Source: a virus. From it: a DNA stretch of 64,000 bases. The position numbers and the translations under genes were made by a program. The notes under the pieces are model-generated. The model had not been told where the DNA came from, made no database searches, and worked only from the letters and a program-made list of their open reading frames with translations. This document shows, one piece after another, positions 1 through 64,000 of this stretch. Every line of letters starts with the position of its first letter. Positions within the stretch are counted from its first letter, which is position 1. The stretch covers positions 83,890 through 147,889 of IMG/VR virus record IMGVR_UViG_3300036861_000610. One strand, written 5' to 3'.

Positions 1-3000
1 TTCCGTCTCGACCAGATCATTGACGTCAATGACCCAGATTTCCCTGACGACGGGATCCCTGTCCGGGGTTTCAGGGCACATGGGTATGACGTCAAAGAGG
101 GGCGCCTGACTCGGCACGACGGCGTCCTCTACCTCACCGAGGAAGGGGACGGGCCGAAAGACAAGGAGCACCGCGAGCGCACCTTGAAGCAGGTTCAGGA
201 GTGGCAGGACAGTCTGCCAGAGAACGAGAAAAAGTACGTCAAGTCCATCTCCTCCTTCAGCGGCAATAGCCCGGGGGACAGTTACTGGCAGCAGCGCCGT
301 GGGCTACAGGACATGGTGGCTTCCGCGAGCGCCGGCAACGGTGAAATCTCCATCTGGAGACACGGTGGGGACTACGGGCACGGCTCCAACCCGGCGACCC
401 TCGACCATGAACTTGGCCACCTGATTGACGACAGGTACCAGTACTCCGGCGATGGACGATGGGAACATGCGGGGCAGTCCGACAACATCGGACTCAAGGG
501 TCGCGCCCCCGGCTTCAGCGGATTCAATCGCCTCAGCGATGAGGAAGCGGACACCGGCGGGAGGGACACCTACCGGTACGGCATCAGCAGGTATGGCACC
601 AGTGACACCGGCGAGGACTTTGCGGAGGCGTATTCCGCCTACAAGCGTGGCTGGGTTGGCACCATCGACGACCCTGACAACCCGGGCCGTCGGCGGAAGG
701 TCCACTTCCGCGAGCTGTACCCAGCTCGTGCCGCGATTTTCGATGGACTTTTCCCCGAGAGGGGAGTGGCGCAGCGGCGTGAGATCGCTGAATACATGGC
801 CAGAGACCCGGACCTTCGGGAGCTGACCGACTTCCACGAAGACTTCCTGGCTCAGGGCCTGTTGCACAAGAAGACCCTTCCTGAGCTGCGTGCCATCGCG
901 AAGAAGGTCGGAAGGTCGAAGTACGGCGCCACTCGTGAAGGCTTGATGCGCCACATCCTGGAGGGCACGAGAGGCCCGCAGTACCGGCCGCGGTCAGGTA
1001 TGTACGACACCTTGAAGCGGCTTGGCACCCGTGACGCGGCCCAGGAGCGGATGAAGGCCTACTCCCCGAGCCTGCTCCGGGAGCTGCTGCACGAGCTGGA
1101 CGTGGAGAGCCCCGGCCGGCGCCGCAGCCGCGAAGAGAAGACCACCGCCATCCTGGACAAGCTGTACCCACAGGCTCCAGCCCCAGCGAAGAAGGCCGTC
1201 GCCAAGGAGGCGGCAGCCCCGGCGGCTAAGGCCGTGAAGAAGGCTGCCCCTGCAAAGCTGACGCCGGCTCGCCTGCGTCGCGCACAGCATGCCGCAGCAG
1301 AGGAGCTTGCCAAAACTGCAGCCGACCTTGAAGAGAACATCGACAAGGGCGCGTCGGACCGGGCGCTTCTGCAGTTGGTGCGGACGCGACTTGCCCGACT
1401 GAAGATCAAGGATGTTGGCGACGAGTACGTCTGGCAGCGCCCAGGCGGCGACGTTCGCCTGGAGTCAGACCTAACCCCCACCGAGGATGCCGACATCCTC
1501 TCGGCCCGACGTCTTGCGGGATTGGGCCGTGCGGTGCAGCAGAACATCAACGACCGGTCGGCCATGCGGACAGCCATCCGGAAGAACCTGGCCGAACACG
1601 AGCTGACACCCATTGGCGCGGCCGGCGACAAGGTTAAGTACGACCCAGCCATCCATCAGCCGATGCGATCACTGCCCAAGGGAACTGCGGTTCAGGTTGT
1701 GCACCCGGGATACCAGTGGCGCACACCTGAAGGTACGTCCGAAACTATCCTGCGACCACTGGTGATGGAGGCCCCGTCGCCACGGAAGGTCACGGGTGCC
1801 GCGAAGCCAACGATCAAACGGGCCGCCAAGAAAGCTGCACCGTCGGCAAAGGCCGCCCCCGAGAAGCCAACGATCAAGCGGGCGGCCAAGAAAGCGGCTC
1901 CAACTGAAAGGCCACGGCTGCGCCAGGCTGAAACGGAACCCACTGTCCTCACCGGCCAGCAGGGTCGGATCACCAGCGACATGGGTCCACGCATCAACAC
2001 CGGCCCCGAAGGCATCCCCGCGAGGGACTACACCCTGCGATCCGGGTACCACGTCGACAACGGCACGTTCTACCGCATCGACAAAATCCCGTACCTTATC
2101 GAGCACGACGACACTCCCGAAGGAAAGGCCTACGCTGACGGAGTCCAGAAAGCCCTGCAAGCTCACCGCGTATCCCTGCCGCTGGAACGACGTCGACTGC
2201 AACGCTCCTACGCCTGGGTCCGCGGCCGGAACCCAAAGGACGTGGAGGCAGCTCACCGCCGTGGCCTCAATCCGGACAAATGGTTGAGTGACGCAACCTC
2301 CGACAGTATGGGCGGGATCACGGTCTACAACCGAGACGAGTTCGGCTTCGAAGGCGTCGACCAGACCTTGGACCATGAGTTCGCGCACAGCTTCGATCAC
2401 GCCGACACCCAGGCTGGCCTCGTGGGGGCAAGTTCGCCGGAGTGGCTTGACGCAGCGGCCTCCGACAACGTGCACCGCGCGACCCTGTCCGATGTCACCT
2501 TCGACCAGGGGCCGGGCGCCAACAGCACCATCCGACTGGAAAAGGCCAAGCCCCACCCTGAAATCGAAGGCCACTTCCCAGACGGTGCAACCGACTACGC
2601 TCTTGTCGACTCCGCCGAAGACTTCGCCGAAGCTTTCCGCCTCTACCGCGCCGGTCCAATCGGCAAGGGGCGACGCACCAAGGGTGGACCTATTGAGCCA
2701 CTGTGGTTCCGGGATGTTTTCCCGGCCCGTGCCGCCATCTTCGACGAAAAGCTTCCCGACTTTGCCGAGCGACAGTTGCGTCAGATCGAGCAGGCCCGCG
2801 GCGGGGACCTGTCGACGGCGCAACGGCGGGCACTGATCCGGAAGCTGATCAAGGAGCGTGACAACAGCGAGCGCAGCATCGCCTTCCGGGAGCTGGCCAA
2901 GAGCGCGCCACCAGAACGGGCTCGACGCCGCCCGGCGCCCGAGCCGGCGCCAGTTCAACCCACGAGGCGTAGATCTCTTCGCTCTCCATCTTCATCTCAA

Positions 3001-3993
3001 TCGCCATCATCGGCTCGACCGGCCGGCAGGACTGCTAGCGAGCGTCAAGAGATTGAAGACCTGATCCGTGGAGAATCCACCGATCGCGTCCCTCGTGCAC
3101 GGGTCCGCGACGGTCGACTCACTGGCCGAGTCGGAATTCTCGACCGGCTAAACGAGACTCTTCGTGCCGATACTGGGCCCGAAGGCATCCTGGTCCATGA
3201 CCTGGAGCTGCAAAATATCAATGGCTATAAGGTTCGCAATGGACGTGCGTGGCGGTTCAATGGCGTTACCTATCTACTTGAGGATGGAGCCGACCCGGTA
3301 AAATCCGCGGAGCTAATGGACGCCATTTATGCCGAACACAATGCCCTGCCGGCCGAGATGCGTGGATTCCAGCGCGCCTACGCGCTGCTTCAGCACCCAG
3401 ACGCGACGGACGCATACGAGGACGCTAAGGCGCGAATGGAGGCGCGCAGACTCGGTAACCCTCGTCCTAAGCCGAGCACCTGGCAAACATTGGCAGCGGC
3501 ACGTGGCGGCGACATCTACATTTTCCGGTTGGGTGAACCGGCCACTCAACTGACACCAATTGATCGAGTTACAAAAACGGTGCGCCACGAGGGGGGTCAC
3601 AACCTCGACAATCAGGGTCACGACAGCGGGCTTGGGCCGATTTCGTCGTCTTCAAGTTGGTCGGCCGCAACTCGACCAACCGCGCAGCCAGTGTTCGACT
3701 TCGACCAAAACGATCGAGGCTCGATTTCGCCAATAAGATTTGCGCCAAATGATGACGCGCCATTCCCGGGCGGCGTAACCAACTACGGCACTGCAAGCCC
3801 CTCAGAGGACTTCGCCGAGGCGGTCGCCCTGTATACCGCAGGCATCATCGGCCGTGGCCGACTCACCGAAAACGGTCCCATAGTGGACATCTATTTCCGA
3901 GACCTGTTCCCGGAGCGAGCCGCCGAGCTGGACCGATACATGCCGAACTTCGGCGCTGACCAGATGGCCTCCATCCGGAGACTGCGAAGCTAG
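1..3993 (+). CDS. Large polyvalent head-associated protein (5'-truncated): three zincin-like metallopeptidase repeats, Rho-N-like helices, GrpE-like beta domain, Ala/Lys-rich linkers
   Basis: The frame is open from base 1 (FRLDQIID...), so the true start lies upstream of the window. HExxH occurs three times (HELGH, HEFAH, HEGGH), each followed by Y...EDFAEA and FR(D/E)x(Y/F)PxRAA. It lies just upstream of the capsid genes. Confidence 0.75.
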   Translation, partial: FRLDQIIDVNDPDFPDDGIPVRGFRAHGYDVKEGRLTRHDGVLYLTEEGDGPKDKEHRERTLKQVQEWQDSLPENEKKYVKSISSFSGNSPGDSYWQQRRGLQDMVASASAGNGEISIWRHGGDYGHGSNPATLDHELGHLIDDRYQYSGDGRWEHAGQSDNIGLKGRAPGFSGFNRLSDEEADTGGRDTYRYGISRYGTSDTGEDFAEAYSAYKRGWVGTIDDPDNPGRRRKVHFRELYPARAAIFDGLFPERGVAQRREIAEYMARDPDLRELTDFHEDFLAQGLLHKKTLPELRAIAKKVGRSKYGATREGLMRHILEGTRGPQYRPRSGMYDTLKRLGTRDAAQERMKAYSPSLLRELLHELDVESPGRRRSREEKTTAILDKLYPQAPAPAKKAVAKEAAAPAAKAVKKAAPAKLTPARLRRAQHAAAEELAKTAADLEENIDKGASDRALLQLVRTRLARLKIKDVGDEYVWQRPGGDVRLESDLTPTEDADILSARRLAGLGRAVQQNINDRSAMRTAIRKNLAEHELTPIGAAGDKVKYDPAIHQPMRSLPKGTAVQVVHPGYQWRTPEGTSETILRPLVMEAPSPRKVTGAAKPTIKRAAKKAAPSAKAAPEKPTIKRAAKKAAPTERPRLRQAETEPTVLTGQQGRITSDMGPRINTGPEGIPARDYTLRSGYHVDNGTFYRIDKIPYLIEHDDTPEGKAYADGVQKALQAHRVSLPLERRRLQRSYAWVRGRNPKDVEAAHRRGLNPDKWLSDATSDSMGGITVYNRDEFGFEGVDQTLDHEFAHSFDHADTQAGLVGASSPEWLDAAASDNVHRATLSDVTFDQGPGANSTIRLEKAKPHPEIEGHFPDGATDYALVDSAEDFAEAFRLYRAGPIGKGRRTKGGPIEPLWFRDVFPARAAIFDEKLPDFAERQLRQIEQARGGDLSTAQRRALIRKLIKERDNSERSIAFRELAKSAPPERARRRPAPEPAPVQPTRRRSLRSPSSSQSPSSARPAGRTASERQEIEDLIRGESTDRVPRARVRDGRLTGRVGILDRLNETLRADTGPEGILVHDLELQNINGYKVRNGRAWRFNGVTYLLEDGADPVKSAELMDAIYAEHNALPAEMRGFQRAYALLQHPDATDAYEDAKARMEARRLGNPRPKPSTWQTLAAARGGDIYIFRLGEPATQLTPIDRVTKTVRHEGGHNLDNQGHDSGLGPISSSSSWSAATRPTAQPVFDFDQNDRGSISPIRFAPNDDAPFPGGVTNYGTASPSEDFAEAVALYTAGIIGRGRLTENGPIVDIYFRDLFPERAAELDRYMPNFGADQMASIRRLRS

Positions 3994-4157
3994 GCAGCGT
4001 CCTTGCGCCGCATAATGGTGCGTTCGACGCCGCCCCCTTTGAGGACAGTCACGACCTCGGCGGTGACAGCTTCGTCCTTGTTGGTGGTGGGGGTGCCATC
4101 AGCCTTATGCCAGGTGATGGTCTCGCTCTCAACGCCCTCGGGCAGTTCGTCGGCCAT
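3990..4157 (-). CDS. 55-aa antisense microprotein (absent from the ORF track)
   Basis: ATG at 4157, MADELPEGVESETITWHKADGTPTTNKDEAVTAEVVTVLKGGGVERTIMRRKDAA*, GC3-rich codons. Its stop overlaps the stop of the large ORF (CTAG). Confidence 0.55.
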   Translation of the reverse strand: MADELPEGVESETITWHKADGTPTTNKDEAVTAEVVTVLKGGGVERTIMRRKDAA

Positions 4158-4244
4158 GCGGCAAGTATCGCACTACGCCACGCTTGCCCTCTACGTCAAG
4201 GTGATCTACAAAGTAACTATCAGTTCCAGGAGAGGGAGCGAAGG

Positions 4245-4400
4245 ATGGCTTGCGGATGTGGGAAAAGCAGCGGAGAGCCCGCTGAGACCTATGTGGTTCG
4301 TAAGGCTAACGGCCAGACCGAGGAGGTCACCTCGAAGGTCGCGGCCGATATTTTGGTGACCAAGTACGGCGGCACATACAGCGTGCAGCGAAAGAAGTAA
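4245..4400 (+). CDS. Small MxCxCG protein preceding the capsid gene
   Basis: RBS-like GGAGAGGGAG, then MACGCGKSSG... (51 aa). Similar small genes precede the capsid gene in actinophages. Confidence 0.65.
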   Translation: MACGCGKSSGEPAETYVVRKANGQTEEVTSKVAADILVTKYGGTYSVQRKK

Positions 4401-4542
4401 CACGGCAATACTGGACAAGAAGTCAATCTCCGACTTATCATCCAGCTAGATCTACAAAATCTCATTCTTCAGGGCAGCGCTGTGAGCCTCCTGGGGACTA
4501 AGGACTGTGCGTCCTTCTTCCTTCCCAAGAGAGGTTCCAGCT

Positions 4543-6249
4543 GTGGAATTCGAGATTCCCGAGGTCAGTGACCTGCCTCGGTTCACCCTCCAGGCGCTGC
4601 GCGATCTTGGCCTTGAGGCCGCTGCCGCATATGACGCCCTCCGCGAGGTCCTGACCCCGGAGACCGCTTCCGACGAAGACCTCGACGACCTGGAAGACCT
4701 GAAGAGCTTCATGGTCCTGGTCGACGACGAGATGACTCAGCGCCGCGAGCGCCAGTCTCGCTTCAACGCCCTCCCCACCGCCCTCAAGGCTGAGGACGAC
4801 ATGGAGGACGAAGAGGCTGAGGCCGAGGAAGCCGCCGCTGAGGCCGGCGCCTCTCCTGACGCCAAGGTCAAGCCGCAGTCGCGTGGAGCCAAGGGCACCG
4901 ACACGACCTATGCGGTCGACACCCGGACCCCGTCGCTGGCGGACATCGCCAACAACTCCAACAGCAACGTGATCGAAGGCATCGTGGAAAACGGCGAGGA
5001 CAACAAGCCGCAGTTCAAGATCCTCGCCGCGGCCGACACCGGATTCTCCACCGGCCAGGTCCTCGACGGCTGGCTCGACGTGGCCAAGGCTTTCGTCGCC
5101 CGCAGCCGCACTCACGGTGGCGGCACCGCCCAGCAGTCCACCGTTGCCACGATCCGGCGCGAGTTCGGCAACGACTTCGCCGTGTCTGACGGCGACGACG
5201 ACGTGACCATCGCGCAGAAGATGGACTTCGTCCGCGACGAGTCCCGCCTGCCTGGTGGAAGCCTGCTGGCCGGCACCGGCTGGTGTGCTCCGTCCGAGAC
5301 GATCTACACCACCTGCAACGAGATCACCACCGACGGACTCCTGTCCGTGCCTGAGATTGGCGCCCGTCGCGGTGGCATCCGGCACAACCAGGGCATCCAG
5401 TTCGACACCATCTTCGGCAGCGGCACGGGCTTCAACATCTTGACTGAGGCCCAGGTCATTGCAGACACAACGAAGACCTGTGTCGCAATCCCGTGCCCCA
5501 GCTTCGTGGATGACCGGCTCAAGGTTGCGGCCCTCTGCCTCACCGGTGACATCCTGCAGAACCGGGGCTACCCCGAGTTCGTCTCGACCTTCGTGCAAGG
5601 GGCCATTGCTGCGCAAGCCCACAATGTCAACCGTCAGATCATCGCCGACATTGTCACCGACTCGACCGCGGTTGACATGACGGCCTGCCAGCCGTGGGTT
5701 TCGGACGGTTCGGTTGTCTCGCAGCTGATGAGTGCCATCGACACCGCAATTCTCGACATCCAGTACCGCCTGCGTCTGCAGCGCAACCAGACCGTCGAAA
5801 TCATCCTGCCGTACTGGGTGAAGGGCCAGCTCCGCGCTGACTGGATCCGCCGCAACGGCCCGATGGACCCGGACCTGACCGACGCCATGGTCGACGGCCT
5901 GCTTCGGACCCGCAACGCGCGGGCCCAGTGGGTCTACGACTGGCAGGACTCGTTCACCTCGACTGGTGTTTCTGGTGGTCCGTTCCCCGGTTCGGACACC
6001 CCGATCTGTGCTCTGCCGACCCAGGTCCGTTTCCTGGCCTACCCTGCGGGCACGTGGGTTGTCGCTCGGCAGGACGTTATCCGCTTGGACACCATCTACG
6101 ACTCAGTCAACTTGGCCACTAACAAGGTGACTCAGTTGTTCTTGGAGGACGGTTTCCGGGCGATGCGCTTCTGCCCGATCAGCCGCGTCTACACCATCAA
6201 CATCTGCTCGAACGGCTCGACCGGCATCCAGCGCGCAGTTACCTGCTAA
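4543..6249 (+). CDS. Major capsid (hexamer) protein with acidic scaffold-like N-terminus
   Basis: GTG after AGAGAGG; SLLAGTGWCAPSETIY motif as in cluster-B-like actinophage capsid proteins; strong codon bias. Confidence 0.85.
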   Translation: MEFEIPEVSDLPRFTLQALRDLGLEAAAAYDALREVLTPETASDEDLDDLEDLKSFMVLVDDEMTQRRERQSRFNALPTALKAEDDMEDEEAEAEEAAAEAGASPDAKVKPQSRGAKGTDTTYAVDTRTPSLADIANNSNSNVIEGIVENGEDNKPQFKILAAADTGFSTGQVLDGWLDVAKAFVARSRTHGGGTAQQSTVATIRREFGNDFAVSDGDDDVTIAQKMDFVRDESRLPGGSLLAGTGWCAPSETIYTTCNEITTDGLLSVPEIGARRGGIRHNQGIQFDTIFGSGTGFNILTEAQVIADTTKTCVAIPCPSFVDDRLKVAALCLTGDILQNRGYPEFVSTFVQGAIAAQAHNVNRQIIADIVTDSTAVDMTACQPWVSDGSVVSQLMSAIDTAILDIQYRLRLQRNQTVEIILPYWVKGQLRADWIRRNGPMDPDLTDAMVDGLLRTRNARAQWVYDWQDSFTSTGVSGGPFPGSDTPICALPTQVRFLAYPAGTWVVARQDVIRLDTIYDSVNLATNKVTQLFLEDGFRAMRFCPISRVYTINICSNGSTGIQRAVTC

Positions 6250-6259
6250 GAGGCTCAGT

Positions 6260-6289
6260 AAGGGGCTGGGTCTTTCGACCCAGCCCCTT
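6260..6289 (+). terminator. Intrinsic terminator/attenuator hairpin after the capsid gene
   Basis: AAGGGGCTGGGTC-TTTC-GACCCAGCCCCTT, a 13-bp perfect stem. Confidence 0.75.
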
Positions 6290-6312
6290 TGACCTCGAAA
6301 GGGGGTGAAGGC

Positions 6313-7152
6313 ATGGCAAGTCTGACCGGTCCGCTTTATGTCCCGCCGCCGAATCCAATCGTTCCGCGGTACGGGCTGTTCAACGTCGCCAACGGACCCG
6401 TTGACCTTCCCATTAACGCCCGCATCGGTGGCCTGCAGTACCAGATTTCGACGTGCAACCTTCCCCTTGAATACGAGGTGGAATGCCAGGACGCGCACAA
6501 CACCAAGGTCATTACCTCTGGCGTTACGACCGTCACCGGCGCGCCGTTCATCGTCTATTCGGCCATTCAATGCGGCACCGTCGGCCTGGTCGACTTCGGC
6601 CAGGAGCAGGTTAAGCGCTACCTGTACGACCAGCTCATTGCTGGCGAGCAGGCCACTGTCGAAAGCATCTTCTCGCAGGGCCTCGTCGGCCAGTTCCCGT
6701 CGCTGCAGACCGGCGCCGTTTCCCTGGGTGCTGCCCAGGGGCCAGTGCAGGCCGTCAGCATGCTGGAGGACTGGATTTACGCCCGGTTCGGGTCCAGGGC
6801 CGTTATCCATGCCCCGATGGAGGCCGCGGCCTACTTCAAGGCCGCACACCTGATTGAGCCTGACGGCAACGTCAATGCAGGTGGCGTCTGGCGCACGGAC
6901 GTCGGTACAGCAGTCAGTTTTGGCAACTACGCAGGCGTGGGGCCAACTGGACAGGCCGGTACATGGATCTATGTCACGGGACCGCTCACCATTTGGCGCA
7001 CCCCAGACACTGAACTGTTTGTGCCACCCATGGGTCAGGTCATTAACCGAACCACCAACGTCTTGACCATCGTCATGGAGCGGGAGTACGTGCTCGCCTT
7101 CGACTGCTATTCGGCGGCCGTAAACGTAACCCTCAATACGGTGGACCGATAA
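6313..7152 (+). CDS. Probable major capsid pentamer / minor capsid protein
   Basis: Follows the capsid gene; PRYGLF and PFIVY motifs; synteny with cluster-B-like head modules. Confidence 0.65.
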   Translation: MASLTGPLYVPPPNPIVPRYGLFNVANGPVDLPINARIGGLQYQISTCNLPLEYEVECQDAHNTKVITSGVTTVTGAPFIVYSAIQCGTVGLVDFGQEQVKRYLYDQLIAGEQATVESIFSQGLVGQFPSLQTGAVSLGAAQGPVQAVSMLEDWIYARFGSRAVIHAPMEAAAYFKAAHLIEPDGNVNAGGVWRTDVGTAVSFGNYAGVGPTGQAGTWIYVTGPLTIWRTPDTELFVPPMGQVINRTTNVLTIVMEREYVLAFDCYSAAVNVTLNTVDR

Positions 7153-7506
7153 ATGCCGCTGATGCGCGAGTGGGTTGAGATCCACGTGGATGAGGATTTG
7201 CTCATCCACGTGGTTCGCGAGCTGCTTTCGCTGGCAGTGAACCCGAACCAGGTTGAGGTCACGTACGGCACCGCCGGCCGCATCATCCTGGCCGAGATTC
7301 ACCTTGCTGATGCTTGGTACCAGATGCGTCTGGCCAAGGAAGAAGCCGAAGGCGATGGCACCGAAGTGCACGCCAGCGGCTTCGAAGTTGTTGATAGCGC
7401 GAAGATTGAAAATTCAAACTCTGCTGAGTCAACAACCGTCCCAACGCCCGCCAAGCGAGCGTCTGCACCAAAACCCTCCGCTTCTCCTAACGGCGAGGAT
7501 TCGTAA
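7153..7506 (+). CDS. Hypothetical protein (virion module)
   Basis: Abuts both neighbours; 117 aa. Confidence 0.6.
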   Translation: MPLMREWVEIHVDEDLLIHVVRELLSLAVNPNQVEVTYGTAGRIILAEIHLADAWYQMRLAKEEAEGDGTEVHASGFEVVDSAKIENSNSAESTTVPTPAKRASAPKPSASPNGEDS

Positions 7507-8201
7507 TGGCAACAGTTTGTTTCACCCCATTCAAGATCCCGCGGATCCGGGTGACGCGGCTGAACTCGTGCGGCCAGGTCGTTACGGGTAGCTGCTCGCA
7601 GGTCGTGTCCGACGGCATCATTTCCATCGAAATGACGAAGAACTACGAGGACCGTGAAGAGTTCTTCGTCAAGAACGGTGACGGTACGTTCTGTGTCCGT
7701 GAGACCAACCCGCCGATCCTGAAGTGGATCGACTTGGTCATCACCCTGTGCAATATTGACCCAGACATCGTCAACATCGTCGCGGCTGAACCGTTGTACA
7801 CGTCTAACGACACTGCGGCCACAAAGATCGGTTACTCGACCGACGAGAACTCGGCCCAGAACGTGAACTTCAGCCTGGAGGGTTGGACTCGTCTGGCCAA
7901 CACGGCGACGCTGTGCACGGGTGGCCAAGAGTATGGATACTTCCTCTGGCCGTGGGTCGTGGAGGGCACGATCGGCGACATGACGTTGGAGAACGGCGTC
8001 GCCAACTTCACCATCAACGCGCGTACTCATGGCAACTCGCTGTGGGGCGTTGGTCCATACAACGTCGACTACAGCGATAACCCAATCGGGTCTACGACGC
8101 CGGTACCGATGAACACACCCATCACATCCACGCAGCACAGCCGCATGTTTATTACGCGGCTGCCACCGCCAGCGGCTAGCTGTGGCTGCGCAGCAGTGTA
8201 A
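7506..8201 (+). CDS. Major tail protein
   Basis: RVTRLNSCG...SDGIISI...YEDREE motif typical of cluster-B-like tail tube proteins; 231 aa. Confidence 0.8.
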   Translation: MATVCFTPFKIPRIRVTRLNSCGQVVTGSCSQVVSDGIISIEMTKNYEDREEFFVKNGDGTFCVRETNPPILKWIDLVITLCNIDPDIVNIVAAEPLYTSNDTAATKIGYSTDENSAQNVNFSLEGWTRLANTATLCTGGQEYGYFLWPWVVEGTIGDMTLENGVANFTINARTHGNSLWGVGPYNVDYSDNPIGSTTPVPMNTPITSTQHSRMFITRLPPPAASCGCAAV

Positions 8202-8223
8202 CGGAAACATCAATGAACTTTTA

Positions 8224-8283
8224 TTGCTTGCGCAAGCAACTTTTTGAGCAGGACAAGCTCATTTAGTTGCTTGCGCAAGCAAC
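8224..8283. promoter_or_regulatory. Twin perfect palindromes forming a compound inverted repeat
   Basis: TTGCTTGCGCAAGCAA (8224-8239) and GTTGCTTGCGCAAGCAAC (8266-8283) flank a TGAGC...GCTCA inner stem in an AT-rich intergenic gap. Confidence 0.6.
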
Positions 8284-8314
8284 AAGTTTTTCAAGGAAGA
8301 GGGGGTGAGTCGAT

Positions 8315-9514
8315 ATGGCCAGGCTTCTCTACGCAGATCCGGGATCGCAGTTGGTCTACCGACCCATTGGCTCATCCCTAAGGTCGGCAATCGGCAGCCA
8401 GGCCATCGTGTACGCCGACGATGCCGCCACGGTTCTGGCTGATATCGCTGAGTACGATCCACTGAACCCTTCGACGCCGGGTCCGGTCATTCTTGACTCG
8501 ACGCTGACCGTGGACAGTAACTCACTGCTGCCTTGGTTTTGGGGCCCGCTTGCCGGCACGGATACGTTGTGGGTGGTAGCGGACGGGGGGCCGATCGCAC
8601 AGATCAATGCCTATTACGATCCGCGCATTGATGCCGCAGCAACAAACGCCGCTTTAGCTGCTGAAACTTCAGCTCGCGTAGCCGGCGACGCAGCAAGATT
8701 GCAGATCGCCAATAACCTCTCCGACGTTGCATCGACGTCCTCGTCGCGAACCAATCTGGGGCTTGGTGGGGCCGCGGTCCTTAATGTCGGCACTAGCGCC
8801 GGAACGGTCGCGGCCGGCGACGACTCGCGCATCACTGGCGCCATCCAGTCTTCCATCGCTGATGCAAAAGGCGACCTGATCGTCGGTACGGCCAATGACG
8901 CTGTAGCCCGATTTGCCGTAGGGACACCGGGCTATGTTCCATGGGCTGATCCGGCCGCTACTCCAGGAATCGTGTGGTTGCCCAGCGATCCGGACGCCCT
9001 CGCGGCAGGCACGACCACCATGGATCGGCGCTATGCCTCCGGCACTGTCAGCGTTACGAGCCAACAGATGCGGTTGTCCTTCTTCACTGCACCACGAGCC
9101 GAGACGATTTCTACTCTTGCTGTGGCTACGGGCAGCACTGCTGCTGCGGCAACACCGACGCTGTGTCGCATGGGTATCTACTCCGTTGCTGGTAACGGGG
9201 ATCTAACCCTCGTCGCTAGCACAGCCAACGACACGACCTTGTTTGCGTCTGCAAGCACCCGCTATTCGAAGGCGTTGTCGGCCAGCTACAACGCGATCCT
9301 CGGCCAGCGGTACGCCCTGGCGGTACTGGTCGTTACTGGCGTCGCCACTCCAACCCTCATTGGCTTCAGCCTGAGTTCCGCGATGAACGTCGCTTTGACA
9401 ACTAGCCCACGCCTAACGGCAGTCGTGGCTGGTCAGGCCGATCTTCCGAATTCAGTCCTGTCGGCTTCTCTTGGCACCTCTAACGCTGCTCCGTTCGGGG
9501 AGGTGCTGCCGTAA
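8315..9514 (+). CDS. Minor tail / fibre-like structural protein
   Basis: Contains the fibre motif NNLSDV...RTNLGLG...VGTSAGTVAAGDDSRITGA; Ala/Thr/Ser-rich. Confidence 0.7.
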   Translation: MARLLYADPGSQLVYRPIGSSLRSAIGSQAIVYADDAATVLADIAEYDPLNPSTPGPVILDSTLTVDSNSLLPWFWGPLAGTDTLWVVADGGPIAQINAYYDPRIDAAATNAALAAETSARVAGDAARLQIANNLSDVASTSSSRTNLGLGGAAVLNVGTSAGTVAAGDDSRITGAIQSSIADAKGDLIVGTANDAVARFAVGTPGYVPWADPAATPGIVWLPSDPDALAAGTTTMDRRYASGTVSVTSQQMRLSFFTAPRAETISTLAVATGSTAAAATPTLCRMGIYSVAGNGDLTLVASTANDTTLFASASTRYSKALSASYNAILGQRYALAVLVVTGVATPTLIGFSLSSAMNVALTTSPRLTAVVAGQADLPNSVLSASLGTSNAAPFGEVLP

Positions 9515-9515
9515 A

Positions 9516-10358
9516 ATGCCTATTCCAGCTGGGAGCATTCCCGCCAATCTGCCTGGGATGACATGTACGTGGCCCGACGTCGGACTCCAGTTGTGCTGCG
9601 AGGACTGGGACACGTACAGCGAGTCGCTGCAGACGCAAGCCACGGATTACGCGAGGATGATTCTGTGGGCTGCCACCGGCCGCCAGTTCGGGCTATGCGA
9701 ACTGACCGTCCGGCCTTGCGGCAAGTTCTGCGAGAACTGTGATGGTGGGGGCTGGTACTACGACGGCATGGGCGCCTGGATCCCATATATCAGTAACGGC
9801 CAATGGTTCAATTGTTATTGCGGCAATAACGGACCCGGAGGCTGCTGCACCTGCTCCCCTGACTGCCAGGTATACCTCCCAGGCCCTGTGTATTCCATCA
9901 CTTCTGTGCGGATTGGTGGCGAGAGTCTGATCGTCACCGGTGGCAGCGAAATTTTCGTGCTGGATCAGCAGTGGCTGGTCCGTGTCGACACCTCAAAATG
10001 TTGGCCCCAGTGTGCCGACCAGAACAAGCCGCCGGGTGACGCCGACGCCTTCGAGGTGACCTACCTGCGCGGACTGCCAGTCCCTGACGCCCTTGCTCAG
10101 GCCTATGCATCGCTCGCCTGCGAGTACGCCAAGGCCTGCCTCGGGTTGGTGTGCCGGCTGCCGTCACGAGTCTCTTCGATCAGTCGCCAGGGCGTAACCA
10201 TATCGATGGTCGATGTCGCCGAACTGCTCCGGAACGGGCTAACAGGACTCTGGGAAGTTGACCAGGTCATTTTGGCTCTCAATCCGTACGGCCTCAAAGG
10301 CCGTACGCGTTTCTACTCCCCGGAGCTAATGGAACCTCGCCAGATTACTTTCCCGTGA
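9516..10358 (+). CDS. Head-to-tail adaptor (Cys-rich)
   Basis: ILWAATGRQFG, LACEYAKAC, RLPSRVSSISRQGV and GLTGLWEVD motifs of cluster-B-like adaptors. Confidence 0.75.
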   Translation: MPIPAGSIPANLPGMTCTWPDVGLQLCCEDWDTYSESLQTQATDYARMILWAATGRQFGLCELTVRPCGKFCENCDGGGWYYDGMGAWIPYISNGQWFNCYCGNNGPGGCCTCSPDCQVYLPGPVYSITSVRIGGESLIVTGGSEIFVLDQQWLVRVDTSKCWPQCADQNKPPGDADAFEVTYLRGLPVPDALAQAYASLACEYAKACLGLVCRLPSRVSSISRQGVTISMVDVAELLRNGLTGLWEVDQVILALNPYGLKGRTRFYSPELMEPRQITFP

Positions 10359-10368
10359 GGAAGCGGAC

Positions 10369-10926
10369 GTGACTGAACCCGCCCCAGATCTTGCTGAGGT
10401 TCTCATGGACAAACTCCTCGAATGTCTGTGCACCTACTCGCAGGCGGCCGAGGGGGCGCCAGCCCATTGTTGTTTCCGGGTGGGTACCGAGATTGCTCAC
10501 GACGCCGGCATCCTGGAAGATCAGTGCTGCGAAGGTATCGCCTATGTCGCCCTTGGTGACACCTACCCTTCCTCAGACTCGTTCCCGGAGCAGGATATTG
10601 TTCGGCAGGCAGCCGCCCACTGTGCGCCACCGACTTGGGCCCAGGCGTTTAAGGTGGGAATTATCCGATGTGCCCCCACCGGGAACCAGTTCCTGCCGCC
10701 CAGCTGCACTGACTGGAATGCGGCAGCCCGACAGAACATCATCGACGCCAAGACGCTGCGCCAGGTGGCCTGCTGCATGCGCGACTTCGTGGTGAACAAC
10801 GACAATCTGTTCTTCGGTATGTCGTTAGTGATCGAGCGCCAGACGCAGGGCAACCCGCAGGGCGGGTGCGTCGAGCGGTCCATGACCCTGACCGCCCAGT
10901 TCCCCAATTACGACTGTGCCTGCTGA
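10369..10926 (+). CDS. Head-tail connector / tail terminator-like protein
   Basis: Synteny; VGIIRCAP and GNPQGGC motifs. Confidence 0.6.
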   Translation: MTEPAPDLAEVLMDKLLECLCTYSQAAEGAPAHCCFRVGTEIAHDAGILEDQCCEGIAYVALGDTYPSSDSFPEQDIVRQAAAHCAPPTWAQAFKVGIIRCAPTGNQFLPPSCTDWNAAARQNIIDAKTLRQVACCMRDFVVNNDNLFFGMSLVIERQTQGNPQGGCVERSMTLTAQFPNYDCAC

Positions 10927-11405
10927 TGGGTGAGTACCAGGTCTACCAGGTGCGGCTGCGGGCGCAGACCATGTTCATTGCTCGTCGGCAGGCCGAAAAG
11001 GCACTGAGGGCGATGCAGGATGAGGCGAAGGCGAATGCAAGCAGGGGCCCGTACAGTAATGGGCGCCTGGCTGAAAGCATCTACCGCTCGGGGCCGCGTG
11101 TGGTGGGGTGGAGTGCCTCGGGATCAGTTGGCAGCCGACTGTCCTACGCCAAAATTGTAGAGAAGGGCGCCAAGATACACCCCATCTTCCCGAAGGGTGT
11201 CACCGTCTATCGTTTCGGGAAAGTGTCCCGGCCGGCATTGAAGTTCCAGTGGCGTGGACGGACTGCGTACTTCAACCAGATCCCTGGCGTTCCCGGGACT
11301 ATTGGTCGGTCGCATCCGGGGCAGCCCGGAAAGCACTACCTTGCCAGGGCCCTTCTAAGCGTGGCGGCACGGTACAACCTGCGGGTTATCGTTCGCGACA
11401 TCTAG
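10926..11405 (+). CDS. HK97 gp10-like neck/tail-completion protein
   Basis: TGATG coupling; basic; GRLAESI, YAKIVEKGA, HPGQPGKHYL. Confidence 0.65.
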   Translation: MGEYQVYQVRLRAQTMFIARRQAEKALRAMQDEAKANASRGPYSNGRLAESIYRSGPRVVGWSASGSVGSRLSYAKIVEKGAKIHPIFPKGVTVYRFGKVSRPALKFQWRGRTAYFNQIPGVPGTIGRSHPGQPGKHYLARALLSVAARYNLRVIVRDI

Positions 11406-11415
11406 TATCGGGCGC

Positions 11416-11769
11416 ATGACCACTCCTGATCCTGGACGAGAGACGCAGCCCGTTAATGTGCACGGACGTACGGTCATCGTCAGAAAGCTCCTCGACACGC
11501 AGATAATGCTCCTGGCCAGAGAGGCCAAGATTCTGCAGCGCGACGACATCAGCAACACCCGCAAGCTCGATGGAATCGACCGGATGTTCTCCATTCTGGA
11601 GTCGGTCGTCATCTCCGAGGACGACCAGATGTACATGCAGGACCTCATGGTGAAAGGCGAGCTAGATCTCCGTGAGTTGATCACCTTTGTGACTGCATTC
11701 AACACCGACGACGACGGCGTTGAGAAGCCAGCTCGGGTGCGTCGTGGCCGGACGCCGGCCAAGCGGTAA
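11416..11769 (+). CDS. Probable tail assembly chaperone
   Basis: Position two genes before the tape measure gene; 117 aa. Confidence 0.55.
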   Translation: MTTPDPGRETQPVNVHGRTVIVRKLLDTQIMLLAREAKILQRDDISNTRKLDGIDRMFSILESVVISEDDQMYMQDLMVKGELDLRELITFVTAFNTDDDGVEKPARVRRGRTPAKR

Positions 11770-12361
11770 CCGTCCCAGCTCCGGCGGATTGCCCACGGAA
11801 CTGTCGACGGCACAAACGAGGCCTGCACCCACGCCCAAGCTGAATGTCGACCCAGTGTGGTCGCTGAAGCCATGGCCGGCGACGGTGCTTCTTGGGGCCG
11901 TAGAATTCACGATCCCCGCCATGGCGGCGGCGGACTGGCTCGCGTATCTGATGCAGCCAGCTCCCGACATCGACGGCATGATCTTGGACCTTTTCGACGG
12001 TGGTGAAGAACTTCTCTACACCGAAAAAGTGACGGTCGAAGACCTATACGAAACATGCCTTGAGCTGGTTGCCATGGTGTGTGCTCGGCCGTGGTGGGTA
12101 GCCCTTCGGCAGATCAACATTGCCCGGAGTTCGTGGCATATCTTGGGGCCCAAACTGCTGGAGCGCGTCGACCTGGAGCGCGTCTCCATCGCCGCCTTCC
12201 TGGACGTTCTTCTGGTCGTCACCCTGGAAAGCATGGAGCCGAAGGAGACGGCCATGTTCATCTTGAAGCTGGAGGCAGTCCCTGCTGAGTTGGCCACCGA
12301 ACAGCCAGCTCCAATCGATTCGATGGAAATGGACCGTGGCGCCTTCCTTTCTATGCAGTGA
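11720..12361 (+). CDS. Probable second tail assembly chaperone (start uncertain)
   Basis: Directly precedes the tape measure gene; RPWWVALR motif. Confidence 0.55.
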   Translation: MRSQLGCVVAGRRPSGNRPSSGGLPTELSTAQTRPAPTPKLNVDPVWSLKPWPATVLLGAVEFTIPAMAAADWLAYLMQPAPDIDGMILDLFDGGEELLYTEKVTVEDLYETCLELVAMVCARPWWVALRQINIARSSWHILGPKLLERVDLERVSIAAFLDVLLVVTLESMEPKETAMFILKLEAVPAELATEQPAPIDSMEMDRGAFLSMQ

Positions 12362-12433
12362 TCGTTAAACTGGTGCGCAGTGCCGCTTGCCCTGCCTGCG
12401 CACATCACATGAGCTTTGAGGGGTGATGTTGTC

Positions 12434-14560
12434 GTGAGCGGGCCGTTGGGTGCAGCCGATGCTGTTGGCGTTGCCTGGGCCGATGTACGTTTCCGCGGCG
12501 ACAAAGCTCCCAAAGACGTTGCCAACATCCTGGATGATGCCAGCGATGAGGGCGACGCCAAGATGGCGGACACGGGTGACAAGTGGGGCGAGACCCTCGA
12601 CGAACACCTAAAGAAAAGTACTAAGAATACAGGCCGAGACGTTGCCCGGGGCATCTCCGCCGGCATCGAACGCGAAGGCTTCGAGATCTCCCGAGCCACA
12701 TTGCGATTCGACCGCAACGGAAACGCCACATCCACCTGGGTGTCGTACGTCGCCAAAGACCTTGAGAAGGTAATCAAGGACAGCGGCTCCTCCGGTGGCT
12801 TTAACAAGGTCGGCGAGGCCCTTGGAAGCGCCATCGGTGCCGGCTTCAACGTTTCCGGCAAGTCCCCCCTCATCGCGTTCCTGATCCCCGTAATCGGTCT
12901 CATTGTCGAAGCTGTGGGTGCGGCTATTGAGGCCGTCGCTGCGCTCACCTCCCTGCTGGTTCCGGTCCCAAATATTCTCTTCGCCCTTGGCTTGCAGGCA
13001 GGAGTTCTGCTTCTGGCTTTCCAGGGCATGGGCGACGCCATCAAGAACGCGTTTGCTGCCAAAGATGCCGAAGAGCTAGACAAGGCATTGAAGGGGCTTG
13101 CGCCTGCGGCAGCGACTTTTGTCCGAGAATTGTTGCCCCTGCGAGATGTCTTCAAAAATCTGAAGAATGAGGCACAGCAAGGATTTTTCAGCGGACTGAC
13201 CGACCTGGGCGAGATCATCGGTCCTGACACTGCCTTGATCAAGACCCTTAACAGCCAAGTCGGCCCCCTGGCTGAGACATTGGGCAGTCTGGCAACGACA
13301 GTGCTGCGGTTCTTCAACGACCCAGTGTTCATCCAGTTCCTGAATACGGTTGTTCCCTCCACCATCGACTGGTTGAGGCAGCTCGGGCCAGCGATTGTCC
13401 AACTGCTGACCGGACTCTCTGAATTTGGTACGGCAGTTACGCCTTTCGTGAACTGGTTCGGCCAGGTTTTCAATCAGGCCATTTTTGACCTAGGTGTCTG
13501 GCTAGATGACCTGGCTCACAACACGGTGTTCCTCAAGTGGCTGGATGAGGTCAAGGGAGACCTGAGCGACGTTTGGGACCTGCTGACTCAGGCCGGCGAA
13601 CTCATCATGGCCTTCGTCCACTCTTTGAATGCTGCTGGCGAAGAGAATGGTGGCTTCATTGCCGCCCTTACAGAGCAGCTCAAAATGTTGACAGATTTCT
13701 TTAAATCGCCTCTAGGTGAAGGCGCCCTACGTGCTCTGATGAGCATTGCCGTTGTGTTGAGTCAGATTCTGATTGGCTCGCTTCTTACGATCAGTGTCAT
13801 CCTCGTCGCCATCGAAGGTCTTCGTATGGCGGTTGTCGACCTATTCCATGGAATCGGAGGATTCCTCTCAAGTCTCGGTGACAAATGGGACGAGTTTTGG
13901 GCCAAGGTCGAGTGGGCCTGGAATACGTTCATCGAAAACATCACCCACGGTTTTGCCTCGTTCCGGGACAGCGCGATTGCTGTCTTGACTGGATTCCGGG
14001 ACGACGTGTCCAACTACTTCACCAGTATCCGGGACAACATCATCGACTCTTTCAATAACACCATCGAAAGGGTGCGTAACTTCTTCGGCGGCCTCGGCGG
14101 AAATATTGCCGACGCTGTCGGCAACCTCGGCGGCGTGCTATGGAATGCAGGAGTTAACCTGATTCAAGGCCTGATCAACGGCGCCCTCGCCATGATCGGA
14201 CCACTGAAGAGTGCCTTCTCCTGGCTCATGAACAACGGTGTCTTGAGCTTCCTGCCGCACTCTCCCGCCAAGGAGGGGCCGCTGTCCGGTGAAGGTGACC
14301 CGATGATCGCTGGTGCCACCATCGTCCAGCGCATCGCCACCGGTATGGAAATGGAAGCCCCAGCCTTGCAGAGCGCCTCGGCCGTGGCTACCTCGAATGT
14401 TCTTCTGGGGACCGGTGCCGTACAGATGAACTTCTACGGCGCCACCCCGACCAACGCCCAAGCCGGCGGCATTGGGGCGGCTGCCGGCAACAGTCTCGCC
14501 ACCACCCTTGCTCAACGCAATACACGTCTGGCTGTTCGAAGCCTCGGATCGGGGATCTGA
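12434..14560 (+). CDS. Tape measure protein
   Basis: About 708 aa, helical and amphipathic with W/F periodicity; C-terminal LPHSPAKEGPLSG motif typical of actinophage tape measure proteins. Confidence 0.85.
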   Translation: MSGPLGAADAVGVAWADVRFRGDKAPKDVANILDDASDEGDAKMADTGDKWGETLDEHLKKSTKNTGRDVARGISAGIEREGFEISRATLRFDRNGNATSTWVSYVAKDLEKVIKDSGSSGGFNKVGEALGSAIGAGFNVSGKSPLIAFLIPVIGLIVEAVGAAIEAVAALTSLLVPVPNILFALGLQAGVLLLAFQGMGDAIKNAFAAKDAEELDKALKGLAPAAATFVRELLPLRDVFKNLKNEAQQGFFSGLTDLGEIIGPDTALIKTLNSQVGPLAETLGSLATTVLRFFNDPVFIQFLNTVVPSTIDWLRQLGPAIVQLLTGLSEFGTAVTPFVNWFGQVFNQAIFDLGVWLDDLAHNTVFLKWLDEVKGDLSDVWDLLTQAGELIMAFVHSLNAAGEENGGFIAALTEQLKMLTDFFKSPLGEGALRALMSIAVVLSQILIGSLLTISVILVAIEGLRMAVVDLFHGIGGFLSSLGDKWDEFWAKVEWAWNTFIENITHGFASFRDSAIAVLTGFRDDVSNYFTSIRDNIIDSFNNTIERVRNFFGGLGGNIADAVGNLGGVLWNAGVNLIQGLINGALAMIGPLKSAFSWLMNNGVLSFLPHSPAKEGPLSGEGDPMIAGATIVQRIATGMEMEAPALQSASAVATSNVLLGTGAVQMNFYGATPTNAQAGGIGAAAGNSLATTLAQRNTRLAVRSLGSGI

Positions 14561-17500
14561 TGGGAATTTACAACCCCCGCAACCCACAGAACATCGGCCA
14601 GGAATGGGTGCCGATCCGCGATGAGGACTTGGTCCTCAACCCGTTCGCGAACACAATCGAACGTGGTTACAGCTTCCGGCTACCAACCTCCACAACTGTT
14701 GACAATGTTCACTTCTACCTGAAGCAGTGGCCGAATGAATTCGGCAGCAATATGGTCTACACGGCCAGCATTTATCCGAACGGACAGGAAGCGGCCTCAG
14801 GTCCTGTACGTTCGGTCATTATTCCATGTAACTATGCCGAGGTCACAGGGTCGGCAATCATTCAGACTTTTCCTGGTCTAACCACTGCCCAGAATTTGTT
14901 TGCCAATGGCGACAACTACTTTTTGTTCTGGACCATGGGGCAGGCCAACCCCGAAGAATGGGGTTTGTCAACATTTTTCGCTGTCAATAGTTATGCACCG
15001 CTACTGAATGGTAAGCGTATCCTCGGCGTTGACCTACTCGCGGGTATCAATGTACTAAATCAAGGTTTCAGCATCGAGGAATCTTTCCAGAGTGTTCGCG
15101 TAGATGTGGCAACAGACTTTGGCTACACCCCTCTCTCTTATGACACGATGCGTCTGCCGGACCTGATCACTAATCGGACCCCGGAGTCAACAAAAGAAAC
15201 TGTGCGCATGCACATGGGCGATGCTAACCGTTTCTTTGGGGTTGGAAGCGGGACAAGCGCCGGCATTAATCAAATCATGCCTTGGACCTTTTCTGAATTG
15301 GCACGATTTGAGGCCGGGGCAGTAAATAGACTTCGTGTCAGATTCGGGGAGTCTGGGGTTTCGGCTGCACTGGGACCACAGTTCCAGTTCGAATATTGTG
15401 CTCTGGAAGTGTTTTATTGCGAAGAGTCCCGGGTCGCCATGGGCTCGAAAATATTCAATGACGATATTCCTAATCGGCCCTCACGTGATCCTTTTGTACT
15501 GGGCGCCAATTCCATCACTGTTCGTAACCCATTAACTGCAGCCACTGGTCCAATTCTGCCCAATGGTGACTACACGGTCACTATCTCTGAATCGAACCTT
15601 GGCGACAACTACTACGCCAATCTATATCGCACCGTGGCCCAATTGAACGAAGTTCGACAGCTATACGAGCTGCCCTCGCACCCGGGCGTACAAATCAACC
15701 TACCGTTCCCGCTGAACGAGAATACGATTGGCTCCGAGTTCACGAGCCAGTCGACAGACCTAATTCCTCAGCTGACGATGCACACGTCCACGGGCGCACT
15801 GATCGAATACAGCCACGTCTATGGTCAGCAGTCCGCGGCGCAGGTCTACTCCACCAACACCGCCAGCCAGGAGGTCGACGACCGCTTCGTGGGGGCGGCT
15901 CGCCAGTGGCCGTGGGTAAGGTACTACGCCCGCCGGTTCGGCAAAACAACTATTCCACTGCGCTTGGACAGTGCGAGTCCCACCGTATCCGGGTCCGCCT
16001 TCGCGGTTCAGATCACGCCAACGGAATTTGACGCCCTCCCGGAAATCACCGATGGCTGGAAGGAGATCACGCTCCGATTCCCCACCCCTCCGACCATGGG
16101 TACCGGCTCGGTCCCCACCTGGCGCTGGTCGGCCACCAACGAAACCGCCGGCAACCGCTGGGAGGTGCTTGGTGCAACTGCCCCCGCCGTCTCAGGAATC
16201 GTGCAGGACGTCAACACCAACTTCTGGCTGCCTTTCGCCCAGGTTCCTACCCCCCAGCGGCTATACCTTGGCACTTATGGCTACCCCGTGTCCGGCGCAG
16301 CCATCAACGAGGACTGGCTTCCGCAGTGGGGGCCGTACGTCTCAGGTACAACCTTCGACAACGCTTCCGATGCAGTCATCATCTTCTCGCAGTACATTCC
16401 GCCAATCACCGGCTTCGGCGTCATCACTGCGAGCCAAGCAATTACGGGAATTGGGCAGAACTGCGGTATCGATCCCTGTGGAATACCAACAGATATTCTC
16501 TACAATCGACTGTTCTGGAGCCCTCCAGTAAACACTGGATCTGCGTGGGATGACTTCACTCGAACTGTGAGTAATAGCCTTGGGACGTCCTCGTCGGGAG
16601 GCACATACTCGACCACAGGGGCCGCCACGCAGTATGCCGTAAACGGAACCCAAGCGGTGTTTACGCCTGACACTACTGCCGTACAGGCTATTGGCACATT
16701 GCCCATTGGCCCTAACTTCGACGTAACGGTGAAGTTCTCTCTCAATGGAATTCTGAATGCCTCTAGCTCCGCCCGGGTGGGAGTCGTTGGTCGCTTTACC
16801 GACTCCAACAACTTCTATGACGCCACTATCACAACTATCGCCGGAAGTATTACGTCCGTATCAGTGCGAAAAGTCGTGGCTGGCGTTACTACAATCTTGG
16901 ATTCATTGTCACCGGCTGCACCGAGTTTTGACTATGGGAACATGGTCAATATTCGATTCATGGGATCGGGACCATTCCTGAAGGCGAAGGTGTGGAGTGA
17001 TCACGTCGATGAACCAACAATGTGGTTGCTGGAGTTCACCGACACCTCCTTGACGACCGGGAACGGGGCCGGGATCGCAGCGTCGGTCACCACCAACAGT
17101 CTCGGCTTGTCGGTTCTGTTCGACGACCTTCGGATTACGCCGCCGCAGTTCTGGTTCGGCTCCTACGAGCTGCAGCGCTCAGACGAGATCACCGACTGGC
17201 AAACAATCATGTTGGCCACAAATCCAGCTGTCACTGGCTTCAATGACTACGAAGCCCGCACCGGCATGATCAGCAACTACCGCATCCGAACCCTGGACCA
17301 CTATGACTTCCCAAGCGACTGGTCGAATACCGTCAGTATCAGTCTGGCCTCGCCAGGAGTCTCTGGCTCATGCCTGAGCCAGGCCCATGTCATGATCTTC
17401 ACAACGAACGAACATCAAAGCGGCTATTCTAACTTGGCTTACTCCAACGCATGGGAGGGCCAGGTAAACGAAGACTTCGCCTTCGCCGAGGCCGGATTCA

Positions 17501-17823
17501 CGCAGCTGCAGCCGATGTATGACCGCGATTTCTTCACTGCGTTCAGGCCAAGAGAGCGTGGCGGCGACCAGTTCGGTCGAACACTCCTCGTCCAGGCCGC
17601 AGCCATCGACCCGGCCACATTGCCCGGATTCAAGGCGCTGAGCGACATGGCCTGGGCGGACGTGTCCTACATCTGCGTCCGCGACGAAGACGGCAACCGC
17701 TGGTTCGCCAGCATCAACGTTCCCTCGGGCGTGGTGCAGAATCGCCGACAGCTTTATATGGCCACTGTTCAGATCGTGGAAGTCACTGACACGCCATCAC
17801 CGGTGGACCCGACATGGCCTTAA
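14560..17823 (+). CDS. Large minor tail protein (beta-rich, probable receptor-binding inserts)
   Basis: 1087 aa directly after the tape measure gene; Thr/Ser/Gly-rich beta domains. Confidence 0.75.
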   Translation: MGIYNPRNPQNIGQEWVPIRDEDLVLNPFANTIERGYSFRLPTSTTVDNVHFYLKQWPNEFGSNMVYTASIYPNGQEAASGPVRSVIIPCNYAEVTGSAIIQTFPGLTTAQNLFANGDNYFLFWTMGQANPEEWGLSTFFAVNSYAPLLNGKRILGVDLLAGINVLNQGFSIEESFQSVRVDVATDFGYTPLSYDTMRLPDLITNRTPESTKETVRMHMGDANRFFGVGSGTSAGINQIMPWTFSELARFEAGAVNRLRVRFGESGVSAALGPQFQFEYCALEVFYCEESRVAMGSKIFNDDIPNRPSRDPFVLGANSITVRNPLTAATGPILPNGDYTVTISESNLGDNYYANLYRTVAQLNEVRQLYELPSHPGVQINLPFPLNENTIGSEFTSQSTDLIPQLTMHTSTGALIEYSHVYGQQSAAQVYSTNTASQEVDDRFVGAARQWPWVRYYARRFGKTTIPLRLDSASPTVSGSAFAVQITPTEFDALPEITDGWKEITLRFPTPPTMGTGSVPTWRWSATNETAGNRWEVLGATAPAVSGIVQDVNTNFWLPFAQVPTPQRLYLGTYGYPVSGAAINEDWLPQWGPYVSGTTFDNASDAVIIFSQYIPPITGFGVITASQAITGIGQNCGIDPCGIPTDILYNRLFWSPPVNTGSAWDDFTRTVSNSLGTSSSGGTYSTTGAATQYAVNGTQAVFTPDTTAVQAIGTLPIGPNFDVTVKFSLNGILNASSSARVGVVGRFTDSNNFYDATITTIAGSITSVSVRKVVAGVTTILDSLSPAAPSFDYGNMVNIRFMGSGPFLKAKVWSDHVDEPTMWLLEFTDTSLTTGNGAGIAASVTTNSLGLSVLFDDLRITPPQFWFGSYELQRSDEITDWQTIMLATNPAVTGFNDYEARTGMISNYRIRTLDHYDFPSDWSNTVSISLASPGVSGSCLSQAHVMIFTTNEHQSGYSNLAYSNAWEGQVNEDFAFAEAGFTQLQPMYDRDFFTAFRPRERGGDQFGRTLLVQAAAIDPATLPGFKALSDMAWADVSYICVRDEDGNRWFASINVPSGVVQNRRQLYMATVQIVEVTDTPSPVDPTWP

Positions 17824-18938
17824 CGAACTTCCCGTACGATCCGCTGCTCGACCTGGCTCCTTGGGTCGGGCAGCGGCAGTGCACCTACCGCTTCGTCCGA
17901 ATGAACAGCGTCACTGGCCAATTTATGGGTGAAGTTCATCCGATCCGATCCAGTCCGACAATCTCTCACGACACTACTCGGACAATCAAGCGGCAGCTCA
18001 ACTTGAGCCTAGGTGCCGAGGACACTCGCGACATCAATGTGATCCAGGATCGGATCATCCCGTACATGGTGTTCCCAAACGGCGCCGAATATCAGCTCGG
18101 GGTGTTCGTCTTCACTCAGCAGTCGAATCAGATCTTCACTAGTGGTGAATTGTCAAACGTTGTATTGAATGACGAGATGTACATAATCGACCAACAGATA
18201 ACCAAAGGATTTGACGCCTCAAATCTGTCACTAACGGCCACAGCTGGTGTTCCAAATGTTGTCATTGGAACGGGCATTGCCAACCGCGGCGCTTCTCTTA
18301 GTAGGGTATTGAACATCCTCCTAGAGGATTTCAATGTCCGTGTTGAAATCGAGTCATCTGAGTTCGTAGTTAATCAGTCCTGGTCGGCCGGGACGATGCG
18401 CGGTTCCATCATCGAGGCAGCTGCCCTAGTTACGGACTATTTCAGCCCATGGTTTGATAATCAAGGAATTTTCCAATTCATCCGGGCATTCAACCCAGCT
18501 TTGGCTATCCCTGATTTCGATTGGGACGCAGGCAACCAGGTGATGCGGTCCAGTATTCTGCAACAATCTGACGTACTTAACGCCCCAAATCGCTTCGTTG
18601 TTATCTCGAATGCCCCTGGAGAGCCTGGCGCCGCAGTCTTCGGTATTGCGGACGTTCCCGTCAATGCACCGAACTCGTTCGAGAACCGTGGATTCTACAT
18701 TCCAAGCGTTGTTGATATGCAGGTGCTGAACATCCCACAATGTCAGGCAATTGCTCGGAATTTGGCCGAACGTCAAACCATCGTAGAGACAACCACGCTA
18801 ACAACAGCACCAGACCCTCGCCACGACAGCTATAACGTAATTAAGTGGCGAGGCGAACAATGGTTGGAGCTTTCCTGGCAGATGACGCTGTCCGAGGGGC
18901 AGCCCATGTCGCACACGCTAAGAAGGTCGTACCACTGA
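17814..18938 (+). CDS. Minor tail protein (hub-like)
   Basis: Synteny; APNRFVV and PDPRHDSYNVI motifs. Confidence 0.7.
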   Translation: MALTNFPYDPLLDLAPWVGQRQCTYRFVRMNSVTGQFMGEVHPIRSSPTISHDTTRTIKRQLNLSLGAEDTRDINVIQDRIIPYMVFPNGAEYQLGVFVFTQQSNQIFTSGELSNVVLNDEMYIIDQQITKGFDASNLSLTATAGVPNVVIGTGIANRGASLSRVLNILLEDFNVRVEIESSEFVVNQSWSAGTMRGSIIEAAALVTDYFSPWFDNQGIFQFIRAFNPALAIPDFDWDAGNQVMRSSILQQSDVLNAPNRFVVISNAPGEPGAAVFGIADVPVNAPNSFENRGFYIPSVVDMQVLNIPQCQAIARNLAERQTIVETTTLTTAPDPRHDSYNVIKWRGEQWLELSWQMTLSEGQPMSHTLRRSYH

Positions 18939-19639
18939 TGGAGTCCATTTTCAATGATCAAACGACGATAGCAAACATTATTTCCGCCGGAGCCAAGCAG
19001 CTTATTGACAATGCAAAAGCATTGGGGCTTACCTGGACTATTAGAATTAGCACAATAGTTAACTCGGGCCCCGACGCCATCACCGGAATTATGGACGGCG
19101 ACACCGTTCCTATTGGCCTCACCAATATGAGTGGTCTTGAAATACGATCCGGCGACCGCGTCTACGTCATCATCACTCCCCCGTCGGGAAACTTCATTTC
19201 CGGCAAGGTCGTTGTAGAAGACCTACGCCTCGGTGCCAACTGTGTCAACTTCGACAGCCTCACCGCCGGCTCCACCACTTCAGCGGTATATGTCGATCAG
19301 CCCGGATCGCCTTCGTTGGCCTTGACCAAGAAGTACGACGGCACCAGCCTAAGATTTGCCTGGGCTCAGACATACTACACGGGATCTCCGGTCAATGCCC
19401 TATTCGCCGTTACCACAGCAGCCGGAAACCAAGTGTTCTTGGCCAAGCATTTCGGTACCAACGGCGCGACCAACTCACATACCCCTATCAGTGGAGTGGC
19501 ATCGGCTGTAGGCATCCCCGCCGGAACGATGATATGGGTCGGAGCGTGGGCCACAGCCGGCGGCGGTGGCGGTGACCTCAAGGTTGATAGCGGGGATTTC
19601 TGGTCTTGCTGCATCGAAGAATTTTGGCCAACGGACTGA
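18938..19639 (+). CDS. Minor tail protein
   Basis: TGATG coupling; N-terminal OB-like GDRVYV segment and C-terminal beta-sandwich-like region. Confidence 0.6.
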   Translation: MESIFNDQTTIANIISAGAKQLIDNAKALGLTWTIRISTIVNSGPDAITGIMDGDTVPIGLTNMSGLEIRSGDRVYVIITPPSGNFISGKVVVEDLRLGANCVNFDSLTAGSTTSAVYVDQPGSPSLALTKKYDGTSLRFAWAQTYYTGSPVNALFAVTTAAGNQVFLAKHFGTNGATNSHTPISGVASAVGIPAGTMIWVGAWATAGGGGGDLKVDSGDFWSCCIEEFWPTD

Positions 19640-19666
19640 CCCCTGGTCAACAAGGAGGCACGAGGC

Positions 19667-19975
19667 ATGTCATACAACTTCACAGACCCACTGGTTGCGA
19701 GGCTGATCAACTCAACCCACACACCGACAGAAATACCCCCAGTCAGCGATGTGCTAGATCCAACTCGCCCGATCGAGCTGACTCTGATATGTGGTCGATG
19801 CCGCAATGTATGGCCATGCCCTCCCGTACAGCAGTATCGGGACTACATCACAGCGTCCCAGGCTGTTGCCGTCGCCCAAGCTAGGGATGCAGGGTCACAC
19901 ATTGCTCCAGGTAATGACGCCCGCATAACGCCGTCAGGTCCTTCGAAAGTTCGAGATGCCTTCAGTCGAGGGTGA
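19667..19975 (+). CDS. Hypothetical protein with CxxC...WPC motif
   Basis: AGGAGG RBS; CGRCRNVWPC. Confidence 0.55.
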   Translation: MSYNFTDPLVARLINSTHTPTEIPPVSDVLDPTRPIELTLICGRCRNVWPCPPVQQYRDYITASQAVAVAQARDAGSHIAPGNDARITPSGPSKVRDAFSRG

Positions 19976-20005
19976 CGGAGTGTCGCGTACATCCTTGAAG
20001 TGTTG

Positions 20006-20034
20006 CGCCGGTCACCCTGTTAATGTGACCGGCG
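20006..20034. terminator. Hairpin between the tail module and the glycosylation module
   Basis: CGCCGGTCAC-9 nt-GTGACCGGCG. Confidence 0.5.
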
Positions 20035-20108
20035 ATAGAAAGCTGGGGCAAATTTGAACGCCTGACCGAGGTAAAGGAGTCCGTGATGGATGCGGGTGAA
20101 GGTCAACA

Positions 20109-21204
20109 GTGAAGGTGTGCGTGATGCCGGCAGACACCGCTGGCTGCGGTTTTCTATAGGCTCATCTGGTCGGCTGAGTACCTGCAGAACCTTGGGTACA
20201 ACATCGAAATCCAGTACCCAAAGAACAAGGAGATGAACGACGGGAAGGACACCGGCCTAGAGGTTCACTTCCGGGGCACTGGGCTCTCTCAGGCTGACGC
20301 CGAAATTATCGACGTCAAAATCCCCAACGACGCCGACGTCTTGGTCATGCAGCGCCTAAGCCATAACTGGCACGCCAAGGTCATTGAGATCCTCCGAGCC
20401 AAAGGCGTGGCCATGGTTATCGATATGGACGATGACCTCAGCTGCATCCACCCTGACAACAAAGCCTTCGTCAACTACCACCCCAAAAATCCGAGGACGC
20501 CTCACTCGTGGAAAAACGTCGAGCAGGCGTGCAAGGCCGCCACGATGGTAACTGTCTCCACACAGCAGCTCATGGGGGTCTACGCCCGCCACGGCCGCGG
20601 GCAGGTCATCGACAACTACGTGCCCGAGCGTTACCTCCGGATCAAAGTCGATCAGGATAAGGTGTTCGGCTGGGCCGGGACGACGGACAGCCACCCGAAC
20701 GACTTGCAGGTGACTGGCGGGGCGGTTCAGGAACTTATCAACGATGGCTACGAGTTCCGCGTCATTGGTCCAGTCACCCAGGCCAAAGGCGCCCTTCGAC
20801 TGAAGGGGCAACCCGAGCACACTGGCGTCGTGCAGCTGGTGAACTGGGCCTCGGAGATTGCCCGACTACAGGTCTCTATCGCCCCGCTGGCAGCGACCTC
20901 GTTCAACACCGGAAAGTCTCGACTCAAGCTTATTGAGGCCGCCTCTGTCGGCGTGCCGTGGGTTGGTTCCCCACGCGCCGAGTACCGTCGCTTCCACAAA
21001 GAGTCGGGTTCAGGCCTCCTCGTCGATAGCCGTAAAGATTGGTACAAGGCTGTCAAGCAGCTGATGGATGACGCCCCTCTTCGTCAAGACCTGGGTGAGA
21101 GGGGACGCGAGTATATGCGGGACCAGACGATAGAGAAGAACGCCTGGCGGCTATGGGAAGCCTGGGAGCGGGCTCTCAACATTCAGCGGCACGGTGGGAA
21201 GTGA
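20109..21204 (+). CDS. GT-B (GT4-like) glycosyltransferase with an apparent +1 frameshift near codon 15
   Basis: GTG at 20109 gives MKVCVMPADTAGCG; the +1 frame continues FYRLIW... into ORF 20233-21204 (IDMDDDL, FGWAG, FNTGKSRLKLIEA). Confidence 0.75.
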
Positions 21205-21434
21205 GCAAGCTGAATCGGGAGCAGGCGCTTTCGGCCATCGAACGAGGTTTCCGCGAAGACCCAGACGACGATCCCCGCATGGGAGTCGACGGCGGCTGGT
21301 GGCATCCCGACAACGGTGACACATTCGTCACGCTGTTCGAGCTGCTGGTCGACAAGCATGGCCTGGACCCAGACGATGCTTACGGCATTCTCGGCGGAGC
21401 GTTCGGAGCGGCAGCCGATGAATACGGAGACTGA
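21201..21434 (+). CDS. Hypothetical acidic protein
   Basis: GTGA overlap with the upstream stop. Confidence 0.55.
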   Translation: MSKLNREQALSAIERGFREDPDDDPRMGVDGGWWHPDNGDTFVTLFELLVDKHGLDPDDAYGILGGAFGAAADEYGD

Positions 21435-21717
21435 TCCGGCGGTCACGTTGGAGAACCTGACCGCTGGCTACAGGGAACGGCTCCAGCGCCACACCGAAGA
21501 GCTAGAGGTGATTGTCCCTCTGTGGTGGGTGGGGAAATGGGGGCATGAGGCTGTGGCTGCTGCAGCCGCCCGTCTCCACGTCAAGGTAACAGCGGTCGAC
21601 GCCTGGCAGGACGACAACGAAAGCCGCCTCACTGCACTCGTATTTGAAGCCGGCACCTGGCACGTCGAGCGCGGCCCGGCCATCGACCTATCTGGAGTAC
21701 AGCAGCATGGAATCTGA
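21418..21717 (+). CDS. Hypothetical protein
   Basis: Overlapping, operon-style packing. Confidence 0.45.
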   Translation: MNTETDPAVTLENLTAGYRERLQRHTEELEVIVPLWWVGKWGHEAVAAAAARLHVKVTAVDAWQDDNESRLTALVFEAGTWHVERGPAIDLSGVQQHGI

Positions 21718-22372
21718 GCCACGTGGGCGCGCAGCCTTCATCATGGCCCACAATCGCCAGGAGCTTCTCGACCAGACCGTTGCAGCAATCAGGCCACAGG
21801 TCGACACGCTCATGGTGATGGACAACGCCTCCAACCCTAAGCTCACGGTGCCAGAAGACGTGGGTCTCATGTACGTGCCAGACCAGCCGCCGAACCTGGC
21901 GCAGTTCTGGAACATGGGGCTGGACTTCTACAACTACTGGTACAAGGACCGCCCCTACGACGTGGCCCTGCTCTGCGACGATGCGATCGTTCCGGAGGGC
22001 TGGTTCACCGCAGTAACGCAAGCCATGCGGGAACACGACGTCACCGCCGGATCAACCAACCCATGGGGTCGACCGCACGCCCCCATCGTCAAACGGGACA
22101 TGGACAGCGACATCATGAACCGGATGTGCAGCTGGGCGTTCATCATCGACGGCAGCAGCCCCGTCCGGGCCGATGAATCGATGCACTGGTGGTGGGCGGA
22201 CTCCGACTTTGACATTCAATGTCGCCGCGAGCGTGGAACTGTCCTGATCAGTGGCCCTCCAGTTCCCAACGTTCAACCAAATCATTACACGAACATCAGG
22301 CCAGATCTTGCTGAACAGGCTGGTCGAGATCGGGAAACATTTGCCGCTAAATACGGTCGCCTCCCTTGGTAG
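21707..22372 (+). CDS. GT-A (GT2-like) glycosyltransferase
   Basis: IMAHNR, VMDNAS, LLCDD (DxD-like), WWWADSD. Confidence 0.75.
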   Translation: MESEPRGRAAFIMAHNRQELLDQTVAAIRPQVDTLMVMDNASNPKLTVPEDVGLMYVPDQPPNLAQFWNMGLDFYNYWYKDRPYDVALLCDDAIVPEGWFTAVTQAMREHDVTAGSTNPWGRPHAPIVKRDMDSDIMNRMCSWAFIIDGSSPVRADESMHWWWADSDFDIQCRRERGTVLISGPPVPNVQPNHYTNIRPDLAEQAGRDRETFAAKYGRLPW

Positions 22373-22902
22373 TCAAAGAAGAGCGTTGGCTGCCAGTACC
22401 CGGCCGCACCGGATATGAGGTTTCCGACCATGGACGCATTAGAAGTTATCGAAACCGTCAGGGTCACCCAATCCCGGAACCTCGCTTCATGACCCCAACG
22501 ATCGTAAATGACTACCTGTGGATAAAGCTAGGGCGCAATTTTCAGTGCGGGCTTCATCGACTGGTCGCACTAGCCTTCCTTGGGCCGGCCCCTGAAGGGA
22601 TGGAGGTTCGACATCTTGACGGTAATAAGCGCAACGCTCGGCTGGAGAATCTGACTTACGGCACGCAAGCCGAAAATTATGCCGACCGGCGAATCCACGG
22701 TACGGACAGCAGTGGTGATCGGCATGGCAACCGAAAGCTTGCCCAGCGAGGTGAGCCCGTGTCCTACAGACTAACCGCAGCCGACGTGGCGCGTATTAGA
22801 ACCACCTCAATCTCCGGACCAATCCTTGCGAAGGAGATGGGGGTATCGGCACACACAATTTACGCGGCACGACACAGAAGAACCTGGAAGCACCTGCCAT
22901 GA
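22366..22902 (+). CDS. NUMOD4-HNH homing endonuclease with C-terminal HTH
   Basis: ERWLPVPG..YEVSDHGRIRS (NUMOD4); HRLVALAF...VRHLDGNKRNARLENL (HNH). Confidence 0.9.
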   Translation: MVVKEERWLPVPGRTGYEVSDHGRIRSYRNRQGHPIPEPRFMTPTIVNDYLWIKLGRNFQCGLHRLVALAFLGPAPEGMEVRHLDGNKRNARLENLTYGTQAENYADRRIHGTDSSGDRHGNRKLAQRGEPVSYRLTAADVARIRTTSISGPILAKEMGVSAHTIYAARHRRTWKHLP

Positions 22903-23099
22903 TTTCGACCATGGACCACCTGCCATTCCCGGGCATGACGGCCGACCAGAGGAGGGTCCTAATTCGGTGGCTGTACTCCGCGGCCGACCGGGAGACCCAT
23001 CGGCAGCGTCGAGCAACCCGGACACAGGACAGACTACGGCACTCTATCCGAGCCAGCGCCTTCCAGGACGCCATTGCCGAGCTGGAGCAGGAGTCGTGA
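22899..23099 (+). CDS. Small hypothetical protein
   Basis: ATGA and GTGA overlaps on both sides. Confidence 0.5.
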   Translation: MISTMDHLPFPGMTADQRRVLIRWLYSAADRETHRQRRATRTQDRLRHSIRASAFQDAIAELEQES

Positions 23100-24055
23100 T
23101 CAAGAAGAAGCGGCGGATCTTCGTCATCGCCACCGATAGCGCTGGATGTTGGTGGTACCGGCTTCGGCTGCCGTTGATGGCACTGCATCCGGACGAGTTT
23201 GAGGTTGTCTGGGAGCCTCCGTTCAACAACTGGCTCCCAGGGGACATCGTCGTTGGCCAGCGGATCGCCGGCCGCAATACAGCATGGCTGGAGATGTGCG
23301 ACGCTCCTGGCCTGACTGCGGTCTACGACATCGACGACAATCTGCTGGAGATCGACCCCGGCAACACGGTGCCGTACCAGATCTTCTCTCCGATTGTGGA
23401 TGACACTGCGGCCAATATCTCGGCCGCACAGGTCGTGACGGTGTCGACTCCGAAGCTGGCGGAGCGCCTTGCACACCTGAACAAGAACATCGTGGTGCTG
23501 CCGAACTGTCTGCACGAGTCCTGGATCGCCCGCATCGAGTTCCCATCGCCGTACATCACGGTCGGTTGGGCTGGCAGCCCGTTCCACAGCCAGGACTTCG
23601 GGGGTGCGGCTGGCCAGTTCCGCATCTACGCGGAAGCTGAGCCTCGGGCTCGGTTCCACATGATTGGCGGAGATCCGACCTTTGGCATGGTGAATCGGAC
23701 AGTCTCTGGGTTCACGGACATGCATACCTACTGGAACAACCTTGACTTCGACATTGGGGTGGCGTTGTTGGAGGACAACGTCCAGAACCAATGCAAGTCA
23801 TGGATCAAGGTGTTGGAGTATGCCGGCAAAGGCGTCCCGGCCGTGGCTCCTCGGATCGGACAGTATCCCGAGTTCATCGAGGATGGGGTCAACGGATTCC
23901 TGTACGACCACGTCTCAGAATTGTCGACACACCTGTTGACCTTGTCCAAGGACGATCTTCGTTCGAGAATGAGCGAAGCAGCCATGTCCAAGGCGTCTGA
24001 GTACACCATCAGTCGCCAGATTCATCGCTGGGAAACCGTCTACCGAGAGGCGTGA
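23096..24055 (+). CDS. GT-B (GT4-like) glycosyltransferase
   Basis: DSAGCWWYRL, YDIDD, VGWAGS, KSWIKVLEY, IEDGVNGFL. Confidence 0.85.
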   Translation: MIKKKRRIFVIATDSAGCWWYRLRLPLMALHPDEFEVVWEPPFNNWLPGDIVVGQRIAGRNTAWLEMCDAPGLTAVYDIDDNLLEIDPGNTVPYQIFSPIVDDTAANISAAQVVTVSTPKLAERLAHLNKNIVVLPNCLHESWIARIEFPSPYITVGWAGSPFHSQDFGGAAGQFRIYAEAEPRARFHMIGGDPTFGMVNRTVSGFTDMHTYWNNLDFDIGVALLEDNVQNQCKSWIKVLEYAGKGVPAVAPRIGQYPEFIEDGVNGFLYDHVSELSTHLLTLSKDDLRSRMSEAAMSKASEYTISRQIHRWETVYREA

Positions 24056-24056
24056 C

Positions 24057-24284
24057 ATGGCCGGCGATTCACAGCCACCACCCATCGCGACCCAGGGTCC
24101 CTTAGTGAAGGACCTACTTATCGCCGACATTGAAGAGCTGTGCGCCCGCCGACAGACGAAGTACGGCACCCACCTTCAGGCCGGCAACGGCCGCGACGCT
24201 CTTCGGGATCTGTACGAAGAACTGGTCGATGCCGCCCTCTACATCAAGCAGGCGATCATGGAAAGGGATGGTCATGCAGCGTGA
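24057..24284 (+). CDS. Small all-alpha protein, possibly MazG-like nucleotide pyrophosphohydrolase fold
   Basis: KYGTHL...LYEELVDAALYI motif. Confidence 0.5.
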   Translation: MAGDSQPPPIATQGPLVKDLLIADIEELCARRQTKYGTHLQAGNGRDALRDLYEELVDAALYIKQAIMERDGHAA

Positions 24285-25482
24285 AACATGCGGCAGCTGC
24301 CACTCTGCAGACCTGATCCAGGTCCTGGACCTGGGCACCTCGCCGCTGGCTGACGACTTCCCCCACTCTGCGTCCGAGGCCATGGAACAGACTCGGTATC
24401 CACTGGGACTGGTGACCTGTGCGCAGTGCTCGCTGCTCCAGCTCACCGAGATCGTGGACGACCAAGAGCTGTGGGGCGGTGACTACGGCTTCTACACCGG
24501 ATCGTCCTGGGTGGCCGTCCAGCAGCAGCAGCAGTATGCCGATGACCTTCTGTGGCGCTATCGAGACCTGACCAAGGGCCTCGTCCTGGAGATCGCCTGC
24601 AACGACGGGTCCATGCTGTCCCGCTTCGCTGAGGCTGGTTGCCGGACTTTGTGCGTGGATCCGGCTGTTGGGCCGACCACAAAGGCTCGACAGTCAGGCC
24701 TCGACGTCATCGTGAAGGGCTTTGGACGGGAGGCGGCCCAGCAGGTGCTCAACGAGTACGGCTGGGCGGATCTTGTGGTGGCCAACAATGTCATCGCCCA
24801 TGTAGCCGACCTGGACGATTTCGTCACGGGCCTGGCCATGGTGATGAGCCCCCAGGGCCGGCTCATAGTCGAGTTCCAGTACGCGGCCGACCTGATTACC
24901 GGCAACATGATCGACCACGTCTACCACGAGCACCGATCTTTCTTCTCTCTTTCTTCTCTCAGCTGCGCACTTGAGCGGCATGGACTCAAGGCTGTGGACG
25001 TCCAGCAGACAACTCCTCAAGGCGGCTCCCTGCGAGTGCACGTTGGCCGCATGGGCGATGAACTCGTCAACAGCAGCGTGACCACACTGTTGTTGGAGGA
25101 GAAATGGATGCTTGATCCCGGCAGTCTGGCCGGGATGCAGGGGCGCGCCAATCGGATCCGGCAGCGTTTGCGGGATCTGCTGTGGGAGCAGAGCCGTGCT
25201 GGGCGTCGAGTGGCCGGCTACGGCGCCTCAGCCAAGTCCACCACGCTGCTGAACTTCTGCGAGATCGAGTCGGGGCTGGTGCAGTACTTCATCGACTCCA
25301 CGCCGATGAAGCACGGACGGTTCACCCCCGGTACCGGTATCCCGATCATTGACCCACGGTCGGACTCGCGGGCGCCCGACACAATGCTCCTTTGTGTTTG
25401 GAATTACGCAGGGGCAATAATGCGACGTGAGCGATTTGATGGTCAGTGGATTGTCCCCATCCCGATTCCGGTAATGATGTAG
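24274..25482 (+). CDS. NDP-hexose C-methyltransferase (Zn-binding N-domain, SAM domain, C-terminal C-methyltransferase domain)
   Basis: CxxC..DLG..PLAD, CxxCSLLQL, EIACNDG, ANNVIAH, YHEH, GGSLR, GYGASAKSTTLLN, GRFTPGTGIPI. Confidence 0.9.
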   Translation: MQRETCGSCHSADLIQVLDLGTSPLADDFPHSASEAMEQTRYPLGLVTCAQCSLLQLTEIVDDQELWGGDYGFYTGSSWVAVQQQQQYADDLLWRYRDLTKGLVLEIACNDGSMLSRFAEAGCRTLCVDPAVGPTTKARQSGLDVIVKGFGREAAQQVLNEYGWADLVVANNVIAHVADLDDFVTGLAMVMSPQGRLIVEFQYAADLITGNMIDHVYHEHRSFFSLSSLSCALERHGLKAVDVQQTTPQGGSLRVHVGRMGDELVNSSVTTLLLEEKWMLDPGSLAGMQGRANRIRQRLRDLLWEQSRAGRRVAGYGASAKSTTLLNFCEIESGLVQYFIDSTPMKHGRFTPGTGIPIIDPRSDSRAPDTMLLCVWNYAGAIMRRERFDGQWIVPIPIPVMM

Positions 25483-25484
25483 CA

Positions 25485-25715
25485 ATGGCCTTTGATGACA
25501 GCGAGGACTGGGCTCGCGCGAGCAAAGATTTCTGGTTCCGGACCTACAGCGAGGACGCGCCGTCACCGCGCCGTGCGACCATCGTGGCCCGCGGTGACCA
25601 GTACCTGCACGCGGCGGAGGAGCGGGCCGAGAGGGGCCTGGCCGCCATGGCCACCGCCTATGCCGCTATTGCACAGGCGCACTACTACAAGGCGACAAAG
25701 CTGGTGAGCCAGTGA
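25485..25715 (+). CDS. Small hypothetical protein
   Basis: Fills the gap between neighbours; GTGA overlap. Confidence 0.5.
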   Translation: MAFDDSEDWARASKDFWFRTYSEDAPSPRRATIVARGDQYLHAAEERAERGLAAMATAYAAIAQAHYYKATKLVSQ

Positions 25716-26353
25716 TCCTGCTGACCGGAGGTTCGGGGCAGCTCGGCAAGGAGCTGTGCAAGCTCAACGATTTCTATGCCCCGTCGCGGGCGGAACTGGA
25801 CATCACGAACCAGAAACAGGTCTACCGGACCCTGCAGGAACACGAGCCGGACCTGATTGTCCACGCTGCGGCCTACACCAACACCCTGGGTGCCGACCAG
25901 GATGTCGACCAGATGGTCACCTGCTGGCAGACAAACGTCCTGGGCACCCGGAACCTAGTCGATTATGCCCAGTGCCCCATCATCTACATCTCCACCGAGG
26001 CGGCGATCCATCCGTACTCGTTCTACATCCTTTCCAAGTTGCAGGCAGAGATGGAGGTTTCGCGGCACAAGTACGGCTACACCAACATCCGTACCTCGTT
26101 CCGCGAAGACCCATTCGAATACCCCCGTGCCTTCACTGATATGTGGACGATCGGGGACTACACCACAGTCATCGCCTGGATGATCAATGACCTGATCAAT
26201 GGGCGCCCCGTGCAGAACAAGACGATCTGGCTCGGCACCGGGGCAAAAACCGTGTTTCAGCTGGCTACCCGCACTCGGCCAGACGTGAAGCCTTGTCTGC
26301 GCAGCGACCACAGCCCATACCTGCCCTCACTGGAAGAACTGGTGGACCTATGA
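25712..26353 (+). CDS. rmlD: RmlD-like NDP-4-keto-6-deoxyhexose reductase
   Basis: LTGGSGQLG, HAAAYT, YISTE, YILSK (YxxxK). Confidence 0.8.
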   Translation: MILLTGGSGQLGKELCKLNDFYAPSRAELDITNQKQVYRTLQEHEPDLIVHAAAYTNTLGADQDVDQMVTCWQTNVLGTRNLVDYAQCPIIYISTEAAIHPYSFYILSKLQAEMEVSRHKYGYTNIRTSFREDPFEYPRAFTDMWTIGDYTTVIAWMINDLINGRPVQNKTIWLGTGAKTVFQLATRTRPDVKPCLRSDHSPYLPSLEELVDL

Positions 26354-27318
26354 CCCGCGTGCTAATCACTGGAATTTCGGGACAGGCCGGCGGCATCTTG
26401 GCCAAACAGTGTCTGGCCAAAGGGGACACCGTTTTTGGTCTGCTTCGGTGGGTGTCGACCAACAAGCGGCACCAGCTGCAGCTGCAGCTGCCTGGTATCG
26501 AGCTGCTCGACGGCGACCTCCAGGACCAGGCGTCACTGGAGCGGGCGCTGGCCATCGCCCAGCCCGATATCGTCTACAACCTCGGCGCTCTGGCCTCCTC
26601 TGGTCAGAGCTGGAACCAGCCAATGGCCATGGCCGAGATCAATGCGGTCGGACCGCTGAAGATGCTCGAAGCCATCAAGGTGCACAACAAGAACATCCGC
26701 TTCGTGCAGGCCTCGACGTCAGAGCAGTACGGCCGGGTCAATGAGCAGCCGCAGTCGGAGAAGACTCCGTTCGGCAGTCTCAACATTTACGGCGTTGCCA
26801 AGACGTTTGCCCACCAGGCCACCATCAACTACCGCGATAGTTACGGCATTCACGCATCTACATGTCTTATGCATAATTACGTTTCCTTGGACCGTAATCC
26901 ATATTTTGTGGACCGGAAAATCACACGCGCCGCGGCCCGCATCAAGGCGGGCCTCGATCACGAGTTGCGACTGGGCAACACCGACGCCTCCCGTGACTGG
27001 GGTTGGTGCGAGGAGTACATGCAGGCATGGCAGCTCGTTGCCGCGCATCACGAGCCCGGTGACTACGTCATCGCCACCGGCGAAACCCACACTGTGCAGG
27101 AGTTTGTCGACAGGGCCTTCGCCTACGTCGGCCTCAACCCGGCCGAGTATGTGGTGCACGATCCGGCCTTCATGCGACCAACCGACATCCTGGAGCTGCG
27201 CGGTGACCCTAGCTACATCAAGAAGACCCTTGGCTGGGAGGCCACCGTCAAGTTCGACCAAATCGTCGAGAAGCTGGTTCAGCATGACCTTGATCAAATC
27301 GGCGGCACTCGTGGCTGA
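26350..27318 (+). CDS. gmd: GDP-mannose 4,6-dehydratase
   Basis: LITGISGQ, QASTSE, YGVAK, FVDRKIT, LGNTDASRDWG, DYVIATGETH. Confidence 0.9.
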   Translation: MTRVLITGISGQAGGILAKQCLAKGDTVFGLLRWVSTNKRHQLQLQLPGIELLDGDLQDQASLERALAIAQPDIVYNLGALASSGQSWNQPMAMAEINAVGPLKMLEAIKVHNKNIRFVQASTSEQYGRVNEQPQSEKTPFGSLNIYGVAKTFAHQATINYRDSYGIHASTCLMHNYVSLDRNPYFVDRKITRAAARIKAGLDHELRLGNTDASRDWGWCEEYMQAWQLVAAHHEPGDYVIATGETHTVQEFVDRAFAYVGLNPAEYVVHDPAFMRPTDILELRGDPSYIKKTLGWEATVKFDQIVEKLVQHDLDQIGGTRG

Positions 27319-28090
27319 ACCTGAGCCCGAGTCGCCATTGGTCTCAGTGATCACGCCCACCTTCCCGGGTCGGGAGAAGGTGCTGCTGGAGCGGTGCATT
27401 CCGTCGGTGTGGGGTCAGAACTACCCAGGCCCCATCGAGCATGTCATCGTCACAGACGAGAACCCGAAGCTGGAGCTTCTTCTCGATGAGATCAAGTACC
27501 AGCGGTGGTGGCAGCTCGAAGAAGACCAAGTGGACCAGACCACAGGAGCGCGTCGTACGTCCCGGGTTGTTCAGATCAACGACATCTGGAAAAACCCGGC
27601 CGCACGGGCCGGCGAACGAGGTCTCCACGTCACCCAGAACAATGGGGCGTGGCCGTGGTTTCTTGGTAGCTTCCTGGGCCTCGGCCAATTCATGTCGTTT
27701 CTCGGCGACGATGACGAGCTGCTATCGCATCACGTGTCCGCCCACGTGCGGGCCATGCAAACAGCCAGTGCGATGTGGTCGTTGTCGAGAATCGAGTTCC
27801 GGGCTCACGGCGCGTTTTGGAACGTCATCGGTGACGAGTCCTACGCTGAAGGGCACCTTGATGCAACCGGCATCATGTGTTGGAAGGATGCGTTGACCAT
27901 AGCCAACTGGGACCCGTGGGCAGGTATTGCCGCCGTGGACTGGAAGCTTGTCAATGACTGGCGTCAGCATTCGCTGCCAGGGATATTCATCCCCGATATT
28001 ACTGGCGTCCATCACGACGGGTGGCTCACGGGCTCAACAGGAAAGCCCTATCATGATCCGCCACCACCGCTGGCGATCCCCTCCCCGTAG
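27311..28090 (+). CDS. GT2 family glycosyltransferase
   Basis: PLVSVITPT, EHVIVTD, FLGDDD. Confidence 0.8.
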   Translation: MAEPEPESPLVSVITPTFPGREKVLLERCIPSVWGQNYPGPIEHVIVTDENPKLELLLDEIKYQRWWQLEEDQVDQTTGARRTSRVVQINDIWKNPAARAGERGLHVTQNNGAWPWFLGSFLGLGQFMSFLGDDDELLSHHVSAHVRAMQTASAMWSLSRIEFRAHGAFWNVIGDESYAEGHLDATGIMCWKDALTIANWDPWAGIAAVDWKLVNDWRQHSLPGIFIPDITGVHHDGWLTGSTGKPYHDPPPPLAIPSP

Positions 28091-28107
28091 GAGAGAGAGA
28101 AGGAACC

Positions 28108-28719
28108 GTGTCTAACCTTCGACCCGGTATCACGTGTCTTGTGGCCTGCCACCCGGAGCGTCTCTCCAACGGCCTAGCCGTGGAGTCGCTGGCTTCCATT
28201 GCCCGACAGACCATGCAGCCAGACACCATCATTCTGGTAAACGACATGGAACGGGCTGGAGCCGGCCGCACTCGCCAGAAGCTTCTGCGCATGGTAGAAA
28301 CCGAGTGGCTGGCCTGGTGCGACTCAGACGACCTTCTGCTACCTAAGCACCTGGAGACACTCTATAACCGGGCCCAGGAGACTGGCGCGGTGTTCGTCAA
28401 CGCCTGGTTCAATGCCCCTCACGACCCGCTCGGACACTTTGGCAAGCTTTTAGACCCTTGCAACCCACATCACACCACCATTACCTTCATGGTGAAAACC
28501 GAGCTGGCTCAGGAAGTTGGCTTCGAAGAATCCCTGGAAGACAGCCCATTTTCCGAAGAGGACTGGCGCCATATCGCCGGCATTGCAGCTCTGTGCTGTG
28601 AGCGCGGACTGAAAATGGAGCATGTCCCCGAGAAGACGTGGTGGTGGCGTCAGCAAGGACAGAACACGTCTGGCCTTCCACGGGGTGGCGACATAGTACA
28701 AAAGATTCTGCACCGATAG
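28108..28719 (+). CDS. GT2 family glycosyltransferase
   Basis: IILVND, TEWLAWCDSDD, EEDW. Confidence 0.8.
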   Translation: MSNLRPGITCLVACHPERLSNGLAVESLASIARQTMQPDTIILVNDMERAGAGRTRQKLLRMVETEWLAWCDSDDLLLPKHLETLYNRAQETGAVFVNAWFNAPHDPLGHFGKLLDPCNPHHTTITFMVKTELAQEVGFEESLEDSPFSEEDWRHIAGIAALCCERGLKMEHVPEKTWWWRQQGQNTSGLPRGGDIVQKILHR

Positions 28720-28728
28720 TCTGCCCTT

Positions 28729-29562
28729 ATGCCTACGTATGTGCAGCTGGGTTCCGAGGCTGTGTGGGGTGCTCAGTTCATCCCGCCGGTAATGAACGCT
28801 GGGCTGATCGGTCCGCTTCGAGTGTTCTATGGGCTGAGTTTCAATGCAGTGGGCTCCGCAGGAGACAACAACCACCTGTACGGCCGGCATCGCAGCTACA
28901 ACTGGGACGTGTTGTCCAGGTTCTGCACGGACCGCGCATACGGCACCACGGATTCACGAGACCAGGGCGGCGACCGTAACTGGTATCGCGCAGTAGACGT
29001 CGGAATCACGGGCCAGCAGCTTTTCGACGCCAGTCACCGCATGGACGCGCTAGCACGTTCTGGAGAATGTCCAGGCCTCGCGGAATGGTTCGGCACCTTC
29101 GACGGAGTAAACGTTGTTGGCTGGTTCCAGGGACAACCGGCCAGCTCCGACAGTTCGCACCTACTCCACCTTCATGCCGGAGTGTGGAACCAATACGCCA
29201 ATGACGCTGCCACCATGCAGCAGATTTATGGGGCCATCACTGGCACCGGAGGATCGCCACAGAAAGGCAAGGACATGTACGTCATTAGGGCGTGGCAAAC
29301 CGGCGGCACCTACAGCACCAATGGCACCACCTACTATCACCTCAGCAGTGGAGACCTAGTCGCCGCGGCCCTACGGATCGCCGGCCAGACCGAGCCAATC
29401 CCCATCGATGCGGGCGAGCTGCCCGCGTTTGGGGTAGACATTGAGTCGCTGCCGGTCACCTGCAACTGCGACTGCGGTGGAAGCGGCGGCGACGCAGGGC
29501 CCAGCGTGGCTCAGATCGCCGATGGGGTCGCAGACGAGCTGCGCCAGCGACTGGAGAGTTAA
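28729..29562 (+). CDS. Endolysin, M15/LAS-type Zn peptidase-like
   Basis: GDNNH..GRH, AVD and DSSHLLHLH metal-binding pattern; lies upstream of a holin-like gene. Confidence 0.65.
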   Translation: MPTYVQLGSEAVWGAQFIPPVMNAGLIGPLRVFYGLSFNAVGSAGDNNHLYGRHRSYNWDVLSRFCTDRAYGTTDSRDQGGDRNWYRAVDVGITGQQLFDASHRMDALARSGECPGLAEWFGTFDGVNVVGWFQGQPASSDSSHLLHLHAGVWNQYANDAATMQQIYGAITGTGGSPQKGKDMYVIRAWQTGGTYSTNGTTYYHLSSGDLVAAALRIAGQTEPIPIDAGELPAFGVDIESLPVTCNCDCGGSGGDAGPSVAQIADGVADELRQRLES

Positions 29563-29563
29563 G

Positions 29564-30019
29564 TTGCCTATCACACGTTCCAGGGTCCTCGTCCGCGCTC
29601 GCTACGGCTGGCCGCAGAAGACGGTCCCCTTTCATAAGACTGCGTTCCATCAGCCCGACGGTTACCGGACGGATGCCGCGGGGTATGTCAGCATGTGCTG
29701 GGACATCCCGCTGGGTGCGAAAAATTCGTGGGGTGGCCTGTCGACGGTTTCCATGGATACCGACGGCTGGTGTCAGGAGATTGACCCGATGGACTTGAAG
29801 CCCGGCGATGCACTCGGGCTACTCGGACACGGGTCTGTTGGTCCCGACGGCGGAACGATCGTTCTGTTTGAATCGTGGCTGAATGGGGATTACACGACAA
29901 ACTACGCAATCACCTGGGAAATGCTCCCGGATGCATCTCCCGGGCCAGTCCGACGGCAACGTCCGTACGAGGGACACCGGTGGCACAGCTACAGGTATCG
30001 CGACATCATCGACGACTGA
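29564..30019 (+). CDS. NlpC/P60-like protein lacking the catalytic residues
   Basis: GYRTDAAGYVSMCW (canonical DCSG), LKPGDAL, GTIVLF (canonical GHVVLF). Confidence 0.6.
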   Translation: MPITRSRVLVRARYGWPQKTVPFHKTAFHQPDGYRTDAAGYVSMCWDIPLGAKNSWGGLSTVSMDTDGWCQEIDPMDLKPGDALGLLGHGSVGPDGGTIVLFESWLNGDYTTNYAITWEMLPDASPGPVRRQRPYEGHRWHSYRYRDIIDD

Positions 30020-30091
30020 AATAGAGGAGACCGGAGCTTTTTGCGTCACCCTGGAACTTGAAAAGGATCTCAGATCTGAGACGATCTAGGA

Positions 30092-30442
30092 ATGCGGAAC
30101 GTGTCCTGGCCCTTGGCGGTGATGGTCTCCGTCGCAATGTTGGTCATTGGGGCTACGGCTCTACTTGATCGGGACATTGCGGGGGTGAGTGCGGCCATCA
30201 CCACGATCTTGATTGCACTGGGCCTGGCCGAACTTCGTGAGATCAAGACAAACACGAATGGAAACAACACTAGCCTGCTGGAACAGAACAAGGCGCTGAT
30301 GGCAGAGATTGCCCAGTACCGACGGGATGCCCTCGACATCACCAACCGGGCTCTGGACTCCCAGCCGCTGCCCCAGCCGCCGAACTCAACCACCACAACT
30401 ACGTCGCACTCCTCCAACGTTCCCAACCCGCCAGGCGCCTGA
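30092..30442 (+). CDS. Putative holin / membrane protein
   Basis: Two N-terminal hydrophobic helices and a coiled C-terminus, within the lysis module. Confidence 0.55.
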   Translation: MRNVSWPLAVMVSVAMLVIGATALLDRDIAGVSAAITTILIALGLAELREIKTNTNGNNTSLLEQNKALMAEIAQYRRDALDITNRALDSQPLPQPPNSTTTTTSHSSNVPNPPGA

Positions 30443-30807
30443 TGGGCGGCTCGACGCGCACCTTTGAGTACGTGCTGCGACCCGGGGATACAGAGGGCGC
30501 TGAGAAGCTCCTGGGACGCGCCAAGAAGATCCTGGGCTGGGCCTGCGACGGCGACACCCGCATCGAATGCCATGGGATCACAGGTGAAGGGCTCGGCGTC
30601 ATCACCTTGAATCTGACAATCCGTCACCGTGATCAGTGGGCGTGCCGGCAGCTGGCCCAGGACATCTTGAGTCAGGTGATGTGGGGGCTAGAGAAGGGCG
30701 ACGCTACTCAGCTGGATCTGCAGAGTCGTCGACAAGAGCCGCACACAAGAAGAGGATATGCGGGTGGGCGCACCAAAACCTGGAGGGAGACCCGCAACAA
30801 CCCCTGA
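30442..30807 (+). CDS. Hypothetical protein, last + strand gene
   Basis: TGATG coupling; converges with the - strand arm. Confidence 0.55.
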   Translation: MGGSTRTFEYVLRPGDTEGAEKLLGRAKKILGWACDGDTRIECHGITGEGLGVITLNLTIRHRDQWACRQLAQDILSQVMWGLEKGDATQLDLQSRRQEPHTRRGYAGGRTKTWRETRNNP

Positions 30808-30813
30808 CCGATT

Positions 30814-31155
30814 CTACGACTCAGGACTCAGGTCATCGAGGCCGAACGTTGATCCGTGGTTCGCATGGACGAACGAAGACGTTTCGGGGACCTCGAACTC
30901 TACGGTCTCCACCGCCTCGTCCTCGTACTCCTCCTCGTCATCCTCCAGAAGCTCCTCCGCCTGACCCGTCTCCGTGAGGTAGTCCTCGTCGGTGATGGGC
31001 AGCGCGTAGACCCAGCCTCGGAACATGGCGATGACGGCGTCCTCTTCGTCCAAGACCTCAAGGATGCTGTCGTTCTCCCCTGAGGTGGAGACAGTGACGC
31101 CGTCCTCGACGTAGAAGACGTTGTCTGCGGGTCGATCGATCTTGACTTTAATCAT
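30814..31155 (-). CDS. Acidic hypothetical protein
   Basis: Strongly D/E-rich; good codon bias. Confidence 0.6.
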   Translation of the reverse strand: MIKVKIDRPADNVFYVEDGVTVSTSGENDSILEVLDEEDAVIAMFRGWVYALPITDEDYLTETGQAEELLEDDEEEYEDEAVETVEFEVPETSSFVHANHGSTFGLDDLSPES

Positions 31156-31167
31156 CGACCTATCATG

Positions 31168-31680
31168 TCATGACTGGTCGTACTTGAGCCGGTCCTCCTC
31201 GATGGATCGCGGAACCCACGTCCAATCTTCGTACTTCCTGGTCACGACATCCTCAAGGCCCCACCAGCACTCAAAGCCCCAGATGCTGCCACCCTCGTCA
31301 AGGTCGATCCTCGGGTTCTGGCCGATAGCTCTAAAAACCTGGGCAACTCGCTCAGACATAGGCACCGCACGCTGCAGCTCGTCCAGGTCCCGAGCTTCAG
31401 CACACCGCAGCTCATACTCGGCCTCGTCAAACTCCCCCTGCTCGAACTTCTGCTTGTGCATATCCAAGGACCACTGCAGCGACGAATTGGCGTCGTCGCT
31501 GCGCTGGATGATGGCAGCCCAGTACAGATAGCCGTCAGAGCCTTCGACGGGAACGTCTTCATGGCCAGGCCGCGGATGCTCTCCGGCATAGATGCCGGCA
31601 CCGTAGATGTCAACAGTCTTGGTTTCCGGTTCCGCGCAGGCCAGAGCAATGACCCGGGAGCCGATCTGGATAACGTTCAT
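31168..31680 (-). CDS. Hypothetical phage protein
   Basis: NPRIDLDEGGSIWGFECWW motif; ATGA overlap. Confidence 0.65.
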   Translation of the reverse strand: MNVIQIGSRVIALACAEPETKTVDIYGAGIYAGEHPRPGHEDVPVEGSDGYLYWAAIIQRSDDANSSLQWSLDMHKQKFEQGEFDEAEYELRCAEARDLDELQRAVPMSERVAQVFRAIGQNPRIDLDEGGSIWGFECWWGLEDVVTRKYEDWTWVPRSIEEDRLKYDQS

Positions 31681-32267
31681 GCGGTGACTTCCGCATCAAT
31701 GATGTCGAGGCGCTCGAAGGTGGCAGTGATGGCCAAGGAGCCGTCCTCGCCGGTGACTGCATTGAATGCATCACGAGCCCAGCGAGCATCGTCTAAAGCG
31801 TGGTGGATTTTCCACGGTTCCGCCGGCAGCTTGACCTGCGGGCGCACCTCGATGAGCTGCTGTACATCGTGGGTAAACATTGGCACGCCGGCCGGCAGCT
31901 CGGCCATGGAGCCAAACAGTTGACACAAGACGACGTGATCGTAGGCGCCGTAGTAAGCCCACAGCTCGACGTTGGGGGTGCCCTGGATGAAGGCCAGGAC
32001 GTCGGTGATGAGGTTGTCCAGGCTCATGGACACGTACTGGTATTCAGGGTGCTGCTCGTCCCATTCAAGGATTCCGGGACTTGCCTTGATGGGCAAATAG
32101 GGTCCGACGTTGACGGACAGCCAGGGGTGCTTGGACACGTTGGACAGGGACTCGGGGTTGATGCGATACAGCTCGGTCCCGTCTTCCCGGATCATGCCGA
32201 TGGAGACGAGCTGGATGGGTAGATCACGGCCGCGTTCAACAAATTCACAGTCATAGAATAGTCTCAA
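31677..32267 (-). CDS. DEDDh 3'-5' exoribonuclease (Rv2179c/RNase AS-like)
   Basis: FYDCEF, LVSIG, AYDHVVL, HHALDDARW. Confidence 0.85.
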   Translation of the reverse strand: MRLFYDCEFVERGRDLPIQLVSIGMIREDGTELYRINPESLSNVSKHPWLSVNVGPYLPIKASPGILEWDEQHPEYQYVSMSLDNLITDVLAFIQGTPNVELWAYYGAYDHVVLCQLFGSMAELPAGVPMFTHDVQQLIEVRPQVKLPAEPWKIHHALDDARWARDAFNAVTGEDGSLAITATFERLDIIDAEVTA

Positions 32268-32280
32268 TGTCTACTCCCAA

Positions 32281-32323
32281 AAAAGGGACTGGTCCCCGCC
32301 AGCCGTAGCTGACAGGGACCAGT
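32281..32323 (-). terminator. Intrinsic terminator with a C(UACG)G tetraloop
   Basis: Minus strand ACTGGTCCC..CAGC-TACG-GCTG..GGGACCAGT followed by CCCTTTTT. Confidence 0.65.
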
Positions 32324-32330
32324 GCTTTGG

Positions 32331-33596
32331 TCAAACCGTGGCGCCGCTGGCGTTCACAGTACGGCCATTTGCGTCGTTGATGTTTCCGGACCAGGCGATG
32401 TTGGGGTCGACGCACTCGTCCGTCAAGCCGTAGGTGGCCGAGTGCTCGTTGCCTGTCTTGGCTGGATAGAAACGGTTGTTCCGTACGATCCAGTTTTTGC
32501 CGTTTTCGCTGCAGTACAGCGTGTAGGCGCCCGCGGACAAGAAGTTGTTCTCGATCGTCCACCCGCTGTTCTTGTCCGGGTTAGTGATGATCGAGGAGGT
32601 GATTGGGTTGACTCCGGCGAATGTGTTGTGCCGGATGAGCACCCCATTGCCGCCTTGCGACTGGATGTCGTCGCCGTGCCCCTCAGAGGTTGCCTCGCGG
32701 GCCGACAGGTACGAGTCGATGACGGAGGAGCCTTCGCCCATCTCCAGTGCGTTCTCGCAGTCGTGGATGTACACCCGCGAGGCCGCGAAGCGCGCCCAGG
32801 CGATGCCGGTTCCACGACCGTCCTTGCAGTTGACCTCGGAGTCACTGATGGTCAAGCTGCCGTTGCCAGTCATCTCCACGCCGTAGAAGCATGGCCCAAT
32901 GATTCGGCTGTTGCGGATGATGACGTTGGGCGCCGCGACAGTGATGCAACCCATCGCCTTGCCGTCGATCACCGTGTTGGCGGTGGTGATTCGCTGCGGC
33001 CCCGTGTATGGGGTCAGCGTCAGCACCTTCACGCCAGTTGAGCCGCCGGGTCCGGCTGTGGGGTAACCACAGGCCGCGAGCCGGTCGAAGCAGCCGGTCA
33101 GCACCGTTCCTGGCGGCGTGGTGGCTGGGGGTGTAGTCGCCGGGGGTGTGGTGACCGGTGGTGTTGTTGCCGGCGGGGTGGTGACCGGTGGTGTTGTTGC
33201 CGGCGGGGTGGTGACCGGTGGTGTGGTCGTGGGTGGTGCTGTAGTTGTGGGTGGCGGCGTGGTTGCCGGCGGCGTAGTGGGCGTTGCCGTGGGGCTGGTG
33301 GATGGAGTCGGCGAAGCCGTGGGGCTTGCCGACGGGCTGACCGTCGGGCTGGTGGACGGTGCGGCAGGCGGTGGACCGATGCAGGTCAGCGTCACCGTGA
33401 ATGTGCCATCGGGCGCCACGGGGGCACTGACGGGCTTGTCGCATTCGACGGTGGGCTGTGCGCTGAACGTCCGGGCCGCGTACCCAGCGGTGGCTGGACC
33501 GGCAATGAACCATGCGACCGCGAGGGCTGGGATGAGCCAGCGCGGTGTAGTAATTCGCCGATACCAGGGCTCTGGTGCTGCGTGTCTTGGTGCCAT
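32331..33596 (-). CDS. Membrane-anchored/secreted protein with Pro/Thr linker and right-handed beta-helix domain
   Basis: N-terminal hydrophobic segment; TTPP[VA] repeats; beta-helix-like NVIIRNSRI, HGDDIQ, VLIRHNT, TIENN. Confidence 0.7.
   Translation of the reverse strand: MAPRHAAPEPWYRRITTPRWLIPALAVAWFIAGPATAGYAARTFSAQPTVECDKPVSAPVAPDGTFTVTLTCIGPPPAAPSTSPTVSPSASPTASPTPSTSPTATPTTPPATTPPPTTTAPPTTTPPVTTPPATTPPVTTPPATTPPVTTPPATTPPATTPPGTVLTGCFDRLAACGYPTAGPGGSTGVKVLTLTPYTGPQRITTANTVIDGKAMGCITVAAPNVIIRNSRIIGPCFYGVEMTGNGSLTISDSEVNCKDGRGTGIAWARFAASRVYIHDCENALEMGEGSSVIDSYLSAREATSEGHGDDIQSQGGNGVLIRHNTFAGVNPITSSIITNPDKNSGWTIENNFLSAGAYTLYCSENGKNWIVRNNRFYPAKTGNEHSATYGLTDECVDPNIAWSGNINDANGRTVNASGATV
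33110..33350 (-). repeat. Coding tandem repeats (TTPPV/TTPPA; SPTASP)
   Basis: 15-nt periodic repeats encoding the Pro/Thr linker, including a 30-nt near-exact duplication at about 33143-33218. Confidence 0.8.
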
Positions 33597-33643
33597 TGTC
33601 GGTACTTTTCCTTCCAATTCTTACTTCACGGCATGTGCTCCGT

Positions 33644-34309
33644 TTAGGCCGTGGCATCACCCGCTTCTGCCTGATCAATAGTTCCCTGGACAATGCCAGA
33701 AACGGCGACGCTCGTAAACGTTGAGCGCTCCGCTTCTTCGGCCTCCAGGTAGTCAATGGTTGACCGGGTGCGGCCGTCGTAGGCGGCCCGGGTGCCGCCA
33801 CTGCTGCGGGAATTGCTGGTGGAAGTCGACAGGCCCATGCTGCGGCTCTGCTCGTTCCAGTCGCCGGGGCCGGTGCCGGAGAAGACGAACGCCCACTCTT
33901 TGGCTTCCAGCTCCTTGATGACGGCGGCGACGGAGGCGTTGTTGTATTCCGTCGACGAGTTCTCCAGACCGTCGGTCTGGATGTAGACGAACACCTTGTC
34001 GCCGGGCTCCAGTTTGGTCTTGGCCAGGAACTGCCGCAGGGTCTGGCCGACGGCGTCGAGCAGAGCGGTCATCCCGTCGGGCACGTAGTTGTGCTCATCG
34101 AAGCGCGTGGCCTGAGCCACGGGAACTGCGTTGTCGATGATGGTGACGGTGGTGTTGAAGACGGTCGAAGTGATCAGCACGTCTTCGCCGGCTGAGCCCA
34201 CCTTGGCCGTCACCTGGTCGAGGTAGGCGTTGTGGCCGCCGCGGACGTCGCTGGCGAGGAAGTTCATCGAGCCCGACGCATCGGTGATGAACAGGGCATG
34301 AACTGTCAT
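33644..34309 (-). CDS. von Willebrand factor A domain protein
   Basis: MIDAS motif DASGSM, GMTALLDAVG, QTDGLENSS. Confidence 0.85.
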   Translation of the reverse strand: MTVHALFITDASGSMNFLASDVRGGHNAYLDQVTAKVGSAGEDVLITSTVFNTTVTIIDNAVPVAQATRFDEHNYVPDGMTALLDAVGQTLRQFLAKTKLEPGDKVFVYIQTDGLENSSTEYNNASVAAVIKELEAKEWAFVFSGTGPGDWNEQSRSMGLSTSTSNSRSSGGTRAAYDGRTRSTIDYLEAEEAERSTFTSVAVSGIVQGTIDQAEAGDATA

Positions 34310-34313
34310 TTTG

Positions 34314-34733
34314 TTACTCCCATTCGGTGTCGCAGATGCATTGGACTTTTCCAGGACGTACCAGTTCCAGCTGGCAGTCCTGGTGGCAGCGCAGCCAGCC
34401 GCCGCTGGGGTTGTCGTAGTCCTCAACGTGGCCGAAGTCTGGCGGCGGCGGCTGAGGTCCCTGACCCCAACTGCGACGGACTCGGCGCTCGTTGAGCTTC
34501 TGGTTGTGCAACTTGGTCGCATGGCAGGCGGTGGCCAGGTCAATGAAGTTGGCGACGACGGGGACGCCTGAGCTGGCCGACAAGGGCAGCAGGGTAATGC
34601 ACCAGCCACCGATGGTGTCGTCTTCTGACACATACCAGGGGTTGTTCATCACGTACCTGATCAGCTCGGGACCCTGGAGCTTGCGCAGCTCGTCAAGCTG
34701 CTGGACCAGCTCCTCGTTCATTCCGGCAGTCAT
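34314..34733 (-). CDS. Hypothetical protein
   Basis: AGGAGG RBS; C-terminal ELVRPGKVQC. Confidence 0.55.
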   Translation of the reverse strand: MTAGMNEELVQQLDELRKLQGPELIRYVMNNPWYVSEDDTIGGWCITLLPLSASSGVPVVANFIDLATACHATKLHNQKLNERRVRRSWGQGPQPPPPDFGHVEDYDNPSGGWLRCHQDCQLELVRPGKVQCICDTEWE

Positions 34734-34765
34734 TGTGACCCCCTCCTAGGGGTGAGCCTAGACAG

Positions 34766-34814
34766 ATGAAGGGCGCTTGTCACCCCCCGTTGTGGGTAAC
34801 AAGCGCCCCTTCAT
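34766..34814. terminator. Long intergenic hairpin
   Basis: ATGAAGGGCGCTTGT ... ACAAGCGCCCCTTCAT with one bulge. Confidence 0.55.
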
Positions 34815-34817
34815 GCG

Positions 34818-35294
34818 TCAGCTGTTGACGCGCGCCGCCGCGATGGCGCTGACGATGACCCGCTGAACAGACTCCAGCGCCAGGTACTCGGGCATCAGCT
34901 GCCCCGGCATGGGCGCGGGCGGCTGGTGGCCCATGATGAGGCCCCGCAGGCCACGTACCGGCTCCAGCGGCATTGTGTACCGCCCCAGAGCGTTGATCGC
35001 GGCGGCCACCTCGTTGAGCCTGGCCTGGACGATCTGGTCGACCAGTTCCATCAGTTCCTTCGACGCGGTGAGCGTGACGCCGACGGCGATGTCCTGCACC
35101 CGGCCGTGGAACTTCGAAACGGCCGCCTCGGTCATACCGCGGGCGCCGGCCGCCGCGCCCAGCTGCAGCAGCTGGACGGCCTGGTGCTGACTGCCGGGCC
35201 CCATGGCGTCGGGGGGCATGTACCGCACCGGCTGCTCCGGGAACATCGGCGCCGGCTGCTCTGGCCGCGTGGGCTGAACCATGTCGCCGCTCAT
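34818..35294 (-). CDS. Hypothetical protein
   Basis: ATGA overlap at 35291-35294; strong GC3. Confidence 0.55.
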   Translation of the reverse strand: MSGDMVQPTRPEQPAPMFPEQPVRYMPPDAMGPGSQHQAVQLLQLGAAAGARGMTEAAVSKFHGRVQDIAVGVTLTASKELMELVDQIVQARLNEVAAAINALGRYTMPLEPVRGLRGLIMGHQPPAPMPGQLMPEYLALESVQRVIVSAIAAARVNS

Positions 35295-35590
35295 CGGTCG
35301 GTCCCCAGCGTCTCGTCGTTGCCGTAGCCGCCGAACTGGACACCTGAGGGGCGGCCGGTGGCTCGGGGCTTGTCTTCGGTCTGGTCCTCGGCGCCCTCGG
35401 CGAACTCGGCCACGATGCGCTCGGTCACTTCGGTCGCCTTGGCGGTCAGCCACTCGGCACCCTTGGCGGCCTCCTCCACGCCCTGCTCGAACAGGGCCGC
35501 ACCCTTGTTCAACAGGTCGTAGCGGCGGACCGCGGCAACAGCGACGGCAGTGCCGGCCGTGGCGACCAAGACCTTAGTCAGAAACTTCAT
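35291..35590 (-). CDS. Small protein with N-terminal hydrophobic anchor
   Basis: MKFLTKVLVATAGTAVAVAAV. Confidence 0.6.
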   Translation of the reverse strand: MKFLTKVLVATAGTAVAVAAVRRYDLLNKGAALFEQGVEEAAKGAEWLTAKATEVTERIVAEFAEGAEDQTEDKPRATGRPSGVQFGGYGNDETLGTDR

Positions 35591-35644
35591 GGTGGTTGCT
35601 CTCTTTCCAGGTTGGGGTTGATTTTTGGAACTTCTGGGAGGGAA

Positions 35645-35797
35645 CTATCTACAGCTCTGGCATCTCTCCCAACGAACGCCCGAGCCGTTGCAGACCGGAC
35701 AAGTACTTCTCCGGTCAGGGCCTTTGCCGCTGCCGCCGCAAATACATCTCACGGCTTTCTGGCCAGAACCGCTGCAGTTGCTGCAGGTGCCAGCCAT
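35645..35797 (-). CDS. 50-aa stand-alone DnaJ-type zinc-finger microprotein (absent from the ORF track)
   Basis: AGGAGA RBS; MAGTCSNCSGSGQKAVRCICGGSGKGPDRRSTCPVCNGSGVRWERCQSCR*. Confidence 0.65.
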   Translation of the reverse strand: MAGTCSNCSGSGQKAVRCICGGSGKGPDRRSTCPVCNGSGVRWERCQSCR

Positions 35798-36225
35798 CGT
35801 CGTTCTCCTTGCGATGTGAAGCTTTAGGAACCTTTAATCCTTGGAGTTTGGCCAGCAGGCCATTACCAGGACAATGATGCCGACAACGACGAGGGCTATG
35901 TACGCGAATCCCATCTCAGCCTGCCCCGAATCGTCCACCGGAACTGCAGCAGACCCAGACGATGAACCCAATCAGGCCGAAGAAACCGAGCATGGTCAAT
36001 GCCCCGGGCCAGCTGCTTTGAGTCGGAGTGGGCGCATTAACCTGCAGGTCGACCTGCAGGTCGTCATCATCATCGTCCCTGCTGTTCACGTCTGCTCCTT
36101 CGTTCGCTGAGACGGAGTTCAAGGCGGTGGCGGCCCCACTCCAGGAGACCCATCAGGGTCACCACCACCAGGTCGAACAGTGCGTTCTGCCAGGTCATGT
36201 GCTGAGACTACGGACAATCGCTCGG

Positions 36226-36870
36226 TCAGGAGTCGAGCAGCTTGTTGTCGTAGAGCGTGTAGTCGCTGCGGTAGATAAGCAGATACTTGCCATCGATGCG
36301 CAGCAGGGTGCTCTTCGGGATGTTGGTCGCGAAGTACTCAACCTGGTTGCCGCCGAAGATGGCGATGGGGGAGCCGTTCTGCGACCGAACCATGATTGTG
36401 CGGCTGGTACCGGCCCAGAAGTTGCGGAAGTTCTGCCGCAAATAGTTCAAGAACGGCACACCACGTTCAGTGTTCTCGATGTCGACGGTTGGCGGCAGCT
36501 GGGCGGTGATGTCGCTGAGGCCGTCTTCGACCATGAGCAGCGTCGAGCCAACGTGGTTGATAACACCGCCGCCGACGCTGACTTTGACCACCGATGAGTC
36601 CGCGTTGCTGGTGCCGTCGGGGTTGACCGAGTCGAACGTCCCATCGCGCTGGATGTCGATGGCCGCACCATGGACCCGGTCGAGTGGCTGGCCGAACACG
36701 TTGTAAGTGAGAATGGTGGCCTGACGACCCTTCATCAGCGAGACGAAGTTGCTGACGCTCTTGTCGAAGAGGGCGCAGCCGCCGAGGGTCAGCAGCATGG
36801 CCATAATCGTCAGGCCGGCGACAAACAGGAGGGTCTTGCGCTGTCGCGCCTTACGGAGCAGATCATTCAT
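36226..36870 (-). CDS. Lipoprotein, DUF5052-like
   Basis: Lipobox-like LGGC after a hydrophobic stretch; DSSVV...HVGSTL. Family recalled from memory. Confidence 0.55.
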   Translation of the reverse strand: MNDLLRKARQRKTLLFVAGLTIMAMLLTLGGCALFDKSVSNFVSLMKGRQATILTYNVFGQPLDRVHGAAIDIQRDGTFDSVNPDGTSNADSSVVKVSVGGGVINHVGSTLLMVEDGLSDITAQLPPTVDIENTERGVPFLNYLRQNFRNFWAGTSRTIMVRSQNGSPIAIFGGNQVEYFATNIPKSTLLRIDGKYLLIYRSDYTLYDNKLLDS

Positions 36871-37099
36871 GGGGAAACTCCTTCTCTAGTTCTGAGAGCC
36901 TGTCCTGCAGGTTCTCGACGACGCCAGCCAGGTAGCTGACGGCTTCTTTCAGGTCGCCCAGTTCCATTTCCTGGGCGTGGATCTTTTTGTGTGCTTCGTT
37001 GAGGTCGACCCACAGGTTGGTCACTGGGGATGGCGACGGGGGCCGGCGCTTAGCTGCAGTGGCCCTGACGTAGGCCCACATCAGCTCAACGAGAGTCAC
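36863..37099 (-). CDS. Small coiled-coil protein
   Basis: Overlap packing; heptad pattern. Confidence 0.5.
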   Translation of the reverse strand: MTLVELMWAYVRATAAKRRPPSPSPVTNLWVDLNEAHKKIHAQEMELGDLKEAVSYLAGVVENLQDRLSELEKEFPHE

Positions 37100-37689
37100 G
37101 CCGCGTCCTCGTCGTCGTAGTTGTTCCAGCGCCCTTCCAGGTGGTCAGCTACGGCGCTGACCTTGGCTCTGATGCGACGCTGTTGAGGCGGCTTGGGGTG
37201 GACCCAGGGCTGGCCGGCGGTGCGCTTGATGAGGTCGGCTGCAGAGTCAAAGGCATCGGCCGCGGAGGTCCACCCGAGAGCGAGCTGTGCTGGCTGGGTT
37301 TCAGCCAGCAGCACCTCACCCGGAGCCCAAGAACTGATGAGTTCCTCAGCCTCCCGTACGCGGACGAGGAGGGTTTCCTCGTCCTCCTTACGCTGCCTGG
37401 CGGCGGCCTCGGCAGCCGCCTTGGCCTCCTGCTCCTTGGCGAACTTGGATTTGATGCCGCGCGGGAAGAGCAGGAACTTGGTAACGGCGAAGGTGGTGAT
37501 GAAAGGTGCCAGTATCGTCCACATGATGACGGTGGGGACGCCTTGACCACCTGGCCCCCAGTGGACGGTGTCTTCGGTTTTGTCGACGCCGGCTGCTACC
37601 CGATCCGTGCCTTCCTGAACGTGAAGGACCGCGATGCGGAGGTTGATGAGGGCGTTGGCGGCGAGGCCGGCCCACAGAAGCGTGTTCAT
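37096..37689 (-). CDS. Membrane protein
   Basis: GGAGG RBS; two hydrophobic segments. Confidence 0.6.
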   Translation of the reverse strand: MNTLLWAGLAANALINLRIAVLHVQEGTDRVAAGVDKTEDTVHWGPGGQGVPTVIMWTILAPFITTFAVTKFLLFPRGIKSKFAKEQEAKAAAEAAARQRKEDEETLLVRVREAEELISSWAPGEVLLAETQPAQLALGWTSAADAFDSAADLIKRTAGQPWVHPKPPQQRRIRAKVSAVADHLEGRWNNYDDEDAA

Positions 37690-37735
37690 GTGCGTGTCCC
37701 CCTCCAGGGCGACAAGGATCGGGTAGCGAAGACGG

Positions 37736-38329
37736 TCAGGCGGCGGCCGGAGCCGGTTCCTCGATGGTGGTGTCGGCGGTGGTGGGGGTCTCCGCCGTCT
37801 CGGCGGCCTTGGCGGCGGCGGCTTCCTGGCGGGCGGCGAGCTTGACCATAACGAGCTTCAGGTGCTCCTCGGTCCAGCCTTCGACCGTTGCGGCGGCGGC
37901 CTCGGCGCGGGTCTGGCCGGCGCGGTTGAGGCCGTCCTTGTTGAACCCGTCCTTGTTGAAGCCGCGGTAGTTGTAGCCCTCCGCGTTGTACCCCTCGCGG
38001 TTGTACCCGCTGCGGTCGTACCCGTCCTTGTTGTAGCCGTGGCGGTTGAAGCCCTGCGTGTTGTAGCCCTCGACGTTGCGGCCGTTGATGTCGAAGCCGG
38101 CGGCATTGTAGTACTTCTCGTAGCCGGTGGGCCGCGTGCCGGTGATGATCTGGGTGAGGGCGTAGTTGACGGTGTCGCAGTGCTGGTTGCTGTGGGCCCA
38201 GCTGATGGTCCGGTCGAACAGCCAGGGCAGCACGGCGGCGAGCTGCTCGTCGGTGGGCTTGGGGGCGTCGTAGGTGTGCTCCGGGTTCGCGTTCATGAAT
38301 GCGAGCAGCGGGTTGGTTTCGGTGGTCAT
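37736..38329 (-). CDS. G[YF][ND]xx pentapeptide-repeat protein, paralog 3
   Basis: About 13 repeats (GYNTQ GFNRH GYNKD GYDRS ...) ending AGQTR...VEGWTEE. Confidence 0.75.
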   Translation of the reverse strand: MTTETNPLLAFMNANPEHTYDAPKPTDEQLAAVLPWLFDRTISWAHSNQHCDTVNYALTQIITGTRPTGYEKYYNAAGFDINGRNVEGYNTQGFNRHGYNKDGYDRSGYNREGYNAEGYNYRGFNKDGFNKDGLNRAGQTRAEAAAATVEGWTEEHLKLVMVKLAARQEAAAAKAAETAETPTTADTTIEEPAPAAA

Positions 38330-38399
38330 GCGCGTGGTCCTTCTCCTGGGGTTGTGGGTTGTTGGGTCGTGGCGCTGCGTGCCGAACCAACGGTCCGAG

Positions 38400-39104
38400 C
38401 TACGCAGCAGCAGCGGCCGTGCCACCGGCCTTGGCCGGCACCGCCTTCTTGACGGTGCCCTTCTTGGCTCCGGCCGCCGTCTTCTTGGGTGGTGTCTGTC
38501 GGGCGGTCTTCTTGGTCGGCGCCTCAGCGACAGCTTCCATGACCTCCGCGGGCGGCTCCTTGGCCGCTTCGAGCTGCGCGAGGTGGGCGGCGATGGCGGC
38601 GGCGAACTCGTCGGACCAGCCGGTCACTTCCTTGGTGACGAGCTGCTCCCGGGTGTTGCCGTAGTAGTCGCGGCCGGCGGCGTTGAAGCCGTACTTGTCG
38701 AAACCGTCGCGGTTGTAGCCGTTCTTGTCGTAGCCGTCACGGTTGAAGCCGTAACGGTCGAGGCCGTCCTTGTTGAAGCCGTTGGGGTCGTAGCCGTCCC
38801 GGTTGAAGCCCTCGATGTTGCGGCCACTCTTGGCGTTGTAGCCGGACGAGTCGGGGAAGCCGTACCGGGGCGCGTTGATGCCGAGGATGTGAGCGAAGGT
38901 GATTTCGGCGTTCTCGCAGAAGTACTTCTCCCTAGCGAATCGCGCCATGCGGTCCATGATGTAGGGCAGTACCGCATTCATCTCGTCGGCGGTGGGGACC
39001 CGCGCCTCGTAGGGTCCGGTGGGGAGTGCGAGTTGCTTCCCCAGCTCCCGGGCCTTTTCCCAGGAGCGCGGGTCCCCGTTTGTGACGTCTGCCAAGCCTG
39101 CCAT
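38400..39104 (-). CDS. G[YF][ND]xx pentapeptide-repeat protein, paralog 2, with Lys/Ala tail
   Basis: GFNRD GYDPN GFNKD ... GNTR...VTGWSDE. Confidence 0.75.
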   Translation of the reverse strand: MAGLADVTNGDPRSWEKARELGKQLALPTGPYEARVPTADEMNAVLPYIMDRMARFAREKYFCENAEITFAHILGINAPRYGFPDSSGYNAKSGRNIEGFNRDGYDPNGFNKDGLDRYGFNRDGYDKNGYNRDGFDKYGFNAAGRDYYGNTREQLVTKEVTGWSDEFAAAIAAHLAQLEAAKEPPAEVMEAVAEAPTKKTARQTPPKKTAAGAKKGTVKKAVPAKAGGTAAAAA

Positions 39105-39142
39105 GCCGTGCCTCCCTGGGTGTCAGGTCGCTTGCGCGACGG

Positions 39143-39583
39143 TCAGGCCGCGTCCGCCAGGGCCGCCAGGCGGTCGGCGAGCAGGTTCAGGACGACGGCG
39201 GCGGTCTCCCCGTCCCAGCCCTCAACCATGGTCTCGATGACCTCCTCGCGGGTCTGGCCGGCGGCGTTGACGCCGTCCTTGTTGAAGCCGTCCTTGTCGA
39301 AGCCCTGGCGGTTGTAGCCGTCGGCGTCGAGGCCGGTCGCCGGGTCGTAGCCGCCGCGCACGCCCTTGGCGTTGCGGCCGTCGGAGTCGACGAAGCCGCC
39401 GACCGGCGTCCGGACGCCGAGGTCGCGCAGCAGCATCTCCAGGCCGACGTCGACGAGGTTGGCGTAGCCGTTGTCGCGACCGAGCCGCACGGCCCGGTCG
39501 ATGAGCCACGGGATGTACGGGGCGGCGTCGCGGGCATTGGGGGCGACGGGACGGTACGGGGCGGTGGGGGCGGTGATGGTCAT
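39143..39583 (-). CDS. G[YF][ND]xx pentapeptide-repeat protein, paralog 1
   Basis: GLDAD GYNRQ GFDKD GFNKD GVNAA GQTR...VEGWDGE. Confidence 0.75.
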   Translation of the reverse strand: MTITAPTAPYRPVAPNARDAAPYIPWLIDRAVRLGRDNGYANLVDVGLEMLLRDLGVRTPVGGFVDSDGRNAKGVRGGYDPATGLDADGYNRQGFDKDGFNKDGVNAAGQTREEVIETMVEGWDGETAAVVLNLLADRLAALADAA

Positions 39584-39593
39584 GTTGGGTTCT

Positions 39594-39663
39594 CTCCCTC
39601 TTGGTTTTACCCCTACGTAGGGGTGCGATGACTAGTCTGCGCAACCAAGAGGGTGAGTGTCAA
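39594..39663 (-). promoter_or_regulatory. sigma70/HrdB-like promoter with overlapping inverted repeats
   Basis: Minus strand TTGACA (39663-39658)-18 nt-CAGACT; CCCTCTTGGTT/AACCAAGAGGG inverted pair; palindrome ACCCCTACGTAGGGGT (39609-39624). Confidence 0.6.
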
Positions 39664-39666
39664 GCG

Positions 39667-39852
39667 TCAGGGGAGAGGGATTTCCCCTGTTGCGGCCCAG
39701 TGCCGGTACTGCTCCCAGGTCATCTCCAAGTATTCGGGCAAATCCACCTGAGCGGCCAAGGATCCTATGGGCGCCTCATGCCACCGGGCAACATGGCTGT
39801 CGATCTCTTCCGCCGTAACGACGCCTCGGCGAAGGTCTTCTAGGAAGGTCAT
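39667..39852 (-). CDS. Small hypothetical protein
   Basis: ATGA overlap; WHE...LPEYLEMTWEQY. Confidence 0.55.
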   Translation of the reverse strand: MTFLEDLRRGVVTAEEIDSHVARWHEAPIGSLAAQVDLPEYLEMTWEQYRHWAATGEIPLP

Positions 39853-40205
39853 CTGTTCCCCCACAGACCTGTGGCCTCGTCCCAAATCCAGCCGTCCGGC
39901 GTGGTGGTCTCCAGGGGGGCGAGCACCACCTGGGCATCAAGACGCCACCTGCGGCCCACGTCCTGCTGTTCGGCCAGCTCAACAAAACAGATCGGGCAGA
40001 TGATTTCCTGCCAGCTCCAGGGACCTCCGATGGAGCCCCCACGCATCACGGCATTCCACAATGGGCTGGGGGCAGACCAGGAAACGTTGCGCCCTCCGCA
40101 GCGATGGCAGAAACGTTCTGGATGAACGCGGCGGACCCGCCACAGCGCGATGCGGACAGCCGCCAGGACACGGGAGAATCGGGAACGGTGCTCGGGAATG
40201 CTCAC
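39849..40205 (-). CDS. Zn-finger hypothetical protein
   Basis: CHRC ... CPICF. Confidence 0.55.
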   Translation of the reverse strand: MSIPEHRSRFSRVLAAVRIALWRVRRVHPERFCHRCGGRNVSWSAPSPLWNAVMRGGSIGGPWSWQEIICPICFVELAEQQDVGRRWRLDAQVVLAPLETTTPDGWIWDEATGLWGNR

Positions 40206-40714
40206 TGGTTGCCCACTGGCTGCACCATGGTCTCGTCCCAGCCTTCATCCCAGGGATAGCGATGCTCAGCGTCGGGCCACACGTACTGTGCCATCGGAAC
40301 GTCTCGGCCGTAGTAGGCGCGAGCGACGCCGACATGCAGTTCACCAGCCACGCGGGGCACGAAAATCTTGGACTTGAGAATGAACCCGTTGGCCATCGGC
40401 CATTCGGCTGGTGGGATGAGCTGCAGGTGGTTGAGCATGTGGCCGGCGATCTGGTTGATGATCTCGGCGCCTTGCCGGTAGGGCAGGCCGGCAATCATCA
40501 GCTCCGCGGTGCAGTTCCGTTCCATCAACCCAATGGTGTAGACGTAGTCGAACTTCTGCCAGCTGGTGAGGGTAGAGAAGACGGCCTGCATGGCCCAGCC
40601 GCTGTCTCGGATGGTGGCCTTTACCTGGTCCAGCCAGGCTTGAGTCTGTAGCTCTCCACCGCTGGGGGAGCCAATGTCGTCATGAAACGGCTTCGACACT
40701 TTCCGGATCTCCAT
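40202..40714 (-). CDS. DUF4262-like protein
   Basis: GWAMQAV...YTIGL...ELMIAGL...QYVWPD...YPW. Confidence 0.7.
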   Translation of the reverse strand: MEIRKVSKPFHDDIGSPSGGELQTQAWLDQVKATIRDSGWAMQAVFSTLTSWQKFDYVYTIGLMERNCTAELMIAGLPYRQGAEIINQIAGHMLNHLQLIPPAEWPMANGFILKSKIFVPRVAGELHVGVARAYYGRDVPMAQYVWPDAEHRYPWDEGWDETMVQPVGNQ

Positions 40715-41276
40715 ATCCAGCGGCTCGCAGGAGCCGCGTCATGTGGTGCAGGGTCATTACTCGATACCAGCGCTCGGGGGCATCCTTCGTGCCGGGCGGC
40801 TTTAAGGCCAGGGCGAAGACTTCTCTTGGGGCCAGGTTCAAGGTACGGATCGAGCCCGAAAACTCCAGGGCCAATGTCCGAGCGCCATAGGGTCCAGGTT
40901 GTCCATTGACGACGAACATGGGCGTTACGGCTGCGGCGGCCTTGGCCACCAAGGCATCGAAGTCGTGGGCCACCATCACCGCATAGAAGGAGCCGACGCT
41001 CTTCTCGCCCATGCCGAACGGCTTCACGACCAAGACGCCATGGTCGGCTCCTGCGTTCAGTCGTTCAATGCCTGTCTCCGTGAGCCACGGGCCGATCTTC
41101 AGGGTGCCGTTGCCGTACTTCACCTCAACCGCTATCCCTGGCATCCCAGCAATGTCACCCTTGTCGAGATTCCCAGACAGGGCCCGGCGCTCACAGTGCG
41201 GCCATCCGTTTTCGCGGAGGTAGTTAACAACCAGCGTTTCGGTGCTGGTGCCCTTCTGCTTCGACCTGTTGACCAT
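40680..41276 (-). CDS. PD-(D/E)xK Holliday junction resolvase-like nuclease
   Basis: NRSKQKGTSTE, DKGDI, AVEVK. Confidence 0.8.
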   Translation of the reverse strand: MVNRSKQKGTSTETLVVNYLRENGWPHCERRALSGNLDKGDIAGMPGIAVEVKYGNGTLKIGPWLTETGIERLNAGADHGVLVVKPFGMGEKSVGSFYAVMVAHDFDALVAKAAAAVTPMFVVNGQPGPYGARTLALEFSGSIRTLNLAPREVFALALKPPGTKDAPERWYRVMTLHHMTRLLRAAGYGDPESVEAVS

Positions 41277-41285
41277 GTCGGGACC

Positions 41286-41861
41286 TTAGCTGCCCTTGAC
41301 TCTGTTTTTGCGATACCACTCCCTCTGATAGGTCCGCCATTTCTCAGGATCGGCGGCAATGGACCTACGGCGGGATTCGCGGGAACATGTCTTGCAAGCT
41401 CGTCTATTCCCTCCGCCAGGACGGTAGGTGTTCGTCTTGCTGTACGGATGACCCTGGGGGCAATGCGTAACCTTTTCGACCCAGTTGCAATAAGCGTGAG
41501 GGTAGGCACGTCTAAGATTCTCCCCCTGCGACACTGGATCCAGGTGGTCCGGGTTAACACACGGCGGGTTCCGGCACAAATGATCAAGTACTAGCCCCTC
41601 TTCGATTGGCCCGATCAAATGCTCTTAGGCCCATCGATGGGCCGCCCAGTCCTTTTTCGATCCCCTTGGGCCAACGGAAAATCTGCCATGCCCATGAGGC
41701 CCACGGGCCCCATTCCAGATCCAACAATCCCCAGTCGCATCAACCTTCTCCCAGAACCGGACCTCCTTGGTTCGATGGAAAGGAAGGTATCTAACGCTGA
41801 CGGTTCGCACTCTTCCTTCGCACCCGCAAAAACAAATTCGGTCTGGGTTTATCGGGGCCAT
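41286..41861 (-). pseudogene. HNH endonuclease interrupted by an in-frame TAA
   Basis: CWIW...AHRWA*EHLIGPI...[16 protein letters not shown]; stop at 41627-41625 where Tyr is expected. Confidence 0.8.
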
Positions 41862-41863
41862 CT

Positions 41864-44476
41864 CTAAACTGTGTACTCATTCCGCATCGTCCGGACACGA
41901 AATTCTTCGTACTGTTCAGGTCGCGATGCCCTGAACAGGGCCAGATCGAACTTCTCCTCGGTTACTGGACGCACGAAGGTCCGCCATGTGTCAGGGAACT
42001 TCTTCTTGAAGTCTGAACCGCGGAACCGGTCCTCGTACCGGTAGGTAAGAACCTTCACCCCATCGACGGTGCCTATGGTCGCGTCGCCCATAACCTCACT
42101 GAGTGCGTCCTGCGCCTTGGCGTACTCCTTCTGCCAGAACTTGATGTTGTCTGAGCACTCGGCCAGTTTCTTCAGCTTAGACACGTGGGCATCGAGGGCA
42201 ACGACTTCTTCGTCGGGAACCGGTACTTCGTCGATCACTCTTGCTCTTCCTCTCGTGGTTGAAATTCAGTGCATTCGTAGTTCTGTAGACCGATCTCGAC
42301 CCACTCCTGGGGTGTGGTGTCACCGAACATGGCCGCCAAGATGATCGGACAGTCTTCGTTGATGTCGTTGCGACAGTTCTCGCACCAGCGGTAGGACCAC
42401 ATGTCCCAGGAGGAGCCGCTGGAGAAGGCCCTGCCCGGCCGCCCGGTGGTCTGGATCTCGTGAACGTTGCGCACCTACAGCCTTTCAGAACAGTGGAACG
42501 TCTTCGTCCAGCGACTTTGCCTGCGTCTTGATCGCCGAGCGGCTGGTCCCAACGCAGATGGGGCACAGGTGTACGTCCAGTGGTTTGCCAGTCAGGCTTT
42601 TCCCGTGGAACAGGTGCCAGTTCTTCGCGCGGGCGGCGTTGGCTACCACAACACGGGGGCCGGGGTGATTGAACTCCTGACCGCAGGTGTCGCAGGCAAG
42701 GTCGCCAGTTTTCTGCCACATCAGCCATGCCAAGCGCTCATGAAACGCTGGCGGGCAGCAGCGGTGAACATGAGCTTGTCGCCAGGTAGGCGCGAGCTGG
42801 CGTGCCGCGGCTCGTACCTATGAGCCTTGACTACGGCTGCCGGCCACATCTTCAGCCAGAAGTAGATGGTCCAGTACACGTCTCCGAAGAACAGACCTAG
42901 GTCACGGTATGACTGTGGGTTCCGACGCACGTCCATTCCAATAACAGTGGCTACAAAAACGATGAAGGCAATGCCCATAACAGTCCACATTGGAGTCCTC
43001 CTTTACTGCTACTTCACTGGCTCGTAGGCAGTCTTCTGTACTGCCTGCATGAGCATCAGCTCCACCTCCTCGCCTTCGTCGTCGAAGGAGCTGTAGTCGC
43101 CGTCGCCGCTGGAGTGGCGGTAGTAGTAGCCGTAGATTTCTTCGGATCCGATCGCCCGGAGGATCAGGGTGTGCTCGGTGCCCCATCTCCAGGTACCGTC
43201 GACTTCGTTGGATAGGACAACCCAACCGTCCATCTCGTCGCCAGCCGACTGGCAGCTAAGCTCCTGGAGTAGTTCTTTGTCGATCATCATGGGTTCTGGC
43301 CTCTCATTCTTCGAAGAGTGCGACGGTCGAAGTCGCCCATGCGAACAGCCGTGGGCAGATGGCCGAAGTGCCACAGTTCATCGTCCACGGGACATCGGTA
43401 GGGTCGACACTTGCGGTCGACGGTAGCCGCGGCCTTTTTCGCGTCGCTTCTGCTGCGGTAGCACAGCTTGTCGCAGTATTCGCAGGACCAGACGCTGAAG
43501 GTACTCACGATGGCTCTTGCGGGCGCAGCTCCTTCGCCAGCCGAAGCATCGTGTCAGCAACACGGTCCTGGGTCTGTCCGATGGAGTCGTTCCAGCAGTC
43601 CGAATTTTCTCCCACGTAGGTCGACAGAGCCTTACAGGCGCTCGCCCAGAGGTTGCCCTTGAGGGTGGTCCAACCAAGGGTGATGGCGCCATCCTCAGGT
43701 TCACGCTCCACGGCCTCCATGCCGGCGGCGAGCCAGATGGCTCCGTTGGCGCAGCAGTAGACCTTCCCGTCCACAAATTCAAACGGCCGACCCTGGGTCC
43801 AGCCGGCACGGATGTGCTCGGCGGCGATCTCCAGGACGTCGGCCGTGGTTGCTGTGGCGGGATCCAGAACTGATCTCATAGGTCCTCCAGCGTCTTGTTG
43901 GCGTAGTTGCGGACCACCGCCTCGAACCAGAGCTGGAGGGCTGAGAACATCTCGGCAGGTGTCCCGTCCACGCGATTGTGGTAGTGGGCCATCAACTTGT
44001 TAGGACTCTGCCGGTCCAGGCGCCGAACAACGTCTTCGGCAGCTTGGACCTGCAGGTAGTGGCGACGCTCCGGGGTCAGGAGGAGTTGTGCCCGGTCGAG
44101 TACCTCGATAAGGGACATGCCAAGTTCTTTCGCCCTCTGTTCAGCGAGCAGAAACCGTGCATACGTCTGTGGATCAACGGGCACCGGCAGCGGTCCCCAC
44201 CGTCGTCATGGCCATGGTGACGGCGACCTTGGCCAACTGGCCAGCGGGGCCGGCGAGCGCGACTAAGGCCTCGTTTTCGACCTCGTCGTGCGTGGTTGTG
44301 ACGAGCACCTGGAAGGAGTCGGCGGCGATCTTGAGGTTGTCCAGCTCGCGCTGGACGCTGTCGCCGGACACGTGGAGGCCGCCGATCACCATGTGGGTGG
44401 TGACCGGGTGATCAGGTTCATACCCCTCGAACACCTTCTGCAGCTGCTCGTACGAGTTCGATCTCTGTGCCTCCAT
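41864..44476 (-). CDS. Run of nine small hypothetical genes (41864-42238, 42235-42474, 42485-42733, 42721-42990, 43009-43290, 43287-43508, 43505-43879, 43876-44184, 44174-44476), several with CxxC motifs
   Basis: Tightly packed with ATGA/GTGA overlaps and RBSs; no function recognised. Confidence 0.55.
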
Positions 44477-44505
44477 GCGCGTCTCCTGTCGTAGAAAATG
44501 ATGCA

Positions 44506-44577
44506 GGCGCCGGCCGCGACCTTGTGTGTCATACGGCCGGCGCCGCCCTACCTCCCAGTATCAGGGGAGGGTAGGGG
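44506..44577. terminator. Two tandem hairpins downstream of the SLOG gene
   Basis: GGCGCCGGCCG...CGGCCGGCGCC (44506-44544) and CCCTACC...GGTAGGG (44546-44577). Confidence 0.45.
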
Positions 44578-44581
44578 TACG

Positions 44582-45004
44582 TCAAGGGTTGATCAAAGAA
44601 AGTTGCTGGTCAAGGCACCTCGGCCGCCAGGGCGTGCTCCGCACCTCGATGCCGGCCCGGCGGGCCAGATTCATGCAGTTGATCGTCCCCCGAGACCCGG
44701 GCCCCGGGAACCCGAGACAGACCGCGGCCCCCAGGTTGACCATCTTGGCGTTGCGCTCGGGCCCCAGGATGCGGCCGTTTACCTTGCGGGCTGGGTGAGG
44801 TTCAACCTTGAAGCCGTGGGCGATGGCCCACTGCTCGGACCAGAGATCGGCACCGCCGTACTCACACTGGCCGTGGACCAGAACGAACTCAGCTGGAAGT
44901 TGGCAAGCTACTACAAATTCGTCGAGTTTCTGCCAGACGATGTCCTTGTCGGCCTCGGGCCAGTCCCTCCAGCCGGTGGTCAAAATTCTTACAGGAAGTT
45001 CCAT
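44582..45004 (-). CDS. YspA/DUF2493-like SLOG family protein
   Basis: RBS AGGAAGGGG; RILTTGWRDW, LVHG...GGAD, GPERNAKMV, FPG..SRGT.NC. Confidence 0.8.
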   Translation of the reverse strand: MELPVRILTTGWRDWPEADKDIVWQKLDEFVVACQLPAEFVLVHGQCEYGGADLWSEQWAIAHGFKVEPHPARKVNGRILGPERNAKMVNLGAAVCLGFPGPGSRGTINCMNLARRAGIEVRSTPWRPRCLDQQLSLINP

Positions 45005-45030
45005 CGTCGCACCCCTTCCTGAAATCCCTA

Positions 45031-45090
45031 ACCAGACCATGCCCTGCCGTGCCACGCCGGACCTAACCCGACCGAACCTGACCCCACCGA
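45031..45090 (-). ncRNA. Array A: 12 perfect GGY-NN pentamers (putative guide RNA)
   Basis: + strand accag accat gccct gccgt gccac gccgg accta acccg accga acctg acccc accga; intergenic. Expression as RNA is inferred. Confidence 0.75.
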
Positions 45091-45093
45091 GTT

Positions 45094-45636
45094 TTACTCC
45101 TCGATGCCGTGACGTCGGAGCATCTCGACAAGGCGATCGAGGCGATCATCTTTGACCAAGGCATCCTTCTCCGTGAGAGCCTGGCGCTTGTCCAGCCGAA
45201 CAACCTGACGCTCGGTCTTTAACTGTCGCCGAGTGAGCTGGTTCATCATCTCTTCCTGTCGGGCAAGATGAAGCTCGATGGCGCTAAGCCGGCGACGTTC
45301 GGCCGAGTCGAGGCGAGTCTGGTCCACGAAGGTAACAAGTCGCTTAGCTCGACGCGTGCTTCGCCGAGACTTTGCCTGCTGATTCAGCCCCAGTCGCTCC
45401 TGCTCCCGTGACTCCACCATCCGATAGCCAACCTTGCGAACTCGGTCGAAGGCTCGCAGATGCTCCGTAAGCATGCGACCTGCGGCATAGTAAAAGGCCC
45501 CACGGACAGAGGCCTTCGGAGTACCGGGCAACAGGTTGTGCAGGGTCTCGTCTGAGACCACGTCGTCAATCTGCATGGTCCGCAGGTGGTCAAAGATGAC
45601 CTGCCACTGGGGCCGAGTTTCCTTGCTTTGGAACAT
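45094..45636 (-). CDS. Accessory protein of RAMP locus 1 (winged-helix-like N-terminus, coiled-coil C-terminus)
   Basis: GGAGG RBS; VRKVGYR wing-like motif; lies between arrays B and A. Confidence 0.7.
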   Translation of the reverse strand: MFQSKETRPQWQVIFDHLRTMQIDDVVSDETLHNLLPGTPKASVRGAFYYAAGRMLTEHLRAFDRVRKVGYRMVESREQERLGLNQQAKSRRSTRRAKRLVTFVDQTRLDSAERRRLSAIELHLARQEEMMNQLTRRQLKTERQVVRLDKRQALTEKDALVKDDRLDRLVEMLRRHGIEE

Positions 45637-45650
45637 CTTTTGGCCTCCCC

Positions 45651-45930
45651 ACCTAACCGAACCTAGCCCAACCTAGCCTTGCCCGACCTGACCCAACCGA
45701 ACCAAGCCAAGCCCGAGGCCCCTACCCAGCCCAACCCCACCAAGCCGGGCCTGACCGTACCGAACCACAGAAGCCTTACGGTACCCAACCTCACCGGACC
45801 GAACCGCGCCCAGCCAGGCCATAGAAGCTTGTGCCCCCCGACTCCCTACCAAACCCAGCCATGCCCCACCGGACAATGCCTGACCACGCCTAGCCTGACC
45901 GCACCAAACCACACCATGCGGAACCCAACC
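45651..45930 (-). ncRNA. Array B: about 50 GGY-NN pentamers in 4 blocks of 10-17 units
   Basis: RCC-NN period 5 on +; short linkers including AGAA at 45769 and 45823; begins right after the RAMP stop codon. Confidence 0.75.
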
Positions 45931-45936
45931 AAAAAG

Positions 45937-46527
45937 CTAGACGACTTCTACGGCAGCATCAAAGCGCCCATACTGCTGCCTGTAGTCGCCAAATCCATAA
46001 AGCTTTCCACCGATAACGGCAATATCGGTCAGTTCGTCGGCATCAATGACGCCAGGGTCGAGCACGATGTCAGATTCCATCGACCAGTTCTTGAACATGG
46101 GCCGGCAGCGGTCAATCTTCGCCTGGCCGACACGGGCGGAGCGGAAGTCAACAAACTCACTGGCCCCACTGTCACCCCAGAGCCCTTCAATGGTGCGTGG
46201 GCCTTTGTATAGCAGCGGATGGACAAGTTCGACGATGACGATGCCGCCCTCGATCTTCTTGCCGCGCCGGCCCGATCGAGCAGCTTCGAGAAGGTTCTTG
46301 AAGATCCAGCTGGCCGGGATGTACGGGCCGATGCCTTCCTCGAAGTACAGGCCGCCCTCCCACTCCACGCGCGCAATCTCCAACCGATCCTCGTCAGTGC
46401 GCTTGCTCGACGGCTTGGCCTTGTTGAGGCGCGACATCTCCTTGGCGAAGGGGTCGAGCGGTGAAGCAAGGCGCACGTTGTGCATGAGCAGTGGACGTGT
46501 GCCGGTCGCCGTCAGTCTGACCTTCAT
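45937..46527 (-). CDS. Stand-alone Cas7/RAMP-like protein 1 (196 aa)
   Basis: RAMP-like layout: N-terminal strand with G (LTATGTRPLLMH), PYIP..(I)FK..L, R..VG....R.RP.F..W, C-terminal G-rich loop GFGDYRQQYGRF. RBS GGAGAGAG before ATG 46527. Confidence 0.7.
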   Translation of the reverse strand: MKVRLTATGTRPLLMHNVRLASPLDPFAKEMSRLNKAKPSSKRTDEDRLEIARVEWEGGLYFEEGIGPYIPASWIFKNLLEAARSGRRGKKIEGGIVIVELVHPLLYKGPRTIEGLWGDSGASEFVDFRSARVGQAKIDRCRPMFKNWSMESDIVLDPGVIDADELTDIAVIGGKLYGFGDYRQQYGRFDAAVEVV

Positions 46528-46555
46528 GATGGTTCTCTCTCCAGGAGCTGGTGAA

Positions 46556-46867
46556 CTAGTAGGGTCGACTTTCGGTGAGTAGCCTGGCCACGGTGGCGGC
46601 CGTCTGGCCGGTCTCCCGGGCAATGTCTTGGGGCATCATGCCGTTCTGCCTGGCAGCCCTGGCAGCAGAGCGACGAATGGTGGCAGTTCCGCCCATTAAC
46701 TGATCTCGCATCAGGGCAATAACTTCGCCCGCAATAACGATGGTTTGCACTTCGTCGTGGCCGGTGAGGATAGTGGTCAGGCACGCCCGTAGCTGGGCTT
46801 GGGCTGGTGTGTCGACCCACTCGTCCGGTGGCCTCAGTGTGTCTTCGACGAGTTGGTCTTTGATCAT
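46556..46867 (-). CDS. Small protein with C-terminal helix-turn-helix
   Basis: GGAGG RBS; GMMPQDIARETGQTAATVARLL. Confidence 0.7.
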   Translation of the reverse strand: MIKDQLVEDTLRPPDEWVDTPAQAQLRACLTTILTGHDEVQTIVIAGEVIALMRDQLMGGTATIRRSAARAARQNGMMPQDIARETGQTAATVARLLTESRPY

Positions 46868-46985
46868 GTGGTGGACCTCCTGGTGGTGCGCTAACGCTCT
46901 TGGCGGATGCGAAGATCGTAGCTTAGGGGGACGTCCGGGTCACGATCCTGACCTGCGGTTTTCCCTAGTCCTCCTCGTCGTCACA

Positions 46986-48316
46986 TCACCATGGCGCGGC
47001 CTCATACAGCAGGTCGAACCCGTCGTACTCGGGCAGTAGCTGAAGGTCGCAGCCAGTGCAACTGAGTCCTCGTGGATCTTCCAGATGACACTGGCCGCAG
47101 TCGCACTGGCCCTGCCTGTCCTCGCGCTCCCACCGATGTTCGTGTGGCGGCGCCGATACAGCACTGCCCCCAGCTACGGCGCGCTGTTCCTCGCGGTAAG
47201 CAACCTCATCGGCGTAGTCCCCCAGAATGTCCATGTGGGCAAGAAGCCGGAACCCCCACTGGGCATGCCACTCCCACTGCCAGGATGGCCTCTTGATCCA
47301 CGCAATATCGTCCAGTTCCCCCTCGTACGGCTCAAGGATGTAGTAGCGGCTGTACCCGGGGACCCAGTTCAAGGTGTACATCACCGCGCCGCAGAACCAG
47401 AACCAGAACGGCTTCATCCGCGGCTGGTAGCGGGTCACCCTTCTGCTCCTTCAGCCTCCGACTGTCGCAGCCAGTTCTCGATCATGTCTTTGAGAAGGAC
47501 AGTGAGCATCATGCGCAGGTCGTTTTCGTCCATCACCTGAAGGAAGTAGGCCAGCTGGCCGGGTACACAGTAGGGGGGACAGTCATGTCCGTCTTCACGG
47601 TGGTCTTTGACTATGACCAGGAAGACGTTGATGGCGTCGCGAACAGCCATCACGTTGGAGGTGGCGATGATCTGTTCTTCCAGGTCCAGGTCACGGGTAC
47701 GGAAGTGCGACGCATCCACCAGGGGCGGAACAACCGGCTCTGGACCTTCATTTCGGCGGCGACTCCATGGCCACTTCATCGTCTTCACCTCCCGGGAAAC
47801 GCAGGATTGTGGGCCAGTTCTGCTTCAGTTCTTCAATGTCTTCCGGCGTGAGCGTTCCGTGCCGCTTGCAGTCCCGACATTCTTTGCCTGGATTGTGGCC
47901 CACGGAGTACAGCACGTCGGTATGCCGATTGAACCAGCGACATCGCAGCAGAAATGCCGAGCGAAACACCCGGTCACGCCACCGGGTGTCCCACTCGATC
48001 CGTACATTGCGGAAAATTCTCATGGACTGACGTCCTGGATCATGGCCTCTAGCTTGCGCAAGGTGGCCAACATTGCGTCGTGTTGTTCAATGGGCGTTGG
48101 CGGTTCGTATGGGTCCCGCTGGCACCGGGCGCAGTCACTGACCGGATGGTCATAGACCGTTACGAGGTGGTAGCAGTCAGGTCGGCCGGCAACATTCGGG
48201 TGGCATAGGGGTAGCAAATTATGTTCCCCGAAGCCGCCCTCATAGTCGCCCATCTGGCGTCCACAGTGGGTGCAGACATTGGGCCGGATGAACTCCACCT
48301 CCATTGCGTCCCCCAT
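46986..48316 (-). CDS. Four small hypothetical genes (46986-47438, 47435-47788, 47748-48023, 48020-48316)
   Basis: Overlap packing; Cys/His motifs. Confidence 0.5.
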
Positions 48317-48325
48317 TTCCGGGTT

Positions 48326-48520
48326 TTAGTCGAACTCGCCGGCCTTCACGCCGACCAACCACGCCTTCCATTCCGCGGACGTGAAACGCAGAAGTGGGCC
48401 ATTTGGGTCCTTCGAATCACGCACCAGTCGATCGGTGCCATCGAGTGCAACTTGGACGCATTCCGAGCTGGTGGCACTGTCGCTAGACTTGCGCCACTCC
48501 AGGTCGGTTTGTTCGTTCAT
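48326..48520 (-). CDS. DUF397 protein
   Basis: WRKSS.S....ECVQVA......VRDSKDP.GP.L.FT..EW. Confidence 0.9.
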   Translation of the reverse strand: MNEQTDLEWRKSSDSATSSECVQVALDGTDRLVRDSKDPNGPLLRFTSAEWKAWLVGVKAGEFD

Positions 48521-48533
48521 GAATTCCTCCTTG

Positions 48534-51484
48534 TCACAGGTTTTCTTGAATAATCTTCTTGGCTTCGGCCACCATGCCACTGACCTCGTGCACCGCATTG
48601 CGCAGCGTGCGGTGCGGGTTGCTCGGCAGCTCCAGTTCGGTTACCAGAGTCTCGATGGATTCCCTGATCTCGCTCTCCAGGCCGATGAGCTTGGCGATCT
48701 GCAGGTCAATCTGGTCGCGCTGCCCGGCCATGGTGCGAACCAGTTCAGCACTAGCAGCCTGGCTGGCCAGAAGGGCCTCTTCGATGACCACCCGCAGAGT
48801 CATTGCCTCATTACGATCCAGGCCGAAAGAGTCTTGAATCTGCCGGACGGCGCTTCGATTGGCCCGGTCCAGCTCTTCAGCCTTGGCTTCCAGGACCCGG
48901 ATGCGGTCCTTCTGGCCAATCTCATCGCGGGCCCACTTGGACAGCGTTGCCTGGATATCCTCCAGGCGAACTTCAATCGCCACAGTCACACTCCGACTTC
49001 CTGAAAACGAACACGCCTACGAAGATCAATAGTCCAACGCCAAGGGCCATCAGTACCAGTCCCAGGACCTTGAACGCATCAACGTAGTCGACGGGGTTGA
49101 TAGCGCTGAGGCTATCGAGTACGTTCATGGTGCCATCACCGGTAAAGCTGTCACGTTTATCGCATTCACCCAGGCTGGTTTGGTTCGCTTCTTATTGGAC
49201 CAGGCGCCAGACGTTTTCTCGGTGAGGACCTGGACCTCAATTTCCCAGCCGGTAGGGGTATCGGACCTCGTACGAGTCGCCTCTACCCAGGTGTAGTTGT
49301 AGGTTTCCCGGGCACGAATGAGGCGGACTTCACCGATGGCCATGACCTGGCCGCGGCCGGCGCCGATGCAGTACAGGACTTTGCCGCCGACGGTGAACCG
49401 CTGACCTAGCCAGTCAACCGCGGAGGTGACGTGGGTGAGCCAGGGGCTGCCCCCGTAGGTGCCTTCAACGAAGGCAGGGATGGGGCCGAACTCGGGAGAG
49501 TGTGGCCACCGGAGCTGTTCCTGGGTCATCAGCCGCGCCGGTGTCCTTCGCCGTCAATGCCTACGTCGCCATTGACCCAGACGGCATCCCCGACTTCAAC
49601 GACTGGCCCGGCGGCGTTTGTTGTCGACACGTTCCTGCTCCTTCACCTTCTTCACCATGTCGTCCAAGGTGAGTTCTGTTTGCTCGCTGCGGCCGATGAT
49701 CCCGGCTTGGCAGAGGTGGTCGTAGGCGCCGATGATGCTGGCGTAGCAGATGCCCAGCTCGGCTGCCTTCTGGGCCCGATAGGTGTAGTGCTGGGCTACC
49801 TCAAACCGTTGGTCTGTAAGCACGGCCCACGCCAGGTTCATGCGCTCATGTGCCTCGTCCAGCACAGTGCTGAGTGCTCTGGCGGTGCCGGCCAGCCGAC
49901 TGCGGCCAGAAGAGAAAGCGCTGATGGCTTTCTGCGCCTGCTCGACCCGACGGACCATCGACTGGTACTCAGCGTCACGGTCGATCACCGGACCAGTTCC
50001 TCAATTTCACGGGCCAAGTTGCCTCCACGGGGTGTGTTGCGTTCATGCCATCCGGCTGCGTGCGCGTCTCGTTCCGGCCACTCGATCTGTCGGCGAACCT
50101 TCTCGGCCAACTCCAACAGCACCACCAGGATCTCGTCGTCGTCGCGGCTCTCTTCAACGATGGCGAGCATCCAGTCAGCCACTACACCGAGGACACGGTT
50201 GATGCGCTTCTCCAGCAGCTGCGGCATGCCCGGCGGCGGGTCCACGCCGGGGGTCAGTCTGCTCCACGGCTCGGAGGCGTACAGCATCTCCCGCAGGGTC
50301 TTCACCTGAGCTTTCGTCTCAGGGTCTTCGGCGGGCGCAGGAACCAGCTCGATGATGAAGCCACCGATCTCGACGCCGGCTGAAGCGCTGCCGGCGCCAC
50401 CTGGGTCGTCAGGGTCGAAGCTGTGACGGCTGGTTGGTCCCAGGAGCAGGTCGCCAGACTGGTCTTCCTCAAACATGTGTTTCTCTCTCCAGGATTGCTG
50501 TGCACTGCTTGCATGGCTCGCGTTCAGCGAGGCCCTCGGGATCTGAATGCCACTTCGCTCGGGGCGGGAGTGCGGCCAGGACCTGGCAGCCGCAGACGGC
50601 CGATTCCATGGGCTCGCCGGGTAGGTTTTTGTCGGCCAAGATGATGAGGTGCTTCTTCTTGCCGGTGCGCAGGTAGAACCAGGCGCGCGGGCTCACGGCT
50701 TTGGCCTCCCGGCGGCTCGGCGGCCGGCGACAACCCTGCGGGCTCGCTTCGGACCATCCAGAGAAACCGAGTCGTCGTCGACCATGAAGACGACAGGCGC
50801 GGAGACGGAGGGGCTGTCGCTGGCGAGCATGATGATCTGGATGGGGTTGTTGATCTTGTGTTGGCAGTCGCACCAGGTGCCACCGCGGCAGTCATCATGT
50901 AACTGTTCCCTGCATTTCGGACAAACCATGACCACCTAGTCCTATCTTGTAGAGGGGTTGGGTAGATCTTCCCTCGTCGAGCCCCAACTACGCTAGGGGG
51001 TGGTGGGGGTGTTATTTCCGTGTGCCTGGCAGTCGCCGTCCTCGCTGTGCTGACTGAAGAGGTGACCGCAGGGGCAACGCTGCGTGGGGGTCAGGTGCAG
51101 CGGCACAGTCTTCGGTATCTTCGTCGGCTCGTCGAGCGTCTCCTCCGAACTGTGCCAAAAATTGAACCTCCAGATCGTCTCATTGAGACAGGTGCACTGG
51201 CCGTTGGCGATCTTCTCCTGGTGCTTGAGCCAGCGCTCAGCCTCCAGGTCGTAGGTCTGCTGGCGCATGGTGTGACAGCACTGCTTCCAGCAGGTCCGGT
51301 ACGCCCAGGAGAGGTACCCGATCCAGCTGAGGCCGACGGTGACGACCATGCGTCCCCACTCGTCGGCGCCGAACTGTGGCCAGCCGAACTTGTGGCGCCA
51401 GTGCGGATCCCAGTCGTGGCGGCTGTTCGTCCAGACTCGATCGGAGGTGTACCACTGGTCTTCTTTTCTGGGGCGGTGAGTCAT
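48534..51484 (-). CDS. Hypothetical genes (48534-48989 coiled coil, 49125-49529, 49596-49988, 49985-50476, 50469-~50696, 50693-~50929, 50993-51484)
   Basis: Consistent strand, overlaps and codon bias; no function recognised. Confidence 0.5.
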
Positions 51485-51560
51485 TGTTAGACCCCCTATT
51501 TCCAAATTTTCTGGGAGGCGATTTTCAAATCAACGCATCGATGTACTTAGACTCATGTAT

Positions 51561-52781
51561 GCCTGCCAAGCCAAGCCCCACCTAGCCGAACGTTGCCCTG
51601 CCTGCCGCACCGCGCCTACCGGACCGTGCCGAGCCATGCCATCCCCACTATGGCCTCACCGTGCCTGCCCTGCCGTACCAAGCTTCAACAGACCCAGCCC
51701 CGCCTCACCTGCCCCGCCTCACCGTGCCTGACCAAAACACACCTCGCCTGCCGTGCCTTGCCTAGCCCCGCCTTACCTACCTAGCCACACCTTGTCGTTG
51801 TGGACCCCGCCACGCCTGCCCTGCCAAGCCGAACCATTCCACGCCTGACCGTGCCTGCCGGGCCGCACCTTGCCATGCCAAAGGACGCCGAGCCCTGTCA
51901 CGCCGAACCTGCCGTACCCCACCATTCCCCGCCGAGTCCTACCTCGCCTGCCATGCCACGCCGGGCCGTAACCAACCTTGCCGGATCTTGCCCTGCCTGC
52001 CACGTCATGCCATGTCGAACCTCGCCAAGCCCATCCGAAACTCGCCTGCCCCGCCGCACCCAGCCACACCTTGTCGTTGTGGACCCCGCCTTGTCACGCC
52101 GTGCCATGCCTGCCCTACCACACCTAGTCGGACCCGAACTCGCCTAGCCGATACCCACCGCGCCTGCCCCGCCGTACCTTGACTTGCCGCGCCATGCCAG
52201 AACTAGCCCTCGCCTCGCCTGCCACGCCTTGTGAAACCTAACCCCACCAAACCGAGCCGGACCCCGTCTTGTTAAACCCAGCCAAGCCCTACCCCAGCCA
52301 CGCCTGCCACACCATGCCCCGCCGAGCCTTTCCTCACCACACCGCACCGGGGCTGCCGCACCTAACCTCACCGCGCCATGTCTCGCCATGCCTGCCCAGC
52401 CGTAACGCCCCTCACCGTGCCCAACCTCGCCATGCCTGCCGAACCTTGCCTCGACGTACCCAGCCCTACCGGGTCCTACCGCCACCTCACCGCGCCTGCC
52501 GAACCTGGCCATATGCTGCCGTGCCGAACCCCGCCACGCCTGCCTAGCCATACCTCGCCGAGCCCCGCCCCCCCCTAGCCTGCCTAGCCGCGCCTCGTTT
52601 CACCCCACCGAGCCTTGTCACAACGCGCCACACCTGCCTCACCCAACCGCACCATGCCATGCCATGACGAACCACGCCTGCCGCGCCCTACGATGCCTTG
52701 CCACAACCGGTATTTCCCTGCCATGCCTGCCTTGCCTTGCCGCACCATGCCTAGATAGCCGAGCCGCACCTGCCATGTCCT
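51561..52781 (-). ncRNA. Array C: about 1.2 kb of GGY-NN pentamers divided into about 26 units by 4-nt RCCT breaks (sense GGC-A-GGY)
   Basis: RCC-NN period 5 on +; 27 breaks between 51561 and 52768; starts immediately after the stop of the accessory gene. Confidence 0.8.
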
Positions 52782-53219
52782 TCAGGCTTCAATCAGGACA
52801 CCGACCCGAACTTCACTCTCAACGAGATCCCAGAATTCCTCGAAGTTCTCGTAGCGACGCTTCAAGGCCTCCCAGTCACGTCGCATCTCTGCCCTAAGTA
52901 GGCGCATGATCATTGGATCCTGGATAACGACCGCGGCCGGCTCGTAGGCGTACTTCCTCGTCCCATCGTCCTTTTTCACTGCATGGAAGGCGCGAATGGA
53001 GATGGGGTTCCCCGTCTTGGGGCTGGTGTAGTTCACCCGCACGGACCTGATCAGGTCGTGCGCTTGGACACGGCGGTACTTTTCCGCCGCGATGGTGTTG
53101 TTCCACTCGAACCTTGTGTGGAGTGGGTGACGGTTGTCGCGGGCAACATCCACAACAAGCGCGGGAGTCAGTTCCCCGCGCTCGTCGTAGATGGCCTGCA
53201 GGTGATCCCGCAGACTCAT
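52782..53219 (-). CDS. Accessory protein of RAMP locus 2
   Basis: AGGAG RBS; LTPALVVDVAR...HPLHTRFEWNNTIAAEKYR motif. Confidence 0.75.
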   Translation of the reverse strand: MSLRDHLQAIYDERGELTPALVVDVARDNRHPLHTRFEWNNTIAAEKYRRVQAHDLIRSVRVNYTSPKTGNPISIRAFHAVKKDDGTRKYAYEPAAVVIQDPMIMRLLRAEMRRDWEALKRRYENFEEFWDLVESEVRVGVLIEA

Positions 53220-53242
53220 GGAACTCCTTCTACTGCCGTGTT

Positions 53243-53887
53243 CTACTTCTGGACGTCCTTGTTGGTGAGGACCTCGATGTCACGCTCCGGGTCGATCATG
53301 TAGGTGCCCATGTCGCCCTTCTTCTCCGGCCGCCACTCCCCGACGCCGACGCCCATGCCTCCGGCGTCGATGAGGGACAAGACGGAGGCCTGCGTCAGCT
53401 GTGAGGTCACGTAGGTGACCCGCAGCTCGGTCTTCCACTCCGAGAATTCGGGGCGGTAACGCAGGTCGGTGCCGCCGTTGCCGACGCGCACGACGTCTTC
53501 GCGCTTCTTGGGCTCGCCTTCGATGATGGCGAGCTGCTGCCCATCCACGCCGACCTCACCGCGGAAGAACAGCACCTGCCGGAGCAGGGTCATCGTGACT
53601 CCGGCGAAGAACCGTGCGCCGCCGATGGTCGATGCCTTGAAGGCGATAACCGGAAGCCCGTACGCGCCATCGTTGGTGCGGTAGAACGCCGCCTCGTACT
53701 CGGCGTCGGGGTCCTTCGGCTGCTTGGGGGTCTTGCGCCCCTGCATCGCGTCGAGCATCTGCTTCTTCGCCTTCTCGGAGAAGCGGTGGATGATCAGCGG
53801 CGACGTCCCCACGATGGGGACGATGAGCGTCTCCGCGTCGATGCGAGGGATCTCGATGATGTTGGTTGTCTTTGCTGCCGTTGCCAT
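53243..53887 (-). CDS. Stand-alone Cas7/RAMP-like protein 2 (214 aa)
   Basis: IVGTSPLIIH, YGLPVIAFK, VRVG...DLRYRPEFSEW, G-rich loop AGGMGVGVGEWRPEKKGDMGTY; GGAGGAG RBS; strong codon bias. Confidence 0.75.
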   Translation of the reverse strand: MATAAKTTNIIEIPRIDAETLIVPIVGTSPLIIHRFSEKAKKQMLDAMQGRKTPKQPKDPDAEYEAAFYRTNDGAYGLPVIAFKASTIGGARFFAGVTMTLLRQVLFFRGEVGVDGQQLAIIEGEPKKREDVVRVGNGGTDLRYRPEFSEWKTELRVTYVTSQLTQASVLSLIDAGGMGVGVGEWRPEKKGDMGTYMIDPERDIEVLTNKDVQK

Positions 53888-53924
53888 GGGTTACTCCTCC
53901 AGGAGTGTCTACTTAGGACGTTTC

Positions 53925-54857
53925 CCATGCCGTGCCGCACCATGCCTTCCTCTCCGAGGAGAGGCTGTACCTTTCCTGACTCGCCTGCCTAGACGTGCCA
54001 AGCCTTCCCGGGCCGGGTCTCACCGAGCCAAGCCACACCTCACCTGCCCCACCCCGCCTAGCCTGCCAAACCGCGCCGTGCCACGACGAACCACGCCTGC
54101 CAAGCCATGCCCTGCCTTCACGTACCCCGCCAAACCGAGCCTGCCCTGCCGGACCAAACCCCAACTCCCCGAACCTGGCCACGCCACGCCCCGCGATGCC
54201 TGCCGAACCCCGCCTTACCCGAAAGAGCCGGGACTTGCCACGCCTGCCCTGCCTCGCCGGACGGTGCCTTACCCAAACGAAACGTGCCGTGCCGCGCCTG
54301 CCTTGCCCTACCATTGCTTGCCGCACCGGGCCTAGCCACAACACACCTCACCTGCCGTACCGAACCGCACCGGATCGAGCCGGGCCCTACCTGCCATGCC
54401 TCTCCTAGCCACACCCCGCCTCGCCTGCCATGCCCGACCCAGCCCCTCCTAACCCCTCGGCGCCGTGCCCCACCTGCCCTACCGCTCCGGACCATTACAC
54501 GCCTGACCGTGCCTAGCCACATCCCGCCTGCCTCACCACATCAAGCAAGCCTCGCCACACCTCGCCCTGCCTGCCATGCCACATCGCGCCAAGCCCAGCC
54601 TTACCATTCCTGCCGGACCGAGCCTTGCCAAGCCCCACCTGACCCCTCCTGACCAGACCGTGCCTGCCGGGCCGCACCCCGCCTCGTCCAGCCTCACCTC
54701 ACCTGCCATGTCGTGCCGCATCACGCCACGCCTCAACTCGCCCCACCTGCCATGCCGAGCCGTGCCATTACTAACCACTCCGAGCCCTACCTCACCTGCC
54801 CAGCCCTGCCTAGCCACATGAAGCCGCGCCCTGTGAAGCCCAACCCCACCACGCCTA
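53925..54857 (-). ncRNA. Array D: about 0.9 kb of GGY-NN pentamers with 19 GGC-A-GGY breaks
   Basis: Breaks at 53983, 54042, 54061, 54095, 54139, 54198, 54242, 54296, 54350, 54389, 54423, 54472, 54526, 54569, 54608, 54662, 54701, 54745, 54794. Confidence 0.8.
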
Positions 54858-56856
54858 TTGCCGAGTGTCGATGCTGAACGAGAAGCGGCCAAGACTGATC
54901 ATGAAGGTGAACATGTCGCCGCCCCAGCTGATCCAGACCCAGCCGTTGTCACTTTTGTAGGCGGGTCCCTGCTCGGGACTGCGAGTGAGGATGCGGCGGG
55001 GGATGAAGTTTTTCATGCGGCGGCCTGGTCCTGGACGGTCTGCCACTGGGCCAGCTGCTGCTCGTGCAGCACCTTCCATAGTGGTTCCTCGCCGGCCGTC
55101 CACACCAGGTGTCGGGGTACCTCGTGGGCGCTGTGAATGGCTTGAATGTGGAAGCCGCCGAACTCCCGGCAGACGGGGCACGGTGATGGCTGCGCGGTCA
55201 TGTCTCCTCCTTTGGTTCGCCTTTGCGGGCGATGATTGCCCTGATTTCCTGACAGGAGCGCTTCCACTTCCGAGCCAGACTCAGGCGCAGGGCGCCGATT
55301 CCGTAGTCGTGGACGAATTCGCCGTGCCGCCTCGCCCGGTACTCCAGGTAGATCCTCTTCTCGGGCGTCTGCCCCATGTCCGTACCCTTCTAGTTTTCTG
55401 GCTCTCCAACGGCCTCGATCAGGGTGCCGAGGGCAGCGTCAATGCGCAGGAGCTTGGCTTTCTGGTCGGCGACCTTGACCCGCAGTGCCCGGCTCTCTTC
55501 TCTGATGCGACGCAGCTCCGCCGCCTGGTCGAGGCTGCCTTGGGTCTGGCGAACGATGAGGGATTCGCCCAACTCCTGAATCAAAGTCCTCAGGGCATCG
55601 GCAGTGCTGTCGACCCATTTTCCGCGGAAAACCCTAACTCCTGAAGCTGTTTTAGTGACAAGGGCGGCGCGGACGAGGGTGCCGTCGGTGCCGTTGCCCA
55701 CCTCGTAGCGCAGTTCGATGGTCTCGTCGTTCACCTCGCGTTGCATATCCTCTCCTTCGCCGTTCATTGCTCGACGCATTGCTTCCACTTCTTCGGGAGG
55801 AAGTCGATGAACAATCAGCGGCTTGGTGCCGATGAGGATAAGCGGATCGTCTGGGCCCTTACTCACGCTTGACCCACCTTCTGGGTGCACAGGTGCTTGG
55901 TGGAGGCCTCAACGAGGTCAGCGACGCTCATGCCTGGAGTAATGGTCATGACGTCGCAGACGGGCTCATCGTCGCCGCGGTCGTGTACCAGGTAGGCGTG
56001 CCGGGAGGTGAACACGTACTCGTCGAGGCCTTCCAGGTCGATGTGGTGGGGGCCCAGGTCGGCTTCGTCGGCGATGAAGAAGTCGTCGAGGAACCGACGT
56101 TCCTCTTCGGCGACTTCGTGCTCGAATTCGTCGGGCCAATAGTCGGCCATCTCGGCTTCGGTGCCGCCGGCCTCGACTGCCTTGGTTTCCTGCTTACCGG
56201 TCATGGGGGCTCCAGTGATGGGGGTCGAGGCGGCAGCCAGTGACGCAAACGATTGATCGAGTCTGATGAGACGTTTGATGTCGTCCATGCGGTAGAAGCC
56301 TTTGATGCCGGCGCAGAGGAACACGATGAACGGCAGCATCCACCAGCCGTAGTCGTCGATGTACCGGACGAAGCCGAAGAAGAGCGCGAAGAAGAAGCTC
56401 ATGCCCGTCGCGATGATGCTGCAGTTCTTCCACTCCTCGCGCACAGGGATGGCGCTGGCCAAAAGAAAGGCGGCCAGCCCCAGCACAGTGGCAAGGATAA
56501 GGAGGACGGTGCGGGTCAGCAGGATGCCCATGTCACTTCTTTCCCTTGTCGTCGTCTTTGATGATGGGCGGGTGCCAGAGCCCTGACGTCAGCGGGTCGG
56601 GGCCGACGTACAGCCGGCAGGCGCAAGCGCCGATCTTGTCGTCGTACTTGTTGAAGACGTCGACCTTGCACTTGTAGCCGCCGTTCTCGTGGGCGCCATA
56701 TACGTGGCCACACAGGCATTTCGGCGGAGGGGTTGGAGGGGCTGGTCGCTTAATGTCCCGGGTGTAGATGCGCCCCAGGAGATAGCCCAAAAGCGCCGAG
56801 AAGATCGAGAACACAGCCTGCATTAAGCCAATGGCAATGACGATGCCGACATTCAT
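54855..56856 (-). CDS. Small hypothetical and membrane genes (54855-55016, 55013-55201, 55390-~55866, 55863-56531, 56533-56856)
   Basis: Overlap packing and RBSs; transmembrane segments in the last two. Confidence 0.5.
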
Positions 56857-56866
56857 GATGTGTCTC

Positions 56867-57292
56867 CTATGCCTTGTAGGAGCATTCGACGGCGCCACCG
56901 GCGTAGCTTTCGCCTTCGCCGCCGGATGAATCACGACTCAGCCGTGTGCCACCGGGCGTTTCGGCGGTCCAGGTGCACTTGAGAACCACGTCCGGGTTCG
57001 GCTCGACCAGTTGGGCTACGACGTAGACCTGCTTCGAGGCAGAGGGGTACTGGGCGCTGTTGATGGTGAACCGGGCTGGTGCCGGGACGTTGTCGCTGAT
57101 GGTGCGGGATGCGAAGCCGGGAATGTCGGCGGTGATGTCGATGAGGGGCACGACTGGGTCCAGGGTGAGCTGGTGGTAGGCGTTGATAGTAAATGTAATC
57201 TCGGTGTGGACCGTGTCAATCTCACCTTCACGGCAGGCCGTGGCGCTGAGCGCTGCGACGAAGGCGAACAGTGCGAGGAACAGTTTCTTCAT
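56867..57292 (-). CDS. Lipoprotein
   Basis: MKKLFLALFAFVAALSATA-C signal peptide with lipobox-like Cys. Confidence 0.7.
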   Translation of the reverse strand: MKKLFLALFAFVAALSATACREGEIDTVHTEITFTINAYHQLTLDPVVPLIDITADIPGFASRTISDNVPAPARFTINSAQYPSASKQVYVVAQLVEPNPDVVLKCTWTAETPGGTRLSRDSSGGEGESYAGGAVECSYKA

Positions 57293-57318
57293 GGCTTCTC
57301 CAGGGTTTGTTGAAAGTT

Positions 57319-57923
57319 TTAGTTCGGGAAGAAGGTGGCTACGGCGGACAGGAAAATGGCAAGGACCAGGAGTGCGCCACCACTCCAAAAGGCCGCCGCC
57401 CAGCGACGCTGCTGCTCCAGCAGAGAGACCAGAACGTTGAAGAAAAAGTTGAGGGCAACAACCCAGCCGATGACCATGGCAATGACTATGACGACAAGCC
57501 CCAATGTCCGGAAGAATTCGCCGATCATGCCGCTGCCCGCAGTACGCCGTACAGCAGGCGACCATCCTCGGTAGTGATGGTCAGCAGGTCAGCGTCGTCA
57601 GCGCGCAAGGCCTGCTGCCAGGCGTGGCTGAGGAAGACGTCTTCCTGTTGCCAGCCGTGCTCATTGCTGACATCGAAACCGTGTTCCTGTGACCAGTCAC
57701 CAAGATAGATGAACCTGGACCGTTGACCCGGAGAGGTGAAGATCCGCCGAAGGGCACCCCCGTAGCTGGTCCCGCCGGCTTGAGCCAAAGGGCAGTAGAT
57801 CGGGTCCATGACGTGGACAGTTCGCGGGTCGATGCGGGTGTAGTCGAACCCGTGCGCCGGGCCGGATTCCTTCAGCCACGCCAAGCCTTTTTCGACCTTC
57901 TGTGTGGCGATGAGAAAGTTCAT
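57319..57923 (-). CDS. Small membrane protein (57319-57528) and hypothetical protein (57525-57923)
   Basis: Two transmembrane helices in the first; GGAGGAG RBS before 57923. Confidence 0.55.
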
Positions 57924-57952
57924 GGTGATGCTCCTCCAGGAGTGTTGGGTAA

Positions 57953-58507
57953 TTACTGGGGCAGTCGCAGGAACATGACGGCCACCTGGGCGTCCTGGCA
58001 GTCGCGGACGTCGGTCTCGGTGACCCATTCGCAGGTGGCGTTGATGTTGACCAGGTCGTCCGGGTCGTAAGGGATGGCCTCGCCGCGGGGGACGTCGGTC
58101 AGGTCGACGGTGTAGAGCCAGTACAGGGTGTCGCTGGACTTGGACGCTCGGCAGGAACCGAGGGACCTCACGTCGTCGTAAGGGGACGGAAGAACGTATC
58201 CAGCCTCTTCGTGAAGCTCGCGAATTACATCGTCGAGGGGGTCGTCCCCCTCCCAGCCGCCGGTGAGGGCAGACAGGGTGGGCGTGATGTGACCCTGAGA
58301 AAGCCCGTGAATGTCCCAGCACGGCGTGAATTCCCGGCGCAGCAGATATTCGCGGCCGTCGGGCGTCTCCCGGTAGGGCAGGATCGCAACGATGTGACCC
58401 TGGCATCTGGTCTCGTGGGAGTAGACGTGGCCGTTGATGTTGTGCTCCGGCGCCACGATGCGGCGCAGAGATACCCAGCGATTGTCGTGCAGATGCTGAA
58501 TCTCCAT
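57953..58507 (-). CDS. NUDIX hydrolase
   Basis: Nudix-box-like GGWEGDDPLDDVIRELHEEAGY; VAILPY. Confidence 0.8.
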   Translation of the reverse strand: MEIQHLHDNRWVSLRRIVAPEHNINGHVYSHETRCQGHIVAILPYRETPDGREYLLRREFTPCWDIHGLSQGHITPTLSALTGGWEGDDPLDDVIRELHEEAGYVLPSPYDDVRSLGSCRASKSSDTLYWLYTVDLTDVPRGEAIPYDPDDLVNINATCEWVTETDVRDCQDAQVAVMFLRLPQ

Positions 58508-58511
58508 ATGA

Positions 58512-59845
58512 TTACCTTCCCTTTACGACGATGACGGGGTCGAGGTTGTCCCACGCCGGCTGGGTGCCGAGACAGATCGCGGTGATGGTTCGGTAGGTCC
58601 AGCTGGCCTCATGTGGACTTGGGGCCAGATCGATTTCTGGCCACAGAGTCTCGTAGGGGCGAGGCAGCACGTCCAGGTTCAGAGACAAGCGGCCAAAAAC
58701 GGGTCCGTTGCCGTAGAGGCCGCCTCCGCCGGCTCCCCAGACCCAGTCGAGGGTGCCGAGGTTCTCGCGCTGATCGTGAGACAAGCGGCTGGGGTTCAGC
58801 CAGTACACCGGCGTTCGGATCTGGGCGAGCAGTCCGTCGTAGATGGTCCGACCATCCACAGTTGGTTCACCGACGATGGCGATGCGGCCTTCCCAGCGAA
58901 TCGTGTGCGTCATTCGGCTAGTCCCTCACCACGGCCAGGATCAAGTCGGCTGCGGAGCCCCGGTAGCGGTACCAGACGCGGGTGCCGTCGAGCAGAAACA
59001 GCTCCAGGTCCATGCCGTATACAGTTTCATTCCCGCCGAAGGTGCCGCCGAATTCTGTCCAAACCCCTTCTTCGGGCTTGGGGGTGTTGGCGTAGTCGAT
59101 GCCCACTGCGGCGACCCGGGGGCCGATCTCGACCCAATTGTTAGGCAAGGTCGAGCCGTAGAATCCGTCGAATCCGTCGCGGGTTGGGTCGTGCGGGCTT
59201 CCTTCACGGATGATGGCGTCGACCAGTGCCCGGTGGAACCCGACCTTCCAGTCGACGGCGTCCATGTTCTTCTCCTAAGACTGATCGATACGAAAGAACA
59301 CTTTGAGGTAGAGCTTGAAGCAGAAGACGTAGACCCAGATCATGAGCACGGCGTATGCACTGAGGGCGACGCCGCCCACAAGGAAGGAGGCCATGAGTCC
59401 GGGCAAGTAGTCGAAGACGTAGAAGCACATGACGGCGAAGAGACTGCTGCGGGTAACCAGGTTCAAGGCGGTCCGCCAGGGGCCTATCTGATCCCAAAAG
59501 GCTTGATACTCCTCGTATTCCTCCTCGTCCATCTCTTCGACCAGGGAGTCGAGCGCCTTTTCGGGGTTAAGGATCAACATGCGGCGACACCCCCGTAAAC
59601 GCAGTTTCGACAACAGATTCCAGGCGCTTGAGCCCCCCGGAGATGAGACTCAGTGGCATGAGAGCGACCAGCAGGTTCAGGTTCTTGGGATCGAGTCCGG
59701 TAGAGAGCTGGGCGCCGGCTTCACGGATGTGGATGGCCAGGTCTGCGAGGATGCGGACCACGTCATCCGACAGCCCCAAGGGGTACGGCGGAACCGTGGA
59801 ATGAACCTCCTTCCACGCCTCGACCGGGAACTGGGACTCAGTCAT
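58512..59845 (-). CDS. Hypothetical genes (58512-58913, 58918-59265, 59275-59580 membrane, 59567-59845)
   Basis: Packing and codon bias. Confidence 0.5.
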
Positions 59846-59847
59846 GG

Positions 59848-60021
59848 CTAGAGCCTGCCGCTGCCGCCGCAGGTGTTGCACTTCCGGGTGGCGGTACCTG
59901 ACCCGGAGCAAACTTCGCATCGCCGGTCGACTGTGCGACCGGAACCATTGCAGTTACCGCAACGGTTCGAATAGCTGCCGGCACCCCCGCAGTCGTGACA
60001 AAACCTTTCGGTTCGTGCCAT
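59848..60021 (-). CDS. Stand-alone DnaJ-type zinc-finger microprotein
   Basis: Four CxxCxGxG repeats. Confidence 0.75.
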   Translation of the reverse strand: MARTERFCHDCGGAGSYSNRCGNCNGSGRTVDRRCEVCSGSGTATRKCNTCGGSGRL

Positions 60022-60048
60022 TTCGATTTCTCCCATTTGGCTAGGAAA

Positions 60049-61795
60049 TTAATTGTTGACTTTATTCTTGCTGACATAAGAGGCCAGTTGCTTTTCGATG
60101 TCAGCAATCGTCTGGTCGATGTGTGCCAGGTGTTGACTAAACTGCCGGGCGACTCTGTCGATCCCGAAGAACGGGTCCAGGTCGGCGGGCACGTCGAGCG
60201 CGGCGGCCAGGGAATCGGCCCAGGTCCAGTGTTCCTCCAGCTCGGCCTTGGCCTCCTCCAGGTCGCCCTTGAGGGCACCCATGTCGACCCGCAGGTGCCG
60301 TTCCTGCTCTCGTAGCGCCTCGATTTCGGCGACGAGGGCTGGAACGTCTGCGACACTGGCACGAATTACATGCGCCACCGTCCCGGGCCACCTTTTGTCT
60401 TCCTTCTGGGAAAAGTCGTAGCGTTCCTTGACCGGCCCAAGGTCGAGGCCCGACGGCGGTTCAAAGGTTTTGTTGGCCATGGCTACGACTCCTGTCCCGC
60501 GGGCACAACGACCAGGCGGCCGGCGCGCTCCTTGACCTTCTCGGTGAGCTTCTTCTTCCGACGCTTCCACCGGTCGTCGTTGTCGATGTCCTTGAACGCG
60601 AACCAGTTCAGCAACTGGAAGGCGTGGGAGAGGGAGTAGTCGAGCATCACTCCCTCCATGACGTGCTTGGCGATGAGGCAGCACACCATGGGCAGGTAGA
60701 ACGGTCGAAGCTCGGCCCAGATCGTCCTTGAGATCTGGAGAAGGCGCGGGTAGCGGCCCCACATCCTGAAGATCCAGATGAAGAACCCAGACCAGGCCCA
60801 CACGGTGGCTGTGATCCGAATGGCTACGAAGACAAGGTCCCAGGTCATGACAGGTCCACCTCCAGGAGCTGGAGGAGAACTCCAGCCCGACGAGTCAACT
60901 CGGCGTGGACTTTTGCCAGTTCCTGAGTGATCCGGAAGAGCCGTTCATTGATGGTGCTGAACAATTCCCCCGCCTTGGGTTCGACGTCGAGCAGCTTGCG
61001 GAGCTGTTCGATGCGGCCGAGCAGTTCGGCAGTGGTGCGCTGCTCCAGGGTGTGCTGCTCCCCCTGGGGGCGAGGGACCAGTTTGTTGATGTCGTACCCT
61101 GCTTCTGCCTCGTCGGCGAGCGCTGCCACCACGTCAGGTGTGAGTACGGTCCCCCCCTTGGTGGCGTGCGTAACCCCGATGCCCTGCGCGCGGAGTCGTT
61201 GCATTGCCGGGCGGAATGCTGTGCCGACCGTACTCATGGGTCGACCCTCGGCTACGTACTGGCGGGCGACGGACTCGATCCAGTGGTCGTGGTGGATGCG
61301 CCAGTTCTCGTCGGTTGTCGTCTGGCCGCAGGGGCAGACATCAGGTTCCCGGGTCTTTTTGCGTGATGGCATCGGGGCTGCCCTCCTTCGTATTGATGCG
61401 GATTTCGGTGACGACGGTGACGGTGTGGCCGGTGGCGGCAATGTGCAGCGCCGCCCACACGTTCCGGTCGACGGCGTTGTTGAACGGGATCGGCAGGATC
61501 GGTTCGCATTCCTTGCAGCCGGCGATGTGGAAAACATCCACGGTCGCCTCGCCCATGATGATGTGGACCTGTTTCACGCTGCGACCTCTGGCCGGTCCAT
61601 GCTGAACTCGTAGGGCTCGTCATTGTCGTAGATGACCCAGTGGTCCTGGACGCCGTCGGGGAAGATGACCTCGAAGCACGGCTGCGGTGGGTCCAGGAGG
61701 GTTGGCGTGAACATGCAGACGCCGACGATGATGGCCCATTCACCTGACCGGAGGCAGTTCGGGTGTGTCCCCCGGATCCAGGTGCCGTGGTTCAT
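60049..61795 (-). CDS. Hypothetical genes (60049-60480 coiled coil, 60483-60848 membrane, 60845-61372, 61341-61577, 61574-61795)
   Basis: Overlap packing. Confidence 0.5.
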
Positions 61796-61980
61796 GATTC
61801 CTGCCGAGGAGGCGGGAGTGGAACCAGGGGAACAACTACGGCTGGAGTGAGGATGATGACGCCGTCGGCCTCCAAGGTGGCGAAGTACCTGGTGTCCTGG
61901 GGGCGGGCGACCTTTCCCAGGGCTACCCGTCGCCGGTTGTCCAGTTCGACGAGCCGGCGCTCGTCCTGCTGGCCTTCCAT
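61792..61980 (-). CDS. AbrB/SpoVT-like small DNA-binding protein
   Basis: VELDNRRRVALGK...DGVIILTP pattern. Confidence 0.5.
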   Translation of the reverse strand: MEGQQDERRLVELDNRRRVALGKVARPQDTRYFATLEADGVIILTPAVVVPLVPLPPPRQES

Positions 61981-63827
61981 CAGTAGCCCTGGGCGCTGGC
62001 CGGGATGGTGACGTCGTCGGCCAGGACGGTGGCCTTCAGTCTCTCGGCGGTGATGAGGTCCCGCCACGCCTGGGTGAGAGCGTCGTAGTCCCGCTGGCTG
62101 CCGGCGCGGGTGATGAAGTCGTAGACGCAATAGCGCCACCGGCCGTTGCCAGGTTCATAGCCAAAGCCGAAGCCGTTGTTGATGGCGAAGGTGTCGATGT
62201 CCTCGATAGACAGGACCTTGCCGGTGCCGGGGACTTCGCGGCCGTTCTTCAGGCGCTGGCAGATGCCGTAGAAGTGGTTGTTCCGGGAGCCATCGACAGG
62301 ACCCTCGGTGTCGCTGTGAGACAGCGGGCACCAGTCGCCGTCCCAGACGTCGATGAGTTCGGGGCGCAGGTGCAGCCGGCGGTGGTCGAGGCCGAAGTAG
62401 GGGCCGATTTCCTTCAGCCAGTCGTAGCCGTTTTGGGCGCGGCCGGCAAGAATAGTGGCACGGATCATGGCTTCCTCCAGGGGGAATTTGGTTTGGGGTA
62501 GAAGGGGCTAGTCAGGAACGGCAGATGCCCCAGATGGTGCTGAGGACAGAGCCGGGGATGACGAAGAGGGAGCCGGTCTGGATCCAGCGGTCGTCCTTGG
62601 TCCAGATCCCGAAAAGGAACGAAACGGCGGCGAGGACGACGAGCAGCAGCGCCACCATTCCGGTGACGGTCAGCCTCGAAGGAGTTCGTGGCTTCTTCGG
62701 AGGGGCAATGGTCATGGCTTCTCCTGGGGGAGTTGTGATTACTGGGGGTGGGTGACGCGGATGTGGTAGCCAGTGCCGTAGAAGCCGTTGCCGTCGCCGC
62801 CTTCAAAGGTGACGAGGTTGATCATGTCGTGAGCGGCGTAAACGAAGATCTGGTACAGGCCATTGGTGTCATTGGGGGCCTCGAAGAATGCGGCGCGGGT
62901 GATGACGTTGTCGACGCCATTGAGCGCGGTCAGGTCGTACCGGCCGTTGTTGCAGCCGCCGCAGCCTTCGTTGCCGACGAGGGTGAGCTGGGTGCCGTCG
63001 TCGAGGGTGAGGGTGTTGTCGCCGACGACGGTGACGGTGCGACCGAGGAGCAGGCCTTCGATTTCGTCGGTGTTGCTGTGGAGCAGGACCTGGTTCTCGG
63101 TCATGTCGGTCTCCTTACTGCTGCTACGAGGGGCGGACTCCAGGGATGCGGGGGCCGGCTGCACCACGGGCAGGGGCATCGCTTCGAGGTGTTCCTGCAG
63201 TTCCCGCAGGTAGGAATCTTTGGCCGCCATTTTTAGCTCTGTCCCTTCGTGGCTCGGTCCATGGCTTCCCCGATGTCGCGCAGTGCGCGCCAAGCGTCGC
63301 CGGATTCATGCGCCTCAGCGGCTTCGCAGTAGGACTGGTAGGGGTGGGGTCCGGTTCCGTGCTGCAGGTGGTGTTCGATCTCCCGGATGACCTGGGAGTA
63401 GTCGACCTTCTCGCGCTTTGCCATTCCCCTCCCCTCCTTCGTTACCGGTAGGCGCGGGCGTGCTGGTCGACGACTCCGGCGGTGTCGTAGGTGCCGGCCT
63501 CAGCGCGCTCCTTGAGCAGCTTGGCGTACTGCTCGCGGCGGCCCTCCCAGTAGCGGCGGTTGTCTTCCCACCTCGGTCCGGTGTAGTTGGGGTTGGCGAG
63601 GTCCTCGTCGAGACCCTGGATGATTTCCTCGATCCGGGCCGAGGTCATCTCGTGGGGCGACATGCACATGGTGGCTCTCCTCCAGGTTGTTGTTCTTAGA
63701 GCTGGCTCAGGTACCAGATGCCGTAGGCGATGCACCCAGCTATCTGGACGAGAAGCAGCCCAAGAAGAATGAGGTGCCTACGTCGGTGCCGGCGGTTCAT
63801 CGCTTCGATCGTGGGGATCTTGGTCAT
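61980..63827 (-). CDS. Early hypothetical genes (61980-62468, 62512-62715, 62739-63104, 63233-63424, 63442-~63668, 63696-~63827)
   Basis: Strong GGAGG-type RBSs; directly downstream of the predicted promoter. Confidence 0.5.
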
Positions 63828-63864
63828 CGGGTTTCCTCCAGGGCCCCTACTTACACTCCCTCCA

Positions 63865-63892
63865 CTCTCCCACCCCCACCTAGGGGTGTCAA
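63865..63892 (-). promoter_or_regulatory. Putative early promoter
   Basis: Minus strand TTGACA (63892-63887)-17 nt-GAGAGT. Confidence 0.5.
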
Positions 63893-64000
63893 CCCCCATC
63901 CCCCAGCCCCAAAGCCCCCACCCCCAGAACCCAAGGACCAACCCTCAAGCCCCCTACTCCCAACCCCTGGGGGCTAATCCCCACGCGCGAGCCAGCCTCA

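What the first reader, a model, noticed from the sequence alone, without database searches (positions are those of the whole stretch)
44954..45090. Array A decodes to a gapped match with the adjacent gene, skipping every third base
Seen: the NN dinucleotides of array A (+ strand, in order) are AG AT CT GT AC GG TA CG GA TG CC GA. Codon positions 1-2 of the neighbouring SLOG gene (44989-44954; AGA ATT TTG ACC ACC GGC TGG AGG GAC TGG CCC GAG) are AG AT TT AC AC GG TG AG GA TG CC GA. That is 8/12 dinucleotides and 19/24 nt identical, and two of the mismatches would be G-U/G-T wobbles. The guide reads as R-I-L-V-T-G-Y-R-D-W-P-E against the gene's RILTTGWRDWPE. My rough binomial estimate is about 1e-7 per site, and the site is only 40 bp away and in codon frame. 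Inference: the array RNA pairs 2 nt then skips 1, so it ignores wobble-position variation.
Basis: partly seen in the sequence, partly recalled or inferred. Interest (0 to 1): 0.95.

Follow-up and report, generated by a model that had tools for sequence, protein, structure and literature searches.

The report
VIPR guide RNA targeting rival phages
The 5-base repeat tract beside the SLOG gene is a guide RNA of a VIPR system, a CRISPR-like phage weapon described in 2026 that reads two bases and skips one; it matches the same gene in rival phages better than this phage's own, recoded copy.

Summary
Array A is 13 YNNGG units on the gene strand (window 45027-45091). Read with one skipped base, its 12 units match codons 6-17 of the adjacent SLOG gene at 19/24. 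That site is the single best hit in the 148-kb phage genome, and 7 of 1500 shuffled guides do as well.

The scan has already met VIPR on other DNA.

- **Membership:** the neighbouring 196-aa gene is a Vipr protein. It has a Cas7-like fold, 31% identity to the characterised SUSP1 Vipr, and conserved GGY-reading residues.
- **New here:** the guide fits the homologous SLOG genes of related metagenomic phages better (23-24/26) than its own (19/26, below the published 80% threshold).
- **Own allele:** it differs at decoded positions by a unique Val-to-Thr change and by minority Leu TTG and Arg AGG codons.
- **Cassette:** vipr1, array B, vap1 and array A form a 1.55-kb insertion immediately upstream of that allele.

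The likeliest function is silencing rivals' SLOG genes while sparing self. Expression and binding are untested. This is a new member of a known kind.

The parts
45027..45091 (-). Array A, the candidate vrRNA-A. It has 13 uninterrupted YNNGG units, starts 2 nt after the vap1 stop codon and ends about 22 nt before the SLOG start codon. Read in gene sense, the NN spell Y-R-I-L-V-T-G-Y-R-D-W-P-E.
44954..44992 (-). Near-target in the resident SLOG gene (codons 5-17, VRILTTGWRDWPE).
44582..45004 (-). SLOG gene (YAcAr/YpsA-related; annotated 'DprA-like' in actinophages), 140 aa.
45094..45636 (-). vap1, the accessory gene of the cassette (180 aa, phrog_5926). It is conserved directly downstream of vipr1 homologues in three other phage contigs at 47-51% identity.
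45642..45933 (-). Array B, about 50 YNNGG units in several blocks between vipr1 and vap1. Probably 3 vrRNAs.
45937..46527 (-). vipr1, 196 aa. It has a Cas7-like RAMP fold and is a homologue of the SUSP1 Vipr.
46556..46867 (-). 103-aa gene that forms the upstream boundary of the inserted cassette. In nine relatives its homologue lies just upstream of the SLOG gene, separated by at most one or two small ORFs.
53243..53887 (-). vipr2, 214 aa. It is a second, distant Vipr paralogue in the same PHROG family. It belongs to a separate VIPR locus with vap2 (52782-53219).
51560..52781 (-). Array C of locus 2. Its pentamer units are punctuated by 4-nt CAGG breaks ('staggered' grammar).
53920..54860 (-). 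Array D of locus 2, with the same CAGG-punctuated grammar.

Best explanation
Array A is a guide RNA (vrRNA) of a VIPR system carried by this roughly 148-kb actinophage-like virus.

Inferred from the SUSP1 model: the array is transcribed with vipr1, array B and vap1. One Vipr1 protomer binds each of the 13 GGY units and presents the 13 NN dinucleotides. The filament then pairs with double-stranded DNA two bases at a time, flipping out every third target base, and blocks transcription.

Shown here: the guide spells codon positions 1-2 of the most conserved block of the SLOG gene family (consensus YRILVTGWRDWPE).

Inferred: its working targets are the SLOG genes of related phages that lack the cassette. 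The resident SLOG copy, directly downstream of the guide, has changed at four or five decoded units and is spared.
For: Shown here:
- vipr1 is a Vipr. It matches phrog_4652 over its full length. It is 31% identical to the Vipr ORF of phage SUSP1 (E 3.9e-25), whose locus shows the published 1+3 vrRNAs.
- The AlphaFold model has pLDDT 92. All 47 Foldseek hits at E<=1e-3 are CRISPR effector complexes, apparently their Cas7-type backbone subunits, including 6ifn_E.
- The residues that read GGY in SUSP1 (H17, R138, D177, W178, R179) are conserved as H16, R142, D181, Y182 and R183.
- Array A is 13 clean YNNGG units on the gene strand inside the vipr1-vap1 cassette.
- NN match at 1-nt skip, in frame with the skip at wobble: own gene 19/26. 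Homologues L013, L015, L019, L020 and L032 give 24/26. L014, L021 and L029 give 23/26. L027 gives 22/26.
- Other skips reach at most 18/26, and 1000 shuffles reach at most 21/26.
- The mismatch shared by all the close (WRDW-type) homologues, TA against the Trp codon TGG, would be an rU-dG wobble.
- The guide window ranks 1st of 141 for position-1/2 conservation among the relatives.
- The own allele is derived. Its Thr is unique among 25 homologues. Leu TTG is 12.7% of Leu codons and Arg AGG is 9.3% of Arg codons.
- The cassette is an insertion. In nine relatives the 103-aa gene and SLOG lie next to each other, with at most one or two small ORFs between.

From the literature:
- The 1-nt skip rule, repression and the >=80% NN threshold.
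- Lower self-match than non-self match, reported as autoimmunity avoidance.
Against: - There are no RNA data. Expression, processing and Vipr1 loading of array A are inferred.
- No conserved structured 3' tail, as in the SUSP1 clade, was recognised after array A. The whole region folds no better than shuffles (z = -0.53).
- No perfect 26/26 or 24/24 target was found in IMG/VR. The best are 24/26.
- The mismatch tolerance of this Vipr clade is unknown, so 19/26 may still bind.
- The target phages are known only from metagenome contigs. A shared host and co-infection are not shown.
- The relatives were found through homology to the resident gene, so their hits are one homologous site seen many times.
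- The closest whole-genome relative (L026) and L016 also match poorly (19-20/26). The minority codons may therefore be lineage history rather than escape.
Confidence: 0.72

Rival explanations
1. Self-regulation. The guide's real target is the resident SLOG gene. The partial match (19/26, two of the mismatches being wobbles) gives weak, tunable binding about 35 nt downstream of the array, which times or dampens expression of SLOG and the genes behind it.
For: The site is the best hit in the phage's own genome and lies immediately downstream in the same operon. 19/24 is 79%, just under the published 80% cut-off. Targeting either strand near a gene's 5' end represses in the SUSP1 system.
Against: Twelve of thirteen related alleles match better than the resident one and the thirteenth only equals it. 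The resident allele is as poor a match as 45%-identical genes of GenBank actinophages, which score 18-21/26. The published surveys found no self-hits at >=80% and read low self-match as autoimmunity avoidance.
Confidence: 0.13
2. Relic guide. Array A was once a working guide, or was copied from an ancestral SLOG allele, but is no longer made or loaded. The match is history without present function.
For: No recognisable 3' tail and no promoter or terminator inside the locus. The array sits in a 5' UTR where it may simply be part of the mRNA.
Against: All 13 units keep perfect GG and a pyrimidine before NN. The NN still match living alleles at 92%. vipr1 and vap1 are intact and conserved.
Confidence: 0.1
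3. Cis-acting RNA structure. The array in the 5' UTR folds back on the coding region of the same mRNA to control translation, and the gapped complementarity is a by-product.
For: The array is antisense in polarity to the matched codons, as the arms of a hairpin would be. A 7-bp stem (44992-44998 with 45015-45021) encloses the ribosome-binding site and start codon.
Against: Two-base pairs separated by 3-nt and 1-nt bulges are not stable without protein. The 147-nt region folds no better than shuffles (z = -0.53; 58 of 200 shuffles fold as well). This does not explain the better match to other phages.
Confidence: 0.03
4. Chance resemblance between a short repeat tract and a nearby gene.
Against: Per-site p is 1.6e-8 and genome-wide p about 0.005. 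Related alleles reach 24/26, while 1000 shuffles never exceed 21/26.
Confidence: 0.01

Closest known systems
Type II VIPR of Escherichia phage SUSP1 (Vipr + vap1 + vrRNAs; bioRxiv 10.64898/2026.04.26.720920, .720927)
   Same: - Homologous Vipr protein (31% identity, E 4e-25) with the same GGY-reading residues.
- Guide made of 13 YNNGG units, within the published 9-16.
- A two-gene vipr-vap cassette flanked by arrays.
- Targets read by the 1-nt skip rule with the skip at the wobble position, lying in a rival mobile element's gene.
   Different: - Actinophage-type genome at 61% GC rather than an enterobacterial phage.
- No SUSP1-like pseudoknot tail recognised after array A.
- vap1 is unrelated in sequence to anything I could name.
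- The guide abuts a resident, mismatched homologue of its target.
- The phage carries a second, distant VIPR locus.
Staggered vrRNA arrays of other VIPR types (fig. S18 of the same preprint)
   Same: Arrays C and D of locus 2 are broken by 4-nt CAGG units at spacings of 4+5n. This fits the described 1-nt overlap between successive vrRNAs.
   Different: This applies to locus 2, not to array A. I could not see the figure or the type table, so the type assignment is open.
vrRNA-targeting solo vrRNAs of SUSP1-family phages (bioRxiv 10.64898/2026.10.15.759431)
   Same: The guide's self-match is lower than its match to relatives. That preprint reads this pattern as avoidance of autoimmunity while hitting competitors.
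   Different: There the target is a rival's vrRNA or vipr locus. Here it is an ordinary conserved protein-coding gene, and the resident copy differs by codon-level recoding. The words 'allele' and 'recod' do not occur in that text.
Class 1 CRISPR Cas7 backbone filaments (Csm3, Cmr4, type VII Cas7)
   Same: The fold of Vipr1 (Foldseek probability 1.00, TM 0.45-0.55). One protomer per guide segment, with a thumb flipping bases at fixed intervals.
   Different: No CRISPR repeats or spacers were seen, and no cas1/cas2 in the genes annotated around the two loci. The guide information is interleaved with the scaffold, and pairing runs 2 of every 3 target bases instead of 5 of 6.
Free-standing homing endonucleases of T-even phages that cut the neighbouring gene's allele in relatives (analogy, from general knowledge)
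   Same: A small inserted cassette lies next to a resistant allele of the very gene it attacks in relatives that lack the insertion.
   Different: No nuclease is evident. VIPR type II represses rather than cuts, and drive-like inheritance is not shown.

Membership tests
VIPR system | A Vipr protein: a small RAMP (Cas7-like RRM core, thumb, glycine-rich loop). | tested here: met
   The AF2 model of the 196-aa protein has pLDDT 92.4. All 47 Foldseek PDB hits at E<=1e-3 are CRISPR effector complexes, apparently their Cas7-type backbone subunits (Csm3, Cmr4, type VII Cas7, Csf2), including 6ifn_E. The C-terminal G-x-G-D-aromatic-R loop is conserved.
VIPR system | Sequence homology to an experimentally characterised Vipr. 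| tested here: met
   The match to the SUSP1 record NC_028808.2 at 28498-29049 has E 3.9e-25 and 31% identity over residues 4-192. That locus shows one upstream and three downstream YNNGG arrays, as published.
VIPR system | Residues that bind G1, G2 and Y3 of the GGY scaffold. | tested here: met
   SUSP1 H17, R138, D177, W178 and R179 align with Vipr1 H16, R142, D181, Y182 and R183, and with Vipr2 H34, R145, E184, W185 and R186. K33 (skip-base backbone contact) is not conserved; it is S32 in Vipr1.
VIPR system | vrRNA of tandem YNNGG units (9-16) with fixed GGY and variable NN, beside vipr on the same strand. | tested here: met
   Array A has 13 units, all with GG and a pyrimidine. Array B has about 50 units. 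Relatives with 73-75% identical Vipr1 carry arrays with different NN.
VIPR system | An invariant structured 3' tail after the repeat tract (SUSP1 clade). | tested here: inconclusive
   Nothing like the SUSP1 tail follows array A. There is only a 7-bp stem over the SLOG ribosome-binding site, and the fold z-score is -0.53. Block ends in array B and in the L008 and L012 arrays share a short TAGGG-purine motif.
VIPR system | An accessory vap gene in a two-gene operon. | tested here: met
   The 180-aa gene is conserved directly after vipr1 homologues in L008, L010 and L012. Its fold is helical with weak, non-significant winged-helix-like hits, so a DNA-binding role is not shown.
VIPR system | Natural targets obey the 1-nt skip rule at >=80% NN match, with the skip at the wobble position, in other mobile elements. 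| tested here: met
   Nine related phage contigs match at 22-24/26 (85-92%), all in frame in the SLOG gene. Other skips reach at most 18/26 and shuffles at most 21/26.
VIPR system | No self-target at >=80% NN match. | tested here: met
   The best own-genome hit is 19/26 (73%), or 19/24 (79%) for 12 units.
VIPR system | The vrRNA is expressed, bound by Vipr, and represses a matching DNA target. | not testable with these tools
No RNA data are available.
CRISPR-Cas | An array of identical 25-40 nt repeats with unique spacers, plus an adaptation module. | tested here: not met
   The arrays have a 5-nt period with no longer repeat unit. Only lone Cas7-like genes with small accessory genes are present.

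The most novel reading that the evidence does not exclude
The vipr1-arrayB-vap1-arrayA cassette behaves as a selfish allele-exclusion module. It is inserted directly upstream of a SLOG allele that has been recoded at decoded positions (a unique Val-to-Thr change, Leu CTN to TTG, Arg CGN to AGG). It silences the unrecoded allele of co-infecting relatives that lack the insertion. Guide and immune allele are therefore inherited together, much as a free-standing homing endonuclease travels with its resistant neighbouring allele. A corollary is that synonymous first-position recoding of Leu and Arg codons is a general escape route from a wobble-blind guide.
Probability: 0.33. Interest if true: 0.7.

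Novelty: new member of a known kind. Interest (0 to 1): 0.45.

Why it matters
The gapped "two on, one off" code is no longer a discovery. It was published in 2026 and the scan has met VIPR loci before.

This locus adds a clean natural example outside the enterobacterial and Pseudomonas model systems, in which guide, target family and resident escape allele can all be read side by side:
- The guide sits on the most conserved 13 codons of a widespread actinophage gene.
- It tolerates all third-position variation among at least nine rival alleles.
- It fails on its own copy through the only kinds of change that defeat such a guide: an amino-acid change plus Leu and Arg first-position synonymous switches.

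That gives a directly testable model of self/non-self discrimination in VIPR. It also gives a possible reason why a cassette would insert next to its target gene.

Tried and rejected
**First idea, dropped**
- I first recalled TRAP-like or CsrA-like protein-binding RNA repeats, G-quadruplex or i-motif DNA, and iterons. I dropped these once the VIPR preprint was found and membership was tested.

**Searches that found nothing**
- Megablast of the locus against GenBank phages: no match.
- Rfam and tRNA scans of the window: nothing.
- The search for related loci with the single SLOG protein: nothing. The family alignment gave 6 loci.
- Exact-pattern scans of IMG/VR for the full 12-unit guide and a 9-unit core: 0 hits. 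No perfect target is known.
- Exact scans for a 10-unit guide of array D and a 12-unit guide of array B: 0 hits.
- A pattern tolerant at two units found one more SLOG target in JGI metagenomes and none in 185,579 reference genomes. The targets are therefore not in reference chromosomes or prophages.

**Scans that stayed at noise level**
- Sliding-window scan of guides from arrays B, C and D against the own genome plus 16 related loci (309 kb): no excess at gap 1. Their targets remain unknown.
- Local self-matches for guides in three related vipr1 loci: noise level.

**Other attempts**
Unresolved and possibly chance.
- vap1 fold: pLDDT 71, with no Foldseek hit at E<=1e-3.
- The supplementary tables of the preprint are not held. 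I could not check whether this locus or its type is listed.

Full report
**1. What is there**

The window is the right-hand 64 kb of a 147,889-bp IMG/VR virus record with 60.8% GC. Four non-coding tracts have a strict 5-nt period. On the + strand they read NNRCC. On the strand of the flanking genes they read YNNGG. They lie at about 45027-45091 (A), 45642-45933 (B), 51560-52781 (C) and 53920-54860 (D).

Array A is 13 uninterrupted units. It begins 2 nt after the stop codon of a 180-aa gene (45094-45636). It ends about 22 nt before the start codon of a 140-aa SLOG gene (44582-45004; Pfam YAcAr, E 5.8e-9).

**2. Check of the observation**

- Scanning the whole genome on both strands with the guide at gaps 0-3, the SLOG site is the single best gap-1 hit. 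The runner-up is 16/24, and gaps 0 and 2 reach 16-17.
- In 1500 shuffles of unit order, the per-site probability of >=19/24 is 1.6e-8. Only 7 shuffles reach that score anywhere in the genome.
- The site is about 35-40 nt from the array, in frame, with the skipped base at the wobble position.
- Even allowing some hundred implicit choices (gap, guide ends, array), chance is excluded.

With all 13 units the phage's own match is 19/26.

**3. What it is**

A literature search on the repeat type found the VIPR preprint. VIPR systems consist of a small RAMP protein (Vipr), usually an accessory gene (vap), and vrRNAs of 9-16 YNNGG repeats. The NN dinucleotides pair with double-stranded DNA while one target base per unit is skipped, usually the codon wobble base. 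Binding represses transcription, and natural targets are rival phages, prophages and satellites. Cryo-EM shows one protomer per repeat and a thumb that flips out GGY on the guide and one base on the target.

I tested membership rather than assuming it.

- The 196-aa gene 45937-46527 and the 214-aa gene 53243-53887 both match phrog_4652 over their full length. They are distant paralogues.
- Vipr1 matches the Vipr ORF of phage SUSP1 at E 3.9e-25 and 31% identity. My array finder recovers the published one-upstream, three-downstream vrRNAs there.
- The AlphaFold model (pLDDT 92.4) hits only CRISPR effector complexes, apparently their Cas7-type backbone subunits. These include the 6ifn_E chain that the authors used as a query.
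- The SUSP1 residues that read G1 and G2 and pack on Y3 (H17, R138, D177, W178, R179) are conserved in both Vipr1 and Vipr2.
- The 180-aa gene is conserved immediately downstream of 73-75% identical vipr1 genes on three other phage contigs, again with arrays of different NN content. It therefore behaves as a vap gene. Its fold prediction was not informative.

**4. The real targets**

The SLOG protein has 24 homologues in the large protein collection. Their consensus at the matched site is RILVTGWRDWPE, which is the guide's reading except for one residue. The resident gene alone has Thr where the others have Val, Ile, Cys or Ala.

I fetched the DNA of the homologues and scored the 13-unit guide at 1-nt skip:

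| Allele | NN match |
|---|---|
| Own gene | 19/26 |
| L013, L015, L019, L020 | 24/26 |
| L032 (JGI metagenome contig) | 24/26 |
| L014, L021 | 23/26 |
| L029 (IMG/VR) | 23/26 |
| L027 (IMG/VR) | 22/26 |
| L016 | 20/26 |
| GenBank actinophage genes (about 45% protein identity) | 18-21/26 |

- The omitted 13th unit (TA) matches the Tyr codon that precedes the motif in most close relatives.
- The one mismatch shared by all the close (WRDW-type) homologues, TA against the Trp codon, would be an rU-dG wobble.
- In the 135 kb of related loci, gap 1 gives 5 sites at 24, 3 at 23, 1 at 22 and 3 at 21. Gaps 0, 2 and 3 give at most 18, and 1000 shuffled guides give at most 21.
- The matched alleles differ freely at third positions.
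- The guide window ranks first of 141 for conservation of codon positions 1-2 among the relatives, though nearly tied.

By the published criterion (>=80% NN match) the rivals' genes are targets and the resident gene is not.

**5. The resident allele and the cassette**

Apart from the shared Trp-codon wobble, the resident allele departs from the guide at four decoded units:
- Tyr TAY to Val GTA.
- Leu CTN to TTG.
- Val GTN to Thr ACC.
- Arg CGN to AGG.

TTG is 12.7% of Leu codons and AGG is 9.3% of Arg codons in this genome. These are the only synonymous changes that alter positions 1-2.

Two cautions apply. L016 shares TTG and an AGR codon. The closest whole-genome relative, L026, also matches poorly (19/26). 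Lineage history therefore cannot be separated from selection.

Synteny shows that vipr1, array B, vap1 and array A (1.55 kb) form an insertion. In nine relatives the homologue of the 103-aa gene 46556-46867 sits just upstream of SLOG, 48 bp away in L026. A GC-rich hairpin occupies the spacer in several of them.

**6. Mechanism proposed**

- Shown: the family membership of Vipr1, the array grammar, the gapped in-frame matches, their preference for non-self alleles, and the insertion.
- Inferred from SUSP1: co-transcription, since no promoter or terminator lies inside the locus; one Vipr1 protomer per unit; R-loop/triplex binding at the 5' end of rivals' SLOG genes; and repression of that gene and those downstream.
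- Not shown: expression, processing, a 3' tail, mismatch tolerance, and a shared host.

Rivals considered were self-regulation of the resident gene, a relic guide, a cis RNA fold (z = -0.53) and chance.

**7. Novelty**

The code, the protein family and the idea of lower self-match than non-self match are in print. The scan has reported VIPR loci on other DNA.

This is a new member from an actinophage-like virus that is probably absent from the NCBI-based census. It has two co-resident VIPR loci with different array grammars. It also offers a particularly legible guide, target and immune-allele triad beside the insertion point.

Noticed in passing
51560-52781 and 53920-54860: Arrays C and D (locus 2) are broken by GGCAGGY: 24 and 18 breaks, with spacings almost all 4+5n (39, 44, 49, 54 and so on). 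That gives roughly 45 short guides in the 'staggered' grammar. A 158-kb IMG/VR relative (L026) has a 94% identical Vipr2 and a 75% identical vap2, with the same grammar but entirely different NN content, including a run of a repeated three-unit guide.
   Followed up: partly
55390-55890 (-): A 166-aa ORF is similar to the N-terminal part of Vipr2 (30% over 72 aa, E 3.6e-6 in a small BLAST). It has no PHROG hit. It may be a truncated or diverged third Vipr-like gene just upstream of array D.
   Followed up: partly
44992-44998 and 45015-45021: A perfect 7-bp inverted repeat (CAGGAAG / CTTCCTG on the gene strand) encloses the ribosome-binding site and start codon of the SLOG gene, right after array A. 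It could be a vrRNA 3' handle or a translational hairpin.
   Followed up: partly
G000:C1:61380-61610 (+ strand; about 22 kb left of the window): A fifth YNNGG array with CAGG punctuation (locus-2 grammar) lies on the opposite strand, far from either vipr gene. It may be a solo array. It overlaps the place where another first-stage note (e1-5785251) reads Y-RNA units on the minus strand.
   Followed up: no
45720-45769 vs 46808-46837: A 10-unit block of array B matches the 103-aa gene on the other flank of the cassette at 15/20, in frame (note e1-5785304). Homologues in nine relatives score 12-15/20, no better than self. Unlike array A, this is not supported beyond chance with the data at hand.
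   Followed up: yes
L013:3620-3732, L014:3890-4000, L015:1095-1202, L032:300-453: Relatives that lack the cassette carry a conserved GC-rich hairpin followed by TTTGC, terminator-like, in the spacer upstream of SLOG. This is exactly where this phage has vipr1-arrayB-vap1-arrayA.
   Followed up: no
L020:947-1388, L021:974-1234: DUF397 (PF04149) genes, a family I recall as typical of Streptomyces-type actinobacteria, follow the SLOG gene on two target contigs. This is a hint at the host group of the rival phages.
   Followed up: no

What the first reader, a model, noticed from the sequence alone, without database searches (positions are those of the whole stretch)
45031..54857. Candidate phage RNA-guided system: lone Cas7/RAMP-like proteins with GGY-NN pentamer arrays (two loci)
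Seen: four non-coding arrays (45031-45090, 45651-45930, 51561-52781, 53925-54857) with a strict 5-nt period. On the gene-sense strand a constant GGY alternates with a freely variable NN. I found such arrays only beside the two RAMP-like genes (45937-46527, 53243-53887), each paired with one accessory gene. No cas1/2/3/5/6/8 genes and no canonical repeat-spacer array are present. Known: Cas7-type RAMPs polymerise along guide RNA with a fixed nucleotide step. Inference: each subunit binds one GGY and displays the NN, giving a programmable non-contiguous guide. From memory this resembles recently reported viral RAMP plus GGY/NN RNA ('VIPR') systems; I cannot verify that here, so novelty needs checking.
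Basis: partly seen in the sequence, partly recalled or inferred. Interest (0 to 1): 0.97.

Follow-up and report, generated by a model that had tools for sequence, protein, structure and literature searches.

The report
Two VIPR guide-RNA systems in phage
This soil phage carries two different copies of the VIPR system described in 2026 (a lone Cas7-like protein, a helper gene and guide RNAs built from GGY-NN five-letter units), so it is a real but already described kind of system, here in an unusually rich form.

Summary
Four minus-strand tracts (window 45029-45088, 45649-45930, 51563-52781, 53927-54855) have a strict 5-nt GGY-NN period. G, G and Y are near-invariant and NN is near-random. No such tract occurs elsewhere in the window or in shuffles.

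- Protein 45937-46527 matches the solved SUSP1 Vipr (PDB 36pp, E 5.8e-23). Its neighbour belongs to the same family as the gene beside vipr in a SUSP1-like phage (vap1).
- Protein 53243-53887 is a divergent paralogue. It hits 36pp at E 4.6e-5, falls in the same PHROG, and its model has a Cas7 fold. It sits with a different, winged-helix-like accessory gene.
- Its two long arrays are "staggered": about 47 guides of 4-12 units, mostly ending GGCAG, with 26 junctions overlapping the next guide by 1 nt.
- 150 of 160 homologous loci carry same-strand arrays.

Instance-specific points:
- Locus 1 is a 1.55-kb cassette absent from a sister phage.
- Its guides lack the conserved 3' tail seen in relatives.
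- A third, orphan array lies outside the window.
- Guide 1D best matches the flanking SLOG gene (17/24 here, 19/24 in the sister phage).
- Natural targets otherwise remain unknown.

This scan has already noted VIPR in at least 216 other genomes.

The parts
45937..46527 (-). vipr-1: 196-aa Vipr (minimal Cas7-like RAMP), SUSP1-type
   Evidence: phmmer hit to PDB 36pp_D 'SUSP1 Vipr protein', E 5.8e-23, residues 4-192 against 5-188. phrog_4652, E 4.7e-47. H16, R142 and D181-Y182-R183 align with SUSP1 H17, R138 and D177-W178-R179, the GG-reading residues.
45649..45930 (-). vrRNA array 1M, between vipr-1 and vap1: four GGYNN chains (45846-45930, 17 units; 45771-45820, 10; 45722-45766, 9; 45649-45713, 13), separated by 25, 4 and 8 nt, with no conserved 3' tail
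   Evidence: 46 of 49 units conform to GGY. Y is mostly T (63%).
45094..45636 (-). vap1-type accessory gene (180 aa)
   Evidence: phrog_5926, E 2.1e-8. The same family covers the gene directly downstream of vipr in Felixounavirus wV8 (7e-76) and in LittleE, MakoManhole and Trine.
45029..45088 (-). vrRNA 1D: a single 12-unit guide, all units GGY, ending 24 nt before the start codon of the SLOG gene
45005..46555 (-). Extent of VIPR locus 1 as an indel cassette (vipr-1, 1M, vap1, 1D)
   Evidence: In the sister phage IMGVR_UViG_3300037483_001116 the orthologues of the HTH gene (window 46556-46867) and the SLOG gene (44582-45004) abut with an ATGA overlap. That 158-kb record has only one Vipr gene.
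44958..44992 (.). Best genome-wide match to guide 1D under the 1-nt-skip rule (17/24). It lies in codons 5-16 of the adjacent SLOG (YAcAr) gene, antisense, with skipped bases on wobble positions
   Evidence: The SLOG assignment is Pfam PF10686, E 5.8e-9. This is a lead, not a demonstrated target.
53927..54855 (-). vrRNA array 2U, upstream of vipr-2: 21 chains of 4-12 units. 18 end in GGCAG and 15 junctions overlap by 1 nt ('staggered')
53243..53887 (-). vipr-2: 214-aa divergent Vipr paralogue (24% identity to Vipr-1 over 101 aligned residues)
   Evidence: phrog_4652, E 2.2e-39. 36pp_D, E 4.6e-5, over the thumb and G-loop region. AlphaFold2 model with pLDDT 81 hits Csm3, Cmr4, Cas7-11 and type VII Cas7 with Foldseek probability 1.0 and E from 1.6e-5. 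H34, R145, W185 and R186 are invariant and E184 nearly invariant in 32 homologues.
52782..53219 (-). vap-2: 145-aa accessory protein, with a winged-helix-like N-terminal domain and a 43-residue C-terminal helix
   Evidence: phrog_15946, E 1.6e-33. The same family follows vipr in phages Saal and Pipp and in the sister phage. The model has pLDDT 92. Residues 1-100 match winged-helix domains at Z about 6, which is middling.
51563..52781 (-). vrRNA array 2D, downstream of vap-2: 26 chains of 4-11 units. 21 end in GGCAG and 11 junctions overlap by 1 nt
53295..53326 (-). Predicted footprint on vipr-2 (codons 188-198, in codon register) of a guide from another phage (L067 chain at 4608), 19/22
   Evidence: The same guide hits the orthologous site of two other phages at 20/22. 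Statistical support is modest.

Best explanation
The window holds two complete VIPR (Viral Interference Programmable Repeat) systems on the minus strand of a 148-kb uncultured actinobacterial-type phage. Each encodes a minimal Cas7-like Vipr protein. By homology with SUSP1 Vipr, the protein should polymerise along a vrRNA with one protomer per 5-nt unit. It would hold each GGY with a conserved His, thumb Arg and G-loop D/E-aromatic-Arg, and present each NN. The NN dinucleotides would then read double-stranded DNA with one skipped base per unit (NNxNNx...), and the bound filament would block transcription. The accessory DNA-binding-type protein would assist.

Locus 1 (vipr-1, four guides, vap1, one guide) is SUSP1-like in its proteins but has tail-less guides. 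It is a 1.55-kb cassette missing from a sister phage.

Locus 2 (21 guides, vipr-2, vap-2, 26 guides) uses the 'staggered' array form. Guides mostly end in GGCAG and often share that last G with the next guide's first GGY, so the register slips by one base at each junction. A sixth tract elsewhere in the genome supplies about six more locus-2-style guides.

What is shown here: the sequence features, the homology, the fold, and the family-wide linkage of gene and array. What is inferred: transcription and processing of the arrays, loading of each array by its own Vipr, DNA silencing, and rival mobile elements as targets.
For: Array statistics and uniqueness. Vipr-1 against solved SUSP1 Vipr, E 5.8e-23 over the full length, with contact residues aligned. 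Vipr-2 in the same PHROG, with a 36pp hit and a Cas7 fold. The vap1 family is shared with a SUSP1-like Felixounavirus. The vap-2 family is shared across the Vipr-2 clade and looks winged-helix-like. Same-strand arrays are present in 5 of 5 cultured actinophage relatives, 77 of 80 IMG/VR loci and 73 of 80 cellular loci, against 6 and 0 chains on the opposite strand. 1-nt staggered junctions occur in 69 of 80 viral relatives and in phages Pipp and Saal, matching the legend of fig. S18 in 10.64898/2026.04.26.720920. NN content is almost fully replaced between this phage and a sister phage whose Vipr-2 is 94% identical, as expected for hypervariable guides. No guide matches the phage's own genome above the shuffled null, as the preprint reports for other VIPRs.
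Against: There is no expression, processing or binding data for this phage, and its host is unknown. No natural target reaches the preprints' threshold of at least 80% NN match. The best is 19/24 (79%) in the sister phage, and exact pattern scans found nothing meaningful. Locus 1 guides lack the conserved 3' tail that the closest relatives (67% identical L022, MakoManhole, Trine, LittleE) and SUSP1 have, so their maturation is unexplained. About 10-15% of locus 2 units are degenerate (not GGY). The VIPR type numbers (I-VII) could not be assigned because the preprint's supplementary tables are not held.
Confidence: 0.9

Rival explanations
1. Locus 1 is a decaying or non-autonomous VIPR remnant. 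Its Vipr-1 gene is intact, but its guides have lost the 3' tail needed for maturation or capping, so they are poorly processed or inactive. Only locus 2 would be a working system.
For: The closest Vipr-1 relatives all have a conserved structured tail after each GGYNN tract, and SUSP1 vrRNAs have a pseudoknot tail that caps the filament. In the window the four 1M chains are separated only by 25, 4 and 8 unconserved nucleotides.
Against: Both ORFs are open, with the GG-reading residues kept. GGY conformity at locus 1 is the highest in the genome: 46/49 and 12/12 units. Locus 2 relatives work with no tail at all by the preprint's description. Guide 1D has a statistically unusual match to a sister-phage gene.
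Confidence: 0.15
2. The guides are aimed mainly at the bacterial host (defence or other chromosomal genes), not at rival phages or satellites. On this reading the large repertoire is a host-takeover or anti-defence device.
For: No convincing target was found in about 1.2 Mb of related phage and prophage loci or in the sister phage. The preprints report decoy and host-directed vrRNAs in one case.
Against: Published natural targets are overwhelmingly mobile elements. Guide 1D found no match with 3 or fewer mismatches in 401 genomes of the class holding the closest cellular Vipr-2 homologue. The host is unknown, so the idea is essentially untested.
Confidence: 0.2
3. The long arrays act chiefly as decoys. 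Their RNAs would titrate the Vipr proteins of competing phages, as satellite solo vrRNAs do, and would not guide this phage's own proteins.
For: Solo and orphan vrRNAs that redirect a rival's Vipr are documented. This genome has an orphan array far from any vipr gene.
Against: The arrays flank intact vipr and vap genes on the same strand, as in 150 of 160 homologous loci. The simplest reading is cis supply of guides.
Confidence: 0.08
4. The tracts are not RNA genes. They would be chance low-complexity DNA or Gly/Pro-rich coding repeats.
For: Mechanical ORFs of 50-140 codons overlap the tracts, and GenBank annotators have called ORFs over equivalent tracts in phages Pipp and LittleE.
Against: A 5-nt period with frequent 1-nt register slips cannot hold a reading frame. 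None appear in shuffles. The tracts are strictly strand-linked to vipr in 150 of 160 loci. Positions 4-5 are near-random.
Confidence: 0.01

Closest known systems
Type II VIPR of Escherichia phage SUSP1 (Vipr + vap1 + tailed vrRNAs; bioRxiv 10.64898/2026.04.26.720920 and .720927; PDB 36pp)
   Same: Vipr-1 aligns over its full length (E 5.8e-23, about 31% identity) with the GG-reading residues conserved. The accessory gene is in the same family (phrog_5926). Guides have 9-17 GGYNN units. The locus is phage-borne and holds two genes.
   Different: There is no pseudoknot or other conserved 3' tail. The guides sit between vipr and vap and after vap. Y is mostly U. The host lineage is actinobacterial-type and GC-rich. 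The locus coexists with a second, different VIPR. Expression and targets are untested here.
VIPR 'staggered vrRNA arrays' (fig. S18 of 10.64898/2026.04.26.720920; described there but not among the architectures confirmed by sRNA-seq)
   Same: At locus 2 and in the orphan array, consecutive guides overlap by 1 nt, so the end of one marks the start of the next. 26 such junctions occur in the window.
   Different: The junction here has a fixed signature (GGCA|GGYG, guide lengths 5k-1). Arrays lie on both sides of the operon and total about 2.1 kb. By my count of chains of at least 6 units, only two of 80 viral relatives exceed the window's 35 chains/1510 nt; their median is 6 chains/285 nt. I could not see the figure or tell which VIPR type it belongs to.
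Solo or orphan vrRNAs and anti-vipr guides of SUSP1-family phages and F5 satellites (bioRxiv 10.64898/2026.10.15.759431)
   Same: An array with no adjacent vipr lies at G000:C1:61358-61605. Guides in other Vipr-2-clade phages match vipr-2 genes of rivals in codon register, including this phage's vipr-2 at 19/22.
   Different: This genome keeps its vipr genes. The anti-vipr signal in this clade is statistically modest under a unit-permutation null.
Cas7 backbone subunits of class 1 CRISPR-Cas effectors (Csm3, Cmr4, Cas7, Cas7-11)
   Same: The Vipr-2 model has the RRM core, thumb and glycine-rich loop fold (Foldseek probability 1.0, TM 0.45-0.55). Both polymerise along a guide with a fixed nucleotide step.
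   Different: There is no CRISPR repeat-spacer array, no Cas1 and no other cas genes. The step is 5 nt with 3 bases sequestered, not 6 nt with 1 flipped. The protein has a single RRM. Sequence identity to Cas7 is about 10%.

Membership tests
VIPR system (Vipr + vrRNA + vap) | A Vipr protein: a minimal single-RRM RAMP homologous to the founding Vipr family | tested here: met
   P0001 against 36pp_D, E 5.8e-23 over the full length. P0002, E 4.6e-5 over the thumb and G-loop. Both fall in phrog_4652 (E 1e-39 to 1e-47). The P0002 model has a Cas7-type fold.
VIPR system (Vipr + vrRNA + vap) | Residues that read GGY (SUSP1 H17, R138, D177, W178, R179) | tested here: met
   Vipr-1 has H16, R142, D181, Y182 and R183. 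Vipr-2 has H34, R145, E184, W185 and R186; all but E184 (at least 90%) are invariant in 32 homologues. The substitutions W to Y and D to E are conservative.
VIPR system (Vipr + vrRNA + vap) | Flanking same-strand tandem GGY-NN (YNNGG) units, at least 4 per vrRNA, with hypervariable NN | tested here: met
   52 chains of 4-17 units in the window. Positions 4-5 carry at most 0.21 bits. NN content is replaced in a sister phage with 94% identical Vipr-2.
VIPR system (Vipr + vrRNA + vap) | A minimal locus with one adjacent accessory (vap) gene and no cas genes or CRISPR array | tested here: met
   There is one vap per locus. No Cas1 in the genome, no PADLOC hit and no repeat-spacer-like array. Other cas families were not searched one by one.
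VIPR system (Vipr + vrRNA + vap) | vrRNAs are transcribed, processed and bound by Vipr | not testable with these tools
   This needs sRNA-seq and RIP. No promoter or terminator consensus stands out around the loci.
VIPR system (Vipr + vrRNA + vap) | Guides match natural DNA targets under the 1-nt-skip rule (at least 80% NN identity in the preprints) | tested here: inconclusive
   The best match is guide 1D at 19/24 (79%; 22/24 allowing G:U) on the sister phage's SLOG gene and 17/24 on the phage's own copy. Nothing stands out for the other guides in the own genome, the sister genome or about 1.2 Mb of related loci. No tool here could search the large collections with mismatches allowed.
Type II VIPR (SUSP1 / P. 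fulva clade) | Vipr of the SUSP1 lineage together with vap1 | tested here: met
   Locus 1 only.
Type II VIPR (SUSP1 / P. fulva clade) | An invariant structured 3' tail after each repeat tract | tested here: not met
   There is no conserved element after any of the five locus-1 guides. Relatives have one. I therefore call locus 1 'type II-like', not a type II member.
VIPR with staggered vrRNA arrays (fig. S18) | Adjacent vrRNAs derived from positions overlapping by 1 nt | tested here: met
   There are 15 + 11 one-nt overlaps in arrays 2U and 2D. Spacings between successive punctuation motifs are 5k-1 in most intervals, and 39 of 47 chains end in GGCAG.
Class 1 CRISPR-Cas | A CRISPR repeat-spacer array and an adaptation or other cas module next to the Cas7 homologue | tested here: not met
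   Only the Cas7-like fold is shared.

The most novel reading that the evidence does not exclude
The locus-1 cassette may carry a guide (1D) aimed at its own insertion neighbour in genomes that lack the cassette. Guide 1D sits 24 nt from the SLOG gene's start codon. Its single best match in the whole genome is that gene's conserved N-terminal motif (17/24, below the working threshold). Its single best match in the cassette-free sister phage is the orthologous site (19/24, or 22/24 allowing G:U pairs), antisense and in codon register. If real, a mobile VIPR cassette would silence a conserved gene of cassette-free rivals while its own host genome carries an escape allele. That would be a selfish, marker-exclusion-like use of a gapped guide. 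In the same phage a second, orthogonal VIPR with a different guide punctuation would run about 50 further guides.
Probability: 0.25. Interest if true: 0.6.

Novelty: new member of a known kind. Interest (0 to 1): 0.3.

Why it matters
As a class this is already in print, so the find mainly adds a well-dissected example from a large actinobacterial-type soil phage. It is useful in three ways.

- One genome holds two divergent Vipr proteins (24% identity over the aligned 101 residues) with visibly different guide formats: tail-less and U-rich, against GGCAG-punctuated, staggered and C-rich. That makes it a natural test bed for how a Vipr recognises its own guides.
- The staggered format was described but not experimentally confirmed. 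Here it has a sharp sequence signature, and I found it in 69 of 80 viral relatives. That gives a concrete prediction for end-mapping.
- The presence or absence of a whole VIPR cassette between two sister phages, together with the guide-to-flanking-gene match, gives a testable lead on how these cassettes spread and what they are aimed at.

Tried and rejected
- **Near-identical DNA:** a search of the region in the phage collection found no match.
- **Rfam:** no family in the window, so there are no hammerhead-interspersed arrays here.
- **Exact 1-nt-skip pattern scans:** two long locus-1 guides gave 0 hits in IMG/VR. A 9-unit core of guide 1D gave 10 hits in metagenomes, which is within chance expectation, and 9 of them have an in-frame stop.
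- **Guide 1D with up to 3 mismatches:** no hit in 401 genomes of the class that holds the closest cellular Vipr-2 homologue.
- **Single-sequence searches:** the search for SLOG-gene relatives in IMG/VR and for Vipr-2 in cellular genomes found nothing. The profile search did work.
- **Guide 2U_509:** its apparent excess of hits (57 against 10) is a codon-composition artefact with scattered positions, so I rejected it.
- **Family-wide excess of high-identity hits:** the count was 31 against 1 with base shuffling. It shrinks to 28 against 3-9 with unit-order permutation, so only the multi-locus anti-vipr-2 guides are kept as a lead.
not reproduced. The own gene gives 17/24 and the sister phage 19/24.
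- **vap-2 fold:** no Foldseek match below E 0.1. Only middling winged-helix similarity by VIA-align.
- **Closed or missing resources:** The preprint's supplementary tables are not held, so type numbers could not be assigned.

Full report
**1. The observation**

Read on the minus strand, four tracts consist of GGY followed by two free bases, repeated every 5 nt. A phase-aware scan flags only these regions of the 64-kb window, and only on that strand. In the whole 147,889-bp genome the same detector finds them plus one further tract outside the window. It finds none in 20 shuffles.

After segmentation the tracts are:
- 45029-45088: one chain of 12 units.
- 45649-45930: four chains of 17, 10, 9 and 13 units.
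- 51563-52781: 26 chains.
- 53927-54855: 21 chains.

Over 454 units, positions 1-3 are G (0.94-1.0), G (0.89-1.0) and C/T (0.93-1.0). Positions 4-5 carry 0.00-0.21 bits.

**2. It is a known kind**

A literature search found three 2026 bioRxiv preprints on VIPR, Viral Interference Programmable Repeat systems. They describe:
- A minimal RAMP, Vipr.
- Usually one accessory gene, vap.
- vrRNAs of alternating GGY/NN.
- A 1-nt-skip code, in which each NN pairs with DNA and every third target base is skipped.
- Transcriptional silencing of rival mobile elements.
- Seven types, with several array architectures, including 'staggered arrays with overlapping vrRNAs'.

The cryo-EM paper shows one protomer per repeat. 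G1 is read by H17 and D177, G2 by R138 and W178, and Y3 sits in a pocket with R179.

**3. The proteins**

P0001 (45937-46527) matches PDB 36pp chain D, 'SUSP1 Vipr protein', at E 5.8e-23 across residues 4-192. H16, R142 and D181-Y182-R183 sit on the contact residues.

P0002 (53243-53887) matches the same chain at E 4.6e-5 over the thumb and G-loop, with R145 and E184-W185-R186. Both proteins belong to phrog_4652 over their full length. They are only 24% identical to each other over 101 aligned residues.

An AlphaFold2 model of P0002 (pLDDT 81) hits Csm3, Cmr4, Cas7-11 and type VII Cas7 chains at Foldseek probability 1.0. The Vipr-2 family is large, with 3,083 clusters at E of 1e-5 or better.

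**4. The accessory genes**

P0003 (45094-45636) is in phrog_5926. So is the gene directly after vipr in the SUSP1-like Felixounavirus wV8 (E 7e-76), and in LittleE, MakoManhole and Trine. Locus 1 therefore has the SUSP1-type gene pair.

P0004 (52782-53219) is in phrog_15946. That family is shared with the gene after vipr in phages Saal and Pipp and in the sister phage. Its model (pLDDT 92) has an N-terminal domain resembling winged helices at a middling Z of about 6, followed by a long C-terminal helix. This is consistent with the preprint's 'predicted DNA-binding' vaps but does not establish it.

**5. Linkage of gene and array in relatives**

- All five cultured actinophage relatives examined have same-strand arrays beside the gene.
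- So do the sister phage and the closest Vipr-1 relative.
- A profile scan recovered 80 IMG/VR loci, of which 77 have same-strand chains of at least 6 units, with only 6 chains on the other strand.
- Of 80 cellular-genome loci, 73 have them, with none on the other strand.
- The closest cellular hits are actinobacteria: Thermoactinospora, Nonomuraea, Kribbellaceae and Streptomyces caeni.

**6. Array architecture**

*Locus 2 and the orphan tract.* These are punctuated by GGCA|GGYG. The spacings between successive punctuation motifs are 39, 44, 49, 54... nt (5k-1) in most intervals. Parsed as chains:
- 39 of 47 locus-2 chains end in GGCAG.
- At 26 junctions in the window the last G is also the first G of the next chain.

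This is what the legend of fig. S18 describes. The same junction occurs in Pipp and Saal and in 69 of 80 viral relatives. By chains of at least 6 units, the window's locus 2 has 35 chains covering 1,510 nt, against a family median of 6 and 285 nt. Two relatives are larger, with 56 and 48 chains.

*Locus 1.* This locus is different:
- There is no overlap.
- Y is mostly T.
- The gaps are 25, 4 and 8 nt.
- There is no conserved tail.

By contrast, the 67%-identical relative L022, MakoManhole, Trine and LittleE all follow each tract with a conserved hairpin carrying a GGTTCGA T-loop-like motif. SUSP1-like wV8 has its own, different tail. How locus-1 guides are delimited is unexplained.

**7. Comparison with a sister phage**

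IMGVR_UViG_3300037483_001116 (158 kb) is syntenic with this phage at about 70-76% nucleotide identity.
- Its Vipr-2 is 94% identical, against 75% for vap-2 and 79% for a neighbouring HTH protein.
- Its arrays share almost no guide content with the window's. That fits hypervariable guides under a conserved protein.
- It has a single vipr gene.
- The HTH and SLOG genes that flank locus 1 in the window abut there with an ATGA overlap.

Locus 1 (45005-46555) is therefore an indel cassette.

**8. Targets**

I implemented the preprints' scan (NN?NN?..., both strands).
- No guide matches the phage's own genome above a shuffled-guide null.
- None of the guides of 9 or more units stands out against about 0.7 Mb of viral and 0.5 Mb of cellular related loci.

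The exception is guide 1D. It sits 24 nt upstream of the start codon of the SLOG (PF10686) gene.
- Its only site with at least 17/24 matches in this genome is codons 5-16 of that gene (window 44958-44992).
- Its only site with at least 18/24 in the sister genome is the orthologous position. That site scores 19/24, or 22/24 if G:U pairs count.
- Both sites are antisense, with the skipped bases on wobble positions.
- Under unit-order permutation, P is 2e-4 for the own gene, 0 of 5,000 for the sister gene, and 0.007 genome-wide for the sister genome.

With 37 guides tested, the genome-wide figure alone is not decisive. The coincidence with the flanking gene makes chance unlikely, but 79% is just under the preprints' threshold.

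No better target was found by exact scans or in 401 sampled genomes of the class that holds the closest cellular homologue. An earlier check elsewhere in this scan also found that a similar 'guide spells a motif' claim partly fell. I therefore rate this lead at roughly even odds of being biologically real, and lower for the specific rival-silencing reading.

Conversely, three guides from other Vipr-2-clade phages match vipr-2 genes of rivals in codon register, at 26/30, 20/22 and 17/18. One of them matches this phage's vipr-2 at 19/22, at 53295-53326. Under the stricter permutation null the overall excess is modest. This echoes the anti-vipr solo vrRNAs reported for the SUSP1 family but is not proven here.

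**9. Verdict**

The system is a new member of a known kind: two VIPR systems, one type II-like and one staggered-array. This scan has already noted VIPR in at least 216 other genomes.

The mechanism is assigned by homology. Transcription, processing, loading, orthogonality of the two systems and natural targets all remain to be shown.

Noticed in passing
G000:C1:61358-61605 (+ strand; 22 kb before the window start, outside the window): Third, orphan GGYNN array with the locus-2 style GGCAGGYG punctuation (about 6 chains). It has no adjacent vipr gene and is followed at about 61626-61690 by a hairpin and T-run that look like an intrinsic terminator. The sister phage has short GGYNN tracts far from its vipr gene too, at G001:75050-75119 and G001:139071-139120.
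   Followed up: partly
L003 about 2990-3060 and 3150-3200; L004 about 4580-4630 and 4720-4770; L005 3740-3790 and 5260-5300; L022 2320-2370 and repeats: In Vipr-1 relatives (Gordonia phages MakoManhole and Trine, Mycobacterium phage LittleE, one IMG/VR contig) each GGYNN tract is followed by a conserved ~45-nt element. It folds as an acceptor-like stem stacked on a hairpin with a GGTTCGA T-loop, i.e. a tRNA-like minihelix, possibly an RNase P/Z-type processing signal. ARAGORN does not call these elements as tRNAs. The held text of the first VIPR preprint does not contain the word tRNA.
   Followed up: partly
L001 4614-4883 (Pipp gene 43); L005 3557-3946 (LittleE gene 35, opposite strand); L004 4591-5394 (Trine gene 40, 5' part): Annotated 'hypothetical protein' CDSs in GenBank phage records overlap GGYNN arrays and are probably mis-called, at least in part. 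In wV8 the annotated 'repeat_region DR_4' features (L043 1750-1807, 3143-3200) appear to coincide with vrRNA tails.
   Followed up: no
window 53243-53887 compared with L008 6001-6624: Vipr-2 is 94% identical between the two sister phages. The adjacent vap-2 is 75% identical, a nearby HTH protein 79%, and flanking DNA about 70-76%. This suggests unusually strong constraint or recent exchange of vipr-2.
   Followed up: partly
L077 chain at 4626; L067 chain at 4608; L116 chain at 5077: Guides in other Vipr-2-clade phages match the vipr-2 genes of different phages at 26/30, 20/22 and 17/18, in codon register. They are candidate anti-VIPR guides outside the Enterobacteriaceae phages where such guides were reported.
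   Followed up: partly
window 33112-33238, 37925-38072, 38682-38810, 39266-39304: Tandem Repeats Finder reports 15- and 30-nt periodic repeats (5- or 10-codon units) in what look like minus-strand coding regions with very high GC3. They may be repeat-containing structural or fibre proteins.
   Followed up: no
window 44582-45004 (-): A YspA/cpYpsA-related SLOG-domain gene (PF10686, E 5.8e-9) lies directly downstream of VIPR locus 1. Its function in phages is unknown.
   Followed up: partly

What the first reader, a model, noticed from the sequence alone, without database searches (positions are those of the whole stretch)
51561..52781. Array C: a library of about 26 distinct putative guides
Seen: 27 breaks with spacings mostly 39/44/49/54 and a few single-base indels. 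Almost every unit has a different NN string, unlike a slippage microsatellite. With array D this gives about 45 units at locus 2. I found no convincing self-match by eye for these units. Inference: they record external targets such as competing phages, plasmids or host defence genes.
Basis: partly seen in the sequence, partly recalled or inferred. Interest (0 to 1): 0.75.

Follow-up and report, generated by a model that had tools for sequence, protein, structure and literature searches.

The report
Phage VIPR staggered guide-RNA array

Summary
Window 51556-52785 is a strict 5-nt-periodic tract. It reads GGY-NN on the minus (gene-sense) strand and is split by 26 GGCA|GGY register breaks into about 25 units with nearly all-different NN strings.

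It is one of five such arrays in a 148-kb uncultured phage that probably infects actinobacteria. The arrays flank a gene whose family profile matches the solved SUSP1 Vipr protein (E 1e-20), with the GGY-contacting residues conserved and a Cas7/Csm3-like predicted fold. A small winged-helix-like partner gene sits beside it.

More than 119 IMG/VR phage contigs carry the same array + vipr + partner module, always on one strand. So do the cultured phages Saal (Mycobacterium) and Pipp and ODay (Gordonia).

This is the VIPR system (bioRxiv 10.64898/2026.04.26.720920) in its "staggered array" form: a new member of a known kind. This scan has already noted VIPR on other DNA (568 notes in at least 375 genomes).

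There are no self-targets. Exact 1-nt-skip searches with eight guides gave no more hits than chance. The one perfect match, a capsid gene of Bcep1-like phages, is most likely chance. A close relative shares only one whole guide and two fragments, so guide content turns over fast.

The parts
51556..52785 (-). Array C: staggered vrRNA array of about 25 guides, each 5-12 GGY-NN pentamers (two stretches of 85-88 nt lack a clean break) followed by a 4-nt GGCA/GGTA register break. It lies between the stop of the vap-like gene and the next gene (50993-51505).
52782..53219 (-). vap-like accessory gene (145 aa, phrog_15946). Found beside the arrays in 77 of about 120 array-bearing loci. The N-terminal ~95 residues are predicted to be winged-helix-like.
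53243..53887 (-). vipr-2 (214 aa, phrog_4652): a RAMP/Cas7-like protein homologous to SUSP1 Vipr, with the GGY-binding residues conserved.
53915..54865 (-). Array D: staggered vrRNA array of about 19 guides directly upstream of vipr-2 on the same strand.
45937..46623 (-). vipr-1 (228 aa, phrog_4652): a second, very divergent Vipr paralog (18-24% identity to vipr-2; G-loop GFGDYR).
45640..45940 (-). Array B: about 55 mostly GGT-NN pentamers in three blocks, without GGCA breaks, directly downstream of vipr-1.
45094..45636 (-). 180-aa gene (phrog_5926) between arrays B and A. It is not related to the vap-like family. It may be an accessory gene of locus 1; function unknown.
45025..45100 (-). Array A: a single clean tract of 12 GGY-NN pentamers, the size of one canonical vrRNA.

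Best explanation
Array C is a multi-guide gene for VIPR RNAs (vrRNAs). It is transcribed from the minus strand together with vipr-2 and the vap-like gene, as a G-rich RNA of GGY-NN pentamers. By analogy with the solved SUSP1 complex, one Vipr protomer binds each pentamer. It buries G1, G2 and Y3 and presents N4-N5, and the filament pairs those dinucleotides with double-stranded DNA that reads NN-x-NN-x (one base skipped, usually the codon wobble). Binding silences transcription of a competing mobile element. Here the guides lie head to tail with no tail or ribozyme between them. Each ends in GGCA, whose following G is also the first G of the next guide, so the pentamer register shifts by one base. 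This fits the preprint's 'staggered arrays with overlapping vrRNAs'. Shown here: the anatomy of the array, the homology and conserved RNA-contact residues of Vipr, and the strict co-occurrence and co-orientation of array, vipr and partner gene in over 100 phage contigs. Inferred: transcription, processing at the breaks, the 1-nt skip rule for this subtype, and the nature of the targets.
For: - A profile of 56 phrog_4652 proteins from array-bearing loci hits PDB 36pp 'SUSP1 Vipr protein' at E 9.6e-21 over residues 3-189. The window protein alone hits at E 4.6e-5.
- The SUSP1 residues reported to hold GGY (H17, R138, D177, W178, R179; paper 10.64898/2026.04.26.720927) align with a conserved H, an invariant R145, and E184-W185-R186 here.
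- The AlphaFold model (pLDDT 93.8) matches Csm3/Cmr/type VII Cas7 subunits (Foldseek E about 1e-5, TM 0.45-0.55).
- A pattern spanning one break (CCNNNCC..CCTGCC..) finds at least 119 IMG/VR contigs, and nearly all carry true period-5 arrays.
- ORF clustering finds phrog_4652 in 87 and phrog_15946 in 77 of about 120 loci, many of which are cut at contig ends. In all but one locus these genes lie on the strand where the neighbouring array is G-rich.
- Across those loci 83% of 631 break-to-break distances are 5n+4, peaking at 49, 54, 44 and 59 nt. That is 8-11 pentamers per guide, close to the published 9-16.
- The solo array E ends in a strong terminator hairpin on its G-rich strand (-42 kcal/mol, z -8.5), which supports transcription of that strand.
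- There is no self-targeting, as the preprint also reports.
- In relative L009, one D guide keeps 9 identical NN pairs while GGY letters changed (GGCGT/GGTGT, GTTGG/GGCGG). That pattern is expected if NN is the selected part.
Against: - No RNA data exist for this phage or for any staggered array. The preprint says sRNA-seq confirmed only the ribozyme-interspersed and single-guide architectures.
- About a quarter of the pentamers in C depart from GGY, and several units have only 5-8 pentamers, fewer than the published 9-16, so some guides may be decayed.
- No natural target was established. Eight guides searched by exact 1-nt-skip patterns gave hit numbers at chance level.
- The vap-like assignment rests on synteny and a middling fold match (Z 5-5.9).
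- The VIPR type (I-VII) could not be assigned because the preprint's supplementary tables are not held.
Confidence: 0.9

Rival explanations
1. The arrays are real vrRNA-like sequences, but many units are decoys, relics or slippage products, and not working guides. They could soak up Vipr, including a rival's Vipr, or be dead copies kept by tandem duplication.
For: About 23% of pentamers in C are not xxRCC. Some units have 2-5 pentamers. Relative L009 carries 11 tandem copies of a 14-nt two-pentamer unit. Part of one guide in C is duplicated in another. Published satellites use solo vrRNAs to redirect a phage's Vipr (10.64898/2026.10.15.759431).
Against: NN strings are almost all different and of high entropy. 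Break spacing is tightly 5n+4 across the family. One guide is conserved at NN but not at GGY between relatives.
Confidence: 0.07
2. The tract is a G-rich RNA or a C-rich/G-rich DNA element that acts through structure or another protein, not as a guide. Candidates are a sponge for a 5-nt-register RNA-binding ring (TRAP-like), two-tier G-quadruplexes or an i-motif, an R-loop-forming switch-like region, a Rho-loading decoy on the C-rich strand, or a Chi-like array.
For: The tract has a strong strand asymmetry (GC skew about -0.4). It has GG every 5 nt, and the break motif GGCAGGC recurs. I held these ideas before the protein was identified.
Against: None of these ideas predicts the obligate neighbour gene being a Vipr homologue with conserved GGY-binding residues. 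None predicts free variation of exactly the two letters that the solved complex presents for pairing.
Confidence: 0.02
3. The tract is a neutral pentanucleotide satellite made by slippage, with no function.
For: Tandem expansion does occur in the relative, and arrays differ in length between relatives.
Against: A slippage satellite would repeat the whole unit. Here three positions are fixed and two are near-random (3.84 bits). The same design, break motif and neighbour genes recur in over 100 unrelated phage contigs with GC from 36 to 73%.
Confidence: 0.01

Closest known systems
VIPR systems with 'staggered' vrRNA arrays (bioRxiv 10.64898/2026.04.26.720920, text and legend of fig. S18)
   Same: A lone Vipr RAMP gene plus a small accessory gene, flanked by intergenic GGY/NN pentamer tracts on the same strand. 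Successive guides overlap by one base, so the end of one marks the start of the next (here GGCA|GGC).
   Different: I could not see the figure or the tables, so the match rests on the legend's wording. This architecture was not confirmed by RNA sequencing in the preprint. This phage has an unusually large set: about 25 guides in C, 19 in D and 7 in a solo array, plus a second divergent Vipr with unbroken arrays. Together that is about 3.1 kb, or 2% of the genome.
Type II VIPR of Escherichia phage SUSP1 (Vipr-vrRNA filament; PDB 36pp; 10.64898/2026.04.26.720927)
   Same: A homologous protein (profile E 1e-20) with the same GGY-contact residues, the same pentamer code, and a neighbouring small predicted DNA-binding partner.
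   Different: SUSP1 has four separate vrRNAs of about 100 nt, each with 9-16 repeats and a conserved 3' pseudoknot tail. Array C has no tails, shorter guides and dozens of them. The host lineage also differs (Enterobacteria against probable Actinomycetota).
Class 1 CRISPR-Cas (Cas7/Csm3 backbone on crRNA)
   Same: A RAMP fold (Foldseek best hits are Csm3, Cmr and type VII Cas7), one protomer per fixed number of guide nucleotides, and many guides in one array.
   Different: There are no repeat-spacer units, no cas1/cas2 or other cas genes, and no PADLOC or Pfam hit. Guide information is non-contiguous (2 of every 5 nt). The element is phage-borne.
Solo (orphan) vrRNA loci of satellites and VIPR-null phages (10.64898/2026.10.15.759431)
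   Same: Array E (genome 61340-61645, outside the window) is a stand-alone 7-guide array with its own terminator, about 70 kb from either vipr gene.
   Different: This phage does encode Vipr, so E is a detached array of a VIPR-positive phage and not a hijacking guide of a VIPR-null element.

Membership tests
VIPR system | A Vipr protein (minimal RAMP: RRM core, G-loop, thumb) is encoded next to the repeats | tested here: met
   Profile A1 against PDB 36pp SUSP1 Vipr gives E 9.6e-21 over 179 profile positions. The AF2 model (pLDDT 93.8) matches Csm3/Cas7 subunits. The gene lies 28 nt from array D and one gene from array C.
VIPR system | Residues that hold G1, G2 and Y3 in the solved complex are conserved (H17, R138, D177, W178, R179 of SUSP1) | tested here: met
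   They align with a conserved H in PLIxH, an invariant R145, and E184-W185-R186 (R186 invariant, W185 in the consensus) in 56 family members. Paralog vipr-1 has R and G-F-G-D-Y-R at these positions.
VIPR system | vrRNA genes are tandem pentamers with conserved GGY alternating with hypervariable NN, 9-16 repeats per guide | tested here: met
   G1 94%, G2 84%, Y3 93%; NN 3.84 bits. Guides in C have 5-12 pentamers, mostly 7-10, plus the terminal GGCA(G). The family-wide modes of 49-54 nt correspond to 9-10 pentamers plus GGCA. This is the lower edge of the published range.
VIPR system | Repeats lie in intergenic DNA flanking vipr, on the same strand, with a vap accessory gene | tested here: met
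   Co-orientation holds in all but one of about 100 loci that have both. phrog_15946 sits beside the arrays in 77 loci. Its N-terminal domain resembles winged-helix DNA binders at Z 5-5.9 only, so 'vap' is a synteny-based call.
VIPR system | vrRNAs are expressed, processed and bound by Vipr | not testable with these tools
   There are no RNA data. The only indirect support is a terminator after solo array E on the G-rich strand.
VIPR system | Guides match natural DNA targets by the 1-nt skip rule, with no self-targets | tested here: inconclusive
   No self-targets. Exact xNN scans gave: IMG/VR 0, 0, 0, 26 (16-nt seed, about the chance number), 0, 0; metagenomes 2 distinct hits; GTDB genomes 0. 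One 18/18 hit in a capsid gene is judged chance.
VIPR type II (SUSP1-like) architecture | Each vrRNA ends in a conserved structured 3' tail (pseudoknot) | tested here: not met
   Only 4 nt (GGCA) separate guides in C, D and E. The sequence after array A does not fold better than shuffles (z -1.1). The locus is therefore filed under the staggered architecture, not type II.
CRISPR-Cas | A repeat-spacer array with cas1/cas2 or other cas genes | tested here: not met
   There is no direct repeat longer than the pentamer. The neighbour genes have no Pfam or PADLOC hit.

The most novel reading that the evidence does not exclude
Staggered arrays may work differently from the characterised type II vrRNAs. 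With no tail, ribozyme or visible processing signal other than a one-base register slip, the roughly 1.2-kb transcript might be measured out by Vipr itself. In that case each GGCA break would end one filament and start the next, or one transcript would carry about 25 DNA-binding modules. The near-complete replacement of guides between two close relatives, with no adaptation gene in sight, would then point to an unknown way of making new guides. The near-absence of C at the first variable position (CG and CT almost never occur) would be a rule of this subtype's code.
Probability: 0.12. Interest if true: 0.7.

Novelty: new member of a known kind. Interest (0 to 1): 0.3.

Why it matters
The finding independently recovers, from raw sequence, the logic of a system published only months ago. 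It adds a well-mapped example of the one VIPR array architecture that has not been checked experimentally.

The work also shows that the same module sits in cultured phages of harmless laboratory hosts: Mycobacterium phage Saal and other Cheoctovirus/cluster F phages, and Gordonia phages Pipp, UmaThurman, ODay and Ecliptus. In Pipp the array is annotated as a protein gene, and in Saal the vipr gene's annotated start lies inside it. That makes processing and targeting of staggered arrays directly testable.

For this phage, about 2% of the genome goes to some 55 guides and two very different Vipr proteins, which implies heavy investment in conflict with other genetic elements. Which elements those are remains open.

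Tried and rejected
**Ideas held before the protein was identified, all dropped once the Vipr homology and synteny appeared**
- Protein coding. A 5-nt period and 5n+4 units give no frame, and there are only short ORFs.
- A TRAP-like ring sponge.
- G-quadruplex or i-motif.
- A switch-region-like R-loop origin.
- A Rho decoy.
- A Chi-like array.

**Leads that led nowhere**
- The Tweety gp54 repeats of cluster F phages are a 12-nt coding repeat and unrelated.
- Rfam has no family here, and Pfam and PADLOC give nothing for the neighbour genes.
- The 180-aa gene between arrays A and B is not related to the vap-like family.
- No close vipr-2 relative was found in GTDB genomes, and the profile was too diverse for that scan. 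The host could therefore not be pinned down, and no bacterial pangenome could be searched with mismatches.

**Target hunt**
- All guides were tested against the phage's own genome and 1.05 Mb of held phage loci and did no better than shuffled guides.
- The guide at window 52305-52349 matches 18/18 NN, with the skips at wobble positions, in the major head gene (phrog_264) of two IMG/VR phages. I rejected this as a target for four reasons. About 1.6 such hits are expected by chance: the 16-nt core gave 26 hits. No other guide converges on those three phage genomes. This phage has no such capsid gene. All cultured relatives of that capsid infect Proteobacteria, such as Bcep1 and Xanthomonas, Acinetobacter and Pseudomonas phages.
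- The D guide conserved in the relative hits a tyrosine-recombinase gene on a three-recombinase metagenome contig, but with the skip at codon position 1 and no second guide nearby. I treat this as chance too.
- A composition test classed 36 of 47 guides as 'codon positions 1,2-like', against 52% for uniform random strings. The result is driven by the low GC of NN and the lack of CG, so it is not independent evidence of coding targets.

Full report
**1. What is in the sequence**

Window 51556-52785 lies between two minus-strand genes, 52782-53219 and 50993-51505. It has a GC skew of about -0.4. Identity at lag 5 is 0.48, against 0.21-0.32 at lags that are neither multiples of 5 nor one short of them.

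A dynamic-programming parse gives pentamers that read N-N-R-C-C on the plus strand, which is G-G-Y-N-N on the gene-sense strand. These are interrupted by 4-nt units TGCC (GGCA in gene sense).

Over all arrays of the genome there are 510 pentamers. G1 is kept in 94%, G2 in 84% and Y3 in 93%, while the NN pair carries 3.84 of 4 bits.

Array C has 26 GG[CT]A|GGY boundaries and about 25 units, mostly 39, 44, 49 or 54 nt long. The NN strings are essentially all different: 3 pairs share 4 or more consecutive NN, against a shuffled mean of 1.6.

**2. The rest of the genome**

The window is the last 64 kb of a 147,889-bp IMG/VR virus record. Only five tracts in that genome show the rhythm:

| Array | Position | Notes |
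|---|---|---|
| A | window 45025-45100 | 12 clean pentamers |
| B | window 45640-45940 | about 55 pentamers, no breaks |
| C | window 51556-52785 | about 25 guides |
| D | window 53915-54865 | 19 units |
| E | genome 61340-61645, plus strand, outside the window | 7 units, stand-alone |

Array E ends in a hairpin plus U-tract on its G-rich strand (-42 kcal/mol, z -8.5). The G-rich strand is therefore the transcribed one.

**3. The neighbours**

Two paralogous genes of phrog_4652 lie next to arrays D and B (53243-53887 and 45937-46623, both minus strand). A phrog_15946 gene (52782-53219) lies between vipr-2 and array C. None of these has a Pfam or PADLOC hit.

**4. Relatives and synteny**

Their GC ranges from 36 to 73%, and nearly all carry genuine period-5 arrays of 0.2-1.6 kb.

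I clustered all ORFs within 4 kb of those arrays. The phrog_4652 family appears in 87 loci and the phrog_15946 family in 77 loci, out of about 120; many loci are cut at the array by contig ends. With each array oriented G-rich, both genes are on the same strand in all but one locus. The commonest order is vipr, partner, array.

Break-to-break distances across these loci are 5n+4 in 83% of 631 cases, with modes at 49, 54, 44 and 59 nt.

Cultured phages carry the module too:
- Mycobacterium phage Saal has four guides just upstream of gp51, and the annotated start of gp51 lies inside the array.
- Gordonia phage Pipp has four to five guides that are annotated as gp43.
- Gordonia phage ODay has three guides between gp19 and gp20.

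**5. Identification**

A profile of 56 phrog_4652 proteins hits one solved structure, PDB 36pp 'SUSP1 Vipr protein', at E 9.6e-21.

That led to three 2026 preprints on VIPR (Viral Interference Programmable Repeat) systems. They describe the following:
- A minimal RAMP protein, Vipr, polymerises on a vrRNA made of GGY/NN pentamers, one protomer per pentamer.
[quoted passage not shown] - Binding silences transcription.
- Natural targets are competing satellites, prophages and other VIPR loci.
- A small vap gene accompanies vipr.
- There are seven types, and array architectures include 'staggered arrays with overlapping vrRNAs' in which guides derive from 1-nt overlapping positions.

The GGCA|GGC break fits that description. 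GGCAG is a last pentamer whose final G is also the first G of the next guide.

The SUSP1 residues reported to hold GGY (H17, R138, D177, W178, R179) align with conserved H, R145 and E184-W185-R186 here. The AlphaFold model (pLDDT 93.8) finds Csm3, Cmr and type VII Cas7 subunits as its best folds.

The partner protein (pLDDT 91.1) has no Foldseek match. Its first ~95 residues align with many winged-helix DNA-binding domains at Z 5-5.9. That agrees with the preprint's 'WH-like' vap proteins, but it is not strong evidence.

The two Vipr paralogs of this phage share only 18-24% identity. They go with different array styles: unbroken GGT-rich arrays against GGCA-punctuated GGC-rich arrays. The phage therefore carries two distinct VIPR systems.

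**6. Evolution of the array**

One close relative was found: L009, a 158-kb IMG/VR contig whose Vipr is 94% identical and whose flanks are 70-76% identical at the DNA level. It has arrays at the same two positions, but they are about half as long.

A unit-level alignment shows how little is shared. One D guide is conserved over 9 NN pairs while some GGY letters changed. Two short fragments of C guides are also shared. Everything else differs.

L009's C array also contains 11 tandem copies of a 14-nt two-pentamer unit. In our array C, part of one guide is duplicated in another. Guide content therefore turns over fast, partly by duplication.

**7. Targets**

I applied the published rule, replacing GGY with one wildcard.

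- Against the phage's own genome, the best matches equal those of shuffled guides at every skip length. The preprint likewise reports no self-targeting.
- Against 1.05 Mb of held phage loci, including over 100 other VIPR loci, there was no excess either.

Exact scans of the public collections gave these results:

| Collection | Guides searched | Hits |
|---|---|---|
| IMG/VR | four 20-nt guides | 0 each |
| IMG/VR | one 18-nt guide | 0 |
| IMG/VR | one 16-nt seed | 26 |
| JGI metagenomes | the conserved D guide | 2 distinct sequences |
| GTDB genomes | one 22-nt guide | 0 |

The 26 hits for the 16-nt seed calibrate chance in IMG/VR at about 26 per 16 nt, which is 1.6 per 18 nt and 0.1 per 20 nt.

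Within the 26 seed hits, two homologous phages match the whole 9-pentamer guide at window 52305-52349 (18/18 NN) in their major head gene. The skips are at wobble positions and the wobble bases differ between the two. This looks like the published pattern, but I judge it to be chance for four reasons:
- The number of hits is what chance predicts.
- No other guide maps to the three full genomes that I fetched.
- This phage has no such capsid gene.
- All cultured relatives of that capsid infect Proteobacteria. The closest cultured Vipr relatives of this phage are in Gordonia and Mycobacterium phages.

The metagenome hit lies in a tyrosine recombinase, but the skip falls on codon position 1 and no other guide hits that contig.

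No excess of hits has therefore been shown. The search was limited to exact matches for eight of about 55 guides.

**8. An oddity in the code**

In guide sense, the first variable letter is C in only about 10% of pentamers. CG (3 cases) and CT (4 cases) are almost absent. NN is 46-49% GC in a 62% GC genome.

A likelihood test classes 36 of 47 guides as 'codon positions 1,2-like', against 52% for uniform random strings. This rests on composition alone, and I do not count it as evidence for coding targets.

**9. Verdict**

The system is the recently described VIPR in its staggered-array form. This scan has met VIPR many times on other DNA (568 notes in at least 375 genomes), so this is a new member of a known kind.

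What remains open:
- how staggered arrays are processed;
- why C is avoided at the first variable position;
- where new guides come from;
- what these ~55 guides hit.

Noticed in passing
genome 61340-61700 (outside the window; locus L008 5340-5700): A stand-alone 7-guide staggered array (E) lies on the plus strand in a divergent intergenic region, about 70 kb from either vipr gene. It is followed by a strong, probably bidirectional terminator hairpin (-42 kcal/mol, z -8.5).
   Followed up: partly
window 45937-46623 and 53243-53887: One phage carries two Vipr paralogs that share only 18-24% identity. Each has its own style of array: unbroken GGT-rich A/B against GGCA-punctuated C/D. The gene between A and B (45094-45636, phrog_5926) is unrelated to the vap-like gene of locus 2.
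   Followed up: partly
L009 7270-7600 (IMGVR_UViG_3300037483_001116): The close relative's counterpart of array C contains 11 tandem copies of a 14-nt unit (two pentamers plus GGCA/GGTA) and a run of alternating GGCGA/GGCAT-type pentamers. These look like slippage-type expansions inside a guide array.
   Followed up: no
L131 3616-3860 (Mycobacterium phage Saal, NC_023580 about 36588-36832); L130 4620-4840 (Gordonia phage Pipp); L132 4629-4790 (Gordonia phage ODay): Cultured actinophages carry 3-5-guide staggered arrays beside their phrog_4652 gene. In Pipp the array is annotated as protein gp43. In Saal the annotated start of gp51 lies inside the array, about 150 nt upstream of the likely true start.
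   Followed up: partly
all five arrays (window 45025-54865 and genome 61340-61645): The first variable letter of the pentamer (guide sense) is C in only about 10% of units. NN = CG and CT are almost absent. NN is 46-49% GC in a 62% GC genome. This is unexplained.
   Followed up: partly
window 51786-51812 and 52068-52094: A 27-nt stretch, including two non-GGY pentamers, occurs in two different guides of array C (shared NN: GG CC AC AA GT). This is an internal duplication of part of a guide.
   Followed up: no
L134 371-4003 (metagenome contig Ga0184623_10010439): The contig hit by the conserved D guide appears to carry three or four consecutive minus-strand ORFs, at least one of which is a tyrosine recombinase (PF00589). 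The layout resembles a recombinase-in-trio element.
   Followed up: no

Follow-up and report, generated by a model that had tools for sequence, protein, structure and literature searches.

VIPR systems and staggered arrays

VIPR systems, which were described in 2026 and are related to CRISPR, silence DNA by means of guides in which GGY triplets alternate with NN dinucleotides and which are read with a one-base skip, as set out in the accessible parts of the preprint (10.64898/2026.04.26.720920). In the type II system of Escherichia phage SUSP1 (PDB 36pp), each repeat is bound by one Vipr subunit, with the protein holding GGY while NN pairs with DNA (10.64898/2026.04.26.720927), and the guides comprise 9-16 repeats, each guide ending in a structured pseudoknot tail (10.64898/2026.04.26.720920, 10.64898/2026.04.26.720927). 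Those parts of the first preprint also list "staggered arrays with overlapping vrRNAs", and the legend of its fig. S18 describes vrRNAs from 1-nt overlapping positions, where the end of one is the start of the next (10.64898/2026.04.26.720920). Small-RNA sequencing confirmed ribozyme-spaced and single guides but not staggered arrays, according to the same portions of the text (10.64898/2026.04.26.720920). The staggered-array legend, as available, is silent on break sequence, on how lengths are distributed and on targets (10.64898/2026.04.26.720920), and our literature search returned no further work on staggered vrRNA arrays beyond this partly accessible preprint.

Organization of the locus

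We analyzed a window of 64,000 nucleotides from the virus record of a soil phage (147,889 bases, ~148 kb), whose capsid protein is closest to those of actinobacteriophages. A staggered vrRNA array, array D (53986..54855, minus strand), sits immediately 5' of a vipr gene (53243..53887, minus strand), and an accessory, vap-like gene (52782..53219, minus strand; 145 aa; phrog_15946) and a second staggered array, array C (51560..52780, minus strand), come next. The 214-aa vipr product (phrog_4652) is RAMP/Cas7-like and predicted to bind guides. It matched SUSP1 Vipr with an E value of 4.6e-5 by sequence and 1.1e-5 with a profile, and its structure model (pLDDT 82) matched Csm3/Cas7 chains. A gene of similar size to the accessory gene follows vipr in close relatives, and homologues occur in ~100 of the fetched loci; the single-sequence predicted fold of the accessory (Vap) protein was uninformative. 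Array C contains ~26 GGCA/GGTA breaks, and a few of its units carry one-base insertions or deletions.

The window also encodes a second, SUSP1-like Vipr (45937..46527, minus strand; E 5.8e-23 to PDB 36pp), which is much closer to SUSP1 than is the 214-aa Vipr. The arrays of this second gene (~45620-45950 and 45000-45120) have no regular GGCA breaks and serve as an internal control. Since regular GGCA steps are absent there, we conclude that the punctuation is specific to one Vipr lineage and is no by-product of the repeats.

At its vipr-proximal side, array D has a conserved end (53925..53975, minus strand), consisting of a hairpin (~53947-53962) and a tract of 3-4 pentamers just before the vipr ribosome-binding site, which is a candidate 3' tail or vipr leader. 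The hairpin is kept in five related sequences (two of them identical there), with several two-sided stem changes. Folding of the array D end gave no stable structure above shuffles. No sigma-70 promoter was found at the locus.

Several other features are worth recording. A stand-alone staggered GGY-NN array of ~6 units with GGCA breaks lies outside the window, at C1:61358-61640 (plus strand) of the genome, distant from both vipr genes, and it probably uses Vipr in trans. Within the window, an ORF upstream of array D (55612-55836, minus strand) weakly matches the N-terminal part of Vipr (E 6.7e-5, 32% over 75 aa). Two pairs of units in arrays C and D have five NN in common (54475-54528 with ~51817-51855, and ~52047-52110 with 51778-51816), which suggests either duplication or two guides for one site. 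The 15/30-nt coding tandem repeats at 33112-33265 and 37925-39304, within minus-strand ORFs, are unrelated to the arrays.

Phasing of the breaks in array D

Array D is a minus-strand tract of GGY-NN pentamers that, in a phase-aware parse, is interrupted by 19 four-base GGCA steps. Its first unit comprises 11 pentamers; the 18 units after it are bounded by GGCA and each hold 3-11 GGY-NN repeats. The array reaches ~54855, 11 pentamers past the end given in an earlier note on this DNA. The step is followed by GGY in 18 of 19 instances and by GGA in the other (54614). An exact search for GGY-A-GGY returned spacings of 59, 19, 34, 44, 59, 44, 54, 54, 39, 34, 49, 54, 43, 93, 39, 44 and 49 nt; once the 93-nt spacing is divided into 39 and 54 nt at the GGC-A-GGA step at 54614, all 18 values listed in the earlier note are reproduced. 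That note had described the break as GGC-A-GGY and all but one of the spacings as 4+5n. The spacing rule held (17 of 18), the exception being a 43-nt unit (54529-54571) in which one base is missing internally; the description of the break held in that every step is GGCA, although strictly the step at 54614 does not precede GGY.

We confirmed that these evenly phased one-base breaks are real. In the strict search, 15 of 17 spacings equal 4+5n (p ~3e-9 under random phase), and the four-base steps between GGY triplets are GGCA in 18 of 18 cases, with the single base never C, G or T. On the minus strand, arrays C and D contain ~20 copies of GGYAGGY per kb, compared to 0.36 per kb elsewhere. A source-like contig has zero letter differences across 53297-55144, and this identity is not independent support. 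The lengths given in the earlier note, mostly 6-11 dinucleotides per presumed guide, also agree with the units, 17 of 18 of which hold 6-11 NN, with a full range of 3-11.

Phase is kept through degenerate pentamers in array D, as had been proposed, and these pentamers do tend to lie mid-unit: eight fall within the two outermost positions at either unit end, while 14.2 would be expected (p=0.01). In the close clade, degenerate pentamers make up 0 of 103 at unit position 1 and 25-30% at positions 3-6.

Comparative evidence on the breaks

We collected ~120 related loci, which are not independent samples, and counted well-flanked register slips over 102 of them using a parser that favoured no tetramer. 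GGCA accounted for 667 of ~770 such slips. The lengths of the units were restricted as well: 668 of 820 clean units held 7-12 repeats, where random breaks would give 184, and those of five repeats or fewer numbered 76 against 390 expected, with a sharp floor at seven repeats.

We also decoded units to codon sets and searched each against its own locus, which at the top threshold yielded four hits where 0.2 were expected. In each of five relatives, one unit can be decoded, in codon phase, to the phage's own vap, vipr or a neighbouring gene, and the own copies have switched Leu/Ser/Arg codons. In the best case, a 14-repeat unit matched 13 residues of the phage's own vap, which has alternative Leu, Ser and Arg codons where pairing breaks, as expected for a guide aimed at a rival's copy. 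Across these five units, which belong to relatives rather than to array D, 49 of 57 codons match within the unit, a score that is inflated because the units were picked for matching. The fair test is the sequence beyond the breaks, where only 7 of 55 codons match if the A is dropped and 3 of 65 if A-G is read as NN.

These results bear directly on whether the single A (or the overlapping GGCAG) could instead be read within one continuous guide, such that targets span the breaks. Neighbouring units do often stay together in related arrays (~37% of more distant pairs), although common descent accounts for this. Given that matches end at the breaks under both models tested, and that an invariant A holds no target information, we regard such continuous reading as very improbable.

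The gain and loss of units offers a different reading of the GGCA steps. Two related arrays differ by indels the size of whole units (39, 39, 54, 59 and 59 nt, in a noisy alignment). Elsewhere, a 14-nt two-repeat unit is expanded at L001:7492-7631 and bare GGCA steps are expanded at L004:7981-7992; both look like products of slippage. Whole-unit-sized indels and local GGCA runs in relatives are what one would see if the steps were recombination or insertion joints with no role in the RNA. We consider this quite unlikely as a full account, since the seven-repeat floor, together with a scaffold that is cleaner towards unit ends, speaks for selection on an RNA-protein unit; joints of this kind are also compatible with, rather than exclusive of, the guide-boundary model.

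Taken together, slip sequence, unit lengths, decoded units and whole-unit-sized indels, along with agreement with the staggered model as described in the accessible parts of the preprint, support the earlier proposal that the breaks mark guide boundaries. On this comparative basis, the breaks very probably bound independent guides.

Some relatives offer further observations. In eight sister-group loci (L016, L021, L051, L089, L090, L092, L094 and L109), a unit and a gapped site just upstream of vipr have five NN in common while the skipped bases vary between loci, although the loci share ancestry and the correspondence is limited to five repeats. The site is promoter-like and lies ~70-100 nt upstream of vipr, while the unit is conserved and late in the array; possible explanations are self-regulation or the targeting of sister systems. 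The array D unit at 54392-54425 has four of the gapped-site NN, and its own genome has no such site upstream of vipr. Staggered arrays can be long, reaching 3.5-4 kb with ~70 GGCA breaks (L096:10666-14690 and L119:10646-14175). They also occur, with Vipr of the same clade, in phages that have been cultured, namely Pipp and ODay of Gordonia and Saal of Mycobacterium (L006:3611-3845, L007:3625-3790 and L008:2612-2850); the Pipp annotation lists part of the array as a hypothetical protein.

Selection on register and on sequence

The earlier note had further suggested that selection acts on register rather than on exact sequence. We compared 50 homologous unit pairs, chosen on overall identity, with random pairs, and found that N positions differ at 8-9% in homologous pairs versus 73-75% in random pairs, while the Y position differs at 21% versus 44%. 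Because NN changes more slowly than Y, we conclude that NN is under purifying selection. Consistent with this pattern, close-relative counterparts of the units at 54200, 54141 and 54664 keep the NN core with an altered scaffold. The suggestion is therefore only partly right: it applies to the GGY scaffold within units, which is free to vary if phase is kept, but not to the NN, which are conserved, or to the break, which is fixed.

The same constraint bears on the idea that the array D tract codes for protein or is a neutral repeat of low complexity. ORFs of 80-200 aa, overlapping one another, do run across the tract, and gene callers mark such ORFs in relatives. However, a period of five with a slip of -1 every 34-59 nt misfits codon structure, such tracts adjoin Vipr homologues in ~100 loci, and NN is more constrained than Y, so that we find this idea hardly credible.

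Target searches

The rule by which NN pairs with its target at one-nucleotide skips is backed by the hits in relatives and by NN conservation, whereas units of arrays C and D gave no credible target in any search. Array D units had no target in their own genome or the first loci with skips of 0-2, and those starting at 54200, 54528 and 54141 had no credible hit in viral contigs. An integrase motif was considered as target of the 54528 unit and rejected, the hits being unrelated and out of frame. The 54664 unit gave eight scattered hits in genome contigs, none of them actinomycete. Across 379 fetched loci, scores of the window's units were raised only where the pattern had itself served to fetch the loci. 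More broadly, DNA-level matches of 594 units to a local database were barely above shuffles, and there was no excess over shuffles for units against all fetched vipr and vap genes at the DNA level or, in general, against the sequence preceding their own vipr.

Two partial matches came from this work. The seven-NN core of the 54664 unit, which two relatives also carry (54611-54664; L001:5610; L004:6212), fits the tRNA/tmRNA T-arm, a common integration site, and 50 of 120 hits were tRNAs; no full-length match was found, as the three 5' NN never fit, and the T-arm remains a lead. A unit common to three relatives hit a motif, on its core only, that we take to belong to T7-like RNA polymerase.

A model for guide separation

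In our view, the best overall explanation is that array D consists of tail-less guides that are separated at GGCA and that silence separately, to which we assign a probability of about 0.8. Array D would be transcribed as one long precursor in the same direction as vipr. By analogy with SUSP1, one Vipr subunit would then occupy each GGY-NN repeat and display NN to DNA, skipping one base after every two that are read. Because the GGY after a GGCA step comes a base too soon, the filament would be unable to continue in register, and the step would close one guide and open the next. Some 19 tail-less guides, mostly of 7-11 repeats, would thereby be packed into 870 nt, with each unit guiding, independently of the others, the silencing of a site that belongs to a rival phage or mobile element. 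Counting against this model, seven-repeat units specify just 14 bases and have no structured 3' tail of the SUSP1 type.

How the guides would be separated is a further question. It seems reasonably likely to us that the RNA is physically cut at GGCA or immediately beside it, with Vipr, Vap or a host RNase attacking the exposed C-A step; that this step is fixed suggests that the site is recognised or labile. Alternatively, the breaks might be filament boundaries on an RNA that stays uncut, with one long molecule carrying many Vipr segments, each with its own target. This arrangement fits all of the comparative evidence as well as cleavage does, and it suits units without tails in a locus with no ribozyme, no nuclease gene and no Rfam family at E<=1; between array D guides we found no hammerhead ribozymes and no room for them. 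We think it possible but doubtful, because a mere register slip could do without a fixed sequence, whereas nearly every step reads GGCA, and because processed guides are depicted in the accessible parts of the preprint (10.64898/2026.04.26.720920). The near-invariance of GGCA instead suggests recognition by an enzyme or binding pocket.

Returning to separation by cleavage, a more tentative version, which we judge rather unlikely, is that the Vipr filament itself reads the GGCA slip as a signal for processing; one ancestral RAMP would then be enough for both the maturation and the use of its guides. If so, no Cas6, tail or ribozyme would be needed, and a multiplex array could be written by inserting a four-base step. 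More generally, if a four-base step suffices to delimit guides, it would allow very compact multiplexing of RNA-guided silencing and could serve to model how guides matured before Cas6. With Pipp and ODay in Gordonia and Saal in Mycobacterium smegmatis, guide separation can be tested in laboratory strains.

Comparison with known systems

The locus has several of the features by which VIPR is recognized: a Vipr that is homologous to RAMP proteins, has a thumb and a G-loop and is encoded outside any CRISPR locus, non-coding flanking tracts that alternate GGY and variable NN, and a minimal viral complement of vipr and an accessory gene. Like class 1 CRISPR systems with Cas7/Csm3 backbones, it combines a RAMP fold with many guides per precursor. 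Unlike them, array D has no direct repeats or spacers, cas1 and cas6 are not seen alongside, and the code is non-contiguous. With the type II VIPR of SUSP1 it shares a homologous protein, in which R138, D177, W178 and R179 of the SUSP1 thumb and G-loop align with R145, E184, W185 and R186, and the same repeat grammar. However, array D units are shorter than SUSP1 guides and abut one another, and in place of a structured 3' tail per guide there is one hairpin only, at the array end. Interspersed ribozymes, which mark another described array type, are likewise absent from array D.

The closest likeness is to the staggered VIPR arrays, which, as far as the accessible parts of the preprint describe them, have the same GGY/NN pentamers, a vipr with one accessory gene, carriage by phage and a 1-nt offset between guides. 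In array D this offset arises as GGCAG shares its last G with the next GGY, and 17 of 18 spacings are 5n-1; pentamers overlapping by 1 nt yield 5n-1, which is the same series as the 4+5n of the earlier note. Since the staggered layout is already published, array D illustrates a known system well and does not constitute a new one. We conclude that it is a clear member of this described array type in a phage VIPR system, and that its breaks are most likely guide-to-guide boundaries; to the known layout, the present analysis adds comparative backing for the boundary model, and it points to cultured phages that would allow processing to be tested.
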